DNA from: a virus
Lineage: Duplodnaviria > Caudoviricetes
Length of the DNA stretch: 46,685 bases
Strand: one strand, 5' to 3'
IMG/VR virus record: IMGVR_UViG_3300020045_012035
Location: 1-46,685 of that record
Shown: piece by piece, positions 1 to 46,685 of the stretch
How positions within the stretch are numbered: the first letter of the stretch is position 1
Layout: each line of letters starts with the position of its first letter
Made by a program: the position numbers and the translations under genes
The notes under the pieces: model-generated
Told to the model about the DNA's origin: nothing
The model's input: the letters and a program-made list of their open reading frames with translations, nothing else
Databases searched by the model: none

Positions 1-96
1 AAGCGCTGGAAAGATCTTAATGAACAAAATAAAAGTGTGTTTCACACAGTAACAGTAAAACCTATAGAGTGCAATGAAAACGATACTCCATTTTAG
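1..96 (+). CDS. 3' end of a truncated hypothetical protein
   Basis: Open frame from base 1 (KRWKDLNEQ...DTPF) to TAG at 94-96. Confidence 0.4.
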   Translation, partial: KRWKDLNEQNKSVFHTVTVKPIECNENDTPF

Positions 97-106
97 GTAC
101 AAAACA

Positions 107-139
107 GTTGCATACAACATAGATAAGTTATATCTTTCC
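107..139 (+). promoter_or_regulatory. Bacteroidota-type promoter upstream of the ncRNA array
   Basis: GTTG(107-110)-N20-TATCTTTCC(131-139); same spacing as six other copies; resembles the Bacteroidota -33 TTG / -7 TAnnTTTG consensus. Confidence 0.65.
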
Positions 140-177
140 AATGTAATAAAACAACAAGTTCTTTAACATTCTGAAAT

Positions 178-269
178 AAGACGAAGGGAGACAAATATCG
201 ATTCACACTATAGAATGGCGGAAAGCCTTTTAGTACAATACTAAGTGATATAGCTACGATCTTCGTCTT
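178..269 (+). ncRNA. Unassigned structured RNA candidate 1
   Basis: 9-bp closing stem AAGACGAAG(178-186)/CTTCGTCTT(261-269); internal hairpins GGC-GGAAA-GCC and TTAGTA-CAA-TACTAA; no ORF. Confidence 0.4.
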
Positions 270-291
270 TTAAAAATATAAAGATAAAGAT

Positions 292-359
292 AAAGATAAC
301 AAGTAAGGCTATGAAGAAGCATCGAATGAGATTAATTCGAGTACAGCTACTTTATCTTT
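292..359 (+). ncRNA. Unassigned structured RNA candidate 2 (bulged hairpin)
   Basis: Nested pairings AAAGATAA/TTATCTTT, AAGTA/TACTT, GCT/AGC, TCGAAT/ATTCGA. Confidence 0.3.
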
Positions 360-367
360 TAAAATAA

Positions 368-629
368 ACTAACTGCTGTAGGTTAATTGATCAGTTACTG
401 GACCTCGGTTCGAAACCGAGCGCCTCCACAAAGAGTTCCGTGTAGAATTTTTGGTATGACTAGCCGAGATATAAATAGTTATTTTTAACGGGGGCGAATG
501 GCTTTGACAGTAACAATGAAAGATTAAATAGGCATTAGTCCACAATAACTGCAAAAGTTATAAACCTTTTTACTCCGCAAATGAGATTTGCAGCGTAAAA
601 CGAAACTTGGGATCTGCGAAAAAGATCCC
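368..629 (+). ncRNA. ssrA: Circularly permuted (two-piece) tmRNA: acceptor piece ~368-428, intervening ~429-489, coding piece ~490-629
   Basis: T-arm CTCGG-TTCGAAA-CCGAG and 3' acceptor strand CGCCTCC-A (421-428) lie upstream of the 5' strand GGGGGCG (490-496), giving G3.U70; P2 GTTACTG(394-400)/CAGTAAC(508-514); resume context AATAACT-GCA; tag frame 551-598 AKVINLFTPQMRFAA*; 3' hairpin GGGATCT/AGATCCC (609-629). Confidence 0.9.
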
Positions 630-634
630 TAAAT

Positions 635-708
635 GGGGATTTAGCTCATTTGGTAGAGCGCTTAGTCGAAAGGCTGAGAGGTGGTAGGTTCGAATCCTAC
701 AGCCCTCA
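635..708 (+). tRNA. tRNA-like gene with a non-canonical anticodon arm, identity undetermined
   Basis: GGGGATT-TA-GCTC-ATTTGGTA-GAGC-G-CTTAG-TCGAAAGG-CTGAG-AGGTG-GTAGG-TTCGAAT-CCTAC-AGCCCTC-A; good D and T arms; 8-nt anticodon loop lacking U33; A5.C68 mismatch; CCA not encoded. Confidence 0.75.
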
Positions 709-716
709 CTAAGAAC

Positions 717-937
717 CGTGCTGTACTAGTTTACAAGTCCTTAAAACCACTTATCAGAATTGGCGGTGATATGATAAGTAAATTTTGCTTGTCAGTAATC
801 TGAGTAACTGTCACACAACGTTTTATAGTTGCAATATACGCTTTTCGTCTATATAAAGCGTTACGATTACCGTACTCTTAAACAGAAAACGATGTAGCGT
901 AAGCAGAAGGTTTCGTTAAGGTTCTTTAAACGGCACG
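717..937 (+). ncRNA. Unassigned ~220-nt structured RNA candidate 3
   Basis: Nested helices CGTGCTGT/ACGGCACG, CCTTAA/TTAAGG, AACC/GGTT, TTTTGCTT/AAGCAGAA, CGTTTT/AAAACG; side hairpins ACTTATCA/TGATAAGT and ACGCTTT/AAAGCGT. Confidence 0.55.
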
Positions 938-1003
938 AGGATAAATGTGAGTCCTCATCTTTTAAATAATAGCCTACCACAGCAATTAATTTAAAAAAAA
1001 TCC

Positions 1004-1026
1004 AAGGGTGTTTTCACCCTTTTATT
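1004..1026 (+). terminator. Putative intrinsic terminator ending the RNA array
   Basis: AAGGGTG-TTTT-CACCCTT followed by a T-rich tail. Confidence 0.5.
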
Positions 1027-1121
1027 AAACATTTTGTTTTTTTGATTTGGGAAAGGTAAAGAGTAGTAGGTTTTTCTTCAATTTTCCTACTACTCAATAC
1101 TTTTAACTAAAATATGTAATT

Positions 1122-1565
1122 ATGGAAATTATCATTTGTAAAGCAAAATCAATAAACACTCAAGAGTGGGTGTATGGATATCCAGTCCAATATTCTATTG
1201 GAGTACTAGTATTGTTTGATGCAACAGCTCAACAAATACCAATTATACCTGAAACACTTTGTTACTCAACTCAACAAAAAGATAAAAATGGAAAAGAACT
1301 TTTCTTTGACGATATCGTAAATGATTTTGGAGGAGGAGTTCGTGTTACAGATTATGATCATTCTTCATATAATCCAAGACAAGCTTTCCCAGTAACAAAA
1401 GTTATGGGAGATCCAACAAGACTAGGAGCTATCATAAAGCAAGACGGAACAACTCGAATCAAAACATTAGCTATGGATTATGCTTATAATTTATCAAACG
1501 CAGCTAAACTAAGCAATATGGAATATGTTCAAAATCCTTGGGATACAATTTATCCACTATTGTAA
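1122..1565 (+). CDS. YopX-family phage protein
   Basis: KAKSINTQEWVYGY...PETLCYSTQQKDKNGKELFFDDIV resembles the YopX pattern. Confidence 0.6.
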   Translation: MEIIICKAKSINTQEWVYGYPVQYSIGVLVLFDATAQQIPIIPETLCYSTQQKDKNGKELFFDDIVNDFGGGVRVTDYDHSSYNPRQAFPVTKVMGDPTRLGAIIKQDGTTRIKTLAMDYAYNLSNAAKLSNMEYVQNPWDTIYPLL

Positions 1566-1603
1566 AACTAATTAAAATTAATAATTTAAATCGCAAAATC
1601 GAA

Positions 1604-1822
1604 ATGGAATCAAACAAGACTACAACAAACACTCTCACTTTTTCAGACGAAATCATTAGAGATTTTCTTATGAAATATCCGTTCATTACCACTTTACGTA
1701 AGTATCGTAAGGAATTAAATCAACCTTTTTGCATACCTACCAACTTGTTCGCAGCTGAGTCAAGAATATGTGTGAATGATAGATTAGGTGTACACTGCTG
1801 CTGTATGTATAGCAATGATTGA
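1604..1822 (+). CDS. Hypothetical protein with a Cys-rich C-terminus
   Basis: ORF; start moved to ATG 1604 after an AAATCGAA-type leader seen before other genes. Confidence 0.5.
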   Translation: MESNKTTTNTLTFSDEIIRDFLMKYPFITTLRKYRKELNQPFCIPTNLFAAESRICVNDRLGVHCCCMYSND

Positions 1823-1855
1823 GAGTTTAGATAGACAAAATCAAAACTACTAATC

Positions 1856-2257
1856 ATGGAACAGTTAATTACTCTCGATACAGCAAAACTTATTCCTAAT
1901 CCAAAAAAGATAGATTACTGGAATGAAATAGAGTGGTTTGTAGTAAATAATACTGCTTCTAAAGGCTGGCATACAAGTAATCGAAGTGTTTTAGATATTT
2001 TCAACATAGACTATCCAAGACCAACTCAAGGACATCTTCAAAAATACCTAAGAGACGAATTCGATATAAACGTAAGAGTAGGATCAACAAGTAAAACTTG
2101 TCACTTTTACTATCTAGAATTATTAAAAGATGACGGATGTCAAGGAATTAGTATAAAAGGAAAGACTTTAGATTTTAATCATAAGGTTTGGGAAGACGCA
2201 TTAGAGGCAGGACTAAAAACAGCTCTTGAATATTTAAAAAACAAACAAGATGAGTAA
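1856..2257 (+). CDS. Hypothetical phage protein
   Basis: 133-aa ORF in a tightly packed + strand run. Confidence 0.6.
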   Translation: MEQLITLDTAKLIPNPKKIDYWNEIEWFVVNNTASKGWHTSNRSVLDIFNIDYPRPTQGHLQKYLRDEFDINVRVGSTSKTCHFYYLELLKDDGCQGISIKGKTLDFNHKVWEDALEAGLKTALEYLKNKQDE

Positions 2258-2642
2258 GCTATTCCCACAATACCAAAATGGACAACTTGTAGTAGTAAAA
2301 AGTAAACATACAGGAATACTATATCAAGGTGAAATAGAAATGAAGAACAAATCAACATTTGTTCTTAGAAGCACTCCTATACTTAAAGAGCAAGGAAATA
2401 TTGTACAGATGAATTTTGGCTGTGGCTTAATAAAAGCAATAATTGATCCGAAAACACTCTTTGCTATATATGTTGGCAATGAACAATACAATGACCAAAA
2501 AGTATATTATGATTATTGTGTTTACCCAAAGTCGTTAACCGAAGGAAATTATAAAGATCAATTCATTGGAGTATGGAAGCATAAGTGGGTTGGAAGTACA
2601 AAATCTCTTATTGAGGTATTGAAAATAATTAAAAAGTACTAA
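2250..2642 (+). CDS. Hypothetical protein
   Basis: 130-aa ORF overlapping the previous stop. Confidence 0.6.
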   Translation: MSKLFPQYQNGQLVVVKSKHTGILYQGEIEMKNKSTFVLRSTPILKEQGNIVQMNFGCGLIKAIIDPKTLFAIYVGNEQYNDQKVYYDYCVYPKSLTEGNYKDQFIGVWKHKWVGSTKSLIEVLKIIKKY

Positions 2643-2644
2643 AA

Positions 2645-3049
2645 ATGAAAATCACTACAGTCAAAAAAGCGAGAAAAGATTATCCTAACGATATGATCAA
2701 AAAGGGAGATACTTATTACTATTGCGAGCCTAAAAGAAGAAAAACTGGAGGAATAAGAAAGATGAGATTCAAAGCTAAATCTTCTTGTGAATCTTGGATT
2801 AAAAGTTGGGGTAATAGATTTAGAGGAGAGTTCTCAATCAATATAGAATCGTACAATGAACGATTTGCAGATCTGCAAGATGAAGATCAAAAACAAGAGT
2901 TGTTAGATGAAATCGATCAATTCATAAGCGAAAAACAAGACAATCTCAATAACGTACCTTATCAACTTCAAGAAGGACATATACTTAATGAGCAGATTGA
3001 AGAACTTGAACAGATAAGAGATGAGGTAGATAATTGGGAAGAGGATTAA
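2645..3049 (+). CDS. Hypothetical protein (basic N-terminal half, acidic C-terminal half)
   Basis: 134-aa ORF. Confidence 0.6.
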   Translation: MKITTVKKARKDYPNDMIKKGDTYYYCEPKRRKTGGIRKMRFKAKSSCESWIKSWGNRFRGEFSINIESYNERFADLQDEDQKQELLDEIDQFISEKQDNLNNVPYQLQEGHILNEQIEELEQIRDEVDNWEED

Positions 3050-3065
3050 TAAAAAGTAAATAATT

Positions 3066-3269
3066 ATGATACAAGATCTATTACAACTTCTAAAATATAC
3101 AACAAGCGGATTCTTTATATTTATAGGAAGTTATTCAATCATAGCAATGCTACTTTACTTTGGAGTAAATGGAGTATTAAAAATAACATCGAGAGTGATT
3201 AGAATGATTGTTATATTATTCAGAGGATGGCCTCCTAATCATTTAGACGCAGACGGAGATCATAAATAA
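3066..3269 (+). CDS. Small membrane protein
   Basis: Hydrophobic segment GFFIFIGSYSIIAMLLYFGV. Confidence 0.55.
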   Translation: MIQDLLQLLKYTTSGFFIFIGSYSIIAMLLYFGVNGVLKITSRVIRMIVILFRGWPPNHLDADGDHK

Positions 3270-3283
3270 AATAATTAGTAATC

Positions 3284-3379
3284 ATGGAAACAATAGCTTA
3301 CATTTGTGCAGGAGCAGGAATCTACTACATAATCAAATTAGTAGTAAAAATAATAATTGTAATATTCAAAAAAAAGTAA
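3284..3379 (+). CDS. 31-aa single-TM peptide (not in ORF track)
   Basis: METIAYICAGAGIYYIIKLVVKIIIVIFKKK*, fills the gap before DHFR. Confidence 0.45.
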   Translation: METIAYICAGAGIYYIIKLVVKIIIVIFKKK

Positions 3380-3380
3380 T

Positions 3381-4163
3381 ATGAAAGATCAAAGTAAATT
3401 ACAAAAAGGAAACAGAACATTAGTAAGCATCGCTGCAATGTCAGATAACGAAGTGATAGCAGTAAACGGTAAAATTCCTTGGCACTTACCAAATGACTTC
3501 AAACACTTCAAGCAAGTAACCGAAGGACATCATATCATTATGGGAAGAAAAACATTCGAAAGTCTTCCAGGATTATTGCCAAATAGATGTCATATAATTG
3601 TTACAACAAACAAAGATTATAAACCAAACACTACTGGTTCACAACAAAAGAATTGTCCAATCATAGTTGTTCATAACTTACAACAAGCAATAGATATATG
3701 TCCTTTCAACAAAGCATCATACATCATTGGAGGAGGAGAGATCTACAAACAAGCAATGTCAATAGTTGATTATCTAGATTTAACTGTAGTACAGACACAT
3801 ATACATTTTAAATCATCTGACGTAGTAACATACTTTCCTTCAAGCGCTAAACATATAAACGATTTTGATTTTGAAAAAATGTTCGATGAAGTATATTACA
3901 AAGACGATAAACATCAGTACGATTATCGATTTGTAACTCTCAAAAGAAAAGATACAAGCGACAGAGAGATAATTGATTCAGTTGATTGGGATAAAGCAAA
4001 GCCTCTAAACGAATACTTTGATGACGGAGATAAAGATCAAGGAGATCCAAATAATTGGAAGACAACATCTCAAACTACTCTTGAAAGTCATCAACCTATT
4101 GAAGGGAAAAGTTACTATCCTCACAACAAAGTGCAAGATATTAAGTATCCAGATCACGAATAA
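3381..4163 (+). CDS. folA: Dihydrofolate reductase with a C-terminal extension
   Basis: IAAMSDNEVIA..GKIPWHLPNDFKHFK..T.GHHIIMGRKTFESLP.LLPNR and IIGGGEIYKQA motifs. Confidence 0.95.
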   Translation: MKDQSKLQKGNRTLVSIAAMSDNEVIAVNGKIPWHLPNDFKHFKQVTEGHHIIMGRKTFESLPGLLPNRCHIIVTTNKDYKPNTTGSQQKNCPIIVVHNLQQAIDICPFNKASYIIGGGEIYKQAMSIVDYLDLTVVQTHIHFKSSDVVTYFPSSAKHINDFDFEKMFDEVYYKDDKHQYDYRFVTLKRKDTSDREIIDSVDWDKAKPLNEYFDDGDKDQGDPNNWKTTSQTTLESHQPIEGKSYYPHNKVQDIKYPDHE

Positions 4164-4174
4164 AATAAAAAACT

Positions 4175-4459
4175 ATGTACAAATACATCATCTCTTGGAT
4201 TATCGTTTCAATAGTATCAGCTCCATGTCCTGATGCAAATAAAACAAATGAATTTGGAGTAACGTTAAACTCCTATATGTCATGTTTAGTATATCACACA
4301 AAGACTTTACAACAACCAATGCAAAAACAATTTGATACAAAAAATCAAGCATTACAGTTTAAAGACAATATCACTATGTATGCAAAACTACAACCAATCA
4401 ATTTCTTATCTCCTGAATCACAAATAATCGAGATAAAACTAGATAGTATTAAGCAATAA
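4175..4459 (+). CDS. Hypothetical protein with an N-terminal hydrophobic or signal-like segment
   Basis: MYKYIISWIIVSIVSAPC... Confidence 0.5.
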   Translation: MYKYIISWIIVSIVSAPCPDANKTNEFGVTLNSYMSCLVYHTKTLQQPMQKQFDTKNQALQFKDNITMYAKLQPINFLSPESQIIEIKLDSIKQ

Positions 4460-4480
4460 AGCGAATTACTACTACAAATT

Positions 4481-4510
4481 AAACCACCTCTATAAATTGG
4501 GGTGGTTTTT
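4481..4510 (+). terminator. Intrinsic terminator
   Basis: AAACCACC...GGTGGTTT followed by a T run. Confidence 0.65.
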
Positions 4511-4679
4511 CAATTTAAATTGCTATCCAATCAATAATAAGTACATTCGCATTCTAATATACTAGTAATCAATCAAGTAGTCGACTACTTTAGTAAGAGG
4601 AGCCCTCTTTATAAGAGGAATATAGTTGAGACGGTTGAATACTATAAGAGTTGGTTGATAATAAATAAAAAGAGGTTAA

Positions 4680-6137
4680 ATGGCTGATATTCAGATAGAT
4701 AGAAAATTAGAGTTAGAAGTTAAGAGGGAGGTCTTCCAAAAAAGTTACTATCAATTCACTTTATGGTGTTTCCGAATATTGTACCCTAATGAGAAGTTTG
4801 AAAGCAACTTTCACATTGAGTTACTGTGCGATTTGTATCAGAAGGAGGTCGAGCGAATAATTCGAAGAGAAGAGAAAGGTCAAGATATAATTGTCAATAT
4901 TCCTCCTCGAGCATCCAAGTCGTTAATTACTAATGTATTTCTACTACCTTGGGCTTGGATAAGAGATCCAACCATCACAATGATCTCAGTATCATTTGAT
5001 GAGGATTTATCACTTTTGAATGCTCAATACAGTAAAGATATCATTCAAAGCAAAGAGTTCCAAGAGTTATTTGGAGATAAGTTCCAAATAAGAAAGGATC
5101 AAAACTCGAAAGGTTTCTTTATGAATGATAAAGGAGGATTTCGTTTAAGTAAGACTACTGGCTCAAATATTACAGGACACAAAGGAGTGATAATAGTAGT
5201 CGATGATCCACAAAATCCAAAGACATCTGAAAGTGCAGTTAATAGACAAAGTACTATCGACTACTATACAAGATCATTATACAATCGTTTAACTCCTATC
5301 AATCTTGGAATAAGAATTATCATTATGCAGAGATTGCATGAAGACGATTTAACAGGATACCTTTTGAAGAACAATCCAGATGAGTATTTGCATATTTGTC
5401 TTCCTGCGACAGTTAGCGAGAAAGTTAATCCTCCTGAGTATGTTGAATTCTATCAAGACGGTCTGCTCGATAGAAATAGATTAAGCTTCAAAACATTACA
5501 GTCTTTTAGAAAAACATTAGGAGAACGAGGATATGGAGGGCAGTACGATCAATCGCCTGCGCCATTAGAAGGAGGAATTTGGAAAAGGAATTGGTTTGAT
5601 ATAATCAATCCACTTGTATTAAGAAGAGATACTGAAAACAGTCCAATCCACTTCTACATTGATGGAGCATATACAGCTAAGACAGAAAACGATCCAAGTG
5701 GTTTGATGGCAGCATTCAAGCAAGACAATTTCATCTATATATTAGACTTTACAGAGGTTTGGTTATCTTTTCCTGATTTGATTAAATATATTAAAGAATA
5801 TGTAGTAAGATTTCAATACTCATATAGATCAAGAATAGTAGTAGAGCCAAAAGCGAGTGGTATATCGATTGTTCAACAATTAAGAGATATGACTGGACTA
5901 AATGTAGTTGAAGGCATTCCTCCAAAGGATGACAAATTGGTAAGAGCAAATAGTGTCGCTCCTACTATAGAGGCAAGAAGAGTAAGATTAGTAGATGGTA
6001 TTTGGGCAGTCGACTACTTAGAGAAAGTTACAACCTTTCCAAACGGTAGTCACGATGAAAGTACCGATTTAACTGTAATGGCTGTTCAAGATCTATTATT
6101 TGATAATACTCCTGACTTTATGTTTATGCAGCAATAA
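4680..6137 (+). CDS. terL: Terminase large subunit
   Basis: Walker A variant NIPPRASKS, Walker B IIVVDDP, IMQRLHEDDL, QYDQSP; C-terminal RNase H-like nuclease (YIDGAY, VEPKASG, FPNGSHDESTD). Confidence 0.93.
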   Translation: MADIQIDRKLELEVKREVFQKSYYQFTLWCFRILYPNEKFESNFHIELLCDLYQKEVERIIRREEKGQDIIVNIPPRASKSLITNVFLLPWAWIRDPTITMISVSFDEDLSLLNAQYSKDIIQSKEFQELFGDKFQIRKDQNSKGFFMNDKGGFRLSKTTGSNITGHKGVIIVVDDPQNPKTSESAVNRQSTIDYYTRSLYNRLTPINLGIRIIIMQRLHEDDLTGYLLKNNPDEYLHICLPATVSEKVNPPEYVEFYQDGLLDRNRLSFKTLQSFRKTLGERGYGGQYDQSPAPLEGGIWKRNWFDIINPLVLRRDTENSPIHFYIDGAYTAKTENDPSGLMAAFKQDNFIYILDFTEVWLSFPDLIKYIKEYVVRFQYSYRSRIVVEPKASGISIVQQLRDMTGLNVVEGIPPKDDKLVRANSVAPTIEARRVRLVDGIWAVDYLEKVTTFPNGSHDESTDLTVMAVQDLLFDNTPDFMFMQQ

Positions 6138-6144
6138 ATATAAT

Positions 6145-6189
6145 TTACATACTTTCGTTGCTAGATATTAATTAAGGTCGTATCTTTAC
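6145..6189 (+). promoter_or_regulatory. Repeated phage promoter
   Basis: TTACATACTTTC-GTTG-N20-TATCTTTAC. Confidence 0.65.
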
Positions 6190-6224
6190 TATATATTAAT
6201 CACATAAGTAAAAAAATTGAAATT

Positions 6225-6521
6225 ATGGTATCAATGAAAAAGTATTTAAAAGCTTTAAAGATCGTTAACGCTTATCATGAACAGATACAGCTACAAGCTC
6301 AATCGATTATAAACCCAACTCAGATATATAAAGAGTTAGAGCAAGTTCAGATAGGTGATCAAGTCAAATGTATTTATGTTCATTCTTCTAGTACAAATCA
6401 CTTAACGATTGAAAAACAGTATCAAGTTCTTAATACTGATCACTCTCGATTTATGATTCAAGTAGATTCAAATAGAAAGAAGTGGTATTACAAAACTAAT
6501 AATCATTTTAGACTACTTTAA
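6225..6521 (+). CDS. Hypothetical protein
   Basis: 98-aa ORF between a promoter and a hairpin. Confidence 0.55.
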   Translation: MVSMKKYLKALKIVNAYHEQIQLQAQSIINPTQIYKELEQVQIGDQVKCIYVHSSSTNHLTIEKQYQVLNTDHSRFMIQVDSNRKKWYYKTNNHFRLL

Positions 6522-6523
6522 AT

Positions 6524-6543
6524 TAACCCTCTTCGGAGGGTTA
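6524..6543 (+). terminator. UUCG hairpin, probable terminator
   Basis: TAACCCTC-TTCG-GAGGGTTA followed by T-rich sequence. Confidence 0.6.
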
Positions 6544-6551
6544 CTTGCTTT

Positions 6552-6596
6552 TTACATACTTCTGTTGTCTAGTATTATAAATTAGCATATCTTTCC
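6552..6596 (+). promoter_or_regulatory. Repeated phage promoter
   Basis: TTACATACTTCT-GTTG-N20-TATCTTTCC. Confidence 0.65.
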
Positions 6597-6621
6597 AATA
6601 AATTAAAAATAATTAAATCGT

Positions 6622-6912
6622 ATGAACAATCCAATCGTAAAATTGTGGTACTGGATATTTCCAGTAAAAGATGAACAAGCAAAAGAGCTTGATGAATTAT
6701 TAGATAATAAGAATTCAATTATTAATTCATTATTGAACAATCATCACAAGAAGCTGAGTACAGTCAAAACATTAAAACTACTAGCTATGGTAGAAGAAGA
6801 GTTGGAAGTAATTCTAAAAGATCGCTTCTTTGATGCTCATGAAGAGATTGCAGCTATCGAAACTTATAGAAATAAAAAAAATGGCAAAGAAGACATCAAA
6901 GCAAATTCTTAA
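6622..6912 (+). CDS. Hypothetical protein
   Basis: 96-aa ORF. Confidence 0.55.
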   Translation: MNNPIVKLWYWIFPVKDEQAKELDELLDNKNSIINSLLNNHHKKLSTVKTLKLLAMVEEELEVILKDRFFDAHEEIAAIETYRNKKNGKEDIKANS

Positions 6913-7738
6913 ATCAGTCACTTCTAATCGAGTTGGTCTTCAAGATCCAAAAGTGGTCGAGAAGAAGAATCGAAGAGATCTTTCTAAGACTCTTGGTCCA
7001 AAACCAAATATGGAGAGAGAGGTCTATGATGTGATCGATTGGATGCGTGAAGGATATAGTAATGAATGGTGTACTCAAAAATTAAGACAAACTATCAATG
7101 ATAAGACAGGGAGAGTGTACTCTCCTCGTTTTGTTGAAAATATAGTAACTGCCTCCAATCAATTGATCAATCAATGGTATAGAAGCCAAATTTATCAAAT
7201 TGAAAATGTTCATATCACTCGCTATAATCAAATAGTAGTAGAAAAGTTGAATAAGAAGTATGATTTTAGTGAAAACATGCCCGAATGGTTAAGAGTAAAG
7301 CTTGAATCAGATGATTTAATGGAAGCTCTTAATGCACTTAAGCAAAAAGAGACACTATTAGGAATGCATCGCAAAACGTTCAAACTAACAATCAATACTC
7401 AAAATAACATCAATATCGTTGGACCAAAAAAGGTTGATAAAGATAAGATCGATCTAACTAAACTTACTCTTGAAGAACAAATCGAATTAATGCAACTAAT
7501 AGAGGTAAGTAGTAGAACAGAAGATGAAGTATTTGGAGTAAAGTTACATTCGACAGATAAAGAGAAAGATGTTGAACAAGAGGTTGAAGTTATAGTGAAT
7601 CGCAATATTGATCATATCGAGCCGTTCTCTAAACCAAATCCTAACAATCAAGGATCAACGCTTGATGATATCAAAACTCTTATTCAACAACGCTTATTAC
7701 AATCGAGTCAAAACAATAAACAAATAACTATAAAGTAA
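6881..7738 (+). CDS. Candidate terminase small subunit
   Basis: Helical/HTH-like N-terminal half, LKQKETLLGMH, TINTQNNINI, then IDLTKLTLEEQ, a layout typical of TerS C-termini; start reassigned to ATG 6881. Confidence 0.4.
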   Translation: MAKKTSKQILKSVTSNRVGLQDPKVVEKKNRRDLSKTLGPKPNMEREVYDVIDWMREGYSNEWCTQKLRQTINDKTGRVYSPRFVENIVTASNQLINQWYRSQIYQIENVHITRYNQIVVEKLNKKYDFSENMPEWLRVKLESDDLMEALNALKQKETLLGMHRKTFKLTINTQNNINIVGPKKVDKDKIDLTKLTLEEQIELMQLIEVSSRTEDEVFGVKLHSTDKEKDVEQEVEVIVNRNIDHIEPFSKPNPNNQGSTLDDIKTLIQQRLLQSSQNNKQITIK

Positions 7739-7748
7739 AGCATCTCTT

Positions 7749-7997
7749 ATGGAATTATTAATAAAATTTAAAGATACATCTAATTCTTTTACTTTAGGAT
7801 GTGAGTACGGTAGGCTGTTAGATAGATTTGAAAGAGGAATAGAGATTGTAGATAACAATAATTTTCCAATTCATTTGAAAAACAAAGAAGTTGTCATCTC
7901 TACTTGCAATACCTTCAATTATACACCTATTTTTGGAGAAATTTATTATGATGAATGGATAGACTTTAAGGCGATTAAAAACAATAATTTAAATTAA
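7749..7997 (+). CDS. Hypothetical protein
   Basis: 82-aa ORF. Confidence 0.55.
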   Translation: MELLIKFKDTSNSFTLGCEYGRLLDRFERGIEIVDNNNFPIHLKNKEVVISTCNTFNYTPIFGEIYYDEWIDFKAIKNNNLN

Positions 7998-8002
7998 ATA
8001 AT

Positions 8003-8230
8003 ATGAAAACATTTTTAAATATTTATGAAGTAGTTCAAATTGTCACATTAATAATATGGTTATACTGGATGATAACAAGTCGACCAATGTCCAAAGAAGG
8101 AGGCAGTCGCTTCATTAGAAATTGGAAAGAAGGAGGATATTTAGGTTTAATTATAATGGTAATTATATCATTAGGCCTATCTTTCGCAGCAGCTAGATCA
8201 TATCTACTACTAGAATTCTTATCTAAATAA
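8003..8230 (+). CDS. Two-TM membrane protein
   Basis: Two hydrophobic segments. Confidence 0.55.
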   Translation: MKTFLNIYEVVQIVTLIIWLYWMITSRPMSKEGGSRFIRNWKEGGYLGLIIMVIISLGLSFAAARSYLLLEFLSK

Positions 8231-8246
8231 TTGTAAATAGAAAGAT

Positions 8247-8552
8247 ATGGCAACGACATTTGACGTATTATTAGAAAATCAACCAATTATTAACGAATTA
8301 ATGAGTAAAATCAACTTCGTTGAAGTATCAAGATTCGCTACAGGAGGATTACACTCATCTCCTTCATTACTAATCACTTACGAAGGAGACGAAAAGGATT
8401 ATCATGAAAGAGGATATATTATGAGACCAGGAAACTACGACTATTACTTTTCCATTAAATATCCTAATGGAACAATATTTAATTCTCTTGAGCAGTTTAT
8501 AGATGATTATAAGAATCATCCAAAATACGAATATAAAGAAATACAGTTATGA
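8247..8552 (+). CDS. Hypothetical protein
   Basis: 101-aa ORF. Confidence 0.55.
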   Translation: MATTFDVLLENQPIINELMSKINFVEVSRFATGGLHSSPSLLITYEGDEKDYHERGYIMRPGNYDYYFSIKYPNGTIFNSLEQFIDDYKNHPKYEYKEIQL

Positions 8553-9019
8553 AATATTTTAAAGTCGAAGGAATGATAGAAGTTGAAGATCACATTACTA
8601 TTGATCAAGTCAACAATGCAGTAATAGACGGAGTGATTGACATCAATGGGTTATTTGCAGGAAGATTAAAAGCAGTTGATCAAGAGGGAAATGAAATCGT
8701 TCAACAAGATTCACAGACTGATCAAATTATTACTCTAAATGCTAAAGATTACTTAGAGAATGATGACTTTGTAAAGAAAGTAGAAGCAACTCCTATTGTA
8801 TATAAAACACTGTTTGAAGAAGATGACTGCGCTCCTGATGCTAAGAAGTATTTTCATGCACAGTTTCAAATGTATTTCAAAGCTCCATTAAAACAGTATC
8901 TTTTAGGGATTACTGAGATCAGTGAAGGAGATGATGTTGTTTATTACGATATCTATCCTCATCGAATCATTAACGAGATAGGAAGATGGATTGTTCAAAA
9001 AGACATTAATTTTAATTAA
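8549..9019 (+). CDS. Hypothetical acidic protein
   Basis: 156-aa ORF with an ATGA overlap. Confidence 0.6.
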   Translation: MKYFKVEGMIEVEDHITIDQVNNAVIDGVIDINGLFAGRLKAVDQEGNEIVQQDSQTDQIITLNAKDYLENDDFVKKVEATPIVYKTLFEEDDCAPDAKKYFHAQFQMYFKAPLKQYLLGITEISEGDDVVYYDIYPHRIINEIGRWIVQKDINFN

Positions 9020-9021
9020 TC

Positions 9022-9594
9022 ATGGATCCATTACAAGACTACATTCAATCACTTAATCCAGTAGAGTCAGATACTACAGAAGGGTTGTTTTACGGAGCGA
9101 AATATAATTGCTATAAAAAGGGAGAATTTATAGGAATCTTTACTTGGACTCAAGATAAGTATGTTGGAGATTCTTTTCAACGACCTGATTTAACTACAGA
9201 AGGAGAAACTTGCATTGAAGTAGGTCTTCCTGATATATGTAGAAAAGATATCCACAAGGGAGATATTGTCACATTTACAGATTTTAGAGGAGTTCATACT
9301 ACAGCTCAATCAAAACATGACGGATATATTCCTGGATGGGTAGGTGTAATAAGATGGAGTGATTACGACGGTTGGGTCTTAGATAAAAACAATACTCACA
9401 ATCAATCAATACTAAAAGCGAAAGACGGAGAAAAGCAATCTCGAAATAATCCATATCACCATCGAATGGGTCATATATCAAGAGTGAGACCAATGATCGT
9501 TGGTAATATGTATGAGAATATAGATTTACTAGCTCACTTCGATTATGACGCAGTAAAAGAGAAATACGAAAAAGCAGTAGAGCAAATAAAATAA
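9022..9594 (+). CDS. Protein with a YopX-like C-terminal region
   Basis: GLPDICRKDIHKGDIV...IVGNMYENIDLL resembles the YopX consensus. Confidence 0.55.
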   Translation: MDPLQDYIQSLNPVESDTTEGLFYGAKYNCYKKGEFIGIFTWTQDKYVGDSFQRPDLTTEGETCIEVGLPDICRKDIHKGDIVTFTDFRGVHTTAQSKHDGYIPGWVGVIRWSDYDGWVLDKNNTHNQSILKAKDGEKQSRNNPYHHRMGHISRVRPMIVGNMYENIDLLAHFDYDAVKEKYEKAVEQIK

Positions 9595-9596
9595 TT

Positions 9597-9639
9597 TACT
9601 TCCACTGTTGCCTACTACATACTTCTGTTGTATCTTTCC
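9597..9639 (+). promoter_or_regulatory. Repeated phage promoter
   Basis: GTTG(9607-9610)-N20-TATCTTTCC(9631-9639); the spacer itself holds a TACATACTTCTGTTG copy. Confidence 0.6.
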
Positions 9640-9665
9640 GTTATAAAATTTTTAAAACCTAAAAA

Positions 9666-10046
9666 ATGGAAACACAATTAACGTTTATTCTTCCACTCCT
9701 TTTTGGACTTGGAGCAAGTGTAGTGATATTACTAATCGCATATCTGTTGACAAAATGGATAAACAATTCAGTAATAGAAACCATGATTCGCCTTGAATCA
9801 ATAGAAGAGAAACCGTTATCTCTCTCAATTACCCGACTTGAAGGGAAAATAGTCGCTGAACAACCAGTAAGGCTTTTTGAAGACTTAGAAAAGTTGGGAA
9901 TTCAAAGAGCAAGTATTAGCTATGATGATCCAGCATGGATTTCAGTTTCGCACGATAGAATTGAAATAACTCTTTCGATTGAAAACTGGAAAAAATTAGT
10001 GACCTTAACTCATTCAATTCTTCCAACAGAAAAAGGAGGATATTAA
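9666..10046 (+). CDS. Membrane-anchored hypothetical protein
   Basis: N-terminal TM helix. Confidence 0.55.
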   Translation: METQLTFILPLLFGLGASVVILLIAYLLTKWINNSVIETMIRLESIEEKPLSLSITRLEGKIVAEQPVRLFEDLEKLGIQRASISYDDPAWISVSHDRIEITLSIENWKKLVTLTHSILPTEKGGY

Positions 10047-10055
10047 CAACTAATT

Positions 10056-10086
10056 AATCCTCTACATTCATTTGTAGAGGATTTTT
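10056..10086 (+). terminator. Intrinsic terminator
   Basis: AATCCTCTACA/TGTAGAGGATT followed by TTT. Confidence 0.65.
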
Positions 10087-10112
10087 AAATTTATAATTAA
10101 AATCTAAAACAT

Positions 10113-10577
10113 ATGACTCTGACTCCCAACTTACAAAACAAACAACTTGAATTATTAGAAGTATTAAGAAAACTTAATTCAGCTAATAATAAAACTCTAA
10201 CAGCAGTTGAATTTGACGCATTATTCATTACTTTATCTCGAAAATACATTCAAAGAATCAAAACCGTTTTGATAAAGAATGCGATTATCAGAGTTCAGTG
10301 TAAAGGAGTAAAGAGAGGACAAGGATGGTTAGTTACTTACTGCAGCATTGTAGAGCCAAATATTCACACAAGCGAGCAGACTTTCGAATTAGTAAGAAAG
10401 CTTACAGCTACTTATAAGAGAAACAGCTATTTAAGAAAGAAAGGACAACGAACTTACACTAACGACTGGCTTCTTGAACAAATAAAGGTAATCAAGCAGA
10501 CGTTTGAGAGTAATAATCCTAATATTCAAGTAGATTTAAGTGTAAATTTCGTCACTATACAAAAGCATAAAATTTAA
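10113..10577 (+). CDS. Hypothetical basic protein
   Basis: 154-aa ORF. Confidence 0.55.
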   Translation: MTLTPNLQNKQLELLEVLRKLNSANNKTLTAVEFDALFITLSRKYIQRIKTVLIKNAIIRVQCKGVKRGQGWLVTYCSIVEPNIHTSEQTFELVRKLTATYKRNSYLRKKGQRTYTNDWLLEQIKVIKQTFESNNPNIQVDLSVNFVTIQKHKI

Positions 10578-10589
10578 ATCGAAATCGTT

Positions 10590-10982
10590 ATGGTAACAGG
10601 ATTTGAAGAGTTCTCTTATGAACTTACTGAAATTGAACAACAAAAGATCTATCCAAAATTCATTGAAGCATGGAGGGGAAGAGTTGTAGAAGAATTGATC
10701 AAAGCAAAAGACATGATCGATGGAATGCAGAGTTGGATTGAAAAAAACAATATAACTACCAAACCAGGAAAGATATATAAGATGACAGGTCCAAGAATGC
10801 GAAAAATCATTCATTGCGCAAGAGTAAAAGGAGATCTTCCAAATATGATTGCTAACAGTAAAGGATACTTCAAGACAGAAGATCAAAATAAGATCAGAGA
10901 GTTTATTAAAAGTTGTCGAGAACGTTCGAATAGCTTTTCAGAAGTAGCAAATGCATTAGAAACTTATAACTTCGAGAGATAA
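10590..10982 (+). CDS. Hypothetical protein, possible winged-helix DNA binder
   Basis: RMRKIIHCAR...IANSKGYF pattern. Confidence 0.5.
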   Translation: MVTGFEEFSYELTEIEQQKIYPKFIEAWRGRVVEELIKAKDMIDGMQSWIEKNNITTKPGKIYKMTGPRMRKIIHCARVKGDLPNMIANSKGYFKTEDQNKIREFIKSCRERSNSFSEVANALETYNFER

Positions 10983-11353
10983 TGGGAAAAGTAATTCAAC
11001 AAGGAGGAAGAGCTACAGGAAAGACAACAAGATTAATAGATTATATCGTTCAACAGCTGTTTGATGGTAAAAAGATTTACTTTCCAACAAAAGCTCAAGT
11101 AGAACGCGATAATATTGATACTTATAGACAAGTTGAAAGAACTAATATCCATAATACTAATTACTGGAAGAAACAGAATACAATTGTAGCAACTGATTGT
11201 GATATTTTAACAGGAGATTCTCAGCAACAATTCATGCGACGATTATTCAGTCGCTTAGAGTTAGAGCATGGATTAACTCTTAAAAATAAGATTACTGCTT
11301 ATAATGGATTACTTATACTTCAACTTAGTGATTTTAAAAGGATACGGAGATGA
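10982..11353 (+). CDS. Small protein with an N-terminal P-loop
   Basis: GGRATGKTT Walker A-like motif; no clear Walker B. Confidence 0.5.
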   Translation: MGKVIQQGGRATGKTTRLIDYIVQQLFDGKKIYFPTKAQVERDNIDTYRQVERTNIHNTNYWKKQNTIVATDCDILTGDSQQQFMRRLFSRLELEHGLTLKNKITAYNGLLILQLSDFKRIRR

Positions 11354-11712
11354 TTAATAAAGGAGATATATTTTACGGAGCATGGATAAGTGTTTTATCT
11401 GCAGCTAACGAGCATTCTGCTATCGAAATGGAAGAATGGCATGTTACTAAAGTAGATAAGAACGGCATTTACTTAAAGCAAAAAACCAGAATTTCTTGGG
11501 GTAAATTATCTAAGAAGCATGGAGATTTTGGTTTTCTACCAAACATTCCTGATTATTACAAAAAGTTAGTCCCACCTAACGAAACTATGATCAGTCAAGG
11601 GTTGTATAAAACTAAAATAGGAGCTTATAGATCAATCAAACCTATTCTTGAAAAGAAAGTTAAAGAACTCACTCGTTTATTGAATAGAGTGAATAAATCG
11701 ATAAAGAAATGA
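11350..11712 (+). CDS. Hypothetical protein
   Basis: 120-aa ORF with an ATGA overlap. Confidence 0.55.
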   Translation: MINKGDIFYGAWISVLSAANEHSAIEMEEWHVTKVDKNGIYLKQKTRISWGKLSKKHGDFGFLPNIPDYYKKLVPPNETMISQGLYKTKIGAYRSIKPILEKKVKELTRLLNRVNKSIKK

Positions 11713-11837
11713 GCAAAGAAGAATTATTAGAATTGATTAATTCGTGTGAAGAATTAATTCTTCCAAACGGAGCAGTTGGAGCTATTTGGAAAGAAGATTT
11801 GATTGAGAAAATTGAAAAATCTTTTGAAAATGAGTGA
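11709..11837 (+). CDS. 42-aa hypothetical protein (not in ORF track)
   Basis: MSKEELLELINSCEELILPNGAVGAIWKEDLIEKIEKSFENE*, ATGA-coupled to the upstream gene. Confidence 0.45.
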   Translation: MSKEELLELINSCEELILPNGAVGAIWKEDLIEKIEKSFENE

Positions 11838-11918
11838 TAATCAATATTATGATGAATATCGTCAACTCCAAATAAAGAAGGATAAAGATAAAAGCGAACT
11901 ACCTCAAAGTAAATAAAA

Positions 11919-12233
11919 ATGAAAGATCCAATAAAATTTATAACTCACATAGGAGCAGGGTGTGTAGGAGATTCTCACGATCGTTTAACAAGAGCTGCGA
12001 TTGAAAGTATAATCGATCAACACAAACATATGCCTATTTTAATAACAGGAATATCAAACTCTGGCAAAACCGGTCCCGAAGCAATGATGCGATTATTTCC
12101 GACAATGAATGGTAATCAAATGATCGAAGCTTCAATTACTATTGAAAGTGGAATTGATATCAGTAAATTGTTAGTAGGCGATAAATTCAATCATTCAGTA
12201 GGAATGAGATTAATCAAAGAAGATGAGCTGTAA
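11919..12233 (+). CDS. Hypothetical protein
   Basis: 104-aa ORF; ITGISNSGKT is P-loop-like. Confidence 0.5.
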   Translation: MKDPIKFITHIGAGCVGDSHDRLTRAAIESIIDQHKHMPILITGISNSGKTGPEAMMRLFPTMNGNQMIEASITIESGIDISKLLVGDKFNHSVGMRLIKEDEL

Positions 12234-12843
12234 TAGTTGTAGATTAGATAAACCAATCGTTAATAAAAAATATGATCTATGTGATGATTGCAACTATATG
12301 CGACTACACAACGGTCAAAGTAAAGCGGAAGTAGCAAGAGAAAAGGCTTCTAATAAAATAGCTACTCTACCAAAGATATATGTTTTTAAGACAAAAAAGA
12401 GATTGTCGTCAAATCAAAAGACACAAAAACAACAAGTGATTGATAAAGCGCTTCAATTACTAAAAGAGTCAATTCGACTTGATGCAAAACAAAGCGACTC
12501 CTACTACTGCAAAGGTTGCGGAAAAACTGAAAGACATCTTGATTGTAGCCATATCCTTTCAGTTAAACATAGAAAAGATCTTGAGCTTGTTAGAGAAAAC
12601 ATCAATCTATTCTGCAGACAATGCCATATAGATTGGGAGAGCGGAGATATTCTTAAAATGATAGCATTACATAGCTTCGAAAAAGATCTTGCTTATATGA
12701 AAGAAAACGATCCAGGAAGATATAACAAACTACTTGATGCTATCATATATCTCGTAGTACATATAGATGTGATTGATCCAGGAGAGAATATTGAACAGAA
12801 AGCAATAAAAATAGCACACGAAAATGATTTTATAATTAAATAA
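12223..12843 (+). CDS. NinG-like / HNH Zn-finger endonuclease
   Basis: CKGCG...LDCSHI...ENINLFCRQCH plus N-terminal CxxC...CxxC. Confidence 0.7.
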   Translation: MSCNSCRLDKPIVNKKYDLCDDCNYMRLHNGQSKAEVAREKASNKIATLPKIYVFKTKKRLSSNQKTQKQQVIDKALQLLKESIRLDAKQSDSYYCKGCGKTERHLDCSHILSVKHRKDLELVRENINLFCRQCHIDWESGDILKMIALHSFEKDLAYMKENDPGRYNKLLDAIIYLVVHIDVIDPGENIEQKAIKIAHENDFIIK

Positions 12844-12850
12844 TAAAACA

Positions 12851-13396
12851 ATGGCAAGATTTTACAAAGTAATAAATATCGAAAAGAAAGCAGCTGCTAA
12901 AAAGTTGTACGACGAACTACAACAAATGAGAAAAGATAATTTTGAAGCAGTTAAAAAACTAGTTCCATTTCCATGGGATAAGTATTTTGGACATGGTATT
13001 GGATTTACATTAATTCCTACATTCATTGGATTTGTACCGAAAGAAGGAGTGCAAATTGAGACGCCTACAGGTTGGAGGGTTGATAAGAAAAATAATTGCT
13101 TAGTTCCAGATAAAAAGACTAAAGAAGGAAAGATTATCAACAAAGCTCTTGAAGATTTGCCTAATGTGTTTTACGATCGAGTATATAAAGACTTAGGAAT
13201 TGATGCAAAAAATGCTGGCAGAAGCTTTAGTATTCCTTATGTAATGGAGGCAGTTCTGCAAAAACCAAGCGAAACAACCGGAGATCCTCTTGAAGAAAAA
13301 GAAATATATGTTCAAATAGACGAAAAAATAGAGCTAGAAGAGCAAGATTTCGAGGAAGTAACTACGACTTATGTAAGGAAAATGCTTAATCAGTAA
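12851..13396 (+). CDS. Hypothetical protein
   Basis: 181-aa ORF. Confidence 0.6.
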   Translation: MARFYKVINIEKKAAAKKLYDELQQMRKDNFEAVKKLVPFPWDKYFGHGIGFTLIPTFIGFVPKEGVQIETPTGWRVDKKNNCLVPDKKTKEGKIINKALEDLPNVFYDRVYKDLGIDAKNAGRSFSIPYVMEAVLQKPSETTGDPLEEKEIYVQIDEKIELEEQDFEEVTTTYVRKMLNQ

Positions 13397-13492
13397 TAAT
13401 TCTACAACAAAAAGTGGAAATTATATAACTAATTCGCCTTATTCATCTATATCTTTACCATTATTAATATTAATCGTTAAATAGACAAAAAG

Positions 13493-13786
13493 ATGAACAA
13501 AGCAGTATTTAAATTAGAAGTTTCTGAGGCCGTTAAGCAAATCGCGCAGAAACATGGAGTTACAGTAAAAATTGAACCTGTAGCTAAAGTGCAAGATCAC
13601 ATGGAAGCGAAGATTGTAATTATAGAGAAATCAAATACTACAAGAACTGATCAAGTAAAAGCATTGTATAAAAAAGGTTTAACATCTGCGAAAATAATTG
13701 CAGAAAGAATTGGTTCTCATCCTTCATATGTAGGATTATTACTTACTAGAGTTAAAAAGGTTAACGAAGGCAAAATTCTTGCTTAA
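13493..13786 (+). CDS. HTH DNA-binding protein
   Basis: QVKALYKKGLTSAKIIAERIGSHPSYV, paralogous to the C-terminus of 14070..15074. Confidence 0.6.
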   Translation: MNKAVFKLEVSEAVKQIAQKHGVTVKIEPVAKVQDHMEAKIVIIEKSNTTRTDQVKALYKKGLTSAKIIAERIGSHPSYVGLLLTRVKKVNEGKILA

Positions 13787-13807
13787 AAATCAGTAAAGCA
13801 AATCACT

Positions 13808-13841
13808 AAACACGCACTATTAATTTAGATGCGTGTTTTTT
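13808..13841 (+). terminator. Intrinsic terminator
   Basis: AAACACGCA/TGCGTGTTT followed by a T run. Confidence 0.65.
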
Positions 13842-13848
13842 ATTGAAT

Positions 13849-13901
13849 TATTTTACATACTTTTGTTGCATAATAATAAAATTGATATTATCTTTACCTC
13901 A
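13849..13901 (+). promoter_or_regulatory. Repeated phage promoter, 51/53 identical to 26208-26260
   Basis: TTACATACTTTT-GTTG-N20-TATCTTTAC. Confidence 0.7.
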
Positions 13902-13943
13902 TAGAAATAAAGAAAAATTTTTAACAACTAAAAAATAGAAATC

Positions 13944-14066
13944 ATGTTAACACTATCAAACAACAAAAATGTAAAAAGATTAAGCGACGGTAAATCAACT
14001 TTAATCATTGTCTCAATTCTTGTAGTAGCAATAGCTGCAATTACAATTTGGAGAAGTGTTTCTTAA
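13944..14066 (+). CDS. 40-aa single-TM peptide (not in ORF track)
   Basis: MLTLSNNKNVKRLSDGKSTLIIVSILVVAIAAITIWRSVS*, first ORF after the promoter. Confidence 0.5.
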   Translation: MLTLSNNKNVKRLSDGKSTLIIVSILVVAIAAITIWRSVS

Positions 14067-14069
14067 TTT

Positions 14070-15074
14070 ATGCAACTAGATTTAGAAGCAGGATACGGAC
14101 GATTAGATAACACTCTATATCAAGATGGAGTTCCAATCGTCCGTTTTACTTTTAGTAAGTTCCCTGATTACGACGAACTTAGTCCTGACGGAGTGAAGTA
14201 TATGCAACGATATATCGAAGGATATAAGGATAGAAATTATTTCGACATCCTTCCAGGATATTGGACTATTTATCCGAAAGAGGAAGATATTATAGAAGAG
14301 TTGAGTTTTCTTGACATTGAACCTTTAAGTGAGAGAAATGTAAAACAAACTCCTATTGAATTAATAACATTTACTGAAAATCAACAACAATATAGAAAGA
14401 TGGAAAATTTAAGAATCAATCTAAATAATACAGTTCACGACTTCGAAAAACAGAATTTAGTAACTATTGCTCGCAAAGGCGGAGGGTATGATAAGTTGAA
14501 ATGTAAAAACTGCGGTTTAACAGCTAAGACCACACAATTAGGATATGCAGAGTTTGACGGAAAACCTAATATTGATACAGCAAATAACTGCTCTTTCGAT
14601 ATTGATAAAGCAGAGTTTGTAGGAAAAGAGATCGAAGTAACTCGATGCACTGCTCAAGGATCATCATTTGCAAATCTTACTCCTCAATCAAGACATATCA
14701 TTGTAGAAGCACCTAAGCCTTATAGAAACGATATGACTGGAGTTTGGGTTCTAGGTGTAAATGAAGCTGTAAAACTGCTTAGAAATGAGTTCAAATTTAT
14801 TGAAAAGCTTGATATTCCTACCAAAAAAGAGCAACCTATCAGTAAATTCGAAAAAGCAATCGATTCAGTTACTAAAAAGTCAGATTTTCAAGAGCTTAAA
14901 GCAGAAGTTTTGAAAGATGGAGAAGAAGCTCATAATCCAACAGCTAATCGTTTAGAGCAAGTAAAATTCTATGTTAACAAAGGAATTATATCCTCTGTAA
15001 CAATTGCTAAGCTAATAGATGCAAATCCAAGTTATGTGTATAGATTGGTTAAACAAGCTCAAGAAGAGAAATAA
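14070..15074 (+). CDS. Hypothetical protein with a CxxC motif and a C-terminal HTH
   Basis: CKNCG; C-terminal QVKFYVNKGIISSVTIAKLIDANPSYV. Confidence 0.6.
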   Translation: MQLDLEAGYGRLDNTLYQDGVPIVRFTFSKFPDYDELSPDGVKYMQRYIEGYKDRNYFDILPGYWTIYPKEEDIIEELSFLDIEPLSERNVKQTPIELITFTENQQQYRKMENLRINLNNTVHDFEKQNLVTIARKGGGYDKLKCKNCGLTAKTTQLGYAEFDGKPNIDTANNCSFDIDKAEFVGKEIEVTRCTAQGSSFANLTPQSRHIIVEAPKPYRNDMTGVWVLGVNEAVKLLRNEFKFIEKLDIPTKKEQPISKFEKAIDSVTKKSDFQELKAEVLKDGEEAHNPTANRLEQVKFYVNKGIISSVTIAKLIDANPSYVYRLVKQAQEEK

Positions 15075-15445
15075 TGAAAAAACTAAACATACCAAGAGCA
15101 GTTCATATCAGCTCTACTAACAGAGATCGAATTACAATTGATGGAGAGTATGTAGAAGAATTACTCTCTCCTACACATCATATCATTATCTCAGGAGAAG
15201 ATTACGAGCAAGCAGTTGATAGTGGAAAACTAATGCTTGATGCAATTAAAACTTATCATGAACACGAACAGCTGCCATCGCAATTAGGCGATCAAGTAGA
15301 TAAGCTGCAACAAGAAAAGCAAGAATTGTATGATTACGTTCGTTCGATTACTATAATAGTTAGATCTTTTCGAGATTATGATCCTAAAACAATAGGATAT
15401 AAAGCTTACGAAGAGCATAAGAAGTTACTTGAAAAGTACAAATAA
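15074..15445 (+). CDS. Hypothetical protein
   Basis: 123-aa ORF, TAATG-coupled. Confidence 0.55.
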   Translation: MKKLNIPRAVHISSTNRDRITIDGEYVEELLSPTHHIIISGEDYEQAVDSGKLMLDAIKTYHEHEQLPSQLGDQVDKLQQEKQELYDYVRSITIIVRSFRDYDPKTIGYKAYEEHKKLLEKYK

Positions 15446-15468
15446 TAAAAACCAAAACCATATAACCG

Positions 15469-15729
15469 ATGAATAGTTTATTGCAAATTTTCAAAAAAGA
15501 CTTTACACAAAAAACTAAAGATTGTGATCAAGAGTCAAGCTTAGATTTCCATTTTGGAGACATAGTTAACGATCAAGTTAAAGAATTCGAGCACGAAATT
15601 AAGAAGATTGTCAGGAAAAGTAAAATGAGAGGAGAAGGAACGATAGTCCTTACAGAAGGCACTAAAACAACGCTTCTCACATTCTTATTCTTTCCTCGAG
15701 ATTGTGAATTGAAGATTGATCATTTATAA
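15469..15729 (+). CDS. Hypothetical protein
   Basis: 86-aa ORF. Confidence 0.5.
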   Translation: MNSLLQIFKKDFTQKTKDCDQESSLDFHFGDIVNDQVKEFEHEIKKIVRKSKMRGEGTIVLTEGTKTTLLTFLFFPRDCELKIDHL

Positions 15730-15735
15730 AAAGCG

Positions 15736-15797
15736 AAGTAGGTAAAAATAAATTACCTACTTTTGTTGTATGATCGAATTACCTGATGTATCTTTAC
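15736..15797 (+). promoter_or_regulatory. Terminator-like hairpin overlapping a repeated promoter
   Basis: AAGTAGGTAA/TTACCTACTT stem; its 3' arm continues as TT-GTTG-N20-TATCTTTAC. Confidence 0.6.
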
Positions 15798-15824
15798 CAT
15801 ATCAAAATTAAAAGATCAAATATT

Positions 15825-15998
15825 ATGGAAACTACAAAATCAATAGAGCAAATTACTAAAATTCTTAGCAAAGAGAAAGTGTATAAAGAAGAAATTATTA
15901 AGTGTGATCATAGTTATGATAAAATAAGAATATCGATGGCTAAAGGCTATAATATATGTAATTGTGGAAGAATGATTGAAATCAATACTTCAATTTAA
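15825..15998 (+). CDS. Small protein with a possible Zn-binding motif
   Basis: CDH...CNCG; start moved to ATG 15825, downstream of the promoter. Confidence 0.45.
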   Translation: METTKSIEQITKILSKEKVYKEEIIKCDHSYDKIRISMAKGYNICNCGRMIEINTSI

Positions 15999-16036
15999 TC
16001 AGTTAAATAAAAATTGCAATCAAAATAATCGAAATC

Positions 16037-18058
16037 ATGGCATTAAGACAATATCAATCGGACGACAAAGCTAATATCTTAGAAGCTTTAACTCAATATA
16101 ATTCAGTACTTTATCAACTTCCTACAGGAGGAGGAAAGAGTGTTGTAATGACATCTGTTATTGAAGACTTTAAGGATAAAAATATTATCGTTTTCGCTCA
16201 TAAGAGAACATTACTTCTACAACTAAGAGATCACTTCAAAAAGATCGGAATAACTGCAGGAGTACTAGCTGGATCTTTTGAAGAGAATCTTGATAGTAGC
16301 ATCTTGATAGTATCAATTCGTACAGCTGTTAAAGATGCAAGATTAGAGAAGATTTTAGAGAAAGATTGGGATATGGCTATGATTGATGAAGCAAGAAATA
16401 GTCGTACTAAATCTTACGATAAAGTTCTTGATGCATTGAGAGAAAAACATCCAAATTACAAGTTATTTGGAGTAGATGCGACTCCATATCGTAAAGACAA
16501 GAAGCGTTTAGATAAGCACTTCCAAACACTTATCTGCAGCAATGAAACAACAGAAAGCTTAATGGCCCAAGGATTTTTACAGAGATGTAAAACAATTGTA
16601 AGTCCTATTAATATTGAAGAGTTACAGGAAGAAGTTAAAGAGAATTCAGGAGATTATCAAATGCAGTCGCTTTCCGCTTATATGAGAAAGCCAAAATATC
16701 TTGAATATATGGTTTCTCAATATGTTAAGTATGGAGAGGGACGTCAAAATCTTGTATTTGCTGTAGATATTGAACACGCAAAAGACCTTCAACAAATGTA
16801 TGAAGATAATGGATTTGAAAACCAAGTTTCTAGAGTAGATAGCACAATGAGTGAAGCTGAAATTGTAAAAGCTTTATCTGATTTTGAGCAATGTAAAATA
16901 CGACACTTGATCAATGTTGAAATGATTACAGAAGGAGTTGATTTACCGATCACAGGATGTATTACAGGAGGAAGACCGACTAAATCATTAACTTTATATC
17001 TACAGATGGGTGGTAGAGGAACACGTCTCGACGGCATGTTTGATTATTTTATTTTACTTGACTGTTGTGGTTGGACTGAAGAGTATGGAGTAATTGCTAC
17101 AAAAAAACATTGGTCATTAAATCCTGAGATTGATCCAAACGGTGCGAGATTAACTAATAAAATCTTCGGTAAACATCCAGTTACAGGAGAGTTAGTAGAA
17201 GATCTTACAGATTTTATCGGAGAAGTAATCGAAATGACTCCGGAAGAATACTTACAAAATCTTCAAGGAGGTAAAGAAAGAGCTGAACAAATCAACGTCT
17301 CTATCGACGATAAAATTAAAAATTTATTTGAAGCTATTCTTAAATTAATCATGATTATTGAAGGAATATATAAAGATTATGATGTTGAATTTGATTATGA
17401 TAACACATATATAAGGAGAGTTAAATTCTTTCATAAAAGTAGTATTGAAAGCGAATGGTCAAGAATGAGAGCTGAACTAATCTTTGATAGTAGAGGTAAA
17501 AAGCATGAAATCTACGCTCAAATGGTTGGTAGCTATGATGGTGATAAAAGATTTCAATTTTTAAAACTTACCAAATTAGTAGGAGAGTTAAACGCTAAAT
17601 TATTCAAAGACGATAAAGATACAATTACTTTCAAAAGCTTTGAATTAATTGAGCAAATATCTGATTTGAATAAATCAAAGATTAATTTAGAACAGTTTAG
17701 AAGAGCTGAGGAGGCACATAAAGAAGAGCAGTTCATCAAAACAGTTGAAGATCATACCAAATTAATTGGTCGCTTTGATTTGCCTAATAAATTAACTTGG
17801 GGCCACTTCTTTAAAGAAAGCTATAATACTCATATGAGTGGCAATATAGTAGCTATTGATATTCCTGCAAGAAAAATCAACAATCATCAAAACACTATCA
17901 TGCTTTCTATTGAAGTGTTTGATCAATGGATTACAACAAAAGAGGGAAAAAGTATTAAAGCTTACAAAATAGTAGAAACTGAGAAAAAATATATTAAAGG
18001 AGAAAAAATTATTGAAATGCTTCAATCCAGTAAATGGCAAGTTGAGGTTCAAAATTAA
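16037..18058 (+). CDS. Superfamily 2 DNA helicase (RadD/UvsW-like) with a long C-terminal extension
   Basis: Q motif LRQYQ, LPTGGGKS, MIDEAR, DATP, EGVDLP, RPTKS..LYLQMGGRGTR. Confidence 0.9.
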   Translation: MALRQYQSDDKANILEALTQYNSVLYQLPTGGGKSVVMTSVIEDFKDKNIIVFAHKRTLLLQLRDHFKKIGITAGVLAGSFEENLDSSILIVSIRTAVKDARLEKILEKDWDMAMIDEARNSRTKSYDKVLDALREKHPNYKLFGVDATPYRKDKKRLDKHFQTLICSNETTESLMAQGFLQRCKTIVSPINIEELQEEVKENSGDYQMQSLSAYMRKPKYLEYMVSQYVKYGEGRQNLVFAVDIEHAKDLQQMYEDNGFENQVSRVDSTMSEAEIVKALSDFEQCKIRHLINVEMITEGVDLPITGCITGGRPTKSLTLYLQMGGRGTRLDGMFDYFILLDCCGWTEEYGVIATKKHWSLNPEIDPNGARLTNKIFGKHPVTGELVEDLTDFIGEVIEMTPEEYLQNLQGGKERAEQINVSIDDKIKNLFEAILKLIMIIEGIYKDYDVEFDYDNTYIRRVKFFHKSSIESEWSRMRAELIFDSRGKKHEIYAQMVGSYDGDKRFQFLKLTKLVGELNAKLFKDDKDTITFKSFELIEQISDLNKSKINLEQFRRAEEAHKEEQFIKTVEDHTKLIGRFDLPNKLTWGHFFKESYNTHMSGNIVAIDIPARKINNHQNTIMLSIEVFDQWITTKEGKSIKAYKIVETEKKYIKGEKIIEMLQSSKWQVEVQN

Positions 18059-18107
18059 TAACATACAGAAATAAGTTGTATTTTTACAAAATAAATTAAT
18101 CATAATC

Positions 18108-18380
18108 ATGGCAAAATTAACATTAGAAAATAACGAATATACAGTAGAGTCTCTTGTGAAGAGAATGAAAGATATGTTCAAGCAAAAGAATAATGGAGCG
18201 TGTTTCTCTAAAGCTGATATTCACGATTGGGCCAATAAGCAGCGCCTTCCAAAACAATATGGAGGAGAATATATCAGAGTATCAAAACTCGGTCCTCTCA
18301 AAATATTAACTCTTTCTATCGAACCTTTCACTGATTATACACCACAAACTGTTAAAGTGATTAAAAATGGCTTACAATAG
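18108..18380 (+). CDS. Small hypothetical protein, possible DNA binder
   Basis: 90-aa ORF; DIHDWANKQRLP resembles an HTH recognition helix. Confidence 0.5.
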   Translation: MAKLTLENNEYTVESLVKRMKDMFKQKNNGACFSKADIHDWANKQRLPKQYGGEYIRVSKLGPLKILTLSIEPFTDYTPQTVKVIKNGLQ

Positions 18381-19071
18381 ATCACCACAGAATCCAAATA
18401 ATTTCGTAATATTCGACTTCGAAACTGGAGGAACTAATGCTAATGAAAATTCAGTAACTGAAATAGCGATCATCACTATTGACGGAGGAACGTTGAAACA
18501 AATTGAATCATATCAAGCTTTAATAGCTCCTTACGACGATTCTTTGATTTATGATCCAAGAGCTGAAAAGGTGAGTGGAATTTCAAAAGAAATGTGTGAA
18601 AGTGATGGATTACCTATTGAGCAAGTCGCTAAAGAAGTGTTAGACATCTTGATGAGAGCGAATATAAGACAAGAGAAGTCTGCGGGACTAAGACCTATTC
18701 TAGTAGGTCATAATGTTACTTTTGATATTGATTTTTTACATCATTTGTTATTTTATGGATTAGGAAAAGATTATCAAAAGCTTTTAGAGAAAGCTTTGCA
18801 CGGACGTATTGATAGATTCGGTAACTTTCAGCCTTCATATATGGATACATGGAGTATTGGAAAGTCTTGGTTTCAAGATGAAAAAGAATTGTACGACTAT
18901 AAATTAGCAACACTCACAGAAAAGCTTGGAGTCGACTTAAATAATGCGCATAGAGCAATGAACGATGTCGTATCTACAACAGAAGTGTTTAGAAGGTTTT
19001 TAACTAATCTACGAACAAGTTTTACGGCTAATTATAAAGGAAATAGAGAAGGATTTACTTTTCCAATTTAA
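18367..19071 (+). CDS. DEDDh 3'-5' exonuclease (DnaQ-like)
   Basis: ExoI FDFETGG, ExoII GHNVTFD, ExoIII AHRAMND. Confidence 0.92.
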   Translation: MAYNRSPQNPNNFVIFDFETGGTNANENSVTEIAIITIDGGTLKQIESYQALIAPYDDSLIYDPRAEKVSGISKEMCESDGLPIEQVAKEVLDILMRANIRQEKSAGLRPILVGHNVTFDIDFLHHLLFYGLGKDYQKLLEKALHGRIDRFGNFQPSYMDTWSIGKSWFQDEKELYDYKLATLTEKLGVDLNNAHRAMNDVVSTTEVFRRFLTNLRTSFTANYKGNREGFTFPI

Positions 19072-19081
19072 ATTTAAAATT

Positions 19082-19183
19082 ATGAATTTTCTAAAAAAAA
19101 TAATAAAACAATGGGAAGGATGTGATATCTGTGGGAAGTGGTGTTGGGGAAAATGTTCTCAAGGAAGTGATTTTCCTGAATAA
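19082..19183 (+). CDS. 33-aa four-Cys peptide (not in ORF track)
   Basis: MNFLKKIIKQWEGCDICGKWCWGKCSQGSDFPE*. Confidence 0.4.
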   Translation: MNFLKKIIKQWEGCDICGKWCWGKCSQGSDFPE

Positions 19184-19196
19184 TTAAAATCGAAAA

Positions 19197-19835
19197 ATGG
19201 AAAATATTTATTTAGTCGAAATTTTCTTCGATGGAGCCTGTAAAAATCAGGTGGATACAAATTGTCCAATGGGATTAGGAATAGCTGTATTCTTTGATAG
19301 TAGATATCAAGAGGATTTAAGTAGAGCTATACTCGTTGAAAATAACGAAGATGACGGAACTAGTAATTTATCTGAATGGTTAGCTTTATGTAATGCATTA
19401 CAAATTGCTGCAGATCTAAGAAAGACTTATAGTGGAAAAATTAAAATTTATGGAGATAGTAAAATCATAGTCAACCAATTCAATATGATTTGGAGGATGA
19501 ATGATACTAAATTCAGAAAATACTTCAATATAGCTCGCTCTCATAATGCTACAGCTAAAGTAGGAGAAGCAATCTGGATTCCACGAGAAAAAAACACTAA
19601 GGCTGACGAACTATCTAAAATGGGCCTAAAACAGTGTAAAGACAACAGTAAAAGATATCAAATCAAAGCAAGACACGATGAAAGCGATAGTGAATGGATC
19701 GAATTTGAAAGCAATAGTCTCACAAAAGTTGAGCAAAAAATGCACAAAATCTACGATAACGACTTACTTGGAGAAGCTACTTATCAAATGTGGGATCAAA
19801 AAAATAGAGAAGAAATCTCTTTCACTACAAAGTGA
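19197..19835 (+). CDS. rnhA: Ribonuclease HI with a C-terminal extension
   Basis: FFDGAC, TSNLSEWLAL, YGDSKII, WIPREKNTKADELS acidic catalytic residues. Confidence 0.88.
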   Translation: MENIYLVEIFFDGACKNQVDTNCPMGLGIAVFFDSRYQEDLSRAILVENNEDDGTSNLSEWLALCNALQIAADLRKTYSGKIKIYGDSKIIVNQFNMIWRMNDTKFRKYFNIARSHNATAKVGEAIWIPREKNTKADELSKMGLKQCKDNSKRYQIKARHDESDSEWIEFESNSLTKVEQKMHKIYDNDLLGEATYQMWDQKNREEISFTTK

Positions 19836-20046
19836 AGATGAAGTATATTATATCTTAAATAAACAAATTGAATATCAGACATATTCTCCTTTGATTGGTA
19901 CGGCAAATATCGTTGTTAATAAAGGAGAGTTGTTTGAGCCAGTGTTAGATATGCCAGGAAAATTCTCTAATGGGTTTACTGTATTAGATCAGCAATTGCT
20001 TGAAAAGTGTCCTTTGTTTGAAAAAGCTTATAAAATTAAAACATAA
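19831..20046 (+). CDS. Hypothetical protein with an uncertain start, possibly frameshifted
   Basis: Open frame fills the gap, but the nearby ATG (19838) is in another frame. Confidence 0.3.
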   Translation, partial: SEDEVYYILNKQIEYQTYSPLIGTANIVVNKGELFEPVLDMPGKFSNGFTVLDQQLLEKCPLFEKAYKIKT

Positions 20047-20063
20047 ATCTAAATTAATATAAT

Positions 20064-20564
20064 ATGAACACAGAAGAAAACAAAACTGAACAATCGAATA
20101 ATTATCATCATGTTGAAGGAGATATAGATCCAACTGCTCAGTCAGTGACTACAAGCACTGAAAATCACTCTCAAACAATTAAGCTTTCAGATGAAGAAGC
20201 TATTAAAGCTTATGTTAATGATCCTCAGATTAAAGCAGACCATCTACGAATTGCTAAAGAGTTAGAGCAAGTGTTCGAGAAAAGATGGTTTACAGCTGAA
20301 ATGGTTGCAAAAAAAACATTAATGAAAGATCAAGGCATGATTGCTCAAATGATGTTAGGATTGCAGTTGTTTAATTTAGTTACTGCAGCGGAAGGAGGAA
20401 TTAACTACAAGCATCAGACTAAATTCAAAATAACTATTTCTATCGAAGATCGATTGAAGGTCTTAGATCAACATAAAGAGAATCACTTGAAACAAATTGA
20501 ATTGATTGATCAAGAAAAAGAAAAACTCCTTCAAGAACAATCTGCTGGTGAAAATAATCAATAA
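20064..20564 (+). CDS. Hypothetical protein upstream of the portal gene
   Basis: 166-aa ORF. Confidence 0.6.
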   Translation: MNTEENKTEQSNNYHHVEGDIDPTAQSVTTSTENHSQTIKLSDEEAIKAYVNDPQIKADHLRIAKELEQVFEKRWFTAEMVAKKTLMKDQGMIAQMMLGLQLFNLVTAAEGGINYKHQTKFKITISIEDRLKVLDQHKENHLKQIELIDQEKEKLLQEQSAGENNQ

Positions 20565-20596
20565 TAAATGCGATATTCGCTGAAATTTTTACTGGT

Positions 20597-22300
20597 TTGA
20601 GAAGAAACAATAACAATACTAGAAAACAGCGTTTAAACATATCTAAGTCGAATGTGAATCCAGTCAATCACTTCGACTTAGATATTCTATCGCAACAATC
20701 TCAAGAACTAGAAATAGCCAAACAATTAGCTCTTGAAAAAGCCTTTACATCTAATGATATTGGGCAAATAATGAAAGCTCAAAACTATCTAAAAAAAATA
20801 GAAAAGAAGGAAGAAGTAGATTATAAGTCTATGTTAGTAGATCCTATGGATCTAAGTAGCTCTTTCGGATATAAACATAAGCCTTTCAATGTAAGTTACG
20901 AAGTTCTTAGAGCTATGAGTAGAACTCATATCGTTAAATCTATTATTGAAACAAGAAAGGAGCAAGTATCTGATTTTTGTACGCCTAGAGATAATAAAAA
21001 CGGTATAGGGTTTATTGTTCAAAAGAAAAAAGGATATCTATATAAGCCTGACGCAAAGCCGGAAAAATTAAGCAAAGGAGAAGAACAAAGAATTGAGCAA
21101 ATTATTACATTTATAATGAATTGTGGCTCGATTCAAAATCAATGGCACGCAGACGATTTTGACGACTTTACACGTAAAGTTATTGGAGATTCTTTAACAT
21201 TAGATCAAGCTACTTTTGAAGTCCCTAGAAACAAAGGAGGACAGCCTATAGAATTTTTAGCTACAGATGCTGCTACTTTTCGAATAGCTGATTCTTATGA
21301 AGATGAACAAAGTAAAACAGAGGTATTGATTAACGGATACGCTCCCTCTTATGTTCAATTATATAACGGTAACGTTATATCAGAATTCTACCCTTGGGAA
21401 ATGTGTTTTGGAACAAGAAATCCAAGCACTAACATTTATACTAACGGTTACGGTAGAAGTGAGCTTGAAGATATGATCCAAACGGTCACAGCTATTTTAA
21501 ATGCAGACACTTATAATGCAAACTTCTTTAAAGTAGGAAGTGCACCAAAAGGTATATTGAAATATACTGGAAATATCAATCCAAACACTGTTGAAGATTT
21601 CAGAAGGCAGTGGACAGCTCAAGTGTCAGGAGTGATGAATATGCATAAAATTCCAATGATTAATGCTGATAAATTAGACTTCATATCTACAGGTCAGAAT
21701 AATAAAGATATGGAATTTAGTAAGTTTCAAGAGTTTTTAATTAAAATCACCTGCGCTATATATAAGATGGATCCAGCAGAAGTTGGATTTCCAATGCAAG
21801 GAACATCAGAAGCTTCCGGACTTGGAGGTGATGGAGGAACTAAGTCTAAAATTCAACATAGTCGATCTAAAGGATTAAAACCTCTTCTTCGTAAATATGA
21901 AAAATGGATAAATAAATATATTGTAGCTCCACTAGATCCTGGATACGAATTCAAATTTGTTGGATTAGATGACGATGATGATGAAGAAGCTGAGCTCGAT
22001 AAAGATATCAAAGCTTTAAGTAATTTTATGACATTAAATGAAATTAGAGCTAAAAGAAATTTACCTGCTATTGAAAACGGAGATGTAGTTCTAAATCCAA
22101 CTTACTTACAAGCAATAGGACAAGCTCAACAAGGAAATGAAGAAAGCAATCAAGCTGTAGATAATATGAATGGTGGAGGAGATGAAGATCAAAATCCATT
22201 TATGGATAATGAAGAGGAAGAAAATCCTTTCATGAAAAGCTTACAAGACGAATTAGGAGTACTTTTAAATCAAGACTTATGGAACAACAAGAGCAATTAA
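20597..22300 (+). CDS. Portal protein
   Basis: IIETRKEQV, DSLTLDQATFE, GYGRSELE, NANFFKVGSAPKGIL, KDMEF, DPAEVGF, SKGLKPLL, TLNEIRA; TTG start is uncertain. Confidence 0.9.
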   Translation: MRRNNNNTRKQRLNISKSNVNPVNHFDLDILSQQSQELEIAKQLALEKAFTSNDIGQIMKAQNYLKKIEKKEEVDYKSMLVDPMDLSSSFGYKHKPFNVSYEVLRAMSRTHIVKSIIETRKEQVSDFCTPRDNKNGIGFIVQKKKGYLYKPDAKPEKLSKGEEQRIEQIITFIMNCGSIQNQWHADDFDDFTRKVIGDSLTLDQATFEVPRNKGGQPIEFLATDAATFRIADSYEDEQSKTEVLINGYAPSYVQLYNGNVISEFYPWEMCFGTRNPSTNIYTNGYGRSELEDMIQTVTAILNADTYNANFFKVGSAPKGILKYTGNINPNTVEDFRRQWTAQVSGVMNMHKIPMINADKLDFISTGQNNKDMEFSKFQEFLIKITCAIYKMDPAEVGFPMQGTSEASGLGGDGGTKSKIQHSRSKGLKPLLRKYEKWINKYIVAPLDPGYEFKFVGLDDDDDEEAELDKDIKALSNFMTLNEIRAKRNLPAIENGDVVLNPTYLQAIGQAQQGNEESNQAVDNMNGGGDEDQNPFMDNEEEENPFMKSLQDELGVLLNQDLWNNKSN

Positions 22301-22824
22301 CGCCACAACAACACAGAGAGCTTATTAAATCCAACATCGTTGGAAGCTATAATAATCCTGAAAAATTCATTGAGAAATCAAATAATATTGATGCTTTCAA
22401 CGAATTAATTAAAGGAGATATCTCGGGGAATTTCTCTTATCGAGAATCAATTAGTATCGTTAAGAAGGGTAAGGAGATTAAAGAAAAGCTTGAATTACTA
22501 TTAGCATTACATCTAACAGAGTTTACAACTTTACAGCAACAAATATCTCAAATTCCTATTGACTTAGGAGTTCAACCAACTGCTTCGGATACTAGTGATT
22601 GGTATGATGTTAAAGTAGCTTTCCTACCAGCTCGCTATACTTGGGAGGTTATTGATCAAGCAAACGAAGATGTTAGAGAGTCTTATAGAAATTATAATCG
22701 ATTAGTTGAAAGAATTATCGATTGTCAAGTTGAACAAAAAATGATTAACGCAATGTTAAAAAATCTTGACGATAATAAAGACTATCCTCTTTCAGTTAAA
22801 CAAATCATTGCTTTAAATCTTTAA
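22279..22824 (+). CDS. Putative internal head protein
   Basis: N-terminal LTPQQHRELIKSNIVGSYN shared with 27694 ORF; LIKS/IEKS/LIKG sites. Confidence 0.55.
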   Translation: MEQQEQLTPQQHRELIKSNIVGSYNNPEKFIEKSNNIDAFNELIKGDISGNFSYRESISIVKKGKEIKEKLELLLALHLTEFTTLQQQISQIPIDLGVQPTASDTSDWYDVKVAFLPARYTWEVIDQANEDVRESYRNYNRLVERIIDCQVEQKMINAMLKNLDDNKDYPLSVKQIIALNL

Positions 22825-22827
22825 AAT

Positions 22828-23541
22828 ATGAAAACATTCTTCCAACAAAATTGGAAAGGCATAATGATAATAGGATTAGTAATTGCACTAATCCTTTTAT
22901 TATTTCCTAACCTAACAGCGATTAAAAAACAAGCTGCGCAACAAACTAAAACTGTAATTGATAAAAAGATCGATTTATCTGACGTGCAACAATGGAAAGA
23001 TAAATTCAATACACTTCATTTGAAATTAGAGAAGATTCAAGTAGAAAAAGAAGTTTTACAAGTCTATTCTGATAGCATAGCTAAAGTATTAAAGATTAAA
23101 TCTAAGAATATTCAATCTATTACTCAAATCAAGAGTGGAATATCTATTGATCAAAAACTTGATGTGCAAAATTTAACTTTTACTAACAACTTAGGTAGTC
23201 AAGTAATTAATTACACCTCATTTTCTTATAGTGATAAATGGATTAATATAAAAGGAGATACTGGAAAGACAGATAGTATTCACGTTAAAGGAACTGATAC
23301 TTTAACTAAGATTGATTACACTAAGCGTAAATGGCTTTTCGGTAAAAAACATTACTATAGTGATTTCAGTAATAAAAATCCTCACATTATTATTGAAGGA
23401 TTGAAGCAAGTCGAAGTTAAACCTACTATAAATAGATGGGGTATTGGACCTTCTATTGGAGTGAGTGCACGTTTAGGTGATAAGTTGGAAATTGCTCCCA
23501 TTATTGGAATATCTTTACAATATAATTTTATTACTTTCTAA
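22828..23541 (+). CDS. Membrane-anchored coiled-coil protein with a C-terminal beta-hairpin (spanin-like candidate)
   Basis: N-terminal TM helix, coiled coil, ends RWGIGPSIGV...PIIGISLQYNFITF. Confidence 0.5.
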   Translation: MKTFFQQNWKGIMIIGLVIALILLLFPNLTAIKKQAAQQTKTVIDKKIDLSDVQQWKDKFNTLHLKLEKIQVEKEVLQVYSDSIAKVLKIKSKNIQSITQIKSGISIDQKLDVQNLTFTNNLGSQVINYTSFSYSDKWINIKGDTGKTDSIHVKGTDTLTKIDYTKRKWLFGKKHYYSDFSNKNPHIIIEGLKQVEVKPTINRWGIGPSIGVSARLGDKLEIAPIIGISLQYNFITF

Positions 23542-23542
23542 T

Positions 23543-26206
23543 ATGTCAGATAATTTACAAAAAGGAGGAAAGGGAGCTGCTGTAGGGACTAGAAAAGAGT
23601 TTGGTGGTCGCGAGTATATTAAAACTGCAGACGGTTGGAAGTTTGTAGGAAAGGGTAAAGGAAAGGGAGCTCAAAAACATATAGATGCTCATAAAACTTC
23701 TACAGACGATAAGCAACCTAAATCTACACACTCTCCGGAAGAATTATCTACCCATGCCTCTAATACCTCAACAGAAGCTCTTACTGCAGTGGCTCATGAT
23801 AAAACTAAGCCAAAAGAACTTCAACAAGCTGCTCAACAAGAGTTAAGTCATAGAGATAAGGGTAGTAAAGAAATTGAACCTGAAAAAACTGAAAAGAAAG
23901 AAGAGCCTAAGAAGGAGGAAAAGAAGGAAGAAAAACCTAAACCTGCTGAAAAGAAAGAAGATAAAAAAGATGCTCACGAAAAGAGAGGATTTGATGAGTC
24001 TAAAGGAGATGAAGATGTGACTGGTAAGGGTGAGAAAATTCCAGCAGATTATGGTTTACCTAATGAAGAAAGCGCTGTAGAAGGAAAGATCTTAGCTCAA
24101 AAAGATGGAGCTGATAAATTGAGTGTTAAAGACGAAGGATTTAGTTTAGATCAACAAGAAGCTTTAACATCTGAAAGCGATAGCAATGAAGAAGATGATA
24201 TTAATCATAAATTTGAAGCGTTTGGTCGCTTCGCTGCTGGTGTAATTAAAGGACGTATGAAATCTTTAATAGCCTACGGCAGCGGAGGTGTGGGCAAAAC
24301 TTACACTGTAACCACGGAGTTAGAGAAGGCTGGAAAGAAAATATTTGATCCTGAAATTCACGATCCAGGTGAAAGTGGTTATGATTATGTAAAAATTACA
24401 GGGAAAGCTCTATCTTTAGATGCTGATATTATTACTCCTAATGGTATAGTAAAGAATAAAGATTTATCTGTAGGGATGGAAGTTAGTACTTTCGATGGTT
24501 CGTCTGCTAAGATAAATCAGATATTTGACCAAGAAGATGAGCAATTGTATGAGGTATTATTTAATGATGGCTCATCTGTTGAATGTACACTTAATCATTT
24601 ATGGCAAGTAAGGGATCGTATTTCTAGAAATAATAAAGTAGTAGATTTAAAATATATTTTAAATAAAAATGTAGTAAAGCGTTATCCTAATTATAACTTA
24701 TTTCGCTTTGCAATTCCATTAACAGCGCCTGTAGAATATAATAATCCCTCTATCGTTGAAATACATCCTTATTTATTAGGTTATTTAATAGGAGATGGTA
24801 ATATATGCGAAAGTGCAGGATCTATGAATATTGCAATAGGAGTAGAAGATCAAGAGTATGTTTTAAATAAAATCTCTTCATTATTACCGCTAAATCATAA
24901 ATTAGTACCAATATCGACTACAGAGAACTGGGATAAAATAAGCTTTAGAATACAAGGAGATAAAAATTTAAATATTAATTTGATTCGTAGAGCTATTATT
25001 TCATTAGATTTACAAAAAACTTGTTATAATAAATCTATTCCTGAGATATGTTTTACTATGTGTGTAGAAGATCGAATACATTTACTACAAGGATTATTTG
25101 ATTCAGACGGTACAGTAGAAAAGACAGGTAGTGCTCAGTTTTGCTCAGTTAGTAAACAATTAGCTATTGATGTGCGCAAATTAGCAAAATCTTTAGGAGC
25201 GTGGAGTTCTTTTAAAGAGAGAGTGGTACCTAGTAGTAATACGCTGAGATATGAAGTAGTAGTAAATCTACCTAAAACTATAAAATGCTGTTCTTTACCA
25301 CGTAAAGCTATACGCTTAGATAATAGAAGTAAAGATATTCCGGAATTAACAATAGTAGCAGTTAACCTTACTCGTATAGCTCCTAGTAGATGTATATCTA
25401 TAGATAGCGACGATCATTTATACTTAACGAATGATTTTATTGTCACACATAATTGTACTGCTGCAGCTGTATATCAAACTATGTATGAGCATAATGGTAA
25501 AATACTTCTCTTTGACGACTGCGATAGCGTACTTCAAGATGAAAATGCAATCAATCTATTCAAAGGAGCTCTTGATACATCAGGAGATGGAAGTATTAAC
25601 TGGGGAAGTGCTAAAAAACTAAAAGACAGCAACGGAGAGGAGATGCCTGGTAAATTTGCATTTAACGGAAGCGCAATGTTCGTTTCTAATCTTGATATTG
25701 GAAAAGATAAAAACGGAAAACAGTCAAATCCTCAATTACAACCAATTGTTTCTCGTGGATACGGTATTAATTTAACGATGGATAAAAAGAAAACAATGGA
25801 TCGCATTACTCATATTGCTACAAGTAAAGATGGCAAATTGACGAATCTTAAATTTCCAGGAACGCCAGATTATACTCACGAAGACATGAAAGCTGTATTA
25901 GAGTATATGGGTAAGAATAAAGATAAAGCGTCAGATTTAAATGTAAGAACAGTAGGAACTTTGCTTGCAATCAAAAAAGATGCAGATGAAGCAGGAGTGA
26001 ATTGGCAAGATGATGCAAAGTACGTTTATCTAAGAAAATCAAATACTCCTGATATCTATAATGGAGGATTATTCAACGCTAGAAAAGACGTTATACAAAA
26101 GTCTTTAGGAATTGATGAGCGAACTATTGGAGATAAGAAAATTGATTGGTGTACATTAAAGAAAGCATCTTTAAGAGGAAATGTAAAAAGTCTCGAATAC
26201 AGATAA
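23543..26206 (+). CDS. Putative head-cargo AAA+ ATPase with the shared N-terminal module and an intein
   Basis: Start reassigned to ATG 23543 (MSDNLQKGG); Walker A GSGGVGKT, Walker B LLFDDCD; K/E-rich linker. Confidence 0.8.
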   Translation: MSDNLQKGGKGAAVGTRKEFGGREYIKTADGWKFVGKGKGKGAQKHIDAHKTSTDDKQPKSTHSPEELSTHASNTSTEALTAVAHDKTKPKELQQAAQQELSHRDKGSKEIEPEKTEKKEEPKKEEKKEEKPKPAEKKEDKKDAHEKRGFDESKGDEDVTGKGEKIPADYGLPNEESAVEGKILAQKDGADKLSVKDEGFSLDQQEALTSESDSNEEDDINHKFEAFGRFAAGVIKGRMKSLIAYGSGGVGKTYTVTTELEKAGKKIFDPEIHDPGESGYDYVKITGKALSLDADIITPNGIVKNKDLSVGMEVSTFDGSSAKINQIFDQEDEQLYEVLFNDGSSVECTLNHLWQVRDRISRNNKVVDLKYILNKNVVKRYPNYNLFRFAIPLTAPVEYNNPSIVEIHPYLLGYLIGDGNICESAGSMNIAIGVEDQEYVLNKISSLLPLNHKLVPISTTENWDKISFRIQGDKNLNINLIRRAIISLDLQKTCYNKSIPEICFTMCVEDRIHLLQGLFDSDGTVEKTGSAQFCSVSKQLAIDVRKLAKSLGAWSSFKERVVPSSNTLRYEVVVNLPKTIKCCSLPRKAIRLDNRSKDIPELTIVAVNLTRIAPSRCISIDSDDHLYLTNDFIVTHNCTAAAVYQTMYEHNGKILLFDDCDSVLQDENAINLFKGALDTSGDGSINWGSAKKLKDSNGEEMPGKFAFNGSAMFVSNLDIGKDKNGKQSNPQLQPIVSRGYGINLTMDKKKTMDRITHIATSKDGKLTNLKFPGTPDYTHEDMKAVLEYMGKNKDKASDLNVRTVGTLLAIKKDADEAGVNWQDDAKYVYLRKSNTPDIYNGGLFNARKDVIQKSLGIDERTIGDKKIDWCTLKKASLRGNVKSLEYR
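24407..25453 (+). mobile_element. Class 3 intein with a LAGLIDADG homing endonuclease (349 aa)
   Basis: TGK|ALSLDADIITPNG ... IVTHN|C; block B CTLNHLW (W), block F SRCISI (C), block G THN (T) give the WCT signature; LLGYLIGDG and LQGLFDSDG. Confidence 0.92.
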
Positions 26207-26207
26207 A

Positions 26208-26260
26208 TATTTTACATACTTTTGTTGCATAATAATAAAATAGAAATTATCTTTACCTCA
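26208..26260 (+). promoter_or_regulatory. Repeated phage promoter inside the head module
   Basis: 51/53 identical to 13849-13901. Confidence 0.7.
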
Positions 26261-26277
26261 ATAAAAATAAATAAATC

Positions 26278-27456
26278 ATGTCAGATCAAAGTCAATATAA
26301 TTTCGACGAAGGAAGAAAAGCAATCATAACTGATAACTTACTAAAAAGCTATGGTATTGATCAATCAATCGAAAAATCTCAAGAAAATATCACTATTCCT
26401 AAAAAAGAATTTATCGATGAGCATGAGAAATTAGTTGACGTTCTTAACTCTCCTTCTCATACTGACGATAAAGAGGAGGCAGAAGATCAAGAAAAAGAAC
26501 TTAAACAAGTTACCAAATCTAATCAAGATACTCTTGAAAAAGGAGGTAAAAGAGCTGTTATTGGAGAAAAGCGTGAATTCAGCGGAAGAATGTATATCAA
26601 GACTGCAGACGGTTGGAAATTTTTTGGTAAAGGAACTGGAACTAAAGCTCAAGGTCATCATGAGTCTAGTAATTCTAAATCAGAAAGTAAGGTTGAAGAT
26701 AAAAACAACCCCTTTGGATTCGACAGTAAAGAGCAATATGATTCATATATACAGGGATTAGCTTCTCACTCTGTTAAGTTTGGACTTACAAAAGATGATT
26801 ATTGGACTTCTATTGACAATAAAGAAATTGCTGAAAAAATCAAAACACATTCAAGATCAGCAACGCCTACTAATGAGTTTAAGAAAATTCAAGCAGACGT
26901 AACTGCAGCTAAAAAGAAAATGAATGAAGTAAAGTCTGTAGCACAATCTGCAGGAATATCTCAAAAAGAATTTGATAAATTACATCCTGGAACCAAAAAA
27001 GAGCTAGAGAATAATACTAAGAAACAAGCTCCAGGACATATTGATAGTGTTAAGTATCAAGAAGAGGTTAGAGAAAAACATACTCCTAAAGAAGATAAGA
27101 AACAATCTTTTTCAGATTTGGAGAATGTTAAAGAAGATTTGAAAGATAAGTTTAAAGGATATAAATTCAAAGAAAGCGATAATACTTACGGCGGTAAAAC
27201 TATATCTTTTTCTAAAAACGATAGAAATGAAGATTCCTCATTTGATATTCAACAAAAAACTGAAAAAGGATTCTTCGTTAATATGATTACTAAGAAAGTA
27301 GTTTCTTCAACTAGTTTAGCTGATCCGTCTAAAAACTACCAAACTACATCAGCTCGAAGCGTAAGACATAAAACTATCAAAACATCCAATCACGTTGATA
27401 CTATGAAAGATGTTTATAAGCTTATCGATAGACATTTGAGTAAAATCAATAAATAA
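26278..27456 (+). CDS. Putative head-cargo protein with the shared 39-aa module
   Basis: Acidic propeptide-like N-terminus with LLKS/IEKS/VTKS, then LEK|GGKRAVIGEKREFSGRMYIKTADGWKFFGKG; basic C-terminus. Confidence 0.7.
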   Translation: MSDQSQYNFDEGRKAIITDNLLKSYGIDQSIEKSQENITIPKKEFIDEHEKLVDVLNSPSHTDDKEEAEDQEKELKQVTKSNQDTLEKGGKRAVIGEKREFSGRMYIKTADGWKFFGKGTGTKAQGHHESSNSKSESKVEDKNNPFGFDSKEQYDSYIQGLASHSVKFGLTKDDYWTSIDNKEIAEKIKTHSRSATPTNEFKKIQADVTAAKKKMNEVKSVAQSAGISQKEFDKLHPGTKKELENNTKKQAPGHIDSVKYQEEVREKHTPKEDKKQSFSDLENVKEDLKDKFKGYKFKESDNTYGGKTISFSKNDRNEDSSFDIQQKTEKGFFVNMITKKVVSSTSLADPSKNYQTTSARSVRHKTIKTSNHVDTMKDVYKLIDRHLSKINK

Positions 27457-27722
27457 TGTGCGATAAAGGAGAAATAGGAAACTTCTCTTACGAGAAGCAG
27501 AAAGATGGAACTTTTCTTTATAAAGCTAAAGAAAACACTCTATCTTCAAAAAAAGTGATTAAAAAAGCTCAATATAAGGAAAAACCTCAATATAAAGCTT
27601 TAGAACAGATCGAAAACAAATCTATAGCTAGATTTCAGAATGATTTAAAAACGACAGTAAAAAACGTAGTACAACTTCTAAATACAATATCAAATGAGCG
27701 GATTCAAACATCAAGAAAATAA
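27456..27722 (+). CDS. Small basic hypothetical protein in the head module
   Basis: 88-aa ORF, TAATG-coupled. Confidence 0.55.
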   Translation: MCDKGEIGNFSYEKQKDGTFLYKAKENTLSSKKVIKKAQYKEKPQYKALEQIENKSIARFQNDLKTTVKNVVQLLNTISNERIQTSRK

Positions 27723-28581
27723 AAGAGAGATTTCAAACAATATCGCATCGCTTTACGGAACTGAGCATCCTACAGAAGCTATTCAAAAAAGTGAGCAACA
27801 AAACCTATCTCCTTTTGAACATAGAGAGTTAGTAAAATCTCAGATAGCTGGAAGTTTCAATGAAAATACTCCTAGTTTATCTGACGAAGAATTAGAGAAA
27901 AGTGCTGAGGACACTCTTGAAAAAGGAGGAAAACGTGCTGTTATTGGAGAAAGAAGACAATTTGGAGGAAGAGAATATATTAAAACCAAAGATGGCTGGA
28001 AATTTCATGGCAAAGGAAGTGGAGTAAAAGCTACAAGTCATCGTGAAGGAGCTTTAGATCATCATGTAGAAACAGGTAAAGGTGCTGGAGAAAAGAAAGA
28101 AGAATCAGAGCATTCTAAATTATCTGATGCTGATTTAGAGCGTAGAAAAGAAGTAGCTACTAACTTAGGGAGTGCAGCTTTAAAAACTGGCAAACCTGAG
28201 GATGTAACTAAATTAATGCAAGAAGTGCACGCTATCGAAACTGAACAAAAGAAAAGAGCAGAAAAAGAAGTTGGTAAAGTAGGAAAGCCTGACTCAATCA
28301 CTTTAGATAGAGATCATAAAGAAAAACCTACATCTAAACACATTGGAGATATGAGTGCTACAGATATGAAAGCTGCAGCAGACAAATTAGGTATCGACGT
28401 AAAAGGAAAATCAGTAAAGCAAGTACGCGAAGCTCTAACAGGAGCTAATATCGATAAGCAATTAGCTGATTTCAAAGCTAAGAAAGGAGATAATAAAGAA
28501 CCAACGCACGATCCGGAGACAGGAAGAGAATTGACTTCGTTAGAAAGAGCAGCTTTAAAAGCTCAAAGTGAGGGAAAGTAG
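27694..28581 (+). CDS. Putative head-cargo protein with the shared 39-aa module (short form)
   Basis: IQKS/LVKS/LEKS, then LEK|GGKRAVIGERRQFGGREYIKTKDGWKFHGKG. Confidence 0.7.
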   Translation: MSGFKHQENKREISNNIASLYGTEHPTEAIQKSEQQNLSPFEHRELVKSQIAGSFNENTPSLSDEELEKSAEDTLEKGGKRAVIGERRQFGGREYIKTKDGWKFHGKGSGVKATSHREGALDHHVETGKGAGEKKEESEHSKLSDADLERRKEVATNLGSAALKTGKPEDVTKLMQEVHAIETEQKKRAEKEVGKVGKPDSITLDRDHKEKPTSKHIGDMSATDMKAAADKLGIDVKGKSVKQVREALTGANIDKQLADFKAKKGDNKEPTHDPETGRELTSLERAALKAQSEGK

Positions 28582-28606
28582 ATAGCTCCTCCTCAAAAGA
28601 GGAGCT
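28572..28606 (+). promoter_or_regulatory. Programmed -1 ribosomal frameshift signal
   Basis: G GGA AAG heptamer (28572-28578) in frame just before TAG, 5-nt spacer, 8-bp stem AGCTCCTC/GAGGAGCT. Confidence 0.8.
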
Positions 28607-28895
28607 TCAATCAAAAATTCCACTTAGAGATATTAATCAAATCAAACGACTAGCTCAGTATCTTCAAGATAACTATAAGTCGATCGGTCAACATTATAAT
28701 TACAGCGAATACTTTTATTCAGTTTCAGAACCACTATCTTCTAAACAATTTCAAAAACTGAAAGACGAATACGAGAAGAAAGATCAAGAACTTACTAAAC
28801 TTACTGATCAATATCATGCAGATCAATTATATCAAGTCGATGATGAAAACTTTCGAGGATTAAATGGCGGAGGAGACTACGGATATAGAGATTAA
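28578..28895 (+). CDS. 105-aa -1 frame extension of the 27694 ORF (~400-aa long form)
   Basis: Open frame VDSSSSKEEL...GGGDYGYRD* with no ATG/GTG/TTG, closed upstream by TGA at 28569-28571. Confidence 0.75.
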   Translation, partial: VDSSSSKEELQSKIPLRDINQIKRLAQYLQDNYKSIGQHYNYSEYFYSVSEPLSSKQFQKLKDEYEKKDQELTKLTDQYHADQLYQVDDENFRGLNGGGDYGYRD

Positions 28896-28897
28896 TT

Positions 28898-29839
28898 ATG
28901 ACACTAACTCCACAACAAACCAACTCTCTTCTTGAGATAATTAACAATAATCAAGCTCTAATCATTGGACGTGAATTAGGGCTTGACTACTTATCTGATT
29001 ATGATAAGGAAATTTTAGAAAGGTTCGGAGTAGATCTTAACGAAATCTACTTACCGCAGACAGATACGATCTTCTCTTCATTCCATTTTGGTCTCCTAAG
29101 TGATAGTTTGAATAACATAGGATTTGCCGAAGATGTAACTTTCGACGATTTATACGAATATATTTCAAAAGGAGATTACATTCCTTTGACTACTCAAGAA
29201 TTAGCTACTATTGAAAGCATTAAAACACAATCATTAGCAAGTTTAAGATCAGTAAATAATAAAATTTTCCAGGATATTAATCAAATCCTTCCTAACTCAT
29301 CTAGATCTACTCAAGAAGAGTTCATTAAAAAAGAAGTCGAACAAGGAGTTCAATATAAAAAGACTGTTCGTGAAATAGCTAATGAAATAGCTCACAAGAC
29401 AGGAGATTGGACTAGAGATTTCGATAGAATAATTCAGTACAATTCTCAGAAAGCGTATGAAGAAGGAAAAGCAGCTGCTATTCAAAGACAATATGGAGAT
29501 GACGTTTATGTTTATAAGAATGTATATCAAGGAGCGTGTAAACATTGTATTAGATTATATCTAACAGCAGGATTAGGAAGTCAACCTAAGATCTTCAAAT
29601 TAAGCGAGTTAAAAGGTAATGGTTCGAATATAGGTAAAAAGGTAGCAGATTGGCTTCCGACCTTAGAACCATCGCATCCGTATTGCAGATGTAACCTAGT
29701 ATTTCTTTCAACCCTCCAACAAACTAACACTTGGAATAAGCAAAATAAGAAATTTAAGACTACTACCACAACAACTCCAACATCAAGACCACGTCCTAAG
29801 ATAAAAGCTATTGTAGGTGGTAAGGAAGTTTGGGTATAA
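28898..29839 (+). CDS. Head morphogenesis protein (MuF / SPP1 gp7-like)
   Basis: ACKHCIRLY...SHPYCRC motifs; position in the head module. Confidence 0.8.
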   Translation: MTLTPQQTNSLLEIINNNQALIIGRELGLDYLSDYDKEILERFGVDLNEIYLPQTDTIFSSFHFGLLSDSLNNIGFAEDVTFDDLYEYISKGDYIPLTTQELATIESIKTQSLASLRSVNNKIFQDINQILPNSSRSTQEEFIKKEVEQGVQYKKTVREIANEIAHKTGDWTRDFDRIIQYNSQKAYEEGKAAAIQRQYGDDVYVYKNVYQGACKHCIRLYLTAGLGSQPKIFKLSELKGNGSNIGKKVADWLPTLEPSHPYCRCNLVFLSTLQQTNTWNKQNKKFKTTTTTTPTSRPRPKIKAIVGGKEVWV

Positions 29840-29874
29840 TAGAAAAATTGTATTTTTAACAAAAATCTAAAGAT

Positions 29875-30225
29875 ATGTTACACGATTTATTACTTAAAAA
29901 CGAAGAAGATACATTGCTTGGTATTGCTAAGATAGATATCTCTAATGATGAAACTAATATTGCTCAAAAACAAGTTAGTTTGAATTTTATCACTAAGGCT
30001 GAGCCACCATTTTCTTTCGATACAGAAGATGTTACTGCGTTTGAGTTAGAGCAAGAAAAAGTAGAGCGTTTTATTCAGCCTAAAAATTATTTGATGAGCG
30101 ATCTACTTTCAGATCTAACTGATATTGATATTGTAGCAGAATTTGATGGAGAGGAGTTAAATCCAGTCCCAACTACTACTACAACCACTGCAGCTCCAAC
30201 AACTACCACTACTACTGCGGGATAA
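29875..30225 (+). CDS. Acidic protein with a poly-Thr tail
   Basis: Ends PVPTTTTTTAAPTTTTTTAG. Confidence 0.6.
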   Translation: MLHDLLLKNEEDTLLGIAKIDISNDETNIAQKQVSLNFITKAEPPFSFDTEDVTAFELEQEKVERFIQPKNYLMSDLLSDLTDIDIVAEFDGEELNPVPTTTTTTAAPTTTTTTAG

Positions 30226-30236
30226 TAAAAGATTAA

Positions 30237-30584
30237 ATGGAAACTACAACTCTAAGATTCTCAAGAGTCGCTAATAATATAAGTGTCGATTATAAAGCGA
30301 CGCTTACAGACGAAAACGATGTAGATGAAAATTTTAGAGTTGGAGCGCCATCTAATATAAACAGTTATCTCGAAACTCAAATATTCTATTTCTTTGATAG
30401 AAAGAAATGGACATTAAATGAGATGATTTTTTTTGCCAATAATAACAATCTGTGTTTAACGATTTATGATAAGCAAGGAGAAGTGGTTAAGCAATATGGA
30501 GCCTGTAGTGGAGTATGTCTTGGAGAGTTTAAAATCAACAACGATTGTTTCATTGTTAATAATAAATTTTTGCAAATAAATTAA
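30237..30584 (+). CDS. Hypothetical virion-module protein
   Basis: 115-aa ORF. Confidence 0.55.
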   Translation: METTTLRFSRVANNISVDYKATLTDENDVDENFRVGAPSNINSYLETQIFYFFDRKKWTLNEMIFFANNNNLCLTIYDKQGEVVKQYGACSGVCLGEFKINNDCFIVNNKFLQIN

Positions 30585-30586
30585 AA

Positions 30587-30922
30587 ATGAGCGAAACAAT
30601 ATTTACCATTCCAATAGCTCCTAACGATTATGATTTATCGCTAGGAAGTGTTATGATTCATAATTTAAGTGCACCTCCTGGAACGTCAACTAAAATTATG
30701 ACTATTCCTCAGTTTAAAATTAAACTAGCTTGCAATATAATTTCTGCTGGCACTTTTTTAATATTTAAAAAACCAGGTAACTCAGATGAGTTCAATATTG
30801 AAGCAGGAGATATTGGTCAAGGATGGTTTAGCTCTACATTATATATTATAAGAGGTATATATTTAGGAGGATTAATTACAGAGTTATCAAGCTGGAATAT
30901 ATTAGAGTCTTTAGAATTTTAA
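30587..30922 (+). CDS. Hypothetical virion-module protein
   Basis: 111-aa ORF. Confidence 0.55.
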   Translation: MSETIFTIPIAPNDYDLSLGSVMIHNLSAPPGTSTKIMTIPQFKIKLACNIISAGTFLIFKKPGNSDEFNIEAGDIGQGWFSSTLYIIRGIYLGGLITELSSWNILESLEF

Positions 30923-30952
30923 AATTAAATAAAAATAATAAATAGAACAAAT

Positions 30953-33484
30953 ATGAAGAAGAGTATATTACTACTATTACTTTTAATCAGTGGATCAATC
31001 ATATCGCAAACAAAAGTATACGATACACCTGTAAAATATAAACAAGTTTCTACGCTTAATTCGGTAACTACTACTACTCCAGTACCTGTTTTTGGAGCGG
31101 ATGGGTTATTGCAAAAAGTAATATTAGACGATTTACCGGTTTCTACACTGACGCAGGAGGCTTTAGATTTAAAACTTTCAAAAACAGGCGAAGTATTAAA
31201 TTATTCAACTGATTTCGATCCATTATTTAGTCAAGATCCGACAAGCCTAGTGGTTAAGAAAAGAACAATGCAGCCAGAATCTAGTAGATTCGATCCTACT
31301 CTAGCTCCTATATACGCATGGGGTGACAGTATGACGGATGGATACCTAACAACTAACTACCCTACTCAATTAACTGCGTTATTTGGCTACCCAGTAACAA
31401 ATAGAGGTGTAGGAGGTGAAAATTCTACTCAGATAAAAAACAGATTAGTAGCCGAAACCGCTGCTTATTCTAAATCAGTTATAATTTGGGTAGGCAGAAA
31501 CAATATCGGTAGTCCTGCTACGATTAAAGCAGATATTGCCACAATGATTTCGACTATAGGGCATACAAGATACTTAGTTGTTGGTGTAGTTAATTCCGCC
31601 ACAGAGCCAATAAACAGTGCGAACTGGACATTAATCACAACACTTAATAATGATCTTAAAGCGTTGTACGGCAGTAAGTTCGTTTCGATTAGGGAGCAGA
31701 TAGTAAGTAAATACAATCCTTCACTACCACAGGATGTTATAGATCACGCTAATGATGTACCGCCGGAATCTTTAAGGCTGCCAGCAGATCCTCTGCATTT
31801 GAATACAGCGGGTCAAACAGTAGTTGCTGAATTTTTTAATCAGAGACTTGGTAATATGTTCGACAAAAACGGATATTTGCAGAGTAAAGATTTTAAATAC
31901 TATTCTAATTTATATAGTGATTACATTTATAGAAATCTAAACGATACGTTTACCGGAATAAAATACTCCACAAACACAGGTACAACACAGATAAACGGCT
32001 TAGGCTTAACAAACAACGGCACTACTAGTAATTCGCAAGTTCTTTTAATCAATAATACAAGCACAGGAAACGGACTTACAATAAACAACACTGGAAGCAT
32101 AGGGCAATATACCATTAATGCATTAACTGGTACAGGGCAATATACGAGAAATCTTGCAGGAGGTAGTGGTTACGGAGGCGAAAACGTGGGCGCAGGGACA
32201 TTTATGAGTTTAAACAGTGCCACAGGGTCGTCAGGGTTTCTTTTAGTTTTTAGAAAAAACGGCGCGGCTACTAGCTCATTTGATCAAAACGGCATATTAA
32301 GAACTCCCCCTCCATTAATAACATCAGCCCCAGTTACGAGCGCGGGATCTTACGATTTCCTTACAAGAAATATAGTTACCGATCAAGTTGAGAAAATACC
32401 AAGTGCAAATGTTGCTACTTCTGCCAGCGTTGCATTGAAACAGGACGCTTTAGTTTCGGGAACTAATATAAAAACAGTAAACGGTAACGTATTACCAGGG
32501 AGCGGTAACGTTTCTATTGACATAAATGGAGCATTAAATGAGGGGAGCACAGCAATAGGAAAAACACTAAACCTTATGTCTGCGGATTTTACGCAAGTTG
32601 TACAGACAACACCTACAAATCTAAATATAAATCAGATAGATTTATCTAAATCTGCTGGAATCGCTAATGTAAGCGGAAATATGCATCTTTATGGATCTAA
32701 TCCGACTGGAGACAATCATATAAACTTAAACAATAGAACAGCGTCTGGGACAGCTTACTACAATTTTAATCCAAGTAACACCGCAGGAACTTACACTTTA
32801 TCCACCACAAGTGATATTACTTTACAAAATGTAGTAAACACTGCGCCAGAAGCTTATAAGGGAAGCAGTTATGTTTCTTTGTTGTATGGAGCAGCAGGAA
32901 GCACAAGCAGCGGTTTAGTTTCTGCGGATTTAACCAGCACAAATATTGGTGCTTTGCAGATACAGAATAATGCAGTTTTGTTGCAAAATGATAGTGCCAC
33001 AGATTTCGGAATATTTAAAGTTAACGGGGGACTTATTGATATAACTCAATCAAATATTACGGCGAGTAAAACAACTCATGTTGTGGTAGATACACCAACA
33101 GCAAATACTACCGTATCAGTGCCTGCTCCGTCCGTAGATGGTTCATATACTTTAGCATTAGAAAAATATAAAAGTTATGTAGCGGTACTAAATCAGACTG
33201 GAACTTCTGCGCCAGTTGCAACTGTGCTAGAAAATAGTTTGAGTGGAACTATCGTTTGGAGTTATGTGTCTACTGGTATATATGATGCTACTTTAGCTGG
33301 GGCGTTCAACAGTTCAAAAACCGCTGTTTTTTTCAACAAAGGCGAAGTTACAGGTACAACGTCAGGAAAGAGTGGTGCTTTCGTGAATACTTCTGATACC
33401 GTAAGAGTTATGACCGTTAGCAACGGTTCAAGCTCAAACGGAGAGGTTAACAAAGCAACTATCGAAATACGGGTTTATCCTTAA
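30953..33484 (+). CDS. SGNH/GDSL hydrolase fused to fibre-like beta-rich regions, with a signal-peptide-like N-terminus
   Basis: Blocks WGDSMT, NRGVGG, WVGRNN, DPLH; KQDALVSGTNIKTVNG fibre-like motif; N-terminus MKKSILLLLLLISGSIISQ. Confidence 0.75.
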   Translation: MKKSILLLLLLISGSIISQTKVYDTPVKYKQVSTLNSVTTTTPVPVFGADGLLQKVILDDLPVSTLTQEALDLKLSKTGEVLNYSTDFDPLFSQDPTSLVVKKRTMQPESSRFDPTLAPIYAWGDSMTDGYLTTNYPTQLTALFGYPVTNRGVGGENSTQIKNRLVAETAAYSKSVIIWVGRNNIGSPATIKADIATMISTIGHTRYLVVGVVNSATEPINSANWTLITTLNNDLKALYGSKFVSIREQIVSKYNPSLPQDVIDHANDVPPESLRLPADPLHLNTAGQTVVAEFFNQRLGNMFDKNGYLQSKDFKYYSNLYSDYIYRNLNDTFTGIKYSTNTGTTQINGLGLTNNGTTSNSQVLLINNTSTGNGLTINNTGSIGQYTINALTGTGQYTRNLAGGSGYGGENVGAGTFMSLNSATGSSGFLLVFRKNGAATSSFDQNGILRTPPPLITSAPVTSAGSYDFLTRNIVTDQVEKIPSANVATSASVALKQDALVSGTNIKTVNGNVLPGSGNVSIDINGALNEGSTAIGKTLNLMSADFTQVVQTTPTNLNINQIDLSKSAGIANVSGNMHLYGSNPTGDNHINLNNRTASGTAYYNFNPSNTAGTYTLSTTSDITLQNVVNTAPEAYKGSSYVSLLYGAAGSTSSGLVSADLTSTNIGALQIQNNAVLLQNDSATDFGIFKVNGGLIDITQSNITASKTTHVVVDTPTANTTVSVPAPSVDGSYTLALEKYKSYVAVLNQTGTSAPVATVLENSLSGTIVWSYVSTGIYDATLAGAFNSSKTAVFFNKGEVTGTTSGKSGAFVNTSDTVRVMTVSNGSSSNGEVNKATIEIRVYP

Positions 33485-33508
33485 TTAACAATTTAAAACA
33501 AATATAAT

Positions 33509-33862
33509 ATGAACACAATTAATGAGGTTATTGCAGAATTATTAGGAAGCTACAAAGCTTCTTTTTATATCACCTATTTTATTTTTGTGATGCTTGGAAT
33601 CGTAGTCAGTTTGCGCTTACAGAGTTTGCAGAGAGATAAACAATCCAGCGCAACACCCTTTAAATTTAGCTGGAGATTCCTACTACAAGATAATATAAAA
33701 CAATGGCTAGGATCGTTAGCTTTCGTCTTCTTATCTATCAGAGTAGGTGCGGATACTTGGGGAATAGTGCCTACGTATGCTAGTGCTGTAATCATGGGGC
33801 TATGTTTTGATTATTCTTTAAATCTAGTAGGTAAATGGATTGAAGCTAAAGCTAGAAAGTAA
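33509..33862 (+). CDS. Holin-like membrane protein
   Basis: About three hydrophobic segments, upstream of the endolysin. Confidence 0.5.
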   Translation: MNTINEVIAELLGSYKASFYITYFIFVMLGIVVSLRLQSLQRDKQSSATPFKFSWRFLLQDNIKQWLGSLAFVFLSIRVGADTWGIVPTYASAVIMGLCFDYSLNLVGKWIEAKARK

Positions 33863-33907
33863 TAAGAATTAAAATCCCTTAAATCTAACATTATACCTAA
33901 CACAACA

Positions 33908-34573
33908 ATGGTTTATTTATCAATAGCTTTCAATTTTATAATAAAAATGATTACTTTTAAAAAAGGGTCACTATTATTGTTATCATCACTAGTTAGTTTT
34001 TGCGTGACTTATACTTTAAGTATAACAACAGGATCCTCTACAGGAACTATTAATGCTAGTGTTATACAGACGATACTTAAAGGAGTGGAGTTAAGAGATA
34101 TAATTCTTACAGTTATAATCGAATCTATGTTTGTTACTTTTTTTATAATTTTCACCACTATTGATTTAATAACAGGAATACAAAATGCTTTATATTTTAA
34201 TAGCATAAAAGAAGAGCCTCTTATTTTAAGAGAAGTTATCGAAAGTAATAAATTGTGGAGAACTTTTTGGAAGAGTTTTGGAGTATCTATTTTAACTTTA
34301 ATGCTCACTGGACTAGCTATTTTCATGTTATTAATCAATAGTTACACTCCTTATTGGGTAATTCTATGGTCTCTAATATGTTTTTGGTTAATGGCGTGTG
34401 GTTTTGAATTCTATTCGATTGGAGAGAATTTAGAAAAAAGAAATGAAGGAAAAAAACCACCTATCTTTGGATTTGTAGATAAAGTATTAGAAGCTTTACA
34501 AAAAAAAGCAATAAGTAGAATAGATAATTCTTTCAATATATTAGAAGATAGTAAACTGAGAAAAAATGAATAA
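33908..34573 (+). CDS. Holin (Phage_holin_4-like)
   Basis: Multiple TM segments; IDLITGI...EFYSIGENL pattern; overlaps the endolysin start. Confidence 0.65.
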   Translation: MVYLSIAFNFIIKMITFKKGSLLLLSSLVSFCVTYTLSITTGSSTGTINASVIQTILKGVELRDIILTVIIESMFVTFFIIFTTIDLITGIQNALYFNSIKEEPLILREVIESNKLWRTFWKSFGVSILTLMLTGLAIFMLLINSYTPYWVILWSLICFWLMACGFEFYSIGENLEKRNEGKKPPIFGFVDKVLEALQKKAISRIDNSFNILEDSKLRKNE

Positions 34574-35147
34574 GCAAATAATAGCTTTAATAGTAGATAA
34601 AGCGAAGAAAAATGAATTAAAGCCTTCGAATTTATTGAGCTTTGTTGAAGTGGAGACAGGAGGGCAAGGATTTGATCCTACTACAGGAAAAATCATAATA
34701 CAATTTGAGCCTCTGTGGATGAAAAAGTTAGTACCATTTGTTCCGTCAGGCTTATGGTCTGTAAATAAAGTAGATGTTCAATCGAAAGAGTGGATTGCTT
34801 TTAATGATGCATTTAAAAAAGATCCCGAAGGAGCTATGAAAGCTACTTCTATTGGACTTGGTCAAATAATGGGATTTCATTACAAAAGACTAGGATTTAA
34901 GACTGTAGGCGAAATGTGGAACTTTAGTAAGCAGTCTTTAGAGAATCAAATCGAGTTAATCATTCGATTCATTCTTACTGATCGAAAGCTTTTAAAAGCA
35001 TTAAAAGAAGAAGATTGGGATACTGTCGCAAGCATCTATAATGGAGCTTCTTATAAAGAAATGGCTAAAAAATGGGGTAGAGAACCTTACGATATATCGC
35101 TAGAGAAAGCGGACAAAAAATATTTATTTTATAACAAAGCTGCATAA
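34566..35147 (+). CDS. Endolysin, N-acetylmuramidase (DUF3380-like)
   Basis: VEVETGGQGF..IQFEP..ATSIGLGQIMGFHY..W..ASIYNG. Confidence 0.88.
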   Translation: MNKQIIALIVDKAKKNELKPSNLLSFVEVETGGQGFDPTTGKIIIQFEPLWMKKLVPFVPSGLWSVNKVDVQSKEWIAFNDAFKKDPEGAMKATSIGLGQIMGFHYKRLGFKTVGEMWNFSKQSLENQIELIIRFILTDRKLLKALKEEDWDTVASIYNGASYKEMAKKWGREPYDISLEKADKKYLFYNKAA

Positions 35148-35148
35148 A

Positions 35149-35781
35149 ATGGAATTATTTAAAAAAGCTCTAGATACAATTTCGCAATTACTTCATCTTA
35201 AAAAAGATAAAGTACATTACGCTGATTGCATTATAAGAAATGAGAAAGGACAAATCTTATTGCTTCAAAGAAGTACTCAAGATGATTTTGAGCCTGGTAA
35301 GTGGTGTTTGCCTGGAGGAAAAATAGAGAAAGGAGAAGTTCCTGAATACGCAGCTGCTAGAGAATTGATTGAAGAAACACATCTCCAAACTCCTCTATCA
35401 TTTATTCAAGCAGTAGATAGAGACGATAGCATCTCTTTGTATTATGAGGGGTATGTAAAGTCTAGCGATAATATCATTCTTGATAACGAGGAGCATTATC
35501 AACTACAATGGGTTGATGTAGAAGAGATCGCTAAATTCGATCTACTATTAGATTTAAAAGACACATTAATGAATAAGATCGGATTACCAATCTATTCAAC
35601 AAAATTAATGCAGTTAGATATAGAAGATGTAACCGATTTGTTCAAAAGAAATGATTTGGTTATGAAAAGCTTCGATGCTGGACAGATGAGTACTCAAGAT
35701 TACTTCTACTGTAAAGATATAATCAAATCGCATCTAGATGAAATAGTTAAAGCTGCACAAGAACAAGGATTAATAAACTAA
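35149..35781 (+). CDS. Nudix hydrolase
   Basis: WCLPGGKIEKGEVPEYAAARELIEET Nudix box. Confidence 0.9.
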   Translation: MELFKKALDTISQLLHLKKDKVHYADCIIRNEKGQILLLQRSTQDDFEPGKWCLPGGKIEKGEVPEYAAARELIEETHLQTPLSFIQAVDRDDSISLYYEGYVKSSDNIILDNEEHYQLQWVDVEEIAKFDLLLDLKDTLMNKIGLPIYSTKLMQLDIEDVTDLFKRNDLVMKSFDAGQMSTQDYFYCKDIIKSHLDEIVKAAQEQGLIN

Positions 35782-35786
35782 ACGAG

Positions 35787-37406
35787 ATGAAAACAAATCA
35801 ACAATCATTAGATAAATTCAATTTCTTCATTCCTCTTGAATTGGAAAAAGGAACAGAAGAAAATGGAGGATTAGTTAAGATCAGTGGAGTGGCTTCTACA
35901 GACGCAAAAGACGATGATGGTGAAACATTAATTCCAGCAGGATTTGATTTCGCACCGCTTCTTCAAAGTGGCTTTCTAAATTGGAATCATCAAGCAAGAA
36001 CTACTTCTAAAGCTATTTGTGGAGAGCCTACTTCTGCTAAAATAATCAATAATGGAAAAGATTTCTTTATTGAGGGAGTCATTTATCCTAACGCGGAAGG
36101 AAAGAATGTTATAGAGTTAGCTGAAACTTTAGAGAAACACTCTCCTAATAGAAGATTAGGATTTTCTATTGAAGGACAAGCTATTGAAAGAGATATTTTT
36201 AATCCAAAAAAAGTACTGAGAGCTAAAATTACTGGTGTAGCTATAACGCAATGTCCAAAAAATCCAAACACTTTAATGAACATTATCAAAGGAGAATATG
36301 ATAATGATTTCGATAAAGAAGAGGAAGAAGAGGTTGAAGCTAAAGAAGGTGCAGAAGAAAAGCCGTTAGATAAAGCTATGACGGTTAATATTGATATTAA
36401 TCCTGAATCTGTAGAAGGTGCAGATAAAAAAAAGGAGTTGTCAAACGAATTAAAAAAGAGCGAAATTTACAATCAAATTTATAAACGCTACACAAATAGC
36501 TTTGAAAAAGCTGATCAAATTTATAATTTCATTAACAAAGTAAACGAAAAAAGCATGAATACTAATAACATCACTCCAGAAACGTTAGAAAAAGCATATA
36601 ATTTATTAGATCAATCTTTAGATTTGCAGAAAGGTGATGATCAAAAATCTTTAGAAGATGACGATAAAAACGATGAAGATTCTAAAAAAGATGAAGATAT
36701 CAAAAAATCCGAAGACGATGATTCAGATAAAGATTTAGATAAATCTGCTGACGCCGATGAAGACGATGAAGATTTTGAGAAAGCAATGAATTGTGAAGGA
36801 ATTGCAAAATCCTTTTTAGATAAAGGTATGAGTAAAGATGAAGTAGTGAAAGCTATGACTAGTGTAGGTATTTCTACTACGTTAGCAGAAACATCTTGCT
36901 CAAACTGTATCGCCCAAGCGAATGCTGAAAAAGACGGAGGACATATTGAAGCTTTATCTAAAAGTAACGAAAATGAGTTTGAGAAAGAAGAGTCAAACGC
37001 ACTCATGACCCAAATGCTTGATAAAAAATTTAGCGCCTTAGGTTTTATTTTAAAATCTCAAAGCGAGCAAATTGATAACTTAATTAAATCAAACACAGAA
37101 GTACAAAAAGAATTTCGAGATTTTAAAAATCAGCCGGAAGGTAGAAAATCTGTTACAACAGTAAAAGCTCTTGAAAGATTTGAGAAATCTGCCGACGGCA
37201 CTTCTACAGAGGTTTACGACTCAAGAAATGCAGCTGATATGAATTTATTGGGCGATCGTTTATTTAAAGAATATCAAATGATCAAATCTAACGGAGGCGA
37301 AGATCGCGGTCTAGAAAAAGCAGTATCAGATCTTGAAATTTCAAAAACAACAAATTTCGCAGCAATTTCACCTAGATTAAGACAATTAGGAATACAAGTT
37401 CAATAA
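35787..37406 (+). CDS. Prohead protease fused to an acidic scaffold
   Basis: ISGVASTDAKDDDGE, LNWNH, LGFSIEG, VAITQCPKNPNT (HK97/U35-like); acidic C-terminal half; directly precedes the capsid gene. Confidence 0.88.
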   Translation: MKTNQQSLDKFNFFIPLELEKGTEENGGLVKISGVASTDAKDDDGETLIPAGFDFAPLLQSGFLNWNHQARTTSKAICGEPTSAKIINNGKDFFIEGVIYPNAEGKNVIELAETLEKHSPNRRLGFSIEGQAIERDIFNPKKVLRAKITGVAITQCPKNPNTLMNIIKGEYDNDFDKEEEEEVEAKEGAEEKPLDKAMTVNIDINPESVEGADKKKELSNELKKSEIYNQIYKRYTNSFEKADQIYNFINKVNEKSMNTNNITPETLEKAYNLLDQSLDLQKGDDQKSLEDDDKNDEDSKKDEDIKKSEDDDSDKDLDKSADADEDDEDFEKAMNCEGIAKSFLDKGMSKDEVVKAMTSVGISTTLAETSCSNCIAQANAEKDGGHIEALSKSNENEFEKEESNALMTQMLDKKFSALGFILKSQSEQIDNLIKSNTEVQKEFRDFKNQPEGRKSVTTVKALERFEKSADGTSTEVYDSRNAADMNLLGDRLFKEYQMIKSNGGEDRGLEKAVSDLEISKTTNFAAISPRLRQLGIQVQ

Positions 37407-37460
37407 AAATAGATAATCGGGCAATTAATAGACTAATCGGGAAAAATAAAATTAAACTCA

Positions 37461-38933
37461 ATGACTTCAATCAATGATTATGCAGGAGAAGGATTCGTAG
37501 GTGGCCAAAGCGATGGTCAACTAGAACTTCAAAAAGCAATGTCTACTGGTCAAATTACCGGTAGAGACACAACAGGACAACCTTTAACTCAAGAACCATT
37601 AAAAGCTGAATCTTTAGAGAAAACTTTAAAATTACTTGAGTATAGAACGTCAGATATCAAATTAATGAATTTGATGCCAAAATTAACAGCTTACAACACT
37701 GTTGAGGAGTTCTTACAACTTTCTTCCTATGGTGCGCAAAGAGGAGGTTTCTACGATGAAGGAGAACTTTCTGACGTAGAAGATTCTACTTATATCAGAC
37801 GTGCAGAGCTTGTGAAATATATGCAAGTAACTGGTGAAGTTACTATTCAAGCTCAAATGGTACGCTCTTATGTAGATGCAATGCGTCAAGAGGTTGAGAA
37901 CAAAATGATGTGGATTTTAAGATTAGCGAACAAGTCATTGACTCATGCTGACTCTGAAGTAATTCCTCAACAATTCAATTCTATCTACAAACAACACGCA
38001 TCTGTTGGTGTAACTCAAGATTACTTATATCCAACATTCGAAGCTTATTACAGCTCAGAAGTAGTTATTGATTTAAGAGGTCAATCTCTTAAACAAGGCG
38101 ATTTAGAAGATGCTGCAGTTACTGTAGATGCTAATTATGGTAATGTTTCTCATTTATGTGCTCCTACAACTGTAATCTCTGCCTTAGCTAAAGATTATTA
38201 CGAAGTGCAAAGAATTATTCAAAATGGCACTTATAATGGAAATGTTAATAGTGTTCCTAAAGTGATCTCAACTACTCTTGGAGATGTTCAGCTAGTATCT
38301 GATAAGTTCATGAAAGTAGATCCGCCAAGAATGATCAATACTCCAGCTTCTTCTACGAAATCTCCAGGTGCTCCTACTGTATCTGCAGTAGCGTTAGTAG
38401 CAGATGCTAACAGTAAATATAAGACTGGTGAATTTGGAAACGTATTTTATGCAGTAACTGCTGTAAACAGATATGGAGAATCTAATTTAACACCGTTTGC
38501 AACAGCAGTAACATTAGCAGCTAATCAAGCGGTTAATATCACCTTAGCTCCAGGTGCTGGCTCAATTGTAGCATCAGGATATGTTATTTACAGAACTAAA
38601 GTAACGACAGCAGGAACACCTACTGATTTGGAATTTTTCCCAATCTTCGCAGTGTCGGAATCTGCAAGAGCTAATGGATTTAATGGAGGTGCTGCAGGTA
38701 TTGTAAGAGATAGAGGATATTTCTTACCTGATACAGAACAAGCCTTTGTTACTGATCTAGTTGATGAAGTTCTTTCATTCAAACAATTGGCGCCTATTTC
38801 TAAATTAGATTTAGCTGTTCAATCTATGAGTAGAAGATTTATCTGCTTCCTTTTCGGAACTCCTCAGCTTTATGCTCCGAAAAAAGTGATAAGATTCATT
38901 AATGCAGGAAAAAAATATACTCCAGTAGTATAA
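37461..38933 (+). CDS. Major capsid protein
   Basis: LQK|AMSTG...PLKAESLEKTLK, AYNTVEEF, FKQLAPISKLDLA, QLYAPKK resemble SPO1/Twort-type capsid proteins. Confidence 0.92.
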   Translation: MTSINDYAGEGFVGGQSDGQLELQKAMSTGQITGRDTTGQPLTQEPLKAESLEKTLKLLEYRTSDIKLMNLMPKLTAYNTVEEFLQLSSYGAQRGGFYDEGELSDVEDSTYIRRAELVKYMQVTGEVTIQAQMVRSYVDAMRQEVENKMMWILRLANKSLTHADSEVIPQQFNSIYKQHASVGVTQDYLYPTFEAYYSSEVVIDLRGQSLKQGDLEDAAVTVDANYGNVSHLCAPTTVISALAKDYYEVQRIIQNGTYNGNVNSVPKVISTTLGDVQLVSDKFMKVDPPRMINTPASSTKSPGAPTVSAVALVADANSKYKTGEFGNVFYAVTAVNRYGESNLTPFATAVTLAANQAVNITLAPGAGSIVASGYVIYRTKVTTAGTPTDLEFFPIFAVSESARANGFNGGAAGIVRDRGYFLPDTEQAFVTDLVDEVLSFKQLAPISKLDLAVQSMSRRFICFLFGTPQLYAPKKVIRFINAGKKYTPVV

Positions 38934-38957
38934 GTTAATTCTGTAGAATTTTTACAA

Positions 38958-39000
38958 AACAAAGCATTCATCGATTAAAAGGTGAATGCTTTTGTTGTTT
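38958..39000 (+). terminator. Intrinsic terminator after the capsid gene
   Basis: AAAGCATTCATC/GGTGAATGCTTT followed by a T-rich tail. Confidence 0.7.
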
Positions 39001-39046
39001 AATAATTAAAAATGAAATTTATAGCTTATAATTTAAATTCGTAAAA

Positions 39047-39565
39047 ATGAAAACATTAGTAACAGAACAAGCGTTCAAATTCGGACAGAAAAACATCATT
39101 CCTTTTGCTGGAGAAGTGAGCATTTCATTGACCGGAACAATCGAGGTAGAAGACGACATTGCTCAGTCAGTTGTAGATGCAGATTGTGGATTCTCTTTTC
39201 AAGATGTAATTGTCGATGAAACAACTACGACAACTACTGCAGCTCCTACCACTACAACTACTACAATTGTAGAAGAAGCTACTACCACAACCACAATCGA
39301 CGAAATCAACACTAAACCAAAACAAGATTTAGGTAATGATGATTTAGGAGATTTAGGAGCTGGTCCAACAGGAGATGTGATTGGTGATCAAATTATCGAC
39401 ACAACAACAACAACCACAACAAATATCTCTATCAATGAAGCTAAAGATGAGCTTAATAAGCAAACTCTAGCGCAATTGAAAGAACTTGCTAAAGACTTTC
39501 CTTCTGCTGAATGGAGAGCTTTAAGTAAAGAAAAATTAGTTGATTACATAGTTTCAAAACTATAA
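39047..39565 (+). CDS. Poly-Thr protein with a small helical C-terminal domain
   Basis: Four Thr tracts; C-terminal TLAQLKELAK...LSKEKLVDYI resembles Rho-N/HeH domains. Confidence 0.6.
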   Translation: MKTLVTEQAFKFGQKNIIPFAGEVSISLTGTIEVEDDIAQSVVDADCGFSFQDVIVDETTTTTTAAPTTTTTTIVEEATTTTTIDEINTKPKQDLGNDDLGDLGAGPTGDVIGDQIIDTTTTTTTNISINEAKDELNKQTLAQLKELAKDFPSAEWRALSKEKLVDYIVSKL

Positions 39566-39577
39566 TAATTCTCAATC

Positions 39578-40435
39578 ATGCCACAAATAATTTTAGATTG
39601 CAATAGTATTAAAGATACACAAGCGATTATAGTTTCAGTAGAAGACTTCAAAACAAGATACTTATACGGTCTTCCTTTAGAGAAGGACGGAAAGCCTCTT
39701 CCTGATGATATATTTGAAAATTTTCTAGACATTGCTACTCAACAAATTGAAATGCTATTGAATTTAAAATTAAGAAAAACAATCATTACAGAAAATAAAG
39801 ATTTTCGCTATGATGATTGGGTTAATTGGAGTTATACAAAAGCTTCCTATCCAGTAGTCTGTCCGGTTTCGCTGGACGGCTACTTAGGAACTACTAAACA
39901 AGCAGTCTATCCTAGGCAGTGGCTAGTTTCGAGAGCGACAAGTGATAATAAATTATATAGTAGAATTATGTATATGGTTCCTACTTATGCTGCAGCTGTA
40001 GGAAATCAAAACAGTATAATAGTATCAGGGATTATACCAAATATTAACTGGTTTGCTTCTTACAATAATAACGGAATGATTCCCTGTTATTGGACTCTTT
40101 CATACGTTACAGGATGGAGTAAAGTGCCGTCTGAAATTATAGATGCTATTTGTAAAATGGCAACTATTCAACTGTTGCCAATAATTAGTGATATTCTTAT
40201 GGGTAATTCTAATTCTAATATTCAAGGATCAGGAGTTGGTTGGGGTATTAGTTCTAAATCGATCAGCATTGACGGATTATCTCAATCTTTATCGAGTACA
40301 GCTCCTCAAGGAGGTGTATTTTCAGCAAGATTAAAACAATATCAAACTACTTTAGGAGACACTGTCGGTAAAAATTCAGGAGAACTACAACAATTGATAG
40401 ATTATTATAAAGATATTAACTGGATTTGCGCTTAA
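39578..40435 (+). CDS. Head-tail connector / neck protein
   Basis: Position; YLYGLPL, SYVTG, GISSKSISIDGLSQS. Confidence 0.65.
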   Translation: MPQIILDCNSIKDTQAIIVSVEDFKTRYLYGLPLEKDGKPLPDDIFENFLDIATQQIEMLLNLKLRKTIITENKDFRYDDWVNWSYTKASYPVVCPVSLDGYLGTTKQAVYPRQWLVSRATSDNKLYSRIMYMVPTYAAAVGNQNSIIVSGIIPNINWFASYNNNGMIPCYWTLSYVTGWSKVPSEIIDAICKMATIQLLPIISDILMGNSNSNIQGSGVGWGISSKSISIDGLSQSLSSTAPQGGVFSARLKQYQTTLGDTVGKNSGELQQLIDYYKDINWICA

Positions 40436-40436
40436 T

Positions 40437-41222
40437 ATGGAAACTACTTACTTTACTGGACTACCAAGAGCTGATCTTAATAAAAAAGATTTTGATGATT
40501 TAATTGAGCAAAAAGGGAGTGATGTTTTATTAGAAACAGCTTTAAACTGCCCTTGCAAATCTAAATCCACAAATCAACAAAGTAATTGCAAGAATTGTGG
40601 AGGAACTGGATGGGTCTTTATCAATCCAAGACAAGTAAGAATGGTTTTAACTGCTATCAATTCAGTTACAGAATTCAGACCTTGGTCAGAAGAATTGAGG
40701 GGTACAGTTAATATTACGTCGCACGAGCAAGATGATTTATCTGAGATGGATAGAATTACAGCTTTAAAAGGCAAATCTATTCATAGTGAAGTATTATATC
40801 TAAAACATCTAGATGAAGATCCTCAAAATGAAGTAATATTTACATATTCGACGTACAACATAAAAACTATAGATTACATAGCTCTTTTTATAAGTGTCGA
40901 TCAACCGTTGTGGAGACTGAAAGAAACTGACGATTATACATTCGTAAACAATGCAATCACTTTCAATCCTGATATAGAACTACCATTTGAAGATATAGAA
41001 AATAACAATATTACTATTCGATATAAACACGCTCCTCAATTTCATGTTATTGAAATGAAAAGAGATACAATGCAGAGTTATAAGTGGACTAATCAAGAAG
41101 TTAATCAAGATATGCCTGTTTCTGCTATTGCGAGAAGAGCTCACTATCAATTGAGGGCTCAGAATTTAGCAGGAGATCGTTTAATCGATAATTCTTTTGA
41201 AGAGGAACATAAATGTGATTAA
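40437..41222 (+). CDS. Neck / head-closure protein
   Basis: ALNCPC...CKNCGGTGW motif as in Herelleviridae-like neck genes. Confidence 0.6.
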   Translation: METTYFTGLPRADLNKKDFDDLIEQKGSDVLLETALNCPCKSKSTNQQSNCKNCGGTGWVFINPRQVRMVLTAINSVTEFRPWSEELRGTVNITSHEQDDLSEMDRITALKGKSIHSEVLYLKHLDEDPQNEVIFTYSTYNIKTIDYIALFISVDQPLWRLKETDDYTFVNNAITFNPDIELPFEDIENNNITIRYKHAPQFHVIEMKRDTMQSYKWTNQEVNQDMPVSAIARRAHYQLRAQNLAGDRLIDNSFEEEHKCD

Positions 41223-41224
41223 AA

Positions 41225-42034
41225 ATGATTATTCCTATTGTTATTGATACAAGTGATATTGCAAGACAATTCGGCATATCACACAGTCAAGTAGATGATG
41301 TGTGTGATAATATTGCTAAAACAATGGCTGCACGTTACGCTCAAGTGTTAGAACAAGAGGCTCAAGCAGCATTACATCAAACTAGACAAAGATACATTCG
41401 AAATATTAAAGTAGTTGATAGTGGAAGAATGGAAGGAACAGTAATGCTGGATTACTCAAAAGATCCAATAGTGCGAATGATTGAAGAAGGAGCTTCTGCT
41501 TTTGATATGAAAGCGAAGATGCTTGCCGGTAGAAAAGTTAAAATAGGTAAAAATGGAGGGAGGTATTTAACAATACCTTTCAGATGGGCTACTCCAGGTG
41601 CGGTAGGAGATGCTGACGTATTTAGCGGCACCATGCCTCAAGCTGTATATAATGCAGTAAGACAAATGCCTCAAAATATTCCAGTTAGTGGAGGAGGTAT
41701 GAGAACTGCGGGATTAAATGTATCTCAATTATCAACGTCTTTACAAAAACCAGGATTAAGGAAAAGTATAGTAGATTCTGCAGGTAAAGTATTATTTAAG
41801 CAGTACGAACATAAGACGTCTTTATTCCAAGGAATAGTTCAGCAAAAAGACGCAGCTACTGGTCAAAATAGATATTTTAGTTTTAGAAGAGTGAGTGAAA
41901 AGTCTGATCCAGATGCATTCATTCATCCAGGAATAGAGCAATATAATTTGATCCAAAAAGCTTTGAGTAGTTTTGATCAACAAAAAGAATTATCAAACGC
42001 CCTCGATTTAGAGTGGCAAAAACTAGGTTTTTAA
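41225..42034 (+). CDS. Neck / tail completion protein
   Basis: MIEEGASAFDMK...RYLTIPF...FRRVSEKSDP.AFIHPG; gene order. Confidence 0.55.
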   Translation: MIIPIVIDTSDIARQFGISHSQVDDVCDNIAKTMAARYAQVLEQEAQAALHQTRQRYIRNIKVVDSGRMEGTVMLDYSKDPIVRMIEEGASAFDMKAKMLAGRKVKIGKNGGRYLTIPFRWATPGAVGDADVFSGTMPQAVYNAVRQMPQNIPVSGGGMRTAGLNVSQLSTSLQKPGLRKSIVDSAGKVLFKQYEHKTSLFQGIVQQKDAATGQNRYFSFRRVSEKSDPDAFIHPGIEQYNLIQKALSSFDQQKELSNALDLEWQKLGF

Positions 42035-42726
42035 TGGAAAATAATCTAATTATCCCTGAATTTATACTAATTCATGCTTTAAAAGCAGGCTTCGACTTTA
42101 TTGAAAAGGATTTTAAAGAACAGATTACTTTAAATACTCCAACCAATAGTTACTTATATCGCATTCTTCATGATCAAAGAATAGAGCGATATGACTATTA
42201 TACTCAAGCTCAAGCTATATTATTTAAAAAGAAAGATGACCCAAGGAAATTGAGTATTGATTTAATGTTTAACATGGATTTTGATAAAGTGCCAAGTGTT
42301 TATATTTCATTGCCAGGAGAACAACATGGTCAAAATAATTTAGGAGTAGAACAAAATCCAGAGTCATACTTTAATGTTGATGAGAACGATAACGCTACTA
42401 GTTACACTAATCGTTACACAAGAAGAAAAAATGCTAATTATGGAATTTACATAGCTAGCGATAATTCTAATGAGGTATCTCTTTTATATTATATAATCGA
42501 TTGCTTAATGATCTCTATGACTCCTCATCTAACTTTAAAGGGTTTGTATAACATTACTCAAGGCGGTCAAGATTTACAAATAGAGAACGATAAAATTCCT
42601 AAGAATTTTTTTATGAAATCTATCTCCCTTGGATTACAATACGAAAGGTCAGCTCCTGATTTAACTAATACTCCGATGTTTACTGATATAATCTTTGAAG
42701 GTCGACCTGTAAATTCTATAGAGTAA
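42034..42726 (+). CDS. Putative tail terminator
   Basis: Position before the sheath gene; start reassigned to ATG 42034 (TAATG). Confidence 0.5.
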   Translation: MENNLIIPEFILIHALKAGFDFIEKDFKEQITLNTPTNSYLYRILHDQRIERYDYYTQAQAILFKKKDDPRKLSIDLMFNMDFDKVPSVYISLPGEQHGQNNLGVEQNPESYFNVDENDNATSYTNRYTRRKNANYGIYIASDNSNEVSLLYYIIDCLMISMTPHLTLKGLYNITQGGQDLQIENDKIPKNFFMKSISLGLQYERSAPDLTNTPMFTDIIFEGRPVNSIE

Positions 42727-42792
42727 TTTATAGATACTATAAACAACTTGGATAGTGTATAAATTAAGTTTAATTTTATCAAAATAAAAAGT

Positions 42793-42984
42793 ATGACAAC
42801 GACTACTACAACTACTAAAGAGAAAGTTAAAGAGCAGCGAAAAATTGACATTTTCGCGCTTTTAGACACTCAAGCTCTAACAAGAGCTGAGCGCTCTTAT
42901 TATGAAAAACATTATAAAGAGCAGTATAAAGATCAATCGAACACTATTGAGGAGTGGTTAAAAATAATTAAATTTATTCATTAA
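42793..42984 (+). CDS. Small protein before the tail sheath gene
   Basis: 63 aa, starts MTTTTTTT. Confidence 0.5.
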   Translation: MTTTTTTTKEKVKEQRKIDIFALLDTQALTRAERSYYEKHYKEQYKDQSNTIEEWLKIIKFIH

Positions 42985-42986
42985 AT

Positions 42987-44609
42987 ATGGCAACATCAAT
43001 TGTAGTTAATGGTAAAACCATTAAGCGTCCAGGAGTTTACGCTCTAACTAAAAGTGGAATTAAATATCCAGCACAAAATCTTTCTTACGGAAATATATGT
43101 ATTATTGATAATGGTGCAGGCGCAGGTTTTGCGGGAGGAGCAGGAGTTTCAGGAACATTAACTCAAGGAGTAGATAGTGTTTATGAAATCAGTACGATTC
43201 AGCAATATCTTAGCTTTATGAAAGGGGGAGCTCTATGGGATCTTGGAGAACCTTTATTCAAACCATCTAAAGCAGCTAATATTCCAGGAGTTTCTAAGGT
43301 TTATTTCATCAAAGCTGCGACAACAGTTAACGCTGAAATAACTTACGCATTTGAGAATGGAGGAGTTATTTTTCAAACATTAGATGAAGGACTAGGAGCT
43401 AACGGAATAACGGCGTCAGGAATTTTAACTAAAGGTTATGCTTGTAAGTTTATAGCTAGTACAATTAACGCCGGTAAATACATAGTTGAATTTTATCACG
43501 GAAGTTTCACAGGACTAGATCCTTTGAATAACTTACCTTACGACGGTATTTTAGCAGCAGATTCTACAGCAGTTATGTTTTTAACTACACCTGAGTTAAC
43601 TTTAGTGCAAGATTTAATAGACTGGTGCTTAACTTCAAATGAATTTAAAGCAGTCTTTAAATTGAAAATAGGATATACAGCAACGGGAGCTTTTACTCCT
43701 GACGACATCACTGATAATGCTGGATATAAATTAGCTACAGGAGGGACTGAAACTTATGATGCTACAGGATTTAGTAATGCTATTTTAGCTATTAAAGATC
43801 TAGATAATACTTTCTTTTTATCCTTAGACTCTGGAACAAGCTCTACAAGCTTGAGTAATGAAAAAATTCTAGATTTCATTAACAACGAATCTAAGTATGA
43901 GAAATTCATGTATGTTGCTGGAGGCTACGATAAAACTACTTTTGCAGGATCTACAAACACTTCTGAATCTACCGCGAAGTATTATGATAGCGATAAAGTA
44001 GTGGTTATTCACGGAGGTCTTAAAAAGACTACTCGCAACGGATTTATTCTAAAAAGTCAATTGTATAAAGCAGCTTTAGTTTTGGGTAGAACTTGCGGAT
44101 TGCCTCCTCAAACTCCAATAACATTCAAAGATCTTAATATAGATGGGGAGATTCATAAGTTATCAGACAATGAAAAAGAATTCGCTTTAGATTTCGGAAT
44201 TTTAACTACACATTTCGATAATGAGTTGGGCTATCATGTTATTCAACAAGGTATCAATTCGCTGCAACAAAACTCCTATCTTGTAAATGAAGATGGAACA
44301 TCTCACGATATAGCAGTAAGAAGAATTACAGCTCAATTAAACAAAGAGATTTGTGTAAATGCTAAGAAAGTGTTTTTCGGCAAAAACGAAGGACCTAATC
44401 GAAACACTATTACAGAGGAAGATATAAAAGCGTGGTTAGAAGGTTTCCTTCAAACTAAAACAGCCTCTTCATTAGAAGACAATCTTATTTTGAAATTTGG
44501 AAATATTAACGTTGTAGTGCAAGCTGATAATTATTTTGCCTCATACGAGTTTACACCAAACTATCCAATTTCAAAAATAGTGTTTACCGGAATCATTTTA
44601 GAAAATTAA
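42987..44609 (+). CDS. Contractile tail sheath protein
   Basis: KTIKRPGVY N-terminus; PITFK, IQQGINS, IAVRRI, C-terminal FTPNYPISKI. Confidence 0.9.
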   Translation: MATSIVVNGKTIKRPGVYALTKSGIKYPAQNLSYGNICIIDNGAGAGFAGGAGVSGTLTQGVDSVYEISTIQQYLSFMKGGALWDLGEPLFKPSKAANIPGVSKVYFIKAATTVNAEITYAFENGGVIFQTLDEGLGANGITASGILTKGYACKFIASTINAGKYIVEFYHGSFTGLDPLNNLPYDGILAADSTAVMFLTTPELTLVQDLIDWCLTSNEFKAVFKLKIGYTATGAFTPDDITDNAGYKLATGGTETYDATGFSNAILAIKDLDNTFFLSLDSGTSSTSLSNEKILDFINNESKYEKFMYVAGGYDKTTFAGSTNTSESTAKYYDSDKVVVIHGGLKKTTRNGFILKSQLYKAALVLGRTCGLPPQTPITFKDLNIDGEIHKLSDNEKEFALDFGILTTHFDNELGYHVIQQGINSLQQNSYLVNEDGTSHDIAVRRITAQLNKEICVNAKKVFFGKNEGPNRNTITEEDIKAWLEGFLQTKTASSLEDNLILKFGNINVVVQADNYFASYEFTPNYPISKIVFTGIILEN

Positions 44610-44630
44610 TAATTATAAATAAAAAAAATT

Positions 44631-45134
44631 ATGGCAAATGAACCAGTTTTAACAGGCGCCATCGCCTTGATAAAAGTCCAAGGTCAAGTTATTGGAAAGA
44701 TGAAATCTGTTCGTTGTCAAGAGCAGATCAGAAGACAACCAGTTAGAGGAATAGGAACAATCATTCCTTCTGAGCAAGCAGTTACAGAGTGGGAGGGAAC
44801 TCTTTCATGCGAGTTTATGGAAGTCCTGTTTCAAAAAACAGGAATAACAAACGCGATCAGAAGAGTGTTTCCTAATATTGCTTCACAAGTTCTTACAGGA
44901 GGCACTTCTTTTGAAGATCAACTAGTTCTTGATGTAGATGGAGTTCAAATCGATATCTTTAAAAAAGTTACTGATATCGTAAATCCTGACGGAACAATTA
45001 AACCTAAAGTAGTCCCTTACGCTATTGTGAAAAAGTGTTTGATTGAATCTGATTCATTCGATATTAGTGAAGGATCTATATCTGGTCACTCTCAGTCGTT
45101 TAAATATATGACGCCACTTACTTATTTACAATAA
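44631..45134 (+). CDS. Tail tube protein
   Basis: 167 aa after the sheath; VLTGAIALIKVQGQVIG, VRGIGTIIPSE. Confidence 0.85.
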   Translation: MANEPVLTGAIALIKVQGQVIGKMKSVRCQEQIRRQPVRGIGTIIPSEQAVTEWEGTLSCEFMEVLFQKTGITNAIRRVFPNIASQVLTGGTSFEDQLVLDVDGVQIDIFKKVTDIVNPDGTIKPKVVPYAIVKKCLIESDSFDISEGSISGHSQSFKYMTPLTYLQ

Positions 45135-45157
45135 CAATTAAGTATAAGAGTATTATT

Positions 45158-45185
45158 AAAATCCTTCGTAAAGAAGGATTTTTTT
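45158..45185 (+). terminator. Intrinsic terminator
   Basis: AAAATCCTTC-GTAAA-GAAGGATTTT followed by TTT. Confidence 0.7.
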
Positions 45186-45239
45186 ATTCACTTACGTTTG
45201 ATAATTTTAGATATTTACATTCTAAATAAAATAGTAAAA

Positions 45240-45641
45240 ATGAAAAGATCAAAAAAATTAGAGATTAGAGGTAATGTTTATGATATCGATTACCCTAACA
45301 CAGGACAGCAAATCGATATTGAATTATTGAAAGCTAAAATATCTGACGGGAATTATGATATTTTAAGATTTAGTACAAATCCGATGTTTCAAGCACAAGC
45401 TGATAAAATTGACATGATTGCTACATTTGGTGTATTGATTCCTCAATTAAAAAAAGACATTAATGTAAGCTCTTTATTCTTTCTTGAAGAAGAAGCTTCT
45501 AATGAATTATTAAGCGTTTACGAAGAGCAATTTGGCCCTTGGTATGCTGGTATTAAAAAATCTATTCAGGATCCTAAAAAGGAGTTAGATCAAAAGGAAG
45601 AGCCGAAAGATTTGATTGAAGACAAGTACGAAGATAAATAA
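45240..45641 (+). CDS. Tail assembly chaperone 1
   Basis: Position between tube and tape measure genes; start reassigned to ATG 45240. Confidence 0.6.
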   Translation: MKRSKKLEIRGNVYDIDYPNTGQQIDIELLKAKISDGNYDILRFSTNPMFQAQADKIDMIATFGVLIPQLKKDINVSSLFFLEEEASNELLSVYEEQFGPWYAGIKKSIQDPKKELDQKEEPKDLIEDKYEDK

Positions 45642-45658
45642 TTCATAATTCATGAATT

Positions 45659-45979
45659 ATGAGTTACAAGGATTTCATAATAAGATGGAATAACGACCAT
45701 CCTCTTGATAAAAAATATCGAGAAAAATATAATATCGCTTTTAACTCTCCACAGCATCGTCAAATAAATCAATTAGACATTCTATTAGAGTATATAGAAG
45801 ACCAATCTTTTGAGCAATTTAAAAGCGACTATCATATTAAAGCAGTTAAAGCCCAGCAATATAAAGAGGGAATATGGTTAGAAGAAAAACAGTTAACAAG
45901 CGAAGAATCGACTGATTTATTTGATAATATCGATATTTTTAAATTTAACAACGATAGCTCTCAACTACAAATAGAATAA
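45659..45979 (+). CDS. Tail assembly chaperone 2
   Basis: Position immediately before the tape measure gene. Confidence 0.5.
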   Translation: MSYKDFIIRWNNDHPLDKKYREKYNIAFNSPQHRQINQLDILLEYIEDQSFEQFKSDYHIKAVKAQQYKEGIWLEEKQLTSEESTDLFDNIDIFKFNNDSSQLQIE

Positions 45980-45982
45980 ATT

Positions 45983-46610
45983 ATGTCAAGCTCAGTTAAT
46001 GTAAATTTTAGAGTTACTGGTGGAGAGGTTCAATCTTATATGGATAGACTTCAACAGAGATCTACCGAAATGTCTAGAACTTTTTTGAGAAATGCTTCTC
46101 AATTAAGTGATGTAGCTAGAGATCAATTGAGATCGTATCAAGAACAATTAGCAGCTTTAGAACGAAGATTACGTACCGAGAATGAATTAGTACGCACTCA
46201 AGCTCAATTAAATAGAGACAGTCGCTTAAATAGCTTTAGAGATGATATTGGTCAAAGATATTCTGCTTTAGATGAGCAGAGACAGAATGGAACTATCACT
46301 GGAAGACAACATCGATTAGGTGTTTCTCAATTAGATGCAGAAGAGCAGCGAGGTACACTTGATATAGAGGATCAATACAGACAAGAAGTTCAAGCTGCAC
46401 AAGAGCAACATAGAGATAACTCTCTTATGTTGAGAACAATGCGCGATAACGTCGACACTGTCAGAGCTACCTCTCAGCAAGAATTAGCTCAGATGAGACG
46501 TGGTGATGAGCATCTTGTAGACGCTATTCAAAACGACGAAGATCCCAACGCCTTATTAGCTAATAGACTTGCTTCTCAACAATTTATTGAAGAGCAAGCG
46601 CAAAACAATG
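45983..46610 (+). CDS. Tape measure protein, N-terminal part (truncated; not in ORF track)
   Basis: MSSSVNVNFRVTGGEVQSYMDRLQQR...; helical Q/E/R-rich open frame running to the window end; expected position. Confidence 0.7.
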
Positions 46611-46685
46611 AAGAGAGTTATCTCTATGTTGCTCTTGTGCAGCTTGAACTTCTTGTCTGTATTGATCCTCTATATCAAGTGTACC
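46611..46685 (-). repeat. 75-nt exact inverted copy of 46352-46426, probable fold-back artefact
   Basis: Terminal 75 nt are the reverse complement of GGTACACTTG...GATAACTCTCTT. Confidence 0.85.

Follow-up and report, generated by a model that had tools for sequence, protein, structure and literature searches.

What does a phage carry in a kilobase of its genome that holds no credible gene? The window, by which we mean the whole stretch of DNA analysed, is a linear virus record of 46.7 kb (G+C 33%) with a structural module of the contractile-tail type (terminase, portal, capsid, sheath). The isolate closest to it is Chryseobacterium phage MA9V-3 (capsid identity 81%), followed by the Bacteroides DAC phages (39%), and the host is therefore likely to be a Flavobacteriales bacterium. 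Close to the start of the record, one frame ends at 96 and the next gene begins at 1122. The 13 ORFs of at least 20 aa within 97–1121 measure 20–61 aa and overlap RNA genes, the sole ORF of at least 60 aa being a TTG-start frame antisense to a tmRNA. A sequence-only reading of the window had described about 900 nt without a credible ORF, holding five separately folding units, and the absence of genes is borne out; three of the units are supported (the tmRNA, the tRNA-like gene, and 867–956, which had been misdrawn as 717–937), whereas 178–269 has no homolog and 292–359 folds at chance level. Judged from its sequence, the gene-free kilobase is a real non-coding RNA cluster. Its layout is of a known kind, that of phage tRNA/tmRNA clusters, but in such clusters the stretches between annotated genes have mostly been ignored. 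The predicted features of the cluster are:

108–138, plus strand: Bacteroidota sigma-A-type promoter (TTG, 20 nt, TATCTTTC), from motif likeness and recurrence
156–168, plus strand: rRNA-operon-type boxA antitermination signal (AAGTTCTTTAACAT), from the match to host rrn boxA
178–269, plus strand: multibranched stem-loop closed by a 10-bp helix, a candidate RNA (z -3.3 to -3.45)
292–359, plus strand: weak stem-loop, at background (z -1.4)
368–431, plus strand: tmRNA acceptor piece, with a P2 strand, the T arm at 404–420, the acceptor 3' strand at 421–427 and A73 at 428
432–489, plus strand: tmRNA intervening segment, predicted to be removed
490–630, plus strand: tmRNA coding piece, with the GGGGGCG acceptor strand, a P2 strand, the tag frame and a 3' hairpin
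635–708, plus strand: tRNA-like gene with intact D and T arms and no encoded CCA (44.5 bits)
717–747, plus strand: second, imperfect copy of the 5' half of the motif below (TGC-TGT-AC...CCTTAAAAC)
867–956, plus strand: structured RNA motif of 90 nt, from covariation in seven sequences
1004–1021, plus strand: terminator-like hairpin closing the cluster, possibly bidirectional (z -3.3, terminator scan)

The unit proposed earlier at 717–937 does correspond to a minimum-energy fold (z -2.1), but the conserved part is 867–956, whose pairs exclude the closing helix of that fold. In the alignment of the family (A2), the 5' part of the consensus, which starts at 867 and not at 717, reads x-TAC-nnn-AC followed by P2 and a variable insert, and the 3' part reads GT-TCTTTAA-nnn-G, three bases, and a 5-bp hairpin with the loop TAAATGTRAS. 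In the window, P1 comprises 870–873/930–933 plus 867/935, P2 comprises 874–881/916–922, the bulge TCTTTAA occupies 923–929, P3 comprises 937–941/952–956 with the loop TAAATGTGAG, and a pseudoknot pair, C934–G951, connects the linker to the hairpin loop. Every proposed pair is kept in the window copy. Across the alignment, 10 of the 16 nested pairs change on both sides and 99% of cells are paired; no shuffle out of 500 scored as high, and slid controls reached 24–45%. Two further pairs covary, 867–935 (three types) and 934–951 (two states only), which brings two-sided covariation to 12 of 24 proposed pairs once the extra pairs are counted. The alignment has 1275 variable column pairs, of which only ten were perfectly Watson-Crick with two-sided change, and nine of these belong to the model; since one spurious two-state pair (columns 13–60) appeared among the ten, the two-state pseudoknot pair 934–951 is likely, although not certain, to be genuine. 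UUUA/UAAA and UA/UR could also pair, though neither changes on both sides, and the motif alone is no more stable than its shuffles (z -0.5).

The family comprises seven distinct sequences in eight records from about five lineages of Bacteroidota phages, and all members sit in non-coding clusters. MA9V-3, G003 and G004/G005, found through capsid relatedness, share a stretch with window positions 891–966, and a pattern built from these relatives returned eight viral loci with six members, adding L190, L193 and L195; the pattern fixed conserved letters, and the invariance seen in these three is therefore partly by construction. A descriptor without the requirement for GTTCTTTAA returned exactly seven members in 1.75 Mb of partly redundant sequence. 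L195 is the isolate Croceibacter phage P2559Y (43 kb), and for its relative G063 there was no sheath match. The presence of the motif in two cultured phages, MA9V-3 and P2559Y, makes it directly testable.

Wider searches returned no further members. All 27 matches to a first motif pattern were chance; a genome scan gave three matches, none of them a member (best 25.3 bits); a relaxed pattern gave 25 matches, comprising six known members and 19 sequences at no more than 22.8 bits; and the motif model R1 recovered known members only, in 6 of 67 records. No copy turned up in 151 genomes of the G065 family, where 26 candidates were scored per genome with no positive control, and no convincing match was seen in DAC19, SJC03 (23 bits), BF486P2, FpV4 or FPSV-F12. 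At the level of the cluster, blastn of positions 100–1050 against 50,697 phage records gave generic tRNA matches only, and a search through relatives of the gene at 1856 gave nothing. A metagenome scan produced 17 loci, ten of them permuted tmRNAs of another lineage and seven chance matches, with the other cluster units absent from all 17. An Rfam scan of the locus yielded RF04321 for the tmRNA but no family for 178–269 or 867–956; on the motif strand, Rfam 15 gave no match at E values up to 10 or 5, and none for homologs from four loci at E values up to 1. An RsaD match over the motif on the opposite strand was set aside as chance (15.7 vs 50). We found no description of the motif in the literature searched, although subscription papers and large supplementary RNA catalogues may hold one; the available portion of the MA9V-3 paper lists a tmRNA and one tRNA and does not contain the terms "non-coding" or "ncRNA" (PMC13120357). 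On the strength of its covariation, we regard 867–956 as a new RNA family common to unrelated Bacteroidota phages. The sequence-only reading had named a lack of covariation outside the tmRNA and tRNA as something that would count against it, and this one segment does covary, strongly. What fills one of the neglected gaps in a phage RNA cluster is a compact RNA that matches no Rfam family and has a pseudoknot pair that covaries.

The window phage, and no other member, also carries the half-copy at 717–747, in the same register as the 5' half of the motif. It can pair with 908–937 in competition with the conserved fold, and the energy model, which does not score pseudoknots, puts the 717–937 fold at -60.9 kcal/mol and the conserved fold at -47.1 kcal/mol, about 14 apart. 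From these modelled energies, the half-copy may act as a switch, may be left over from a duplication, or may indicate that the window copy of the motif misfolds. A 13-nt match between 726–738 and the G003 tmRNA was judged likely to be chance.

The leader of the cluster bears on what the motif might do. As the sequence-only reading had proposed, a promoter-like element opens the cluster: it reads TTGC...TATCTTTC at 108–138, recurs at 6565 and 9608, and also heads the RNA clusters of the relatives G003 and G004. The pattern has three plus-strand sites in the window against 0.05 expected, a contrast to be read with the pattern having been derived from these sites. Flavobacterial sigma-A promoters, which the element resembles, place a TAnnTTTG box at -12 to -5 (PMC9723704, in part), and the transcription start is therefore predicted near 143. 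At the other end, the hairpin at 1004–1021 that had been taken for a terminator is present (z -3.3), but the terminator scan flags it on the minus strand only, the T-tract that follows 1021 on the plus strand failing the scan, which leaves plus-strand termination plausible and not established.

Shortly after the promoter, 156–168 matches the boxA of host rRNA operons, an element absent from the sequence-only reading. It is the only such site in the window, with 0.0 expected from 100 shuffles. Sequences of the AAGTTCATT(G/A)ACAT type, which we take to be boxA, are found in host rrn leaders and spacers, and close matches occur in the 16S leaders of three of four host genomes and in the spacers of four of five loci, the fifth spacer being cut by a contig end. 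These host sites were located from the ends of the rRNA genes; a direct pattern search gave seven matches, none near rRNA. Similar boxA-like sites lie within the RNA clusters of L190, L044, L045, G003 and G004. The cluster thus resembles the leader of a bacterial rrn operon in having a promoter, a near-identical boxA and a long untranslated precursor punctuated by tRNA-like elements; it differs in that there is no rRNA and its products are predicted phage small RNAs. By analogy with work in E. coli, and from the conservation of protein interfaces (PMC13753749, in part), we infer that Nus factors bind the Bacteroidota boxA.

The motif itself contains a boxA core, GUUCUUUAA, and the 9-mer GTTCTTTAA is identical in the motif and in the leader boxA. 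NusB/S10 is accordingly the first candidate partner if the motif acts as a trans-acting protein-binding RNA, a reading that we rank first among its conceivable roles but put forward tentatively and at less than even confidence. If the motif does mimic boxA, factors for rRNA antitermination would be diverted to the phage. Two features of the boxA core in the motif speak against simple NusB binding: part of it is base-paired, and its sequence is invariant, unlike that of genuine boxAs.

The shared 9-mer can also be read in cis. The motif would then be a nut-like element, made of a boxA core and, at a fixed spacing, a hairpin whose loop is invariant; it would load antitermination factors anew and let transcription pass through the remainder of the cluster and the 1004–1021 hairpin. 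An 11-nt spacer leads to the loop in all seven members, the untranslated clusters that always surround the motif are long, the terminator-like hairpin follows the window copy after about 50 nt, and the stretch from that copy to the gene at 1122 is free of TTG-N19-21-TAnnTTT(G/C) sites. A lambda nut site consists of boxA plus boxB, and the motif likewise has a boxA-like core followed at a fixed distance by a hairpin with a conserved loop; unlike in lambda, the core lies between two covarying helices, P1 and P2, and is tied to the loop by a tertiary pair. The motif also lacks the CATATTG tail of host boxA, we know of no cognate N protein for it, and the G004 motif has a canonical boxA about 15 nt downstream that would make it redundant there as a nut-like element. 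We consider such a cis role doubtful.

Unlikely, and somewhat more so, is a ribozyme role, in which the motif would belong to a small self-cleaving class not yet described and would cut the precursor in the manner of the tRNA-associated theta ribozymes. The fold of theta ribozymes differs from that of the motif. There is a precedent in phage ribozymes that trim tRNA trailers (PMC10879173, in part), and the motif resembles these HDV-like RNAs in being a small pseudoknotted RNA near tRNA genes in Bacteroidota phages, with a compact fold, a pseudoknot pair, and residues in loop and bulge that do not vary. It lies downstream of a tRNA-like gene in four of the six loci compared, 6 nt away in G004; a start within 5 nt of the tRNA 3' end would be expected of a theta ribozyme, and this nearest case, the one locus of six in which the motif adjoins a tRNA end, falls just outside that distance. 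In the other three loci the tRNA-like 3' end is 160, 107 and 54 nt away, no tRNA-like gene stands directly upstream in G003 and L190, and no Rfam ribozyme model matches. Roles other than protein binding, nut-like action or cleavage seem equally unlikely. In a more sweeping version, the motif would found a class of multiply pseudoknotted phage RNA, either a self-cleaving ribozyme or a boxA mimic capturing NusB/S10, that moves between unrelated Bacteroidota phages in rRNA-operon-like clusters with tRNA mimics and an independently permuted tmRNA and is switchable here through its duplicated 5' half; we rate this as speculative and rather improbable.

The permuted tmRNA confirms the sequence-only assignment. 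The RF04321 score is 63 bits (cut-off 47, model positions 1–213), and the minimum-energy fold of 360–634 is the permuted structure (z -3.8), with P2 extending from 368 to about 540. The T arm and acceptor 3' strand precede the acceptor 5' strand, the two acceptor strands being separated by a gap of 60 nt that contains the intervening segment. The tag frame at 551–598, read by ARAGORN, encodes AKVINLFTPQMRFAA*, and the 3' hairpin lies at 609–629. The gene has the G3·U70 alanine identity, a resume motif and a hydrophobic tag end in AA; little room is left for pseudoknot 1. CCA is not encoded at the end of the acceptor piece (CAA instead), as is likewise the case in two of three host tmRNAs seen. 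We found no SmpB among the 63 window proteins scanned from this partial contig.

Two-piece tmRNA in a phage is already in print for Melnitz (PMC9004378, in part), and three main permuted lineages are named in the available portions of PMC11915505 and PMC9004378, those of the alphaproteobacteria, betaproteobacteria and cyanobacteria. With RF04321 the window gene shares the order of T arm and CCA site, intervening segment, acceptor 5' strand and tag frame, as well as G3·U70 and the AA-ending tag. It differs from the named lineages: none of their models (RF01849, RF01850, RF01851) reached its gathering threshold, with the beta model at 39.5 (cut-off 84) and neither the alpha nor the cyano model among the matches listed. 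Such permuted genes may already be included in the database of Nawrocki, Petrov and Williams 2025 (PMC11915505, Table S2). The closest tmRNA gene, with the tag AKVINLFNQPMRLAA, is that of L012. This phage, complete at 68 kb, matches the window in neither capsid nor sheath, which suggests horizontal exchange. When the coding piece was compared with 20 other tmRNAs (L209 left out, and alpha, beta and cyano sequences not included), similarity was z 21 with L012, 5.0 with the one-piece tmRNA of L045, 3.1 with MA9V-3 and at most 1.8 with the rest. The tmRNA of MA9V-3 is permuted, and those of G003, G004 and L045 are one-piece, as in all three Bacteroidota host genomes checked. The occurrence of both forms within the same phage clade, together with a coding piece near to that of one-piece L045, hints that this permutation is separate from the alpha, beta and cyano lineages and arose in phages. 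The cluster would in that case point to a further, phage-borne origin of two-piece tmRNA.

The 3' hairpin of the tmRNA, with its GCG-led loop, is common to four permuted genes. In all three permuted relatives examined (L012, L013, MA9V-3) it is followed by a T-rich tail, whereas in the window there is no such tail and the tRNA-like gene begins 5 nt later; of the sequence evidence, this speaks most strongly for read-through and for RNase P cutting at 635. Taken with the promoter, the rRNA-type boxA and the RNase P-type 5' ends at G490 and G635, this anatomy fits a single cut precursor. We infer that the cluster is cotranscribed and processed into separate RNAs, and consider it probable that it forms one antiterminated precursor, cut by host tRNA-processing enzymes, in which the motif is real.

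In the model we favor, host sigma-A RNA polymerase would start near 143 and produce a precursor running to about 1025, and boxA would recruit NusB/S10, shielding about 900 untranslated bases from Rho. RNase P would cut before G490 and G635, and 3' trimming and CCA addition would mature the ends near 428 and 708. The two-piece tmRNA, charged with alanine, would rescue stalled ribosomes together with host SmpB and tag peptides for proteolysis with its AA-ending tag. The tRNA-like RNA, unable to decode, would serve as a processing signal, the cut at its 5' end at the same time freeing the end of the tmRNA coding piece, and might in addition act as a decoy that draws in tRNA-binding proteins. The segment 867–956 would adopt a compact, pseudoknotted fold and most likely be set free as a stable RNA with a host protein as its partner. 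The earlier proposal that the whole set protects or redirects translation is supported for the tmRNA, its sole translation-rescue RNA, but does not extend to a tRNA-like gene without an anticodon loop, to a motif with no evident link to translation, or to 178–269 and 292–359, for which there is no comparative support.

These two upstream units differ in how well they fold. The 178–269 stem-loop folds better than shuffles (z -3.45 on the plus strand, -2.28 on the minus strand), and z -3.3 was reached by 9 of 304 background windows of 92 nt, a background not trimmed to helix ends; it has no Rfam match and no nhmmer match in 206 loci. The 292–359 unit is equalled by 58 of 304 background windows of 68 nt and likewise has no homolog among the 206 loci, so that its proposal as a folding unit is not upheld. 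Since nhmmer is weak here, detecting true homologs of the motif only at E values of 0.24–1, the absence of homologs for both units is soft evidence.

These units, which like 712–866 have no homologs, raise the alternative that only the tmRNA is functional, the tRNA-like gene being a decaying pseudogene and the rest spacer and processing stems. The tRNA-like gene does carry A5·C68 and U15/G48, lacks CCA and has a low tRNA score (44.5 bits), and the competing 5' copy may misfold the window motif. Set against this, relatives keep the D and T arms and are free to vary in the anticodon arm, L044 and L045 have the same odd acceptor pairs, and the motif covaries, its window copy retaining all proposed pairs. 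We regard this minimal reading as quite improbable.

The tRNA-like gene at 635–708, detected as the sequence-only reading had indicated, keeps the D arm with G18–G19 and the T arm with TTCGA expected of a decoding tRNA, and lacks the 5-bp anticodon stem, 7-nt loop and U33. In their place is a 7-bp stem capped by a GAAA tetraloop. The acceptor stem is not fully paired, with the A5·C68 mismatch and two G·U pairs, and A5·C68 and U6·G67 are those shared with L044 and L045. None of the ten tRNA-like genes examined, which were chosen as aberrant (the window gene and nine from related clusters), has a 7-nt anticodon loop, whereas the control tRNA-Asn does; in the nine relatives, loops of 3–6 nt or long inserts replace it. 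Retention of the elbow with a free anticodon arm across relatives favors a non-decoding mimic, which, from these comparisons, fits better than a pseudogene or a frameshift suppressor. YrlA is a Y RNA-like tRNA mimic. Like the YrlA mimics (RF02553) and the CDS-less tmRNA carried by phage DS6A (PMC11915505, in part), 635–708 is tRNA-shaped, phage-borne and unable to decode; it differs from both in its normal tRNA strand order, its open acceptor end and the lack of G3·U70, and an Rfam scan matched it to neither family. Mimics that keep the elbow and discard the anticodon offer a lead on how phages handle tRNA-targeting defences.

That 635–708 is a four-base (GAAA) frameshift-suppressor tRNA redirecting translation is very improbable: ARAGORN does read an 8-nt loop with "gaaa", and GAAA recurs in L013, but there is no U33, the loop closes into a GNRA tetraloop in both the window and L013, the relatives have 3–6 nt loops of other sequence or long inserts, and no alanine, phenylalanine or other clear acceptor identity is established. 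In L013, the tRNA-like gene with GAAA stands directly before the permuted tmRNA of that phage. Normal tRNAs also occur in these phages.

Non-coding RNA clusters occupy the following positions in other phage or metagenome loci compared with the window:

L190:1770-2750, RNA cluster of ~1 kb, with a perfect host boxA (the rRNA-operon-type antitermination signal) at its start
L045:13260-14900, non-coding cluster of a related phage
L044:11410-12700, non-coding cluster of a related phage
MA9V-3 37654-38559, unannotated RNA cluster of 900 nt on the minus strand, following the HU gene
Croceibacter phage P2559Y 1677-2396, 720-nt non-coding gap flanked by the genes for ssDNA-binding protein and DNA polymerase

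The L190 cluster contains several long-stem units, and a 38-nt stretch of this locus (~2648-2685) recurs intergenically in 29 Flavobacterium phage records, for example, FpV4. The L044 and L045 clusters, 1.3-1.7 kb in size, include boxA and at least five aberrant tRNA-like genes, along with a conserved segment of 180-200 nt (L045 ~14050-14240) that had no match in Rfam; a one-piece tmRNA lies inside the L045 cluster. In the MA9V-3 cluster, the tRNA-like genes number two or three and have enlarged arms; one carries a tRNA-Gln annotation. This cluster also includes the new covarying motif (window 867-956) and a ~300-nt element with a terminal T arm. The P2559Y gap comprises a tRNA-like gene, the motif, and ~350 other bases, and harbors an 80-nt hairpin (z -3.9).

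Further tmRNA and tRNA-like loci were as follows:

L039 1334-1408 (oriented), intact tRNA-Ala(UGC) embedded in the segment between the two pieces of a permuted tmRNA, marine metagenome contig
L013:1533-1700, permuted tmRNA with a structured intervening segment of 169 nt
G003 (L197) 1650-1761, minus strand, tRNA-like gene

The tRNA-Ala(UGC) insert is absent from nine close relatives; PMC11915505 describes such an insert for one sequence. Additional permuted tmRNA lineages, found on viral and metagenome contigs (L001, L002, L006, L007, L009, L020, L027-L043), encode Bacteroidota-like tags, such as GEQVELAMAA, and are not closely similar to the coding piece of the window tmRNA. The L013 intervening segment includes a boxA-like site, GTTCTTTAA. 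In the G003 tRNA-like gene, the D arm is enlarged by ~40 nt and a 6-nt loop occupies the anticodon position; downstream lies a one-piece tmRNA with a tag of 25 residues.

Other features of the window were as follows:

1060-1100, 10-bp hairpin GAGTAGTAGG/CCTACTACTC, separating the RNA cluster from the first downstream gene
3381-4163, phage-encoded dihydrofolate reductase that, at 260 aa, exceeds the Pfam domain in length
23477-26206, 909-aa ORF among head genes
35149-35781, NUDIX hydrolase, flanked by endolysin and prohead protease genes

The hairpin scored z ~ -4 in sliding windows. The 909-aa ORF contains a LAGLIDADG/Hom_end domain and resembles intein-bearing terminases; the product is likely an intein-containing protein.

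What the first reader, a model, noticed from the sequence alone, without database searches (positions are those of the whole stretch)
368..629. Minimal circularly permuted two-piece tmRNA in a phage
Seen: the 3' tRNA-like half (GGAC, T-arm, CGCCTCC-A) precedes the 5' half (GGGGGCG...TTTGAC) by a 61-nt spacer. The halves pair through the acceptor stem (G3.U70), GTTACTG/CAGTAAC, TTAAT/ATTAA, TGC/GCA and ACTAA/TTAGT. The tag is (A)AKVINLFTPQMRFAA. Only about 11 nt separate helix 2 from the resume codon and one hairpin follows the tag, leaving no room for pk1-pk4; total length is about 200 nt. Known: permuted tmRNAs occur in Alphaproteobacteria, some Betaproteobacteria and some cyanobacteria; to my knowledge Bacteroidota use one-piece genes. 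Inference: an independently permuted, stripped-down phage tmRNA that may back up or compete with host trans-translation. No smpB is present in this window.
Basis: partly seen in the sequence, partly recalled or inferred. Interest (0 to 1): 0.88.

Follow-up and report, generated by a model that had tools for sequence, protein, structure and literature searches.

The report
Compact two-piece tmRNA of Bacteroidota phages
This phage, a relative of a Chryseobacterium phage, carries a real back-to-front gene for tmRNA (the RNA that frees stalled ribosomes) with no room for the usual first pseudoknot; it is predicted to be cut into two pieces that likely work with the host's proteins, and it belongs to a widespread phage group that public records label but that no paper I could search describes.

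Summary
Confirmed. ARAGORN and Rfam RF04321 (63 bits, cut-off 47) call a circularly permuted tmRNA at 368-629. The helices, G3.U70, 61-nt spacer, tag and 11-nt linker are as described. The phage is closest to Chryseobacterium phage MA9V-3 (capsid 81%), which has the same gene form at the same place. The gene belongs to a large group (77 distinct copies parsed), including crAss-like phages; the pattern hit 1 of 185,579 prokaryote genomes, on a phage-like contig. Permutation and loss of pseudoknot 1 go together (40 permuted, 0 one-piece, 17 unresolved). Sequence signatures favour origin from a flavobacterial-type one-piece tmRNA, but a shared origin with other permuted genes is not rejected (p-AU 0.13), and this copy alone scores closer to them. 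One correction: the hairpin after the tag likely forms a small covarying pseudoknot, so the group may not be pseudoknot-free. Permuted phage tmRNAs are published, crAss copies are listed as 'Permuted' in a supplementary table, and this scan found the group at least nine times on other DNA. Processing and tagging are untested. New variant of a known kind.

The parts
353..360 (+). Promoter-like site, one mismatch from the Bacteroidota -7 element TAnnTTTG (motif recalled); predicted start near 365-368
   Evidence: Sequence. Exact motif 41-49 nt before GGAC in 9 of 51 family members vs shuffle mean 0.7, max 4. Not enriched window-wide: 58 vs 62.8 expected.
368..400 (+). Acceptor piece: 3' strand of helix 2, pairs with 508-539
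   Evidence: Fold; duplex -20.5 kcal/mol, better than with all 50 non-cognate partners.
400..428 (+). Acceptor piece: GGAC, T-arm 404-420, acceptor 3' strand 421-427, discriminator A428; CCA not encoded
   Evidence: T and acceptor stems 100% paired in 26 of 26 aligned copies.
429..489 (+). 61-nt intervening sequence closing the acceptor stem; predicted to be removed
   Evidence: similar in L109, L112, L099, L115.
490..508 (+). Coding piece: 5' acceptor strand (G492 = G3) and D-loop
   Evidence: U at position 70 in 77 of 77 distinct copies where the pattern allowed C or U.
508..539 (+). Coding piece: 5' strand of helix 2
540..550 (+). 11-nt unpaired linker with resume context, where pseudoknot 1 normally lies
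   Evidence: family median 11 nt, range 0-15, n = 51.
551..598 (+). Tag frame (A)AKVINLFTPQMRFAA and stop; its 3' part folds into a helix-5-like hairpin (about 566-602)
601..629 (+). Hairpin 609-615/623-629; predicted small pseudoknot with 601-602 pairing to 617-618
   Evidence: hairpin; covariation in the family; only 2 pairs plus A.G in this copy.
635..709 (+). tRNA-like element with a 7-bp stem and GAAA tetraloop in place of the anticodon arm; predicted processing signal for the 3' end of the coding piece
   Evidence: Rfam tRNA 44.5 bits, ARAGORN tRNA-???, fold; tRNA-Val at the same offset in L112, anticodon-defective elements in L207 and L210.

Best explanation
The locus is a circularly permuted tmRNA gene without pseudoknot 1 in a phage that likely infects a Bacteroidota host; its transcript is predicted to be cut into two paired pieces that likely rescue stalled ribosomes and tag their peptides using host proteins. 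Shown: gene order, pairing and covariation, alanine identity pair, open tag frame, no room for pk1, no phage SmpB found. Inferred, by analogy with known two-piece tmRNA: host polymerase starts near 368; RNase P cuts before G490, a 3' nuclease trims after A428 and CCA is added; RNase P cleavage at the tRNA-like element (635) likely frees the 3' end of the coding piece. The pieces (about 64 and 140 nt) would stay paired through the acceptor stem and helix 2, be alanylated, bind host SmpB and EF-Tu, and resume at 551, adding a tag ending in AA for host proteases. With the ring opened, an 11-nt linker would replace pk1, and a small 3' pseudoknot likely caps the coding piece. The likely benefit is extra rescue capacity during infection. 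The group most likely arose by its own permutation of a Bacteroidota-type one-piece gene and has moved between unrelated phages.
For: (identity, fold); acceptor stem 100% paired in 26 of 26, compensatory changes in 3 of 7 pairs; 73 two-sided changes vs 27.2 shuffled (0 of 500); cognate helix-2 duplex mean -16.6 vs non-cognate -10.1 (sd 3.2), top 10% in 43 of 51; tags end AA, VA, TA or AS in 51 of 51. MA9V-3 has the same form upstream of its terminase. (118 loci, 95 distinct, search blind to gene order): short-linker genes 40 permuted, 0 one-piece, 17 unresolved; pk1-bearing genes 24 one-piece, 0 permuted, 14 unresolved; 30 one-piece, 0 permuted, 17 unresolved of 47; in a search blind to linker length, TTGAC at the end of the 5' half in 13 of 13 short-linker genes vs 2 of 85 pk1-type permuted phage genes; that 5'-half signature is in 33 of 61 genomes of the order of an Aequorivita MAG (control 0); 22 of 24 loci there are one-piece with Gly resume; all 22 family rows group with 9 cellular and 10 phage one-piece genes (SH-aLRT 86); no SmpB in 0 of 6 records, two complete. 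(passages): pk1 can be replaced by a hairpin in E. coli.
Against: No expression, processing or tagging data. One clade of all permuted genes is not rejected (lnL 32 lower, p-AU 0.134); the tree has 78 columns and one starred branch. This copy scores higher on the pk1-type permuted profile (-99.6) than on the Bacteroidia profile (-122.0), and only 29 of 51 family rows prefer the latter; it has an Ala resume codon and a partial beta_tmRNA match (39.5 bits, cut-off 84). L227 is an alpha-type permuted phage gene also lacking pk1, so the loss is not unique. Published pk1 substitutes were stable hairpins, some with low activity; here there is no hairpin. 17 short-linker genes showed no acceptor half within 217-700 nt. 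The host is inferred from a relative.
Confidence: 0.68

Rival explanations
1. Same function, but the gene descends from an already permuted proteobacterial or cyanobacterial (phage) tmRNA that moved into Bacteroidota phages, lost pk1 and drifted toward host-like sequence.
For: p-AU 0.134; this copy's profile score favours pk1-type permuted genes; partial beta_tmRNA match including the intervening sequence; L227 shows pk1 loss in an alpha-type gene; the gene is evidently swapped between phages.
Against: Signature counts 13 of 13 vs 2 of 85; tree; no permuted pk1-bearing gene with the Bacteroidota signature; sister phages carry one-piece Bacteroidota-type genes.
Confidence: 0.2
2. The RNA is a competitor: it binds SmpB and EF-Tu, or tags with a peptide that host proteases handle differently, and so dampens or redirects host trans-translation.
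For: A TLD-only molecule like that of phage DS6A inhibits host tmRNA (PMC4131195 passage). Phage tags are longer (mode 15 aa) and unlike host GENNYALAA. No pk1 or substitute hairpin.
Against: Resume context, open frame and hydrophobic AA-type C-terminus are kept in 51 of 51 divergent copies; a decoy would not need them.
Confidence: 0.15
3. This copy is a decaying remnant or a piece left by integration at a host tmRNA gene.
For: Some family phages carry integrases. The neighbouring tRNA-like element is anticodon-less.
Against: Both halves pair fully, with best-of-51 cognate duplex; order is permuted while sampled hosts are one-piece; best identity to any of 74 relatives is 66% with the structure kept.
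Confidence: 0.05

Closest known systems
Permuted (two-piece) tmRNA, Rfam RF04321 (merging alpha RF01849, beta RF01850, cyano RF01851; PMC11915505)
   Same: Gene order, intervening sequence, tRNA-like domain, G3.U70, resume context, tag ending AA; over cut-off.
   Different: No pk1: 42 nt from the D-loop GAC to the resume codon vs median 64, minimum 54, in 85 pk1-type permuted phage genes. No subtype model over cut-off. A review describes the coding piece as typically having PK1 and PK2 (PMC3985003 passage). Host phylum uses one-piece genes.
tmRNAs annotated in Chryseobacterium phage MA9V-3 (PV245944) and crAss-like Suoliviridae (cr114_1, cr10_1, cr50_1, cr272_1)
   Same: Same permuted, short-linker architecture; same position in MA9V-3. 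crAss copies listed as 'Permuted' in Table S1 of PMC9004378.
   Different: 55% and 50% identity to the MA9V-3 and cr114_1 genes; crAss spacers are longer and may hold a tRNA or an endonuclease gene. The MA9V-3 paper never uses 'permuted'.
Two-piece tmRNAs of marine phages Melnitz and Mosig (PMC9004378)
   Same: Phage-encoded, permuted, tag-bearing.
   Different: Alpha-type (Mosig RF01849 67.6 bits), 58-nt D-loop-to-resume distance with room for pk1, different tag type.
One-piece tmRNAs of Flavobacteriales and their phages (Cellulophaga Calle_1, phi14:2; L004, L567-L569)
   Same: 19-nt 5' half ending TTGAC, similar first helix-2 pairs; L004 tag GKQINFRPSFSPMRFAA resembles this tag.
   Different: One piece, about 315-470 nt, pk1 present.

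Membership tests
tmRNA | tRNA-like domain with 7-bp acceptor stem, G3.U70, discriminator A, T-arm, no anticodon arm | tested here: met
tmRNA | Tag reading frame with resume context and stop | tested here: met
   551-598; conserved across family.
tmRNA | Alanylation, SmpB binding and peptide tagging | not testable with these tools
   No data.
Permuted tmRNA (RF04321) | 3' tRNA-like half before 5' half, model score over gathering cut-off | tested here: met
   63 bits vs 47.
Permuted tmRNA (RF04321) | Helix 2 formed between the two pieces | tested here: met
Permuted tmRNA (RF04321) | Processing into two mature pieces | not testable with these tools
   No RNA run covers the gene.
Alpha, beta or cyano subtype (RF01849, RF01850, RF01851) | Subtype model over its cut-off | tested here: not met
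   None at gathering level; best is beta, 39.5 vs 84 bits, positions 55-185 of 331.
Alpha, beta or cyano subtype (RF01849, RF01850, RF01851) | Pseudoknot 1 between helix 2 and the resume codon | tested here: not met
   11-nt linker. A crude finder saw pk1 in 0 of 51 family rows but only 16 of 85 controls, so length is the real evidence.
Short-linker permuted group of Bacteroidota phages (unnamed) | 19-nt 5' half ending TTGAC, 35-47 nt to resume codon, tag of K/N-V-I type | tested here: met
Short-linker permuted group of Bacteroidota phages (unnamed) | Small 3' pseudoknot with a 3-bp first stem | tested here: inconclusive
   Only 2 pairs plus A.G here and in five close copies; 3 pairs in 19 of 28 motif hairpins.
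Short-linker permuted group of Bacteroidota phages (unnamed) | Single origin of the group | tested here: inconclusive
   Not rejected (p-AU 0.436) and not recovered in the free tree.

The most novel reading that the evidence does not exclude
A further independent circular permutation of a tag-coding tmRNA, beyond the alpha, beta and cyano lineages, that arose from a Bacteroidota one-piece gene, lives essentially only in phages, lost pseudoknot 1 together with the permutation, gained a small 3' pseudoknot of its own, and still tags: a natural ~200-nt working tmRNA showing that pk1 is dispensable once the ring is opened.
Probability: 0.5. Interest if true: 0.7.

Novelty: new variant of a known kind. 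Interest (0 to 1): 0.52.

Why it matters
Whether pseudoknot 1 is needed to load the tag frame is still debated: a 2026 simulation preprint assigns it an anchoring role, and E. coli substitutes were stable hairpins. A large natural group with only an 11-nt linker makes this directly testable and offers a very small template for engineered tagging. If the origin is independent, tmRNA permutation recurred in phages whose sampled hosts use one-piece genes. The cultured phage MA9V-3 allows the first direct test of why phages carry tmRNA. The general kind is published and the group is already labelled in records, which limits the surprise.

Tried and rejected
BLASTN of the gene against cultured phages found only the downstream tRNA-like element among the 40 rows shown of 211. 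RNA runs: no RNA holder listed; the one small-share run gave three short contigs, one matching 544-601 with a different upstream part, and its RNA status is a guess, so it is not used. The 'Permuted' call for Cellulophaga phi4:1 in the published table was not supported by RF04321. Taxonomic Table S2 of PMC11915505 is not in the held supplement; four accession stems of crAss and MA9V-3 records had no hit in the held, cut part, so whether these genes are among its 79 phage entries is open. Sharkady and Williams 2004 was not held; Mao 2009 and Gaudin 2002 were not read. The endolysin search and cluster look-up gave no host name. The crude pk1 finder was insensitive. A re-test of the profile scores with taxonomically chosen Flavobacteriales genes could not be run, so the profile result rests on a set of 12 that I picked by sequence, six of which later proved to lie in that order. 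One search was a faulty alignment and is not used. Rejected readings: chance (E 6e-10), ordinary tRNA, integration scar.

Full report
1. The observation. It holds. ARAGORN reports a permuted tmRNA with tag AKVINLFTPQMRFAA and Rfam RF04321 matches 382-598 at 63 bits against a cut-off of 47, E 6e-10. The sequence shows the 3' tRNA-like half at 400-428, a 61-nt intervening sequence, the 5' half from 490, the G492.U425 alanine pair, resume codon 551 and stop 596-598. No alpha, beta or cyano subtype model reaches its cut-off; beta gives a partial 39.5 bits against 84.

2. The phage. The record is a 46,685-nt fragment, about 46% complete, with terminase, portal, capsid and tail sheath. The closest cultured phage is Chryseobacterium phage MA9V-3: capsid 81%, terminase 78%. 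MA9V-3 has a permuted tmRNA of the same build upstream of its terminase; its paper lists it as tmRNA and never uses 'permuted' (PMC13120357, passages). SmpB was found in 0 of 6 records, two of them complete. A Bacteroidota host is inferred from this relative.

3. The group. A pattern for permuted order plus short linker found 26 loci in IMG/VR (ARAGORN called 22 of 26; 8 of 8 tested pass RF04321), 74 in metagenomes and 1 in 185,579 GTDB genomes, on a 5.8-kb contig of an Aequorivita MAG with capsid-like and head protease genes. The pattern is narrow (spacer 40-70 nt), so this is not proof of absence from cells. RF04321 passed in 1 of 151 genomes of that phylum, the same contig; RF00023 passed in 56 of 61. 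crAss-like Suoliviridae found by BLAST carry the same form. Of 107 loci, 104 parsed into 77 distinct genes, all with U70. I dropped 2 lacking flank or tag and 10 with doubtful resume codon or short helix 2, and collapsed the rest to 51. In these the cognate helix-2 duplex averaged -16.6 vs -10.1 kcal/mol for non-cognate pairs, was in the top 10% in 43 of 51 and best of all in 15 of 51; the free linker had median 11 nt; CCA was encoded in 5 of 51; the Bacteroidota promoter motif (recalled) sat 41-49 nt before GGAC in 9 of 51 vs 0.7 in shuffles; 12 of 51 follow a T-loop. On 26 aligned copies the acceptor and T stems were 100% paired, the first helix-2 segment 61.5%, with 73 two-sided changes vs 27.2 shuffled (the pattern fixed some columns). 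The flanking proteins belong to varied phages. This gene is at most 66% identical to any of 74 relatives, and MA9V-3's ranks 48th at 55%, while three phages with 71-73% capsid identity and one with 53% terminase identity carry one-piece genes. The gene is therefore exchanged among phages.

4. Loss of pseudoknot 1 goes with permutation. A scan blind to linker length (8 of 64 parts of IMG/VR) gave 107 distinct genes with two size classes: after dropping 7 with a wrong or missing resume call and 1 with short flank, 13 short ones of this type, 1 short alpha-type gene (L227), and 85 with 54-89 nt. A scan blind to gene order (48 of 64 parts; 118 loci, 95 distinct) gave 40 permuted, 0 one-piece and 17 unresolved among short-linker genes, and 24 one-piece, 0 permuted, 14 unresolved among pk1-bearing ones; a second scan gave 30, 0 and 17 of 47. 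The 17 unresolved short genes had no acceptor half within the flank held; long spacers, introns and T-loop variants in named crAss phages show how that can arise, but it is not shown for these 17.

5. A correction: probably not pseudoknot-free. The first loop bases of the hairpin after the tag pair with a 3-mer just upstream in 35 of 72 hairpins (85 sequences), vs 16.6 with swapped partners (0 of 1000 as high) and 19 of 72 using the other end of the loop. Restricting to hairpins with the loop motif, 19 of 28 have the 3-bp stem in four pair types (CGT/ACG, CGC/GCG, AGT/ACT, AGC/GCT); swapped maximum 13 in 2000; the motif is in 2 of 55 pk1-type genes. The geometry fits a compact H-type pseudoknot. 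Limits: the motif was defined after seeing the data, relatedness is not controlled, 57 of 85 sequences lack the motif hairpin as defined, and this copy has only two pairs plus A.G.

6. Origin. For: TTGAC ends the 5' half in 13 of 13 unbiased short genes vs 2 of 85 pk1-type genes, and the three bases before GGAC match the Bacteroidia type in 12 of 13 vs 8 of 85. The same 5'-half signature is in 33 of 61 genomes of the Aequorivita MAG's order (one is the phage-like contig; control 0), whose tmRNAs are one-piece with a Gly resume codon in 22 of 24 loci. A tree of 78 rows put all 22 family rows with 9 cellular and 10 phage one-piece genes and 2 of 24 pk1-type genes (SH-aLRT 86). Against: only 78 columns; one clade of all permuted genes is not rejected (p-AU 0.134); this copy scores better on the pk1-type profile (-99.6 vs -122.0) and 29 of 51 family rows prefer the Bacteroidia profile (that set of 12 was picked by sequence, and the size-matched figure for the 13 unbiased genes was 75%). 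The pk1-type comparators are phage genes, not cellular alpha, beta or cyano genes. I put independent origin at about 65-70%.

7. Mechanism. By analogy with two-piece tmRNA (reviews PMC3985003 and PMC3968760, passages) the precursor would be cut by RNase P and a 3' nuclease, receive CCA and alanine, and act with host SmpB and EF-Tu. The tRNA-like element at 635, whose anticodon arm is a 7-bp stem with a GAAA tetraloop, lies where L112 has a tRNA-Val and L207 and L210 have anticodon-defective elements; it likely marks the 3' end of the coding piece. Conserved resume context and AA-type tag ends argue for tagging rather than decoy action. None of these steps is shown. Proposed roles for phage tmRNAs in print are general (PMC9004378, PMC7162821, passages).

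8. What is known. Permuted tmRNA is one of three recognised forms, with 11,946 sequences and 79 phage entries in the current database (PMC11915505, parts 1-4 of 5 read, plus two supplement parts and two supplement searches). PMC9004378 reports 53 two-piece genes among 133 phage tmRNAs and frames them as alpha, gamma or cyano; its Table S1 (part 2 read, rest searched) lists 13 of 14 crAssphages as 'Permuted'. Older database papers list only other phages (PMC4131195, PMC4383926, passages); PMC8012679 had nothing relevant (passages). Nine literature searches (listings only, except the papers named) found no text describing a pk1-less or Bacteroidota-phage permuted lineage; subscription papers and the database's taxonomic table could not be seen. 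This scan has noted the group at least nine times on other genomes; those notes are not independent support.

9. Verdict. Real, conserved and probably functional; a member of the permuted tmRNA family but of none of its three described subtypes. New variant of a known kind, interest 0.52.

Noticed in passing
L565 4890-6110 (crAssphage cr6_1) and L566 5090-6110 (cr4_1): Permuted tmRNA genes whose T-loop is interrupted by a group I intron (RF00028 96.7 and 74.9 bits) holding an opposite-strand ORF (annotated endonuclease in cr6_1). In cr4_1 the intron follows the last T-loop base and ends in G. A permuted-plus-intron form is not among the forms tabulated in PMC11915505; ARAGORN misses both.
   Followed up: partly
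L212 300-1070 (crAssphage cr56_1): Permuted tmRNA with a variant T-loop and a roughly 600-nt intervening sequence holding an opposite-strand endonuclease gene.
   Followed up: partly
L205 745-816 (crAssphage cr114_1): A tRNA (63 bits) lies inside the intervening sequence of the permuted tmRNA.
   Followed up: no
window 635-709: tRNA-like element with intact D- and T-arms but a GAAA-capped 7-bp stem in place of the anticodon arm; anticodon-defective tRNA-like elements also flank tmRNA genes in L207, L210, L110, L112 and L569.
   Followed up: partly
window 131-138, 158-170, 178-270, 921-931: A second promoter-like site, two boxA-like motifs (motif recalled; similar ones precede tmRNA genes in L004, L569, L140, L167, L169), and a multi-stem fold at 178-270 (z -2.4) with no Rfam match.
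   Followed up: no
window 710-1120: About 400 nt without an ORF of 60 aa; folds no better than shuffles in 712-990, but a contig of run X1 matches 729-871 with one difference.
   Followed up: partly
L227 (IMG/VR): Alpha-type permuted phage tmRNA with only 39 nt to the resume codon: an apparently separate loss of pseudoknot 1.
   Followed up: partly
L131, L133, L135, L137, L147, L153, L175, L176, L458, L459, L500: Subgroup with very long tags (about 35-37 aa) and, in L458, L459 and L500, a spacer of only about 17 nt.
   Followed up: no
window 23543-26206: 887-aa ORF whose middle (about 285-640) matches inserts of terminase and helicase-loader families and looks like an intein (motif recalled) within a phrog_1250 protein.
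   Followed up: no
window 23543-28581: Three neighbouring ORFs share a KGG-x-A-x-x-G-x-R-x-x-F-x-GR-x-YIKT-x-DGW motif.
   Followed up: no
L001 26938-27777 (MA9V-3): An ORF annotated ClpX lies about 4 kb from the tmRNA gene; not checked whether it is a real unfoldase.
   Followed up: no

Follow-up and report, generated by a model that had tools for sequence, protein, structure and literature searches.

How does a phage choose which of its capsid proteins are to be ejected? T4 has supplied a loading signal, and the head-cargo literature surveyed here, to the extent that its text was accessible, describes no retained exit signal. Three genes in a 46,685-nucleotide stretch of viral DNA (IMG/VR record IMGVR_UViG_3300020045_012035, hereafter the window) raise the question anew. 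A preliminary description, made from the letters alone, had proposed that they carry a common 39-aa module, exposed by cleavage and fused to unrelated payloads, as a plug-in system for loading proteins into the head and ejecting them with the DNA. We ask here what the module is, how general its arrangement is, and which role best explains it.

Three module copies in the head cluster of a SPO1-like phage

The window is part of a SPO1-like myovirus, the closest cultured phage being Chryseobacterium MA9V-3. The three module copies lie exactly where they had been placed (Table 1), each beginning with the Gly that follows L(E/Q)K, and annotation confirms that their genes are situated between those for the portal and a MuF-like protein. 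The copies are 67-74% identical to each other in protein and 65-74% in DNA. When the window was scanned with a profile of 14 sequences from outside it, just these three copies matched (E <= 1.1e-14), and the next-best of 802 reading-frame segments reached only E 1.2.

Table 1. Features of the head cluster in window coordinates
Feature	Position	Strand	Properties or basis
Portal protein	20597..22300	+	6 sites vs 2.4 expected
Module-less protein, 4 sites	22279..22824	+	leader stretch in common with gene 3
Cargo gene 1	23543..26206	+	7-aa leader, site, module, acidic linker, intein-split AAA+ ATPase (phrog_1250)
Predicted prohead-protease site LQK|G, gene 1	23555..23566	+	sequence, motif statistics
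Module copy 1	23564..23680	+	net charge +7
Intein with LAGLIDADG endonuclease, 349 aa	24407..25453	+	within gene 1 AAA+
Cargo gene 2	26278..27456	+	acidic leader of 88 aa containing several sites; module; helical linker; C-terminal domain
Predicted site LEK|G, gene 2	26533..26544	+	sequence, motif statistics
Module copy 2	26542..26658	+	profile match
Small conserved module-less gene	27456..27722	+	homologues adjoin module genes in close relatives
Cargo gene 3	27694..28581	+	77-aa acidic leader, module, helices, SAP/Rho-N-like segment
Predicted site LEK|G, gene 3	27916..27927	+	sequence, motif statistics
Module copy 3	27925..28041	+	predicted three-stranded antiparallel sheet
SAP/Rho-N-like helix-extension-helix segment, gene 3 aa 212-268	28327..28497	+	predicted structure
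Predicted -1 frameshift signal	28572..28606	+	GGGAAAG (28572-28578), stop, hairpin (28584-28606)
-1 frame extension, 107 aa	28572..28895	+	67% identical to same frame in one related contig
MuF-like minor head protein	28898..29839	+	phrog_115, weak, E 0.001; no site enrichment
Nudix hydrolase, 5 sites, without module	35149..35781	+	annotation, motif count
Prohead protease with acidic scaffold-like tail	35787..37406	+	invariant His68 and Ser127; 19 sites
SPO1/Herelleviridae-type major capsid protein	37461..38933	+	single site LQK|A at aa 23-26

The C-termini are those originally read from the sequence, namely an AAA+ ATPase, a basic region of ~260 aa and a helical region. To the ATPase of gene 1 must be added a LAGLIDADG intein that had not been mentioned; it separates the Walker A region from the Walker B region, has Ala as its first residue and ends in HN followed by Cys, and is missing from the orthologue P0116 and from that of MA9V-3. 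The gene 2 payload (263 aa, pI 9.4) includes a C-terminal alpha/beta domain that matches no known family. The SAP/Rho-N-like segment of gene 3 is a predicted nucleic-acid binder: it superimposes on predicted models with TM 0.64-0.81, every match falling below the bar for naming it, and there is a weak SAP match in the orthologue P0018. Predicted mature pI values are 6.7, 9.5 and 9.3 for genes 1, 2 and 3.

The gene 3 product ends in Gly-Lys at a slippery site, a C-terminus seen in 11 of 120 proteins. The proposal that it can be extended by a frameshift is upheld at the level of prediction: the GGGAAAG heptamer abuts the stop codon, an 8-bp hairpin (z -2.57) follows 5 nt past the heptamer, and the -1 frame is kept in one relative. 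A scan of metagenomes for the signal returned 12 matches, none of them homologous.

A putative prohead-protease site precedes the module

A hydrophobic-x-Lys|Gly/Ala/Ser site is located just upstream of 268 of 289 unique module copies, against a chance rate of 7.7%; the loci are not independent, many being near-identical gut-phage contigs. The association is retained among proteins found by a core-only profile (140/156) and among matches of a DNA pattern blind to the site (59/63), and the first copy in a chain is preceded by a site in 210 of 213 proteins. The claim that the module always begins after K|G thus holds for ~93% of copies and fails for 21, mostly later copies within one chain; a few genes begin directly at the module, and an orthologue of gene 1 (P0183/L021) has a copy without a site. 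The spacing between site and module is 4-5 residues in 256 of the 268 site-bearing copies, a regularity for which plain DNA binding does not account.

Leaders end in Lys and range from 7 aa, in gene 1, to several hundred residues. Because they can be as short as 10 aa or less (15 of 210 cases), the dedicated targeting propeptide that had been envisaged is not borne out.

By its distribution, the motif behaves like a head-protease site. The window protease with its scaffold-like tail contains 19 sites where 2.7 are expected (sevenfold), and 28 such proteases together have 266 (57 expected); Nudix proteins are likewise enriched (253 vs 74), whereas neck proteins are depleted (8 vs 24). Of 36 capsid proteins, 35 have a site within their N-terminal 60 aa. 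As with substrates of assemblin/HK97-type enzymes, the motif is common to the scaffold and the capsid N-terminus, and the protease has the His/Ser pair. In phage A511, the mature capsid protein begins at Ser24, after Lys23 (record X91069). On the evidence of the scaffold, the capsid protein and A511, we consider it very probable that the module proteins are cleaved after Lys and packaged.

The module is a small, basic, predicted beta-sheet domain

The 39-aa extent of the module applies to the window copies; family-wide only ~25 aa are common, the GKGxGxxAxxH tail being confined to the window's subclade. This core is predicted, alike from alignment input and from a single sequence, to form a three-stranded beta-meander, and searches with a core-only profile identify it in 961 protein clusters. 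Gly, Lys and Trp positions are invariant in both alignments examined (A4 and A7). Among copies within one locus, just 44% of codons are identical where the residues are identical and, because codons are scrambled in this way, selection acts on the module protein. Module identity is higher within a locus (65%) than between loci (51%), a pattern that co-evolution with a protein partner would explain as well. The charge switches at the site, from a mean of -2.5 over the 19 aa upstream to +5.2 over the 34 aa downstream, the latter being positive in every case.

The view that this is not a described domain was sustained in the domain and structure libraries searched. Eleven module sequences gave no Pfam match at E <= 10, PDB sequence searches returned only crystallin and transthyretin noise, and an Atlas search gave no usable feature match for the module. 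In PHROGs, 10 of 34 members matched a single unannotated family, phrog_4272 (best E 1.4e-4). VIA fold searches with a 51-residue model reached best Z scores of 2.7 and 2.8, values that do not distinguish a known fold from a new one. AP2-type and WW domains are small three-stranded antiparallel sheets with Trp, Tyr, Arg and Lys; the module is a similar sheet with shorter loops, a resemblance only, with neither a sequence nor a structure match to either domain, and a search with an AP2 model was silent everywhere, as were its controls. A literature search, with most subscription journals outside its coverage, found no paper describing the module.

Relatives fuse the module to diverse payloads

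A profile search of phage databases, the check originally proposed, recovered head-cluster location, the upstream Lys site and diverse payloads. A head gene is present at 128 of 138 module loci of 8 kb or more, and all five copies of MA9V-3 lie within 88.5-99.8 kb, its head cluster; matches at L010/L032 (a tail-type protein) and L063 were judged to be due to chance. Genomes carry from 0 to 5 copies, with up to three per chain. Phage DAC19 has the same head genes, including MuF, and no module copy, and locus L065 has three module genes with no MuF detected within 20 kb. One MA9V-3 copy is C-terminal in its protein, without a payload after it, and an orphan copy occurs on a Dysgonomonas contig. 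A second, unrelated tag fills the same slot behind the site, often in the same genome.

Domains typical of polyvalent proteins (PBECR, LPD1, InPase, ART, kinase) scored above the cut-off in 14 of 151 scanned module proteins, and further fusions involve SAM lyase, topoisomerase IB, PARP, VIP2-type ART, Nudix, RelA/SpoT and RNase-like domains. Relatives of the module-less window Nudix protein continue, in the same chain, into a site, a module and a payload. Several disparate domains share one chain in P0104, P0161 and P0177, whereas each window protein has one recognisable payload. The suggestion that payloads are anti-defence or takeover effectors derives its support from these domains of relatives; none of the window's three is recognisable as such. 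No Pfam match of any kind was found for 112 of the 151 scanned proteins, and the 961 clusters therefore form a list of new candidate anti-defence or takeover proteins.

A model for the module, and its alternatives

Since the module lies behind a predicted cut site and before unrelated payloads in hundreds of families, it is likely a plug-in cargo handle. The best explanation, in which we place about even confidence, is packed, protease-cut cargo with a retained DNA-gripping domain that is delivered with the genome. The prohead would incorporate the precursors, which the head protease would then cut at the hydrophobic-x-Lys|Gly motif, so that the module becomes the new N-terminus; by gripping packaged DNA it would keep the attached payload in the head, and the payload would enter the cell along with the genome. 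From long chains that contain more than one cassette, cleavage would release products each bearing its own tag, and new payloads have likely been gained by fusion behind the site-plus-module cassette. Delivery into the cell is probable, given payloads whose substrates belong to the host and the analogy with T4, and DNA as the module's partner, which charge and the predicted surface suggest, has an even chance. It is most likely the site and acidic leader, rather than the module, that bring about recruitment, because head proteins without a module also carry both. In view of those site-bearing proteins (the Nudix hydrolase and the 22279 gene product) and the absence of a copy from DAC19, neither loading nor ejection depends universally on the module.

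A rather unlikely alternative is that the module is an address tag for docking to protein: contact with a head or tail component would load the cargo or place it in the queue for ejection; candidate partners include a protease exosite, the inner capsid surface, the portal and the tape measure. The fixed spacing fits such a tag, as do lineage-specific flavours that persist despite scrambled synonymous sites, conserved aromatic residues that could make a peptide-binding face, and leaders down to 7 aa, which leave little else to hold an address. Yet module-less proteins with the same site, the enriched Nudix proteins among them, belong to the same cluster, and an unrelated tag occupies the same slot. 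DAC19 and L065 disfavour MuF as an obligatory partner.

That packaging and cleavage are followed by retention of the proteins in the head, where module and basic payloads would neutralise or organise DNA or aid maturation, seems improbable. The basic payloads of genes 2 and 3, the SAP-like segment of the enzyme-free gene 3 and the payload-less MA9V-3 copy agree with it; the SAM lyase, RelA/SpoT, kinase, ART and RNase-like fusions of relatives, however, have intracellular substrates. Very improbable is the idea that the module has no function as a protein and travels along with the cleavage site as a passenger or an anchor for recombination. Payload swaps directly after the module, variable copy number and the orphan copy speak for it; against it stand invariant Gly, Lys and Trp amid scrambled synonymous sites and only 65-74% DNA identity among window copies. 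The same codon scrambling disfavours a tract of DNA recombination.

In its strongest form, which we regard as doubtful, the 25-residue tag, unmasked by the protease, would alone suffice to send any fused protein out with the genome, and would be drawn from an interchangeable set in SPO1-like phages of Bacteroidetes, Leptospira and other hosts. The module is a short, concrete candidate for an exit signal, borne by the cultured phages MA9V-3 and LE1, the latter a phage of Leptospira biflexa; if the strong form were true, the tag would be the first ejection signal to be defined, a counterpart to the T4 loading signal. As a search handle, it marks the sequence downstream as a candidate day-zero phage effector and, were the tag portable, it could serve protein delivery into Bacteroidetes, a group with few tools.

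Comparison with known head-cargo systems

The published systems are compared here from the accessible parts of the cited papers. Polyvalent proteins are mixed domain chains encoded by late head-cluster genes and predicted to be packaged, processed and injected (PMC5512222). Module genes also lie among late virion and head genes, and relatives share the payloads PBECR, LPD1, InPase, ART, kinase, RadC, DdrB-ParB and RelA/SpoT; the window's three proteins have no polyvalent signature domain in Pfam, and LPD families were compared as far as Pfam contains them. In that account, zincin metallopeptidase domains or a fused assemblin peptidase are given as the main agents of processing, and fusion to MuF as the means of reaching the head; a short common tag behind a site for a trans-acting prohead protease, the feature of the module system, is absent from those parts of it (PMC5512222).

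The internal proteins of T4, which are basic, have a 10-aa propeptide removed and enter the host by ejection (PMC9026906). They and Alt, with their capsid targeting sequence (CTS), resemble the module genes in joining a propeptide that ends in a prohead-protease site to unrelated payloads. However, the common element in T4 is the removed propeptide, cut after Glu (PMC9026906), whereas here it is a retained folded domain, with cleavage predicted after Lys; module genes have no conserved 10-aa propeptide ending in Glu. A basic mature product behind an N-terminal site is predicted here as in T4, gene 1 (pI 6.7) being less so.

For the ejection proteins of SPN3US and PhiKZ, one protease cuts capsid, portal, itself and cargo, and long propeptides with several sites are found as in module genes; in contrast, specificity is A-x-E, the proteins form paralogue families, and the text consulted describes no common retained N-terminal module (PMC10052503). 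The same work cautions that most head proteins are uncut and that a motif alone is no proof of cleavage (PMC10052503). MuF-fused effectors, whose genes neighbour those for portal and Nudix proteins, likewise have a constant head-associated N-terminus to which differing enzymes are joined C-terminally (PMC9503650); in the module system, MuF is a separate gene (no ORF at the loci listed has MuF and module in one chain) and the constant part has only a tenth of the size. Five short queries gave no module match to Herelleviridae records among 50,697 phage genomes. The Herelleviridae/SPO1-type head (X91069; structure 9vel, SPO1 gp6.1) and the window nevertheless have the same capsid, protease and portal families, and the capsid protein of that head type matures after Lys, within the same motif that stands at the N-terminus of the window capsid protein.

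A basic module common to three putative cargo genes

With a profile built from 14 non-window sequences, the three module copies assigned to putative cargo genes 23543, 26278 and 27694 (named by start coordinate) in the preliminary description were each recovered at E <= 1.1e-14, bearing out their positions, and no other window segment among the 802 searched fell below E 1.2. Family-wide, conservation is concentrated in ~25 residues, roughly P/A-I-G-E/T-I-R-x-W/F-G-G-K-x-Y-x-K-T-x-x-G-W. AlphaFold predicts three antiparallel strands (pLDDT 83-87, 34-row alignment), as it does from single-sequence input, and the strand register suggests that one face bears the conserved Arg, Trp/Phe, Tyr, Lys and Trp.

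Features of the window
Feature	Position	Remark
Terminase		
Portal	20597	
Module, gene 23543	23564-23680	
Intein in gene 23543	24407-25453	begins with Ala
Module, gene 26278	26542-26658	
Module, gene 27694	27925-28041	
MuF-like gene	28898	
GDSL-lipase-like gene	30953-33484	beta-rich tail; inside head cluster, between MuF and lysis genes; slot held by a different, 1459-aa gene in MA9V-3
Holin and endolysin		
Nudix	35149	
Head protease	35787	
Major capsid protein	37461	
Tail sheath	42987-44609	
Poly-threonine tracts, recurrent in several structural genes	29760-29775, 30190-30220, 39220-39420, 42796-42816	

The module matched no named family in Pfam, PDB sequence, Atlas or structure searches, and one unannotated PHROG is a weak match. 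A site-containing profile matched 177 proteins, the best 120 of which form a set biased toward the site; a core-only profile, built without columns for the cleavage site, gave 961 representatives (E <= 0.001; 1.84 billion searched), and of the best 150, which we examined, 93 were new. Five short queries against 50,697 phage records returned credible copies only in Chryseobacterium phage MA9V-3 (5 in the whole record) and Leptospira phage LE1 (2), and a whole-record search of phage DAC19 gave none. The capsid protein of the 46.7-kb window record matches 404 phage records, mostly of Herelleviridae type, and shares 81% identity with the MA9V-3 capsid protein; because of this relative, the host is probably a member of the Bacteroidetes.

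Head-cluster setting and payloads

The head-cluster location and diverse C-terminal domains proposed as checks in the preliminary description were both found. A portal, MuF, protease, capsid or neck homologue is present in 128 of 138 module loci of at least 8 kb, a set that overlaps and includes many near-identical contigs. One contig labelled as a Saccharibacteria MAG (L065), likely a mis-binned phage, has a complete head cluster that includes three module genes, and an orphan site plus module with no payload lies outside any head cluster in a Dysgonomonas sp. BGC7 contig (L062:9740-10099). Among the 151 carriers scanned, Pfam matches at E <= 0.001 were obtained for 39, and polyvalent-protein domains scored above cut-off in 14: PBECR1 (5), LPD1 (3), InPase (2), ART-PolyVal with RadC, Kinase-PolyVal, DdrB-ParB and RelA/SpoT; other payloads are SAM lyase, topoisomerase IB, PARP, VIP2-type ART, Nudix, and HEAT or LRR.

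In the window, gene 23543 encodes an AAA+ payload with weak clamp-loader likeness, gene 26278 an alpha/beta domain without family assignment, and gene 27694 a SAP/Rho-N-like segment. The LAGLIDADG intein of gene 23543 has Trp, Cys and Thr at the positions typical of class 3 inteins; the orthologue P0085 also carries a LAGLIDADG domain, but the sequence that follows its Walker A motif is different. By eye, a helical-hairpin-like motif after the first module (23690-23860) recurs behind the module in gut-phage proteins (L027, L029). Among orthologues of gene 27694 the leader, the module and the SAP-like segment are constant, and the intervening and following parts are exchanged. This gene ends in G GGA AAG TAG, whose heptamer GGGAAAG is the slippery site of the lambda tail chaperone, followed by a hairpin (4/200 shuffles fold as well); at precisely this point a -1 frame of 107 aa opens, reaching as far as the MuF start. 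In one related contig the heptamer persists, together with a longer hairpin, a 67% identical -1 frame and a different upstream payload; a wider scan for the predicted frameshift signal found no further homologue. A Gly-Lys C-terminus occurs in 11 of the best 120 of 177 proteins.

Coupling of the module to a predicted cleavage motif

The preliminary description held that the module always begins right after the site. This is so for most copies: hydrophobic-x-Lys-[Gly/Ser/Ala] lies within the 14 residues upstream of 268 of 289 unique copies (213 proteins), with a spacing of 4 or 5 in 256 of the 268, and is missing in the remainder; random segments contain the motif in 7.7% of cases. Sets unbiased toward the site gave 140/156 copies in the 93 new core-only proteins and, with a DNA pattern lacking site information, 59 of the 63 unique cores among the matches listed, the four exceptions being a chance match, a frame starting after a stop, a Met start at the module and a degenerate gene 23543 orthologue. 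First copies have a site in 210/213 proteins, the other misses being later copies within a chain; in long chains the module cassettes usually have a site apiece. In one protein (L120:5987-10090) the sole Met directly precedes Gly-Gly-Lys-Arg, so that Met removal would yield the same N-terminus as cleavage.

The same site also stands before a second tag, of the Gly-Glu-Gly-Ser-x-Gly-Gly-Lys...His-Thr-Lys-Ser-Gly-Lys-Pro-Ile-Tyr type, in 11 segments of 10 proteins and in 13/13 cases in loci (P0002, P0011, P0052, P0119; L023, L095, L107); this tag is absent from the window. A third basic-aromatic N-terminal motif follows the site in the LE1 methylase-helicase (L033:8116-14052) and ParB (L033:23576-26188) proteins, and a fourth type occurs once, in DAC19 (L034:27339-29006).

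The motif as a probable prohead-protease site

The window protease/scaffold contains 19 motif matches (2.7 expected), and its capsid protein one, at residues 23-26. Across related loci, observed versus expected matches were 266 vs 57 in proteases, 253 vs 74 in Nudix proteins, 143 vs 86 in portals, 40 vs 59 in MuF and 8 vs 24 in neck proteins. An unexplained excess in tail sheaths (30 vs 16 in eight; 6 vs 2.5 in the window sheath) is a caution on motif specificity. The motif falls within the first 60 residues in 35/36 capsid proteins; A511 is the exception: it reads Ala-Leu-Lys-Ser, and the mature peptide given in its record begins at that Ser. Two PDB chains of this capsid family differ, one being 24 residues shorter at the N-terminus. 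His68 and Ser127 of the protease are invariant. We infer that the cargo proteins are cut at the site. An additional site often lies ~8 residues upstream of the first, and such leaders resemble the multiply cut SPN3US propeptides (PMC10052503).

Proposed mechanism and comparison with known systems

In every protein measured, acidic sequence gives way to basic sequence at the site. Recruitment into the prohead would depend on site and leader, and the module would act after cleavage, because module-less site-bearing proteins occur in the cluster and another tag can occupy the slot. A stretch ending I-x-x-S-F/Y is common to module-less gene 22279 (22279-22400) and the gene 27694 leader (27790-27860), and similar motifs recur by eye in many leaders; it is a candidate loading helix. 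As partner of the module, DNA is favored by charge and by the modeled surface, and the fixed spacing and lineage-specific flavors leave room for a protein partner. An obligatory partnership with MuF is disfavored: DAC19 has MuF and no module, and the L065 contig has three module genes with no MuF detected in 20 kb.

At the level of sequence, the module system is real and widespread in an SPO1-like lineage, with a statistically strong anatomy. T4 internal proteins, which lose a propeptide, have basic products and are ejected, offer a precedent (PMC9026906), and head-packaged, processed, co-injected cargo is already described for T4, SPN3US, MuF fusions and polyvalent proteins (PMC9026906, PMC10052503, PMC9503650, PMC5512222). 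The available portions of PMC5512222 and PMC9503650 give no account of a shared tag that is kept behind a site for a prohead protease acting in trans. The system reported here is probably best regarded as a variant of these known head-cargo systems, with a common tag behind the site that would be retained after cleavage.
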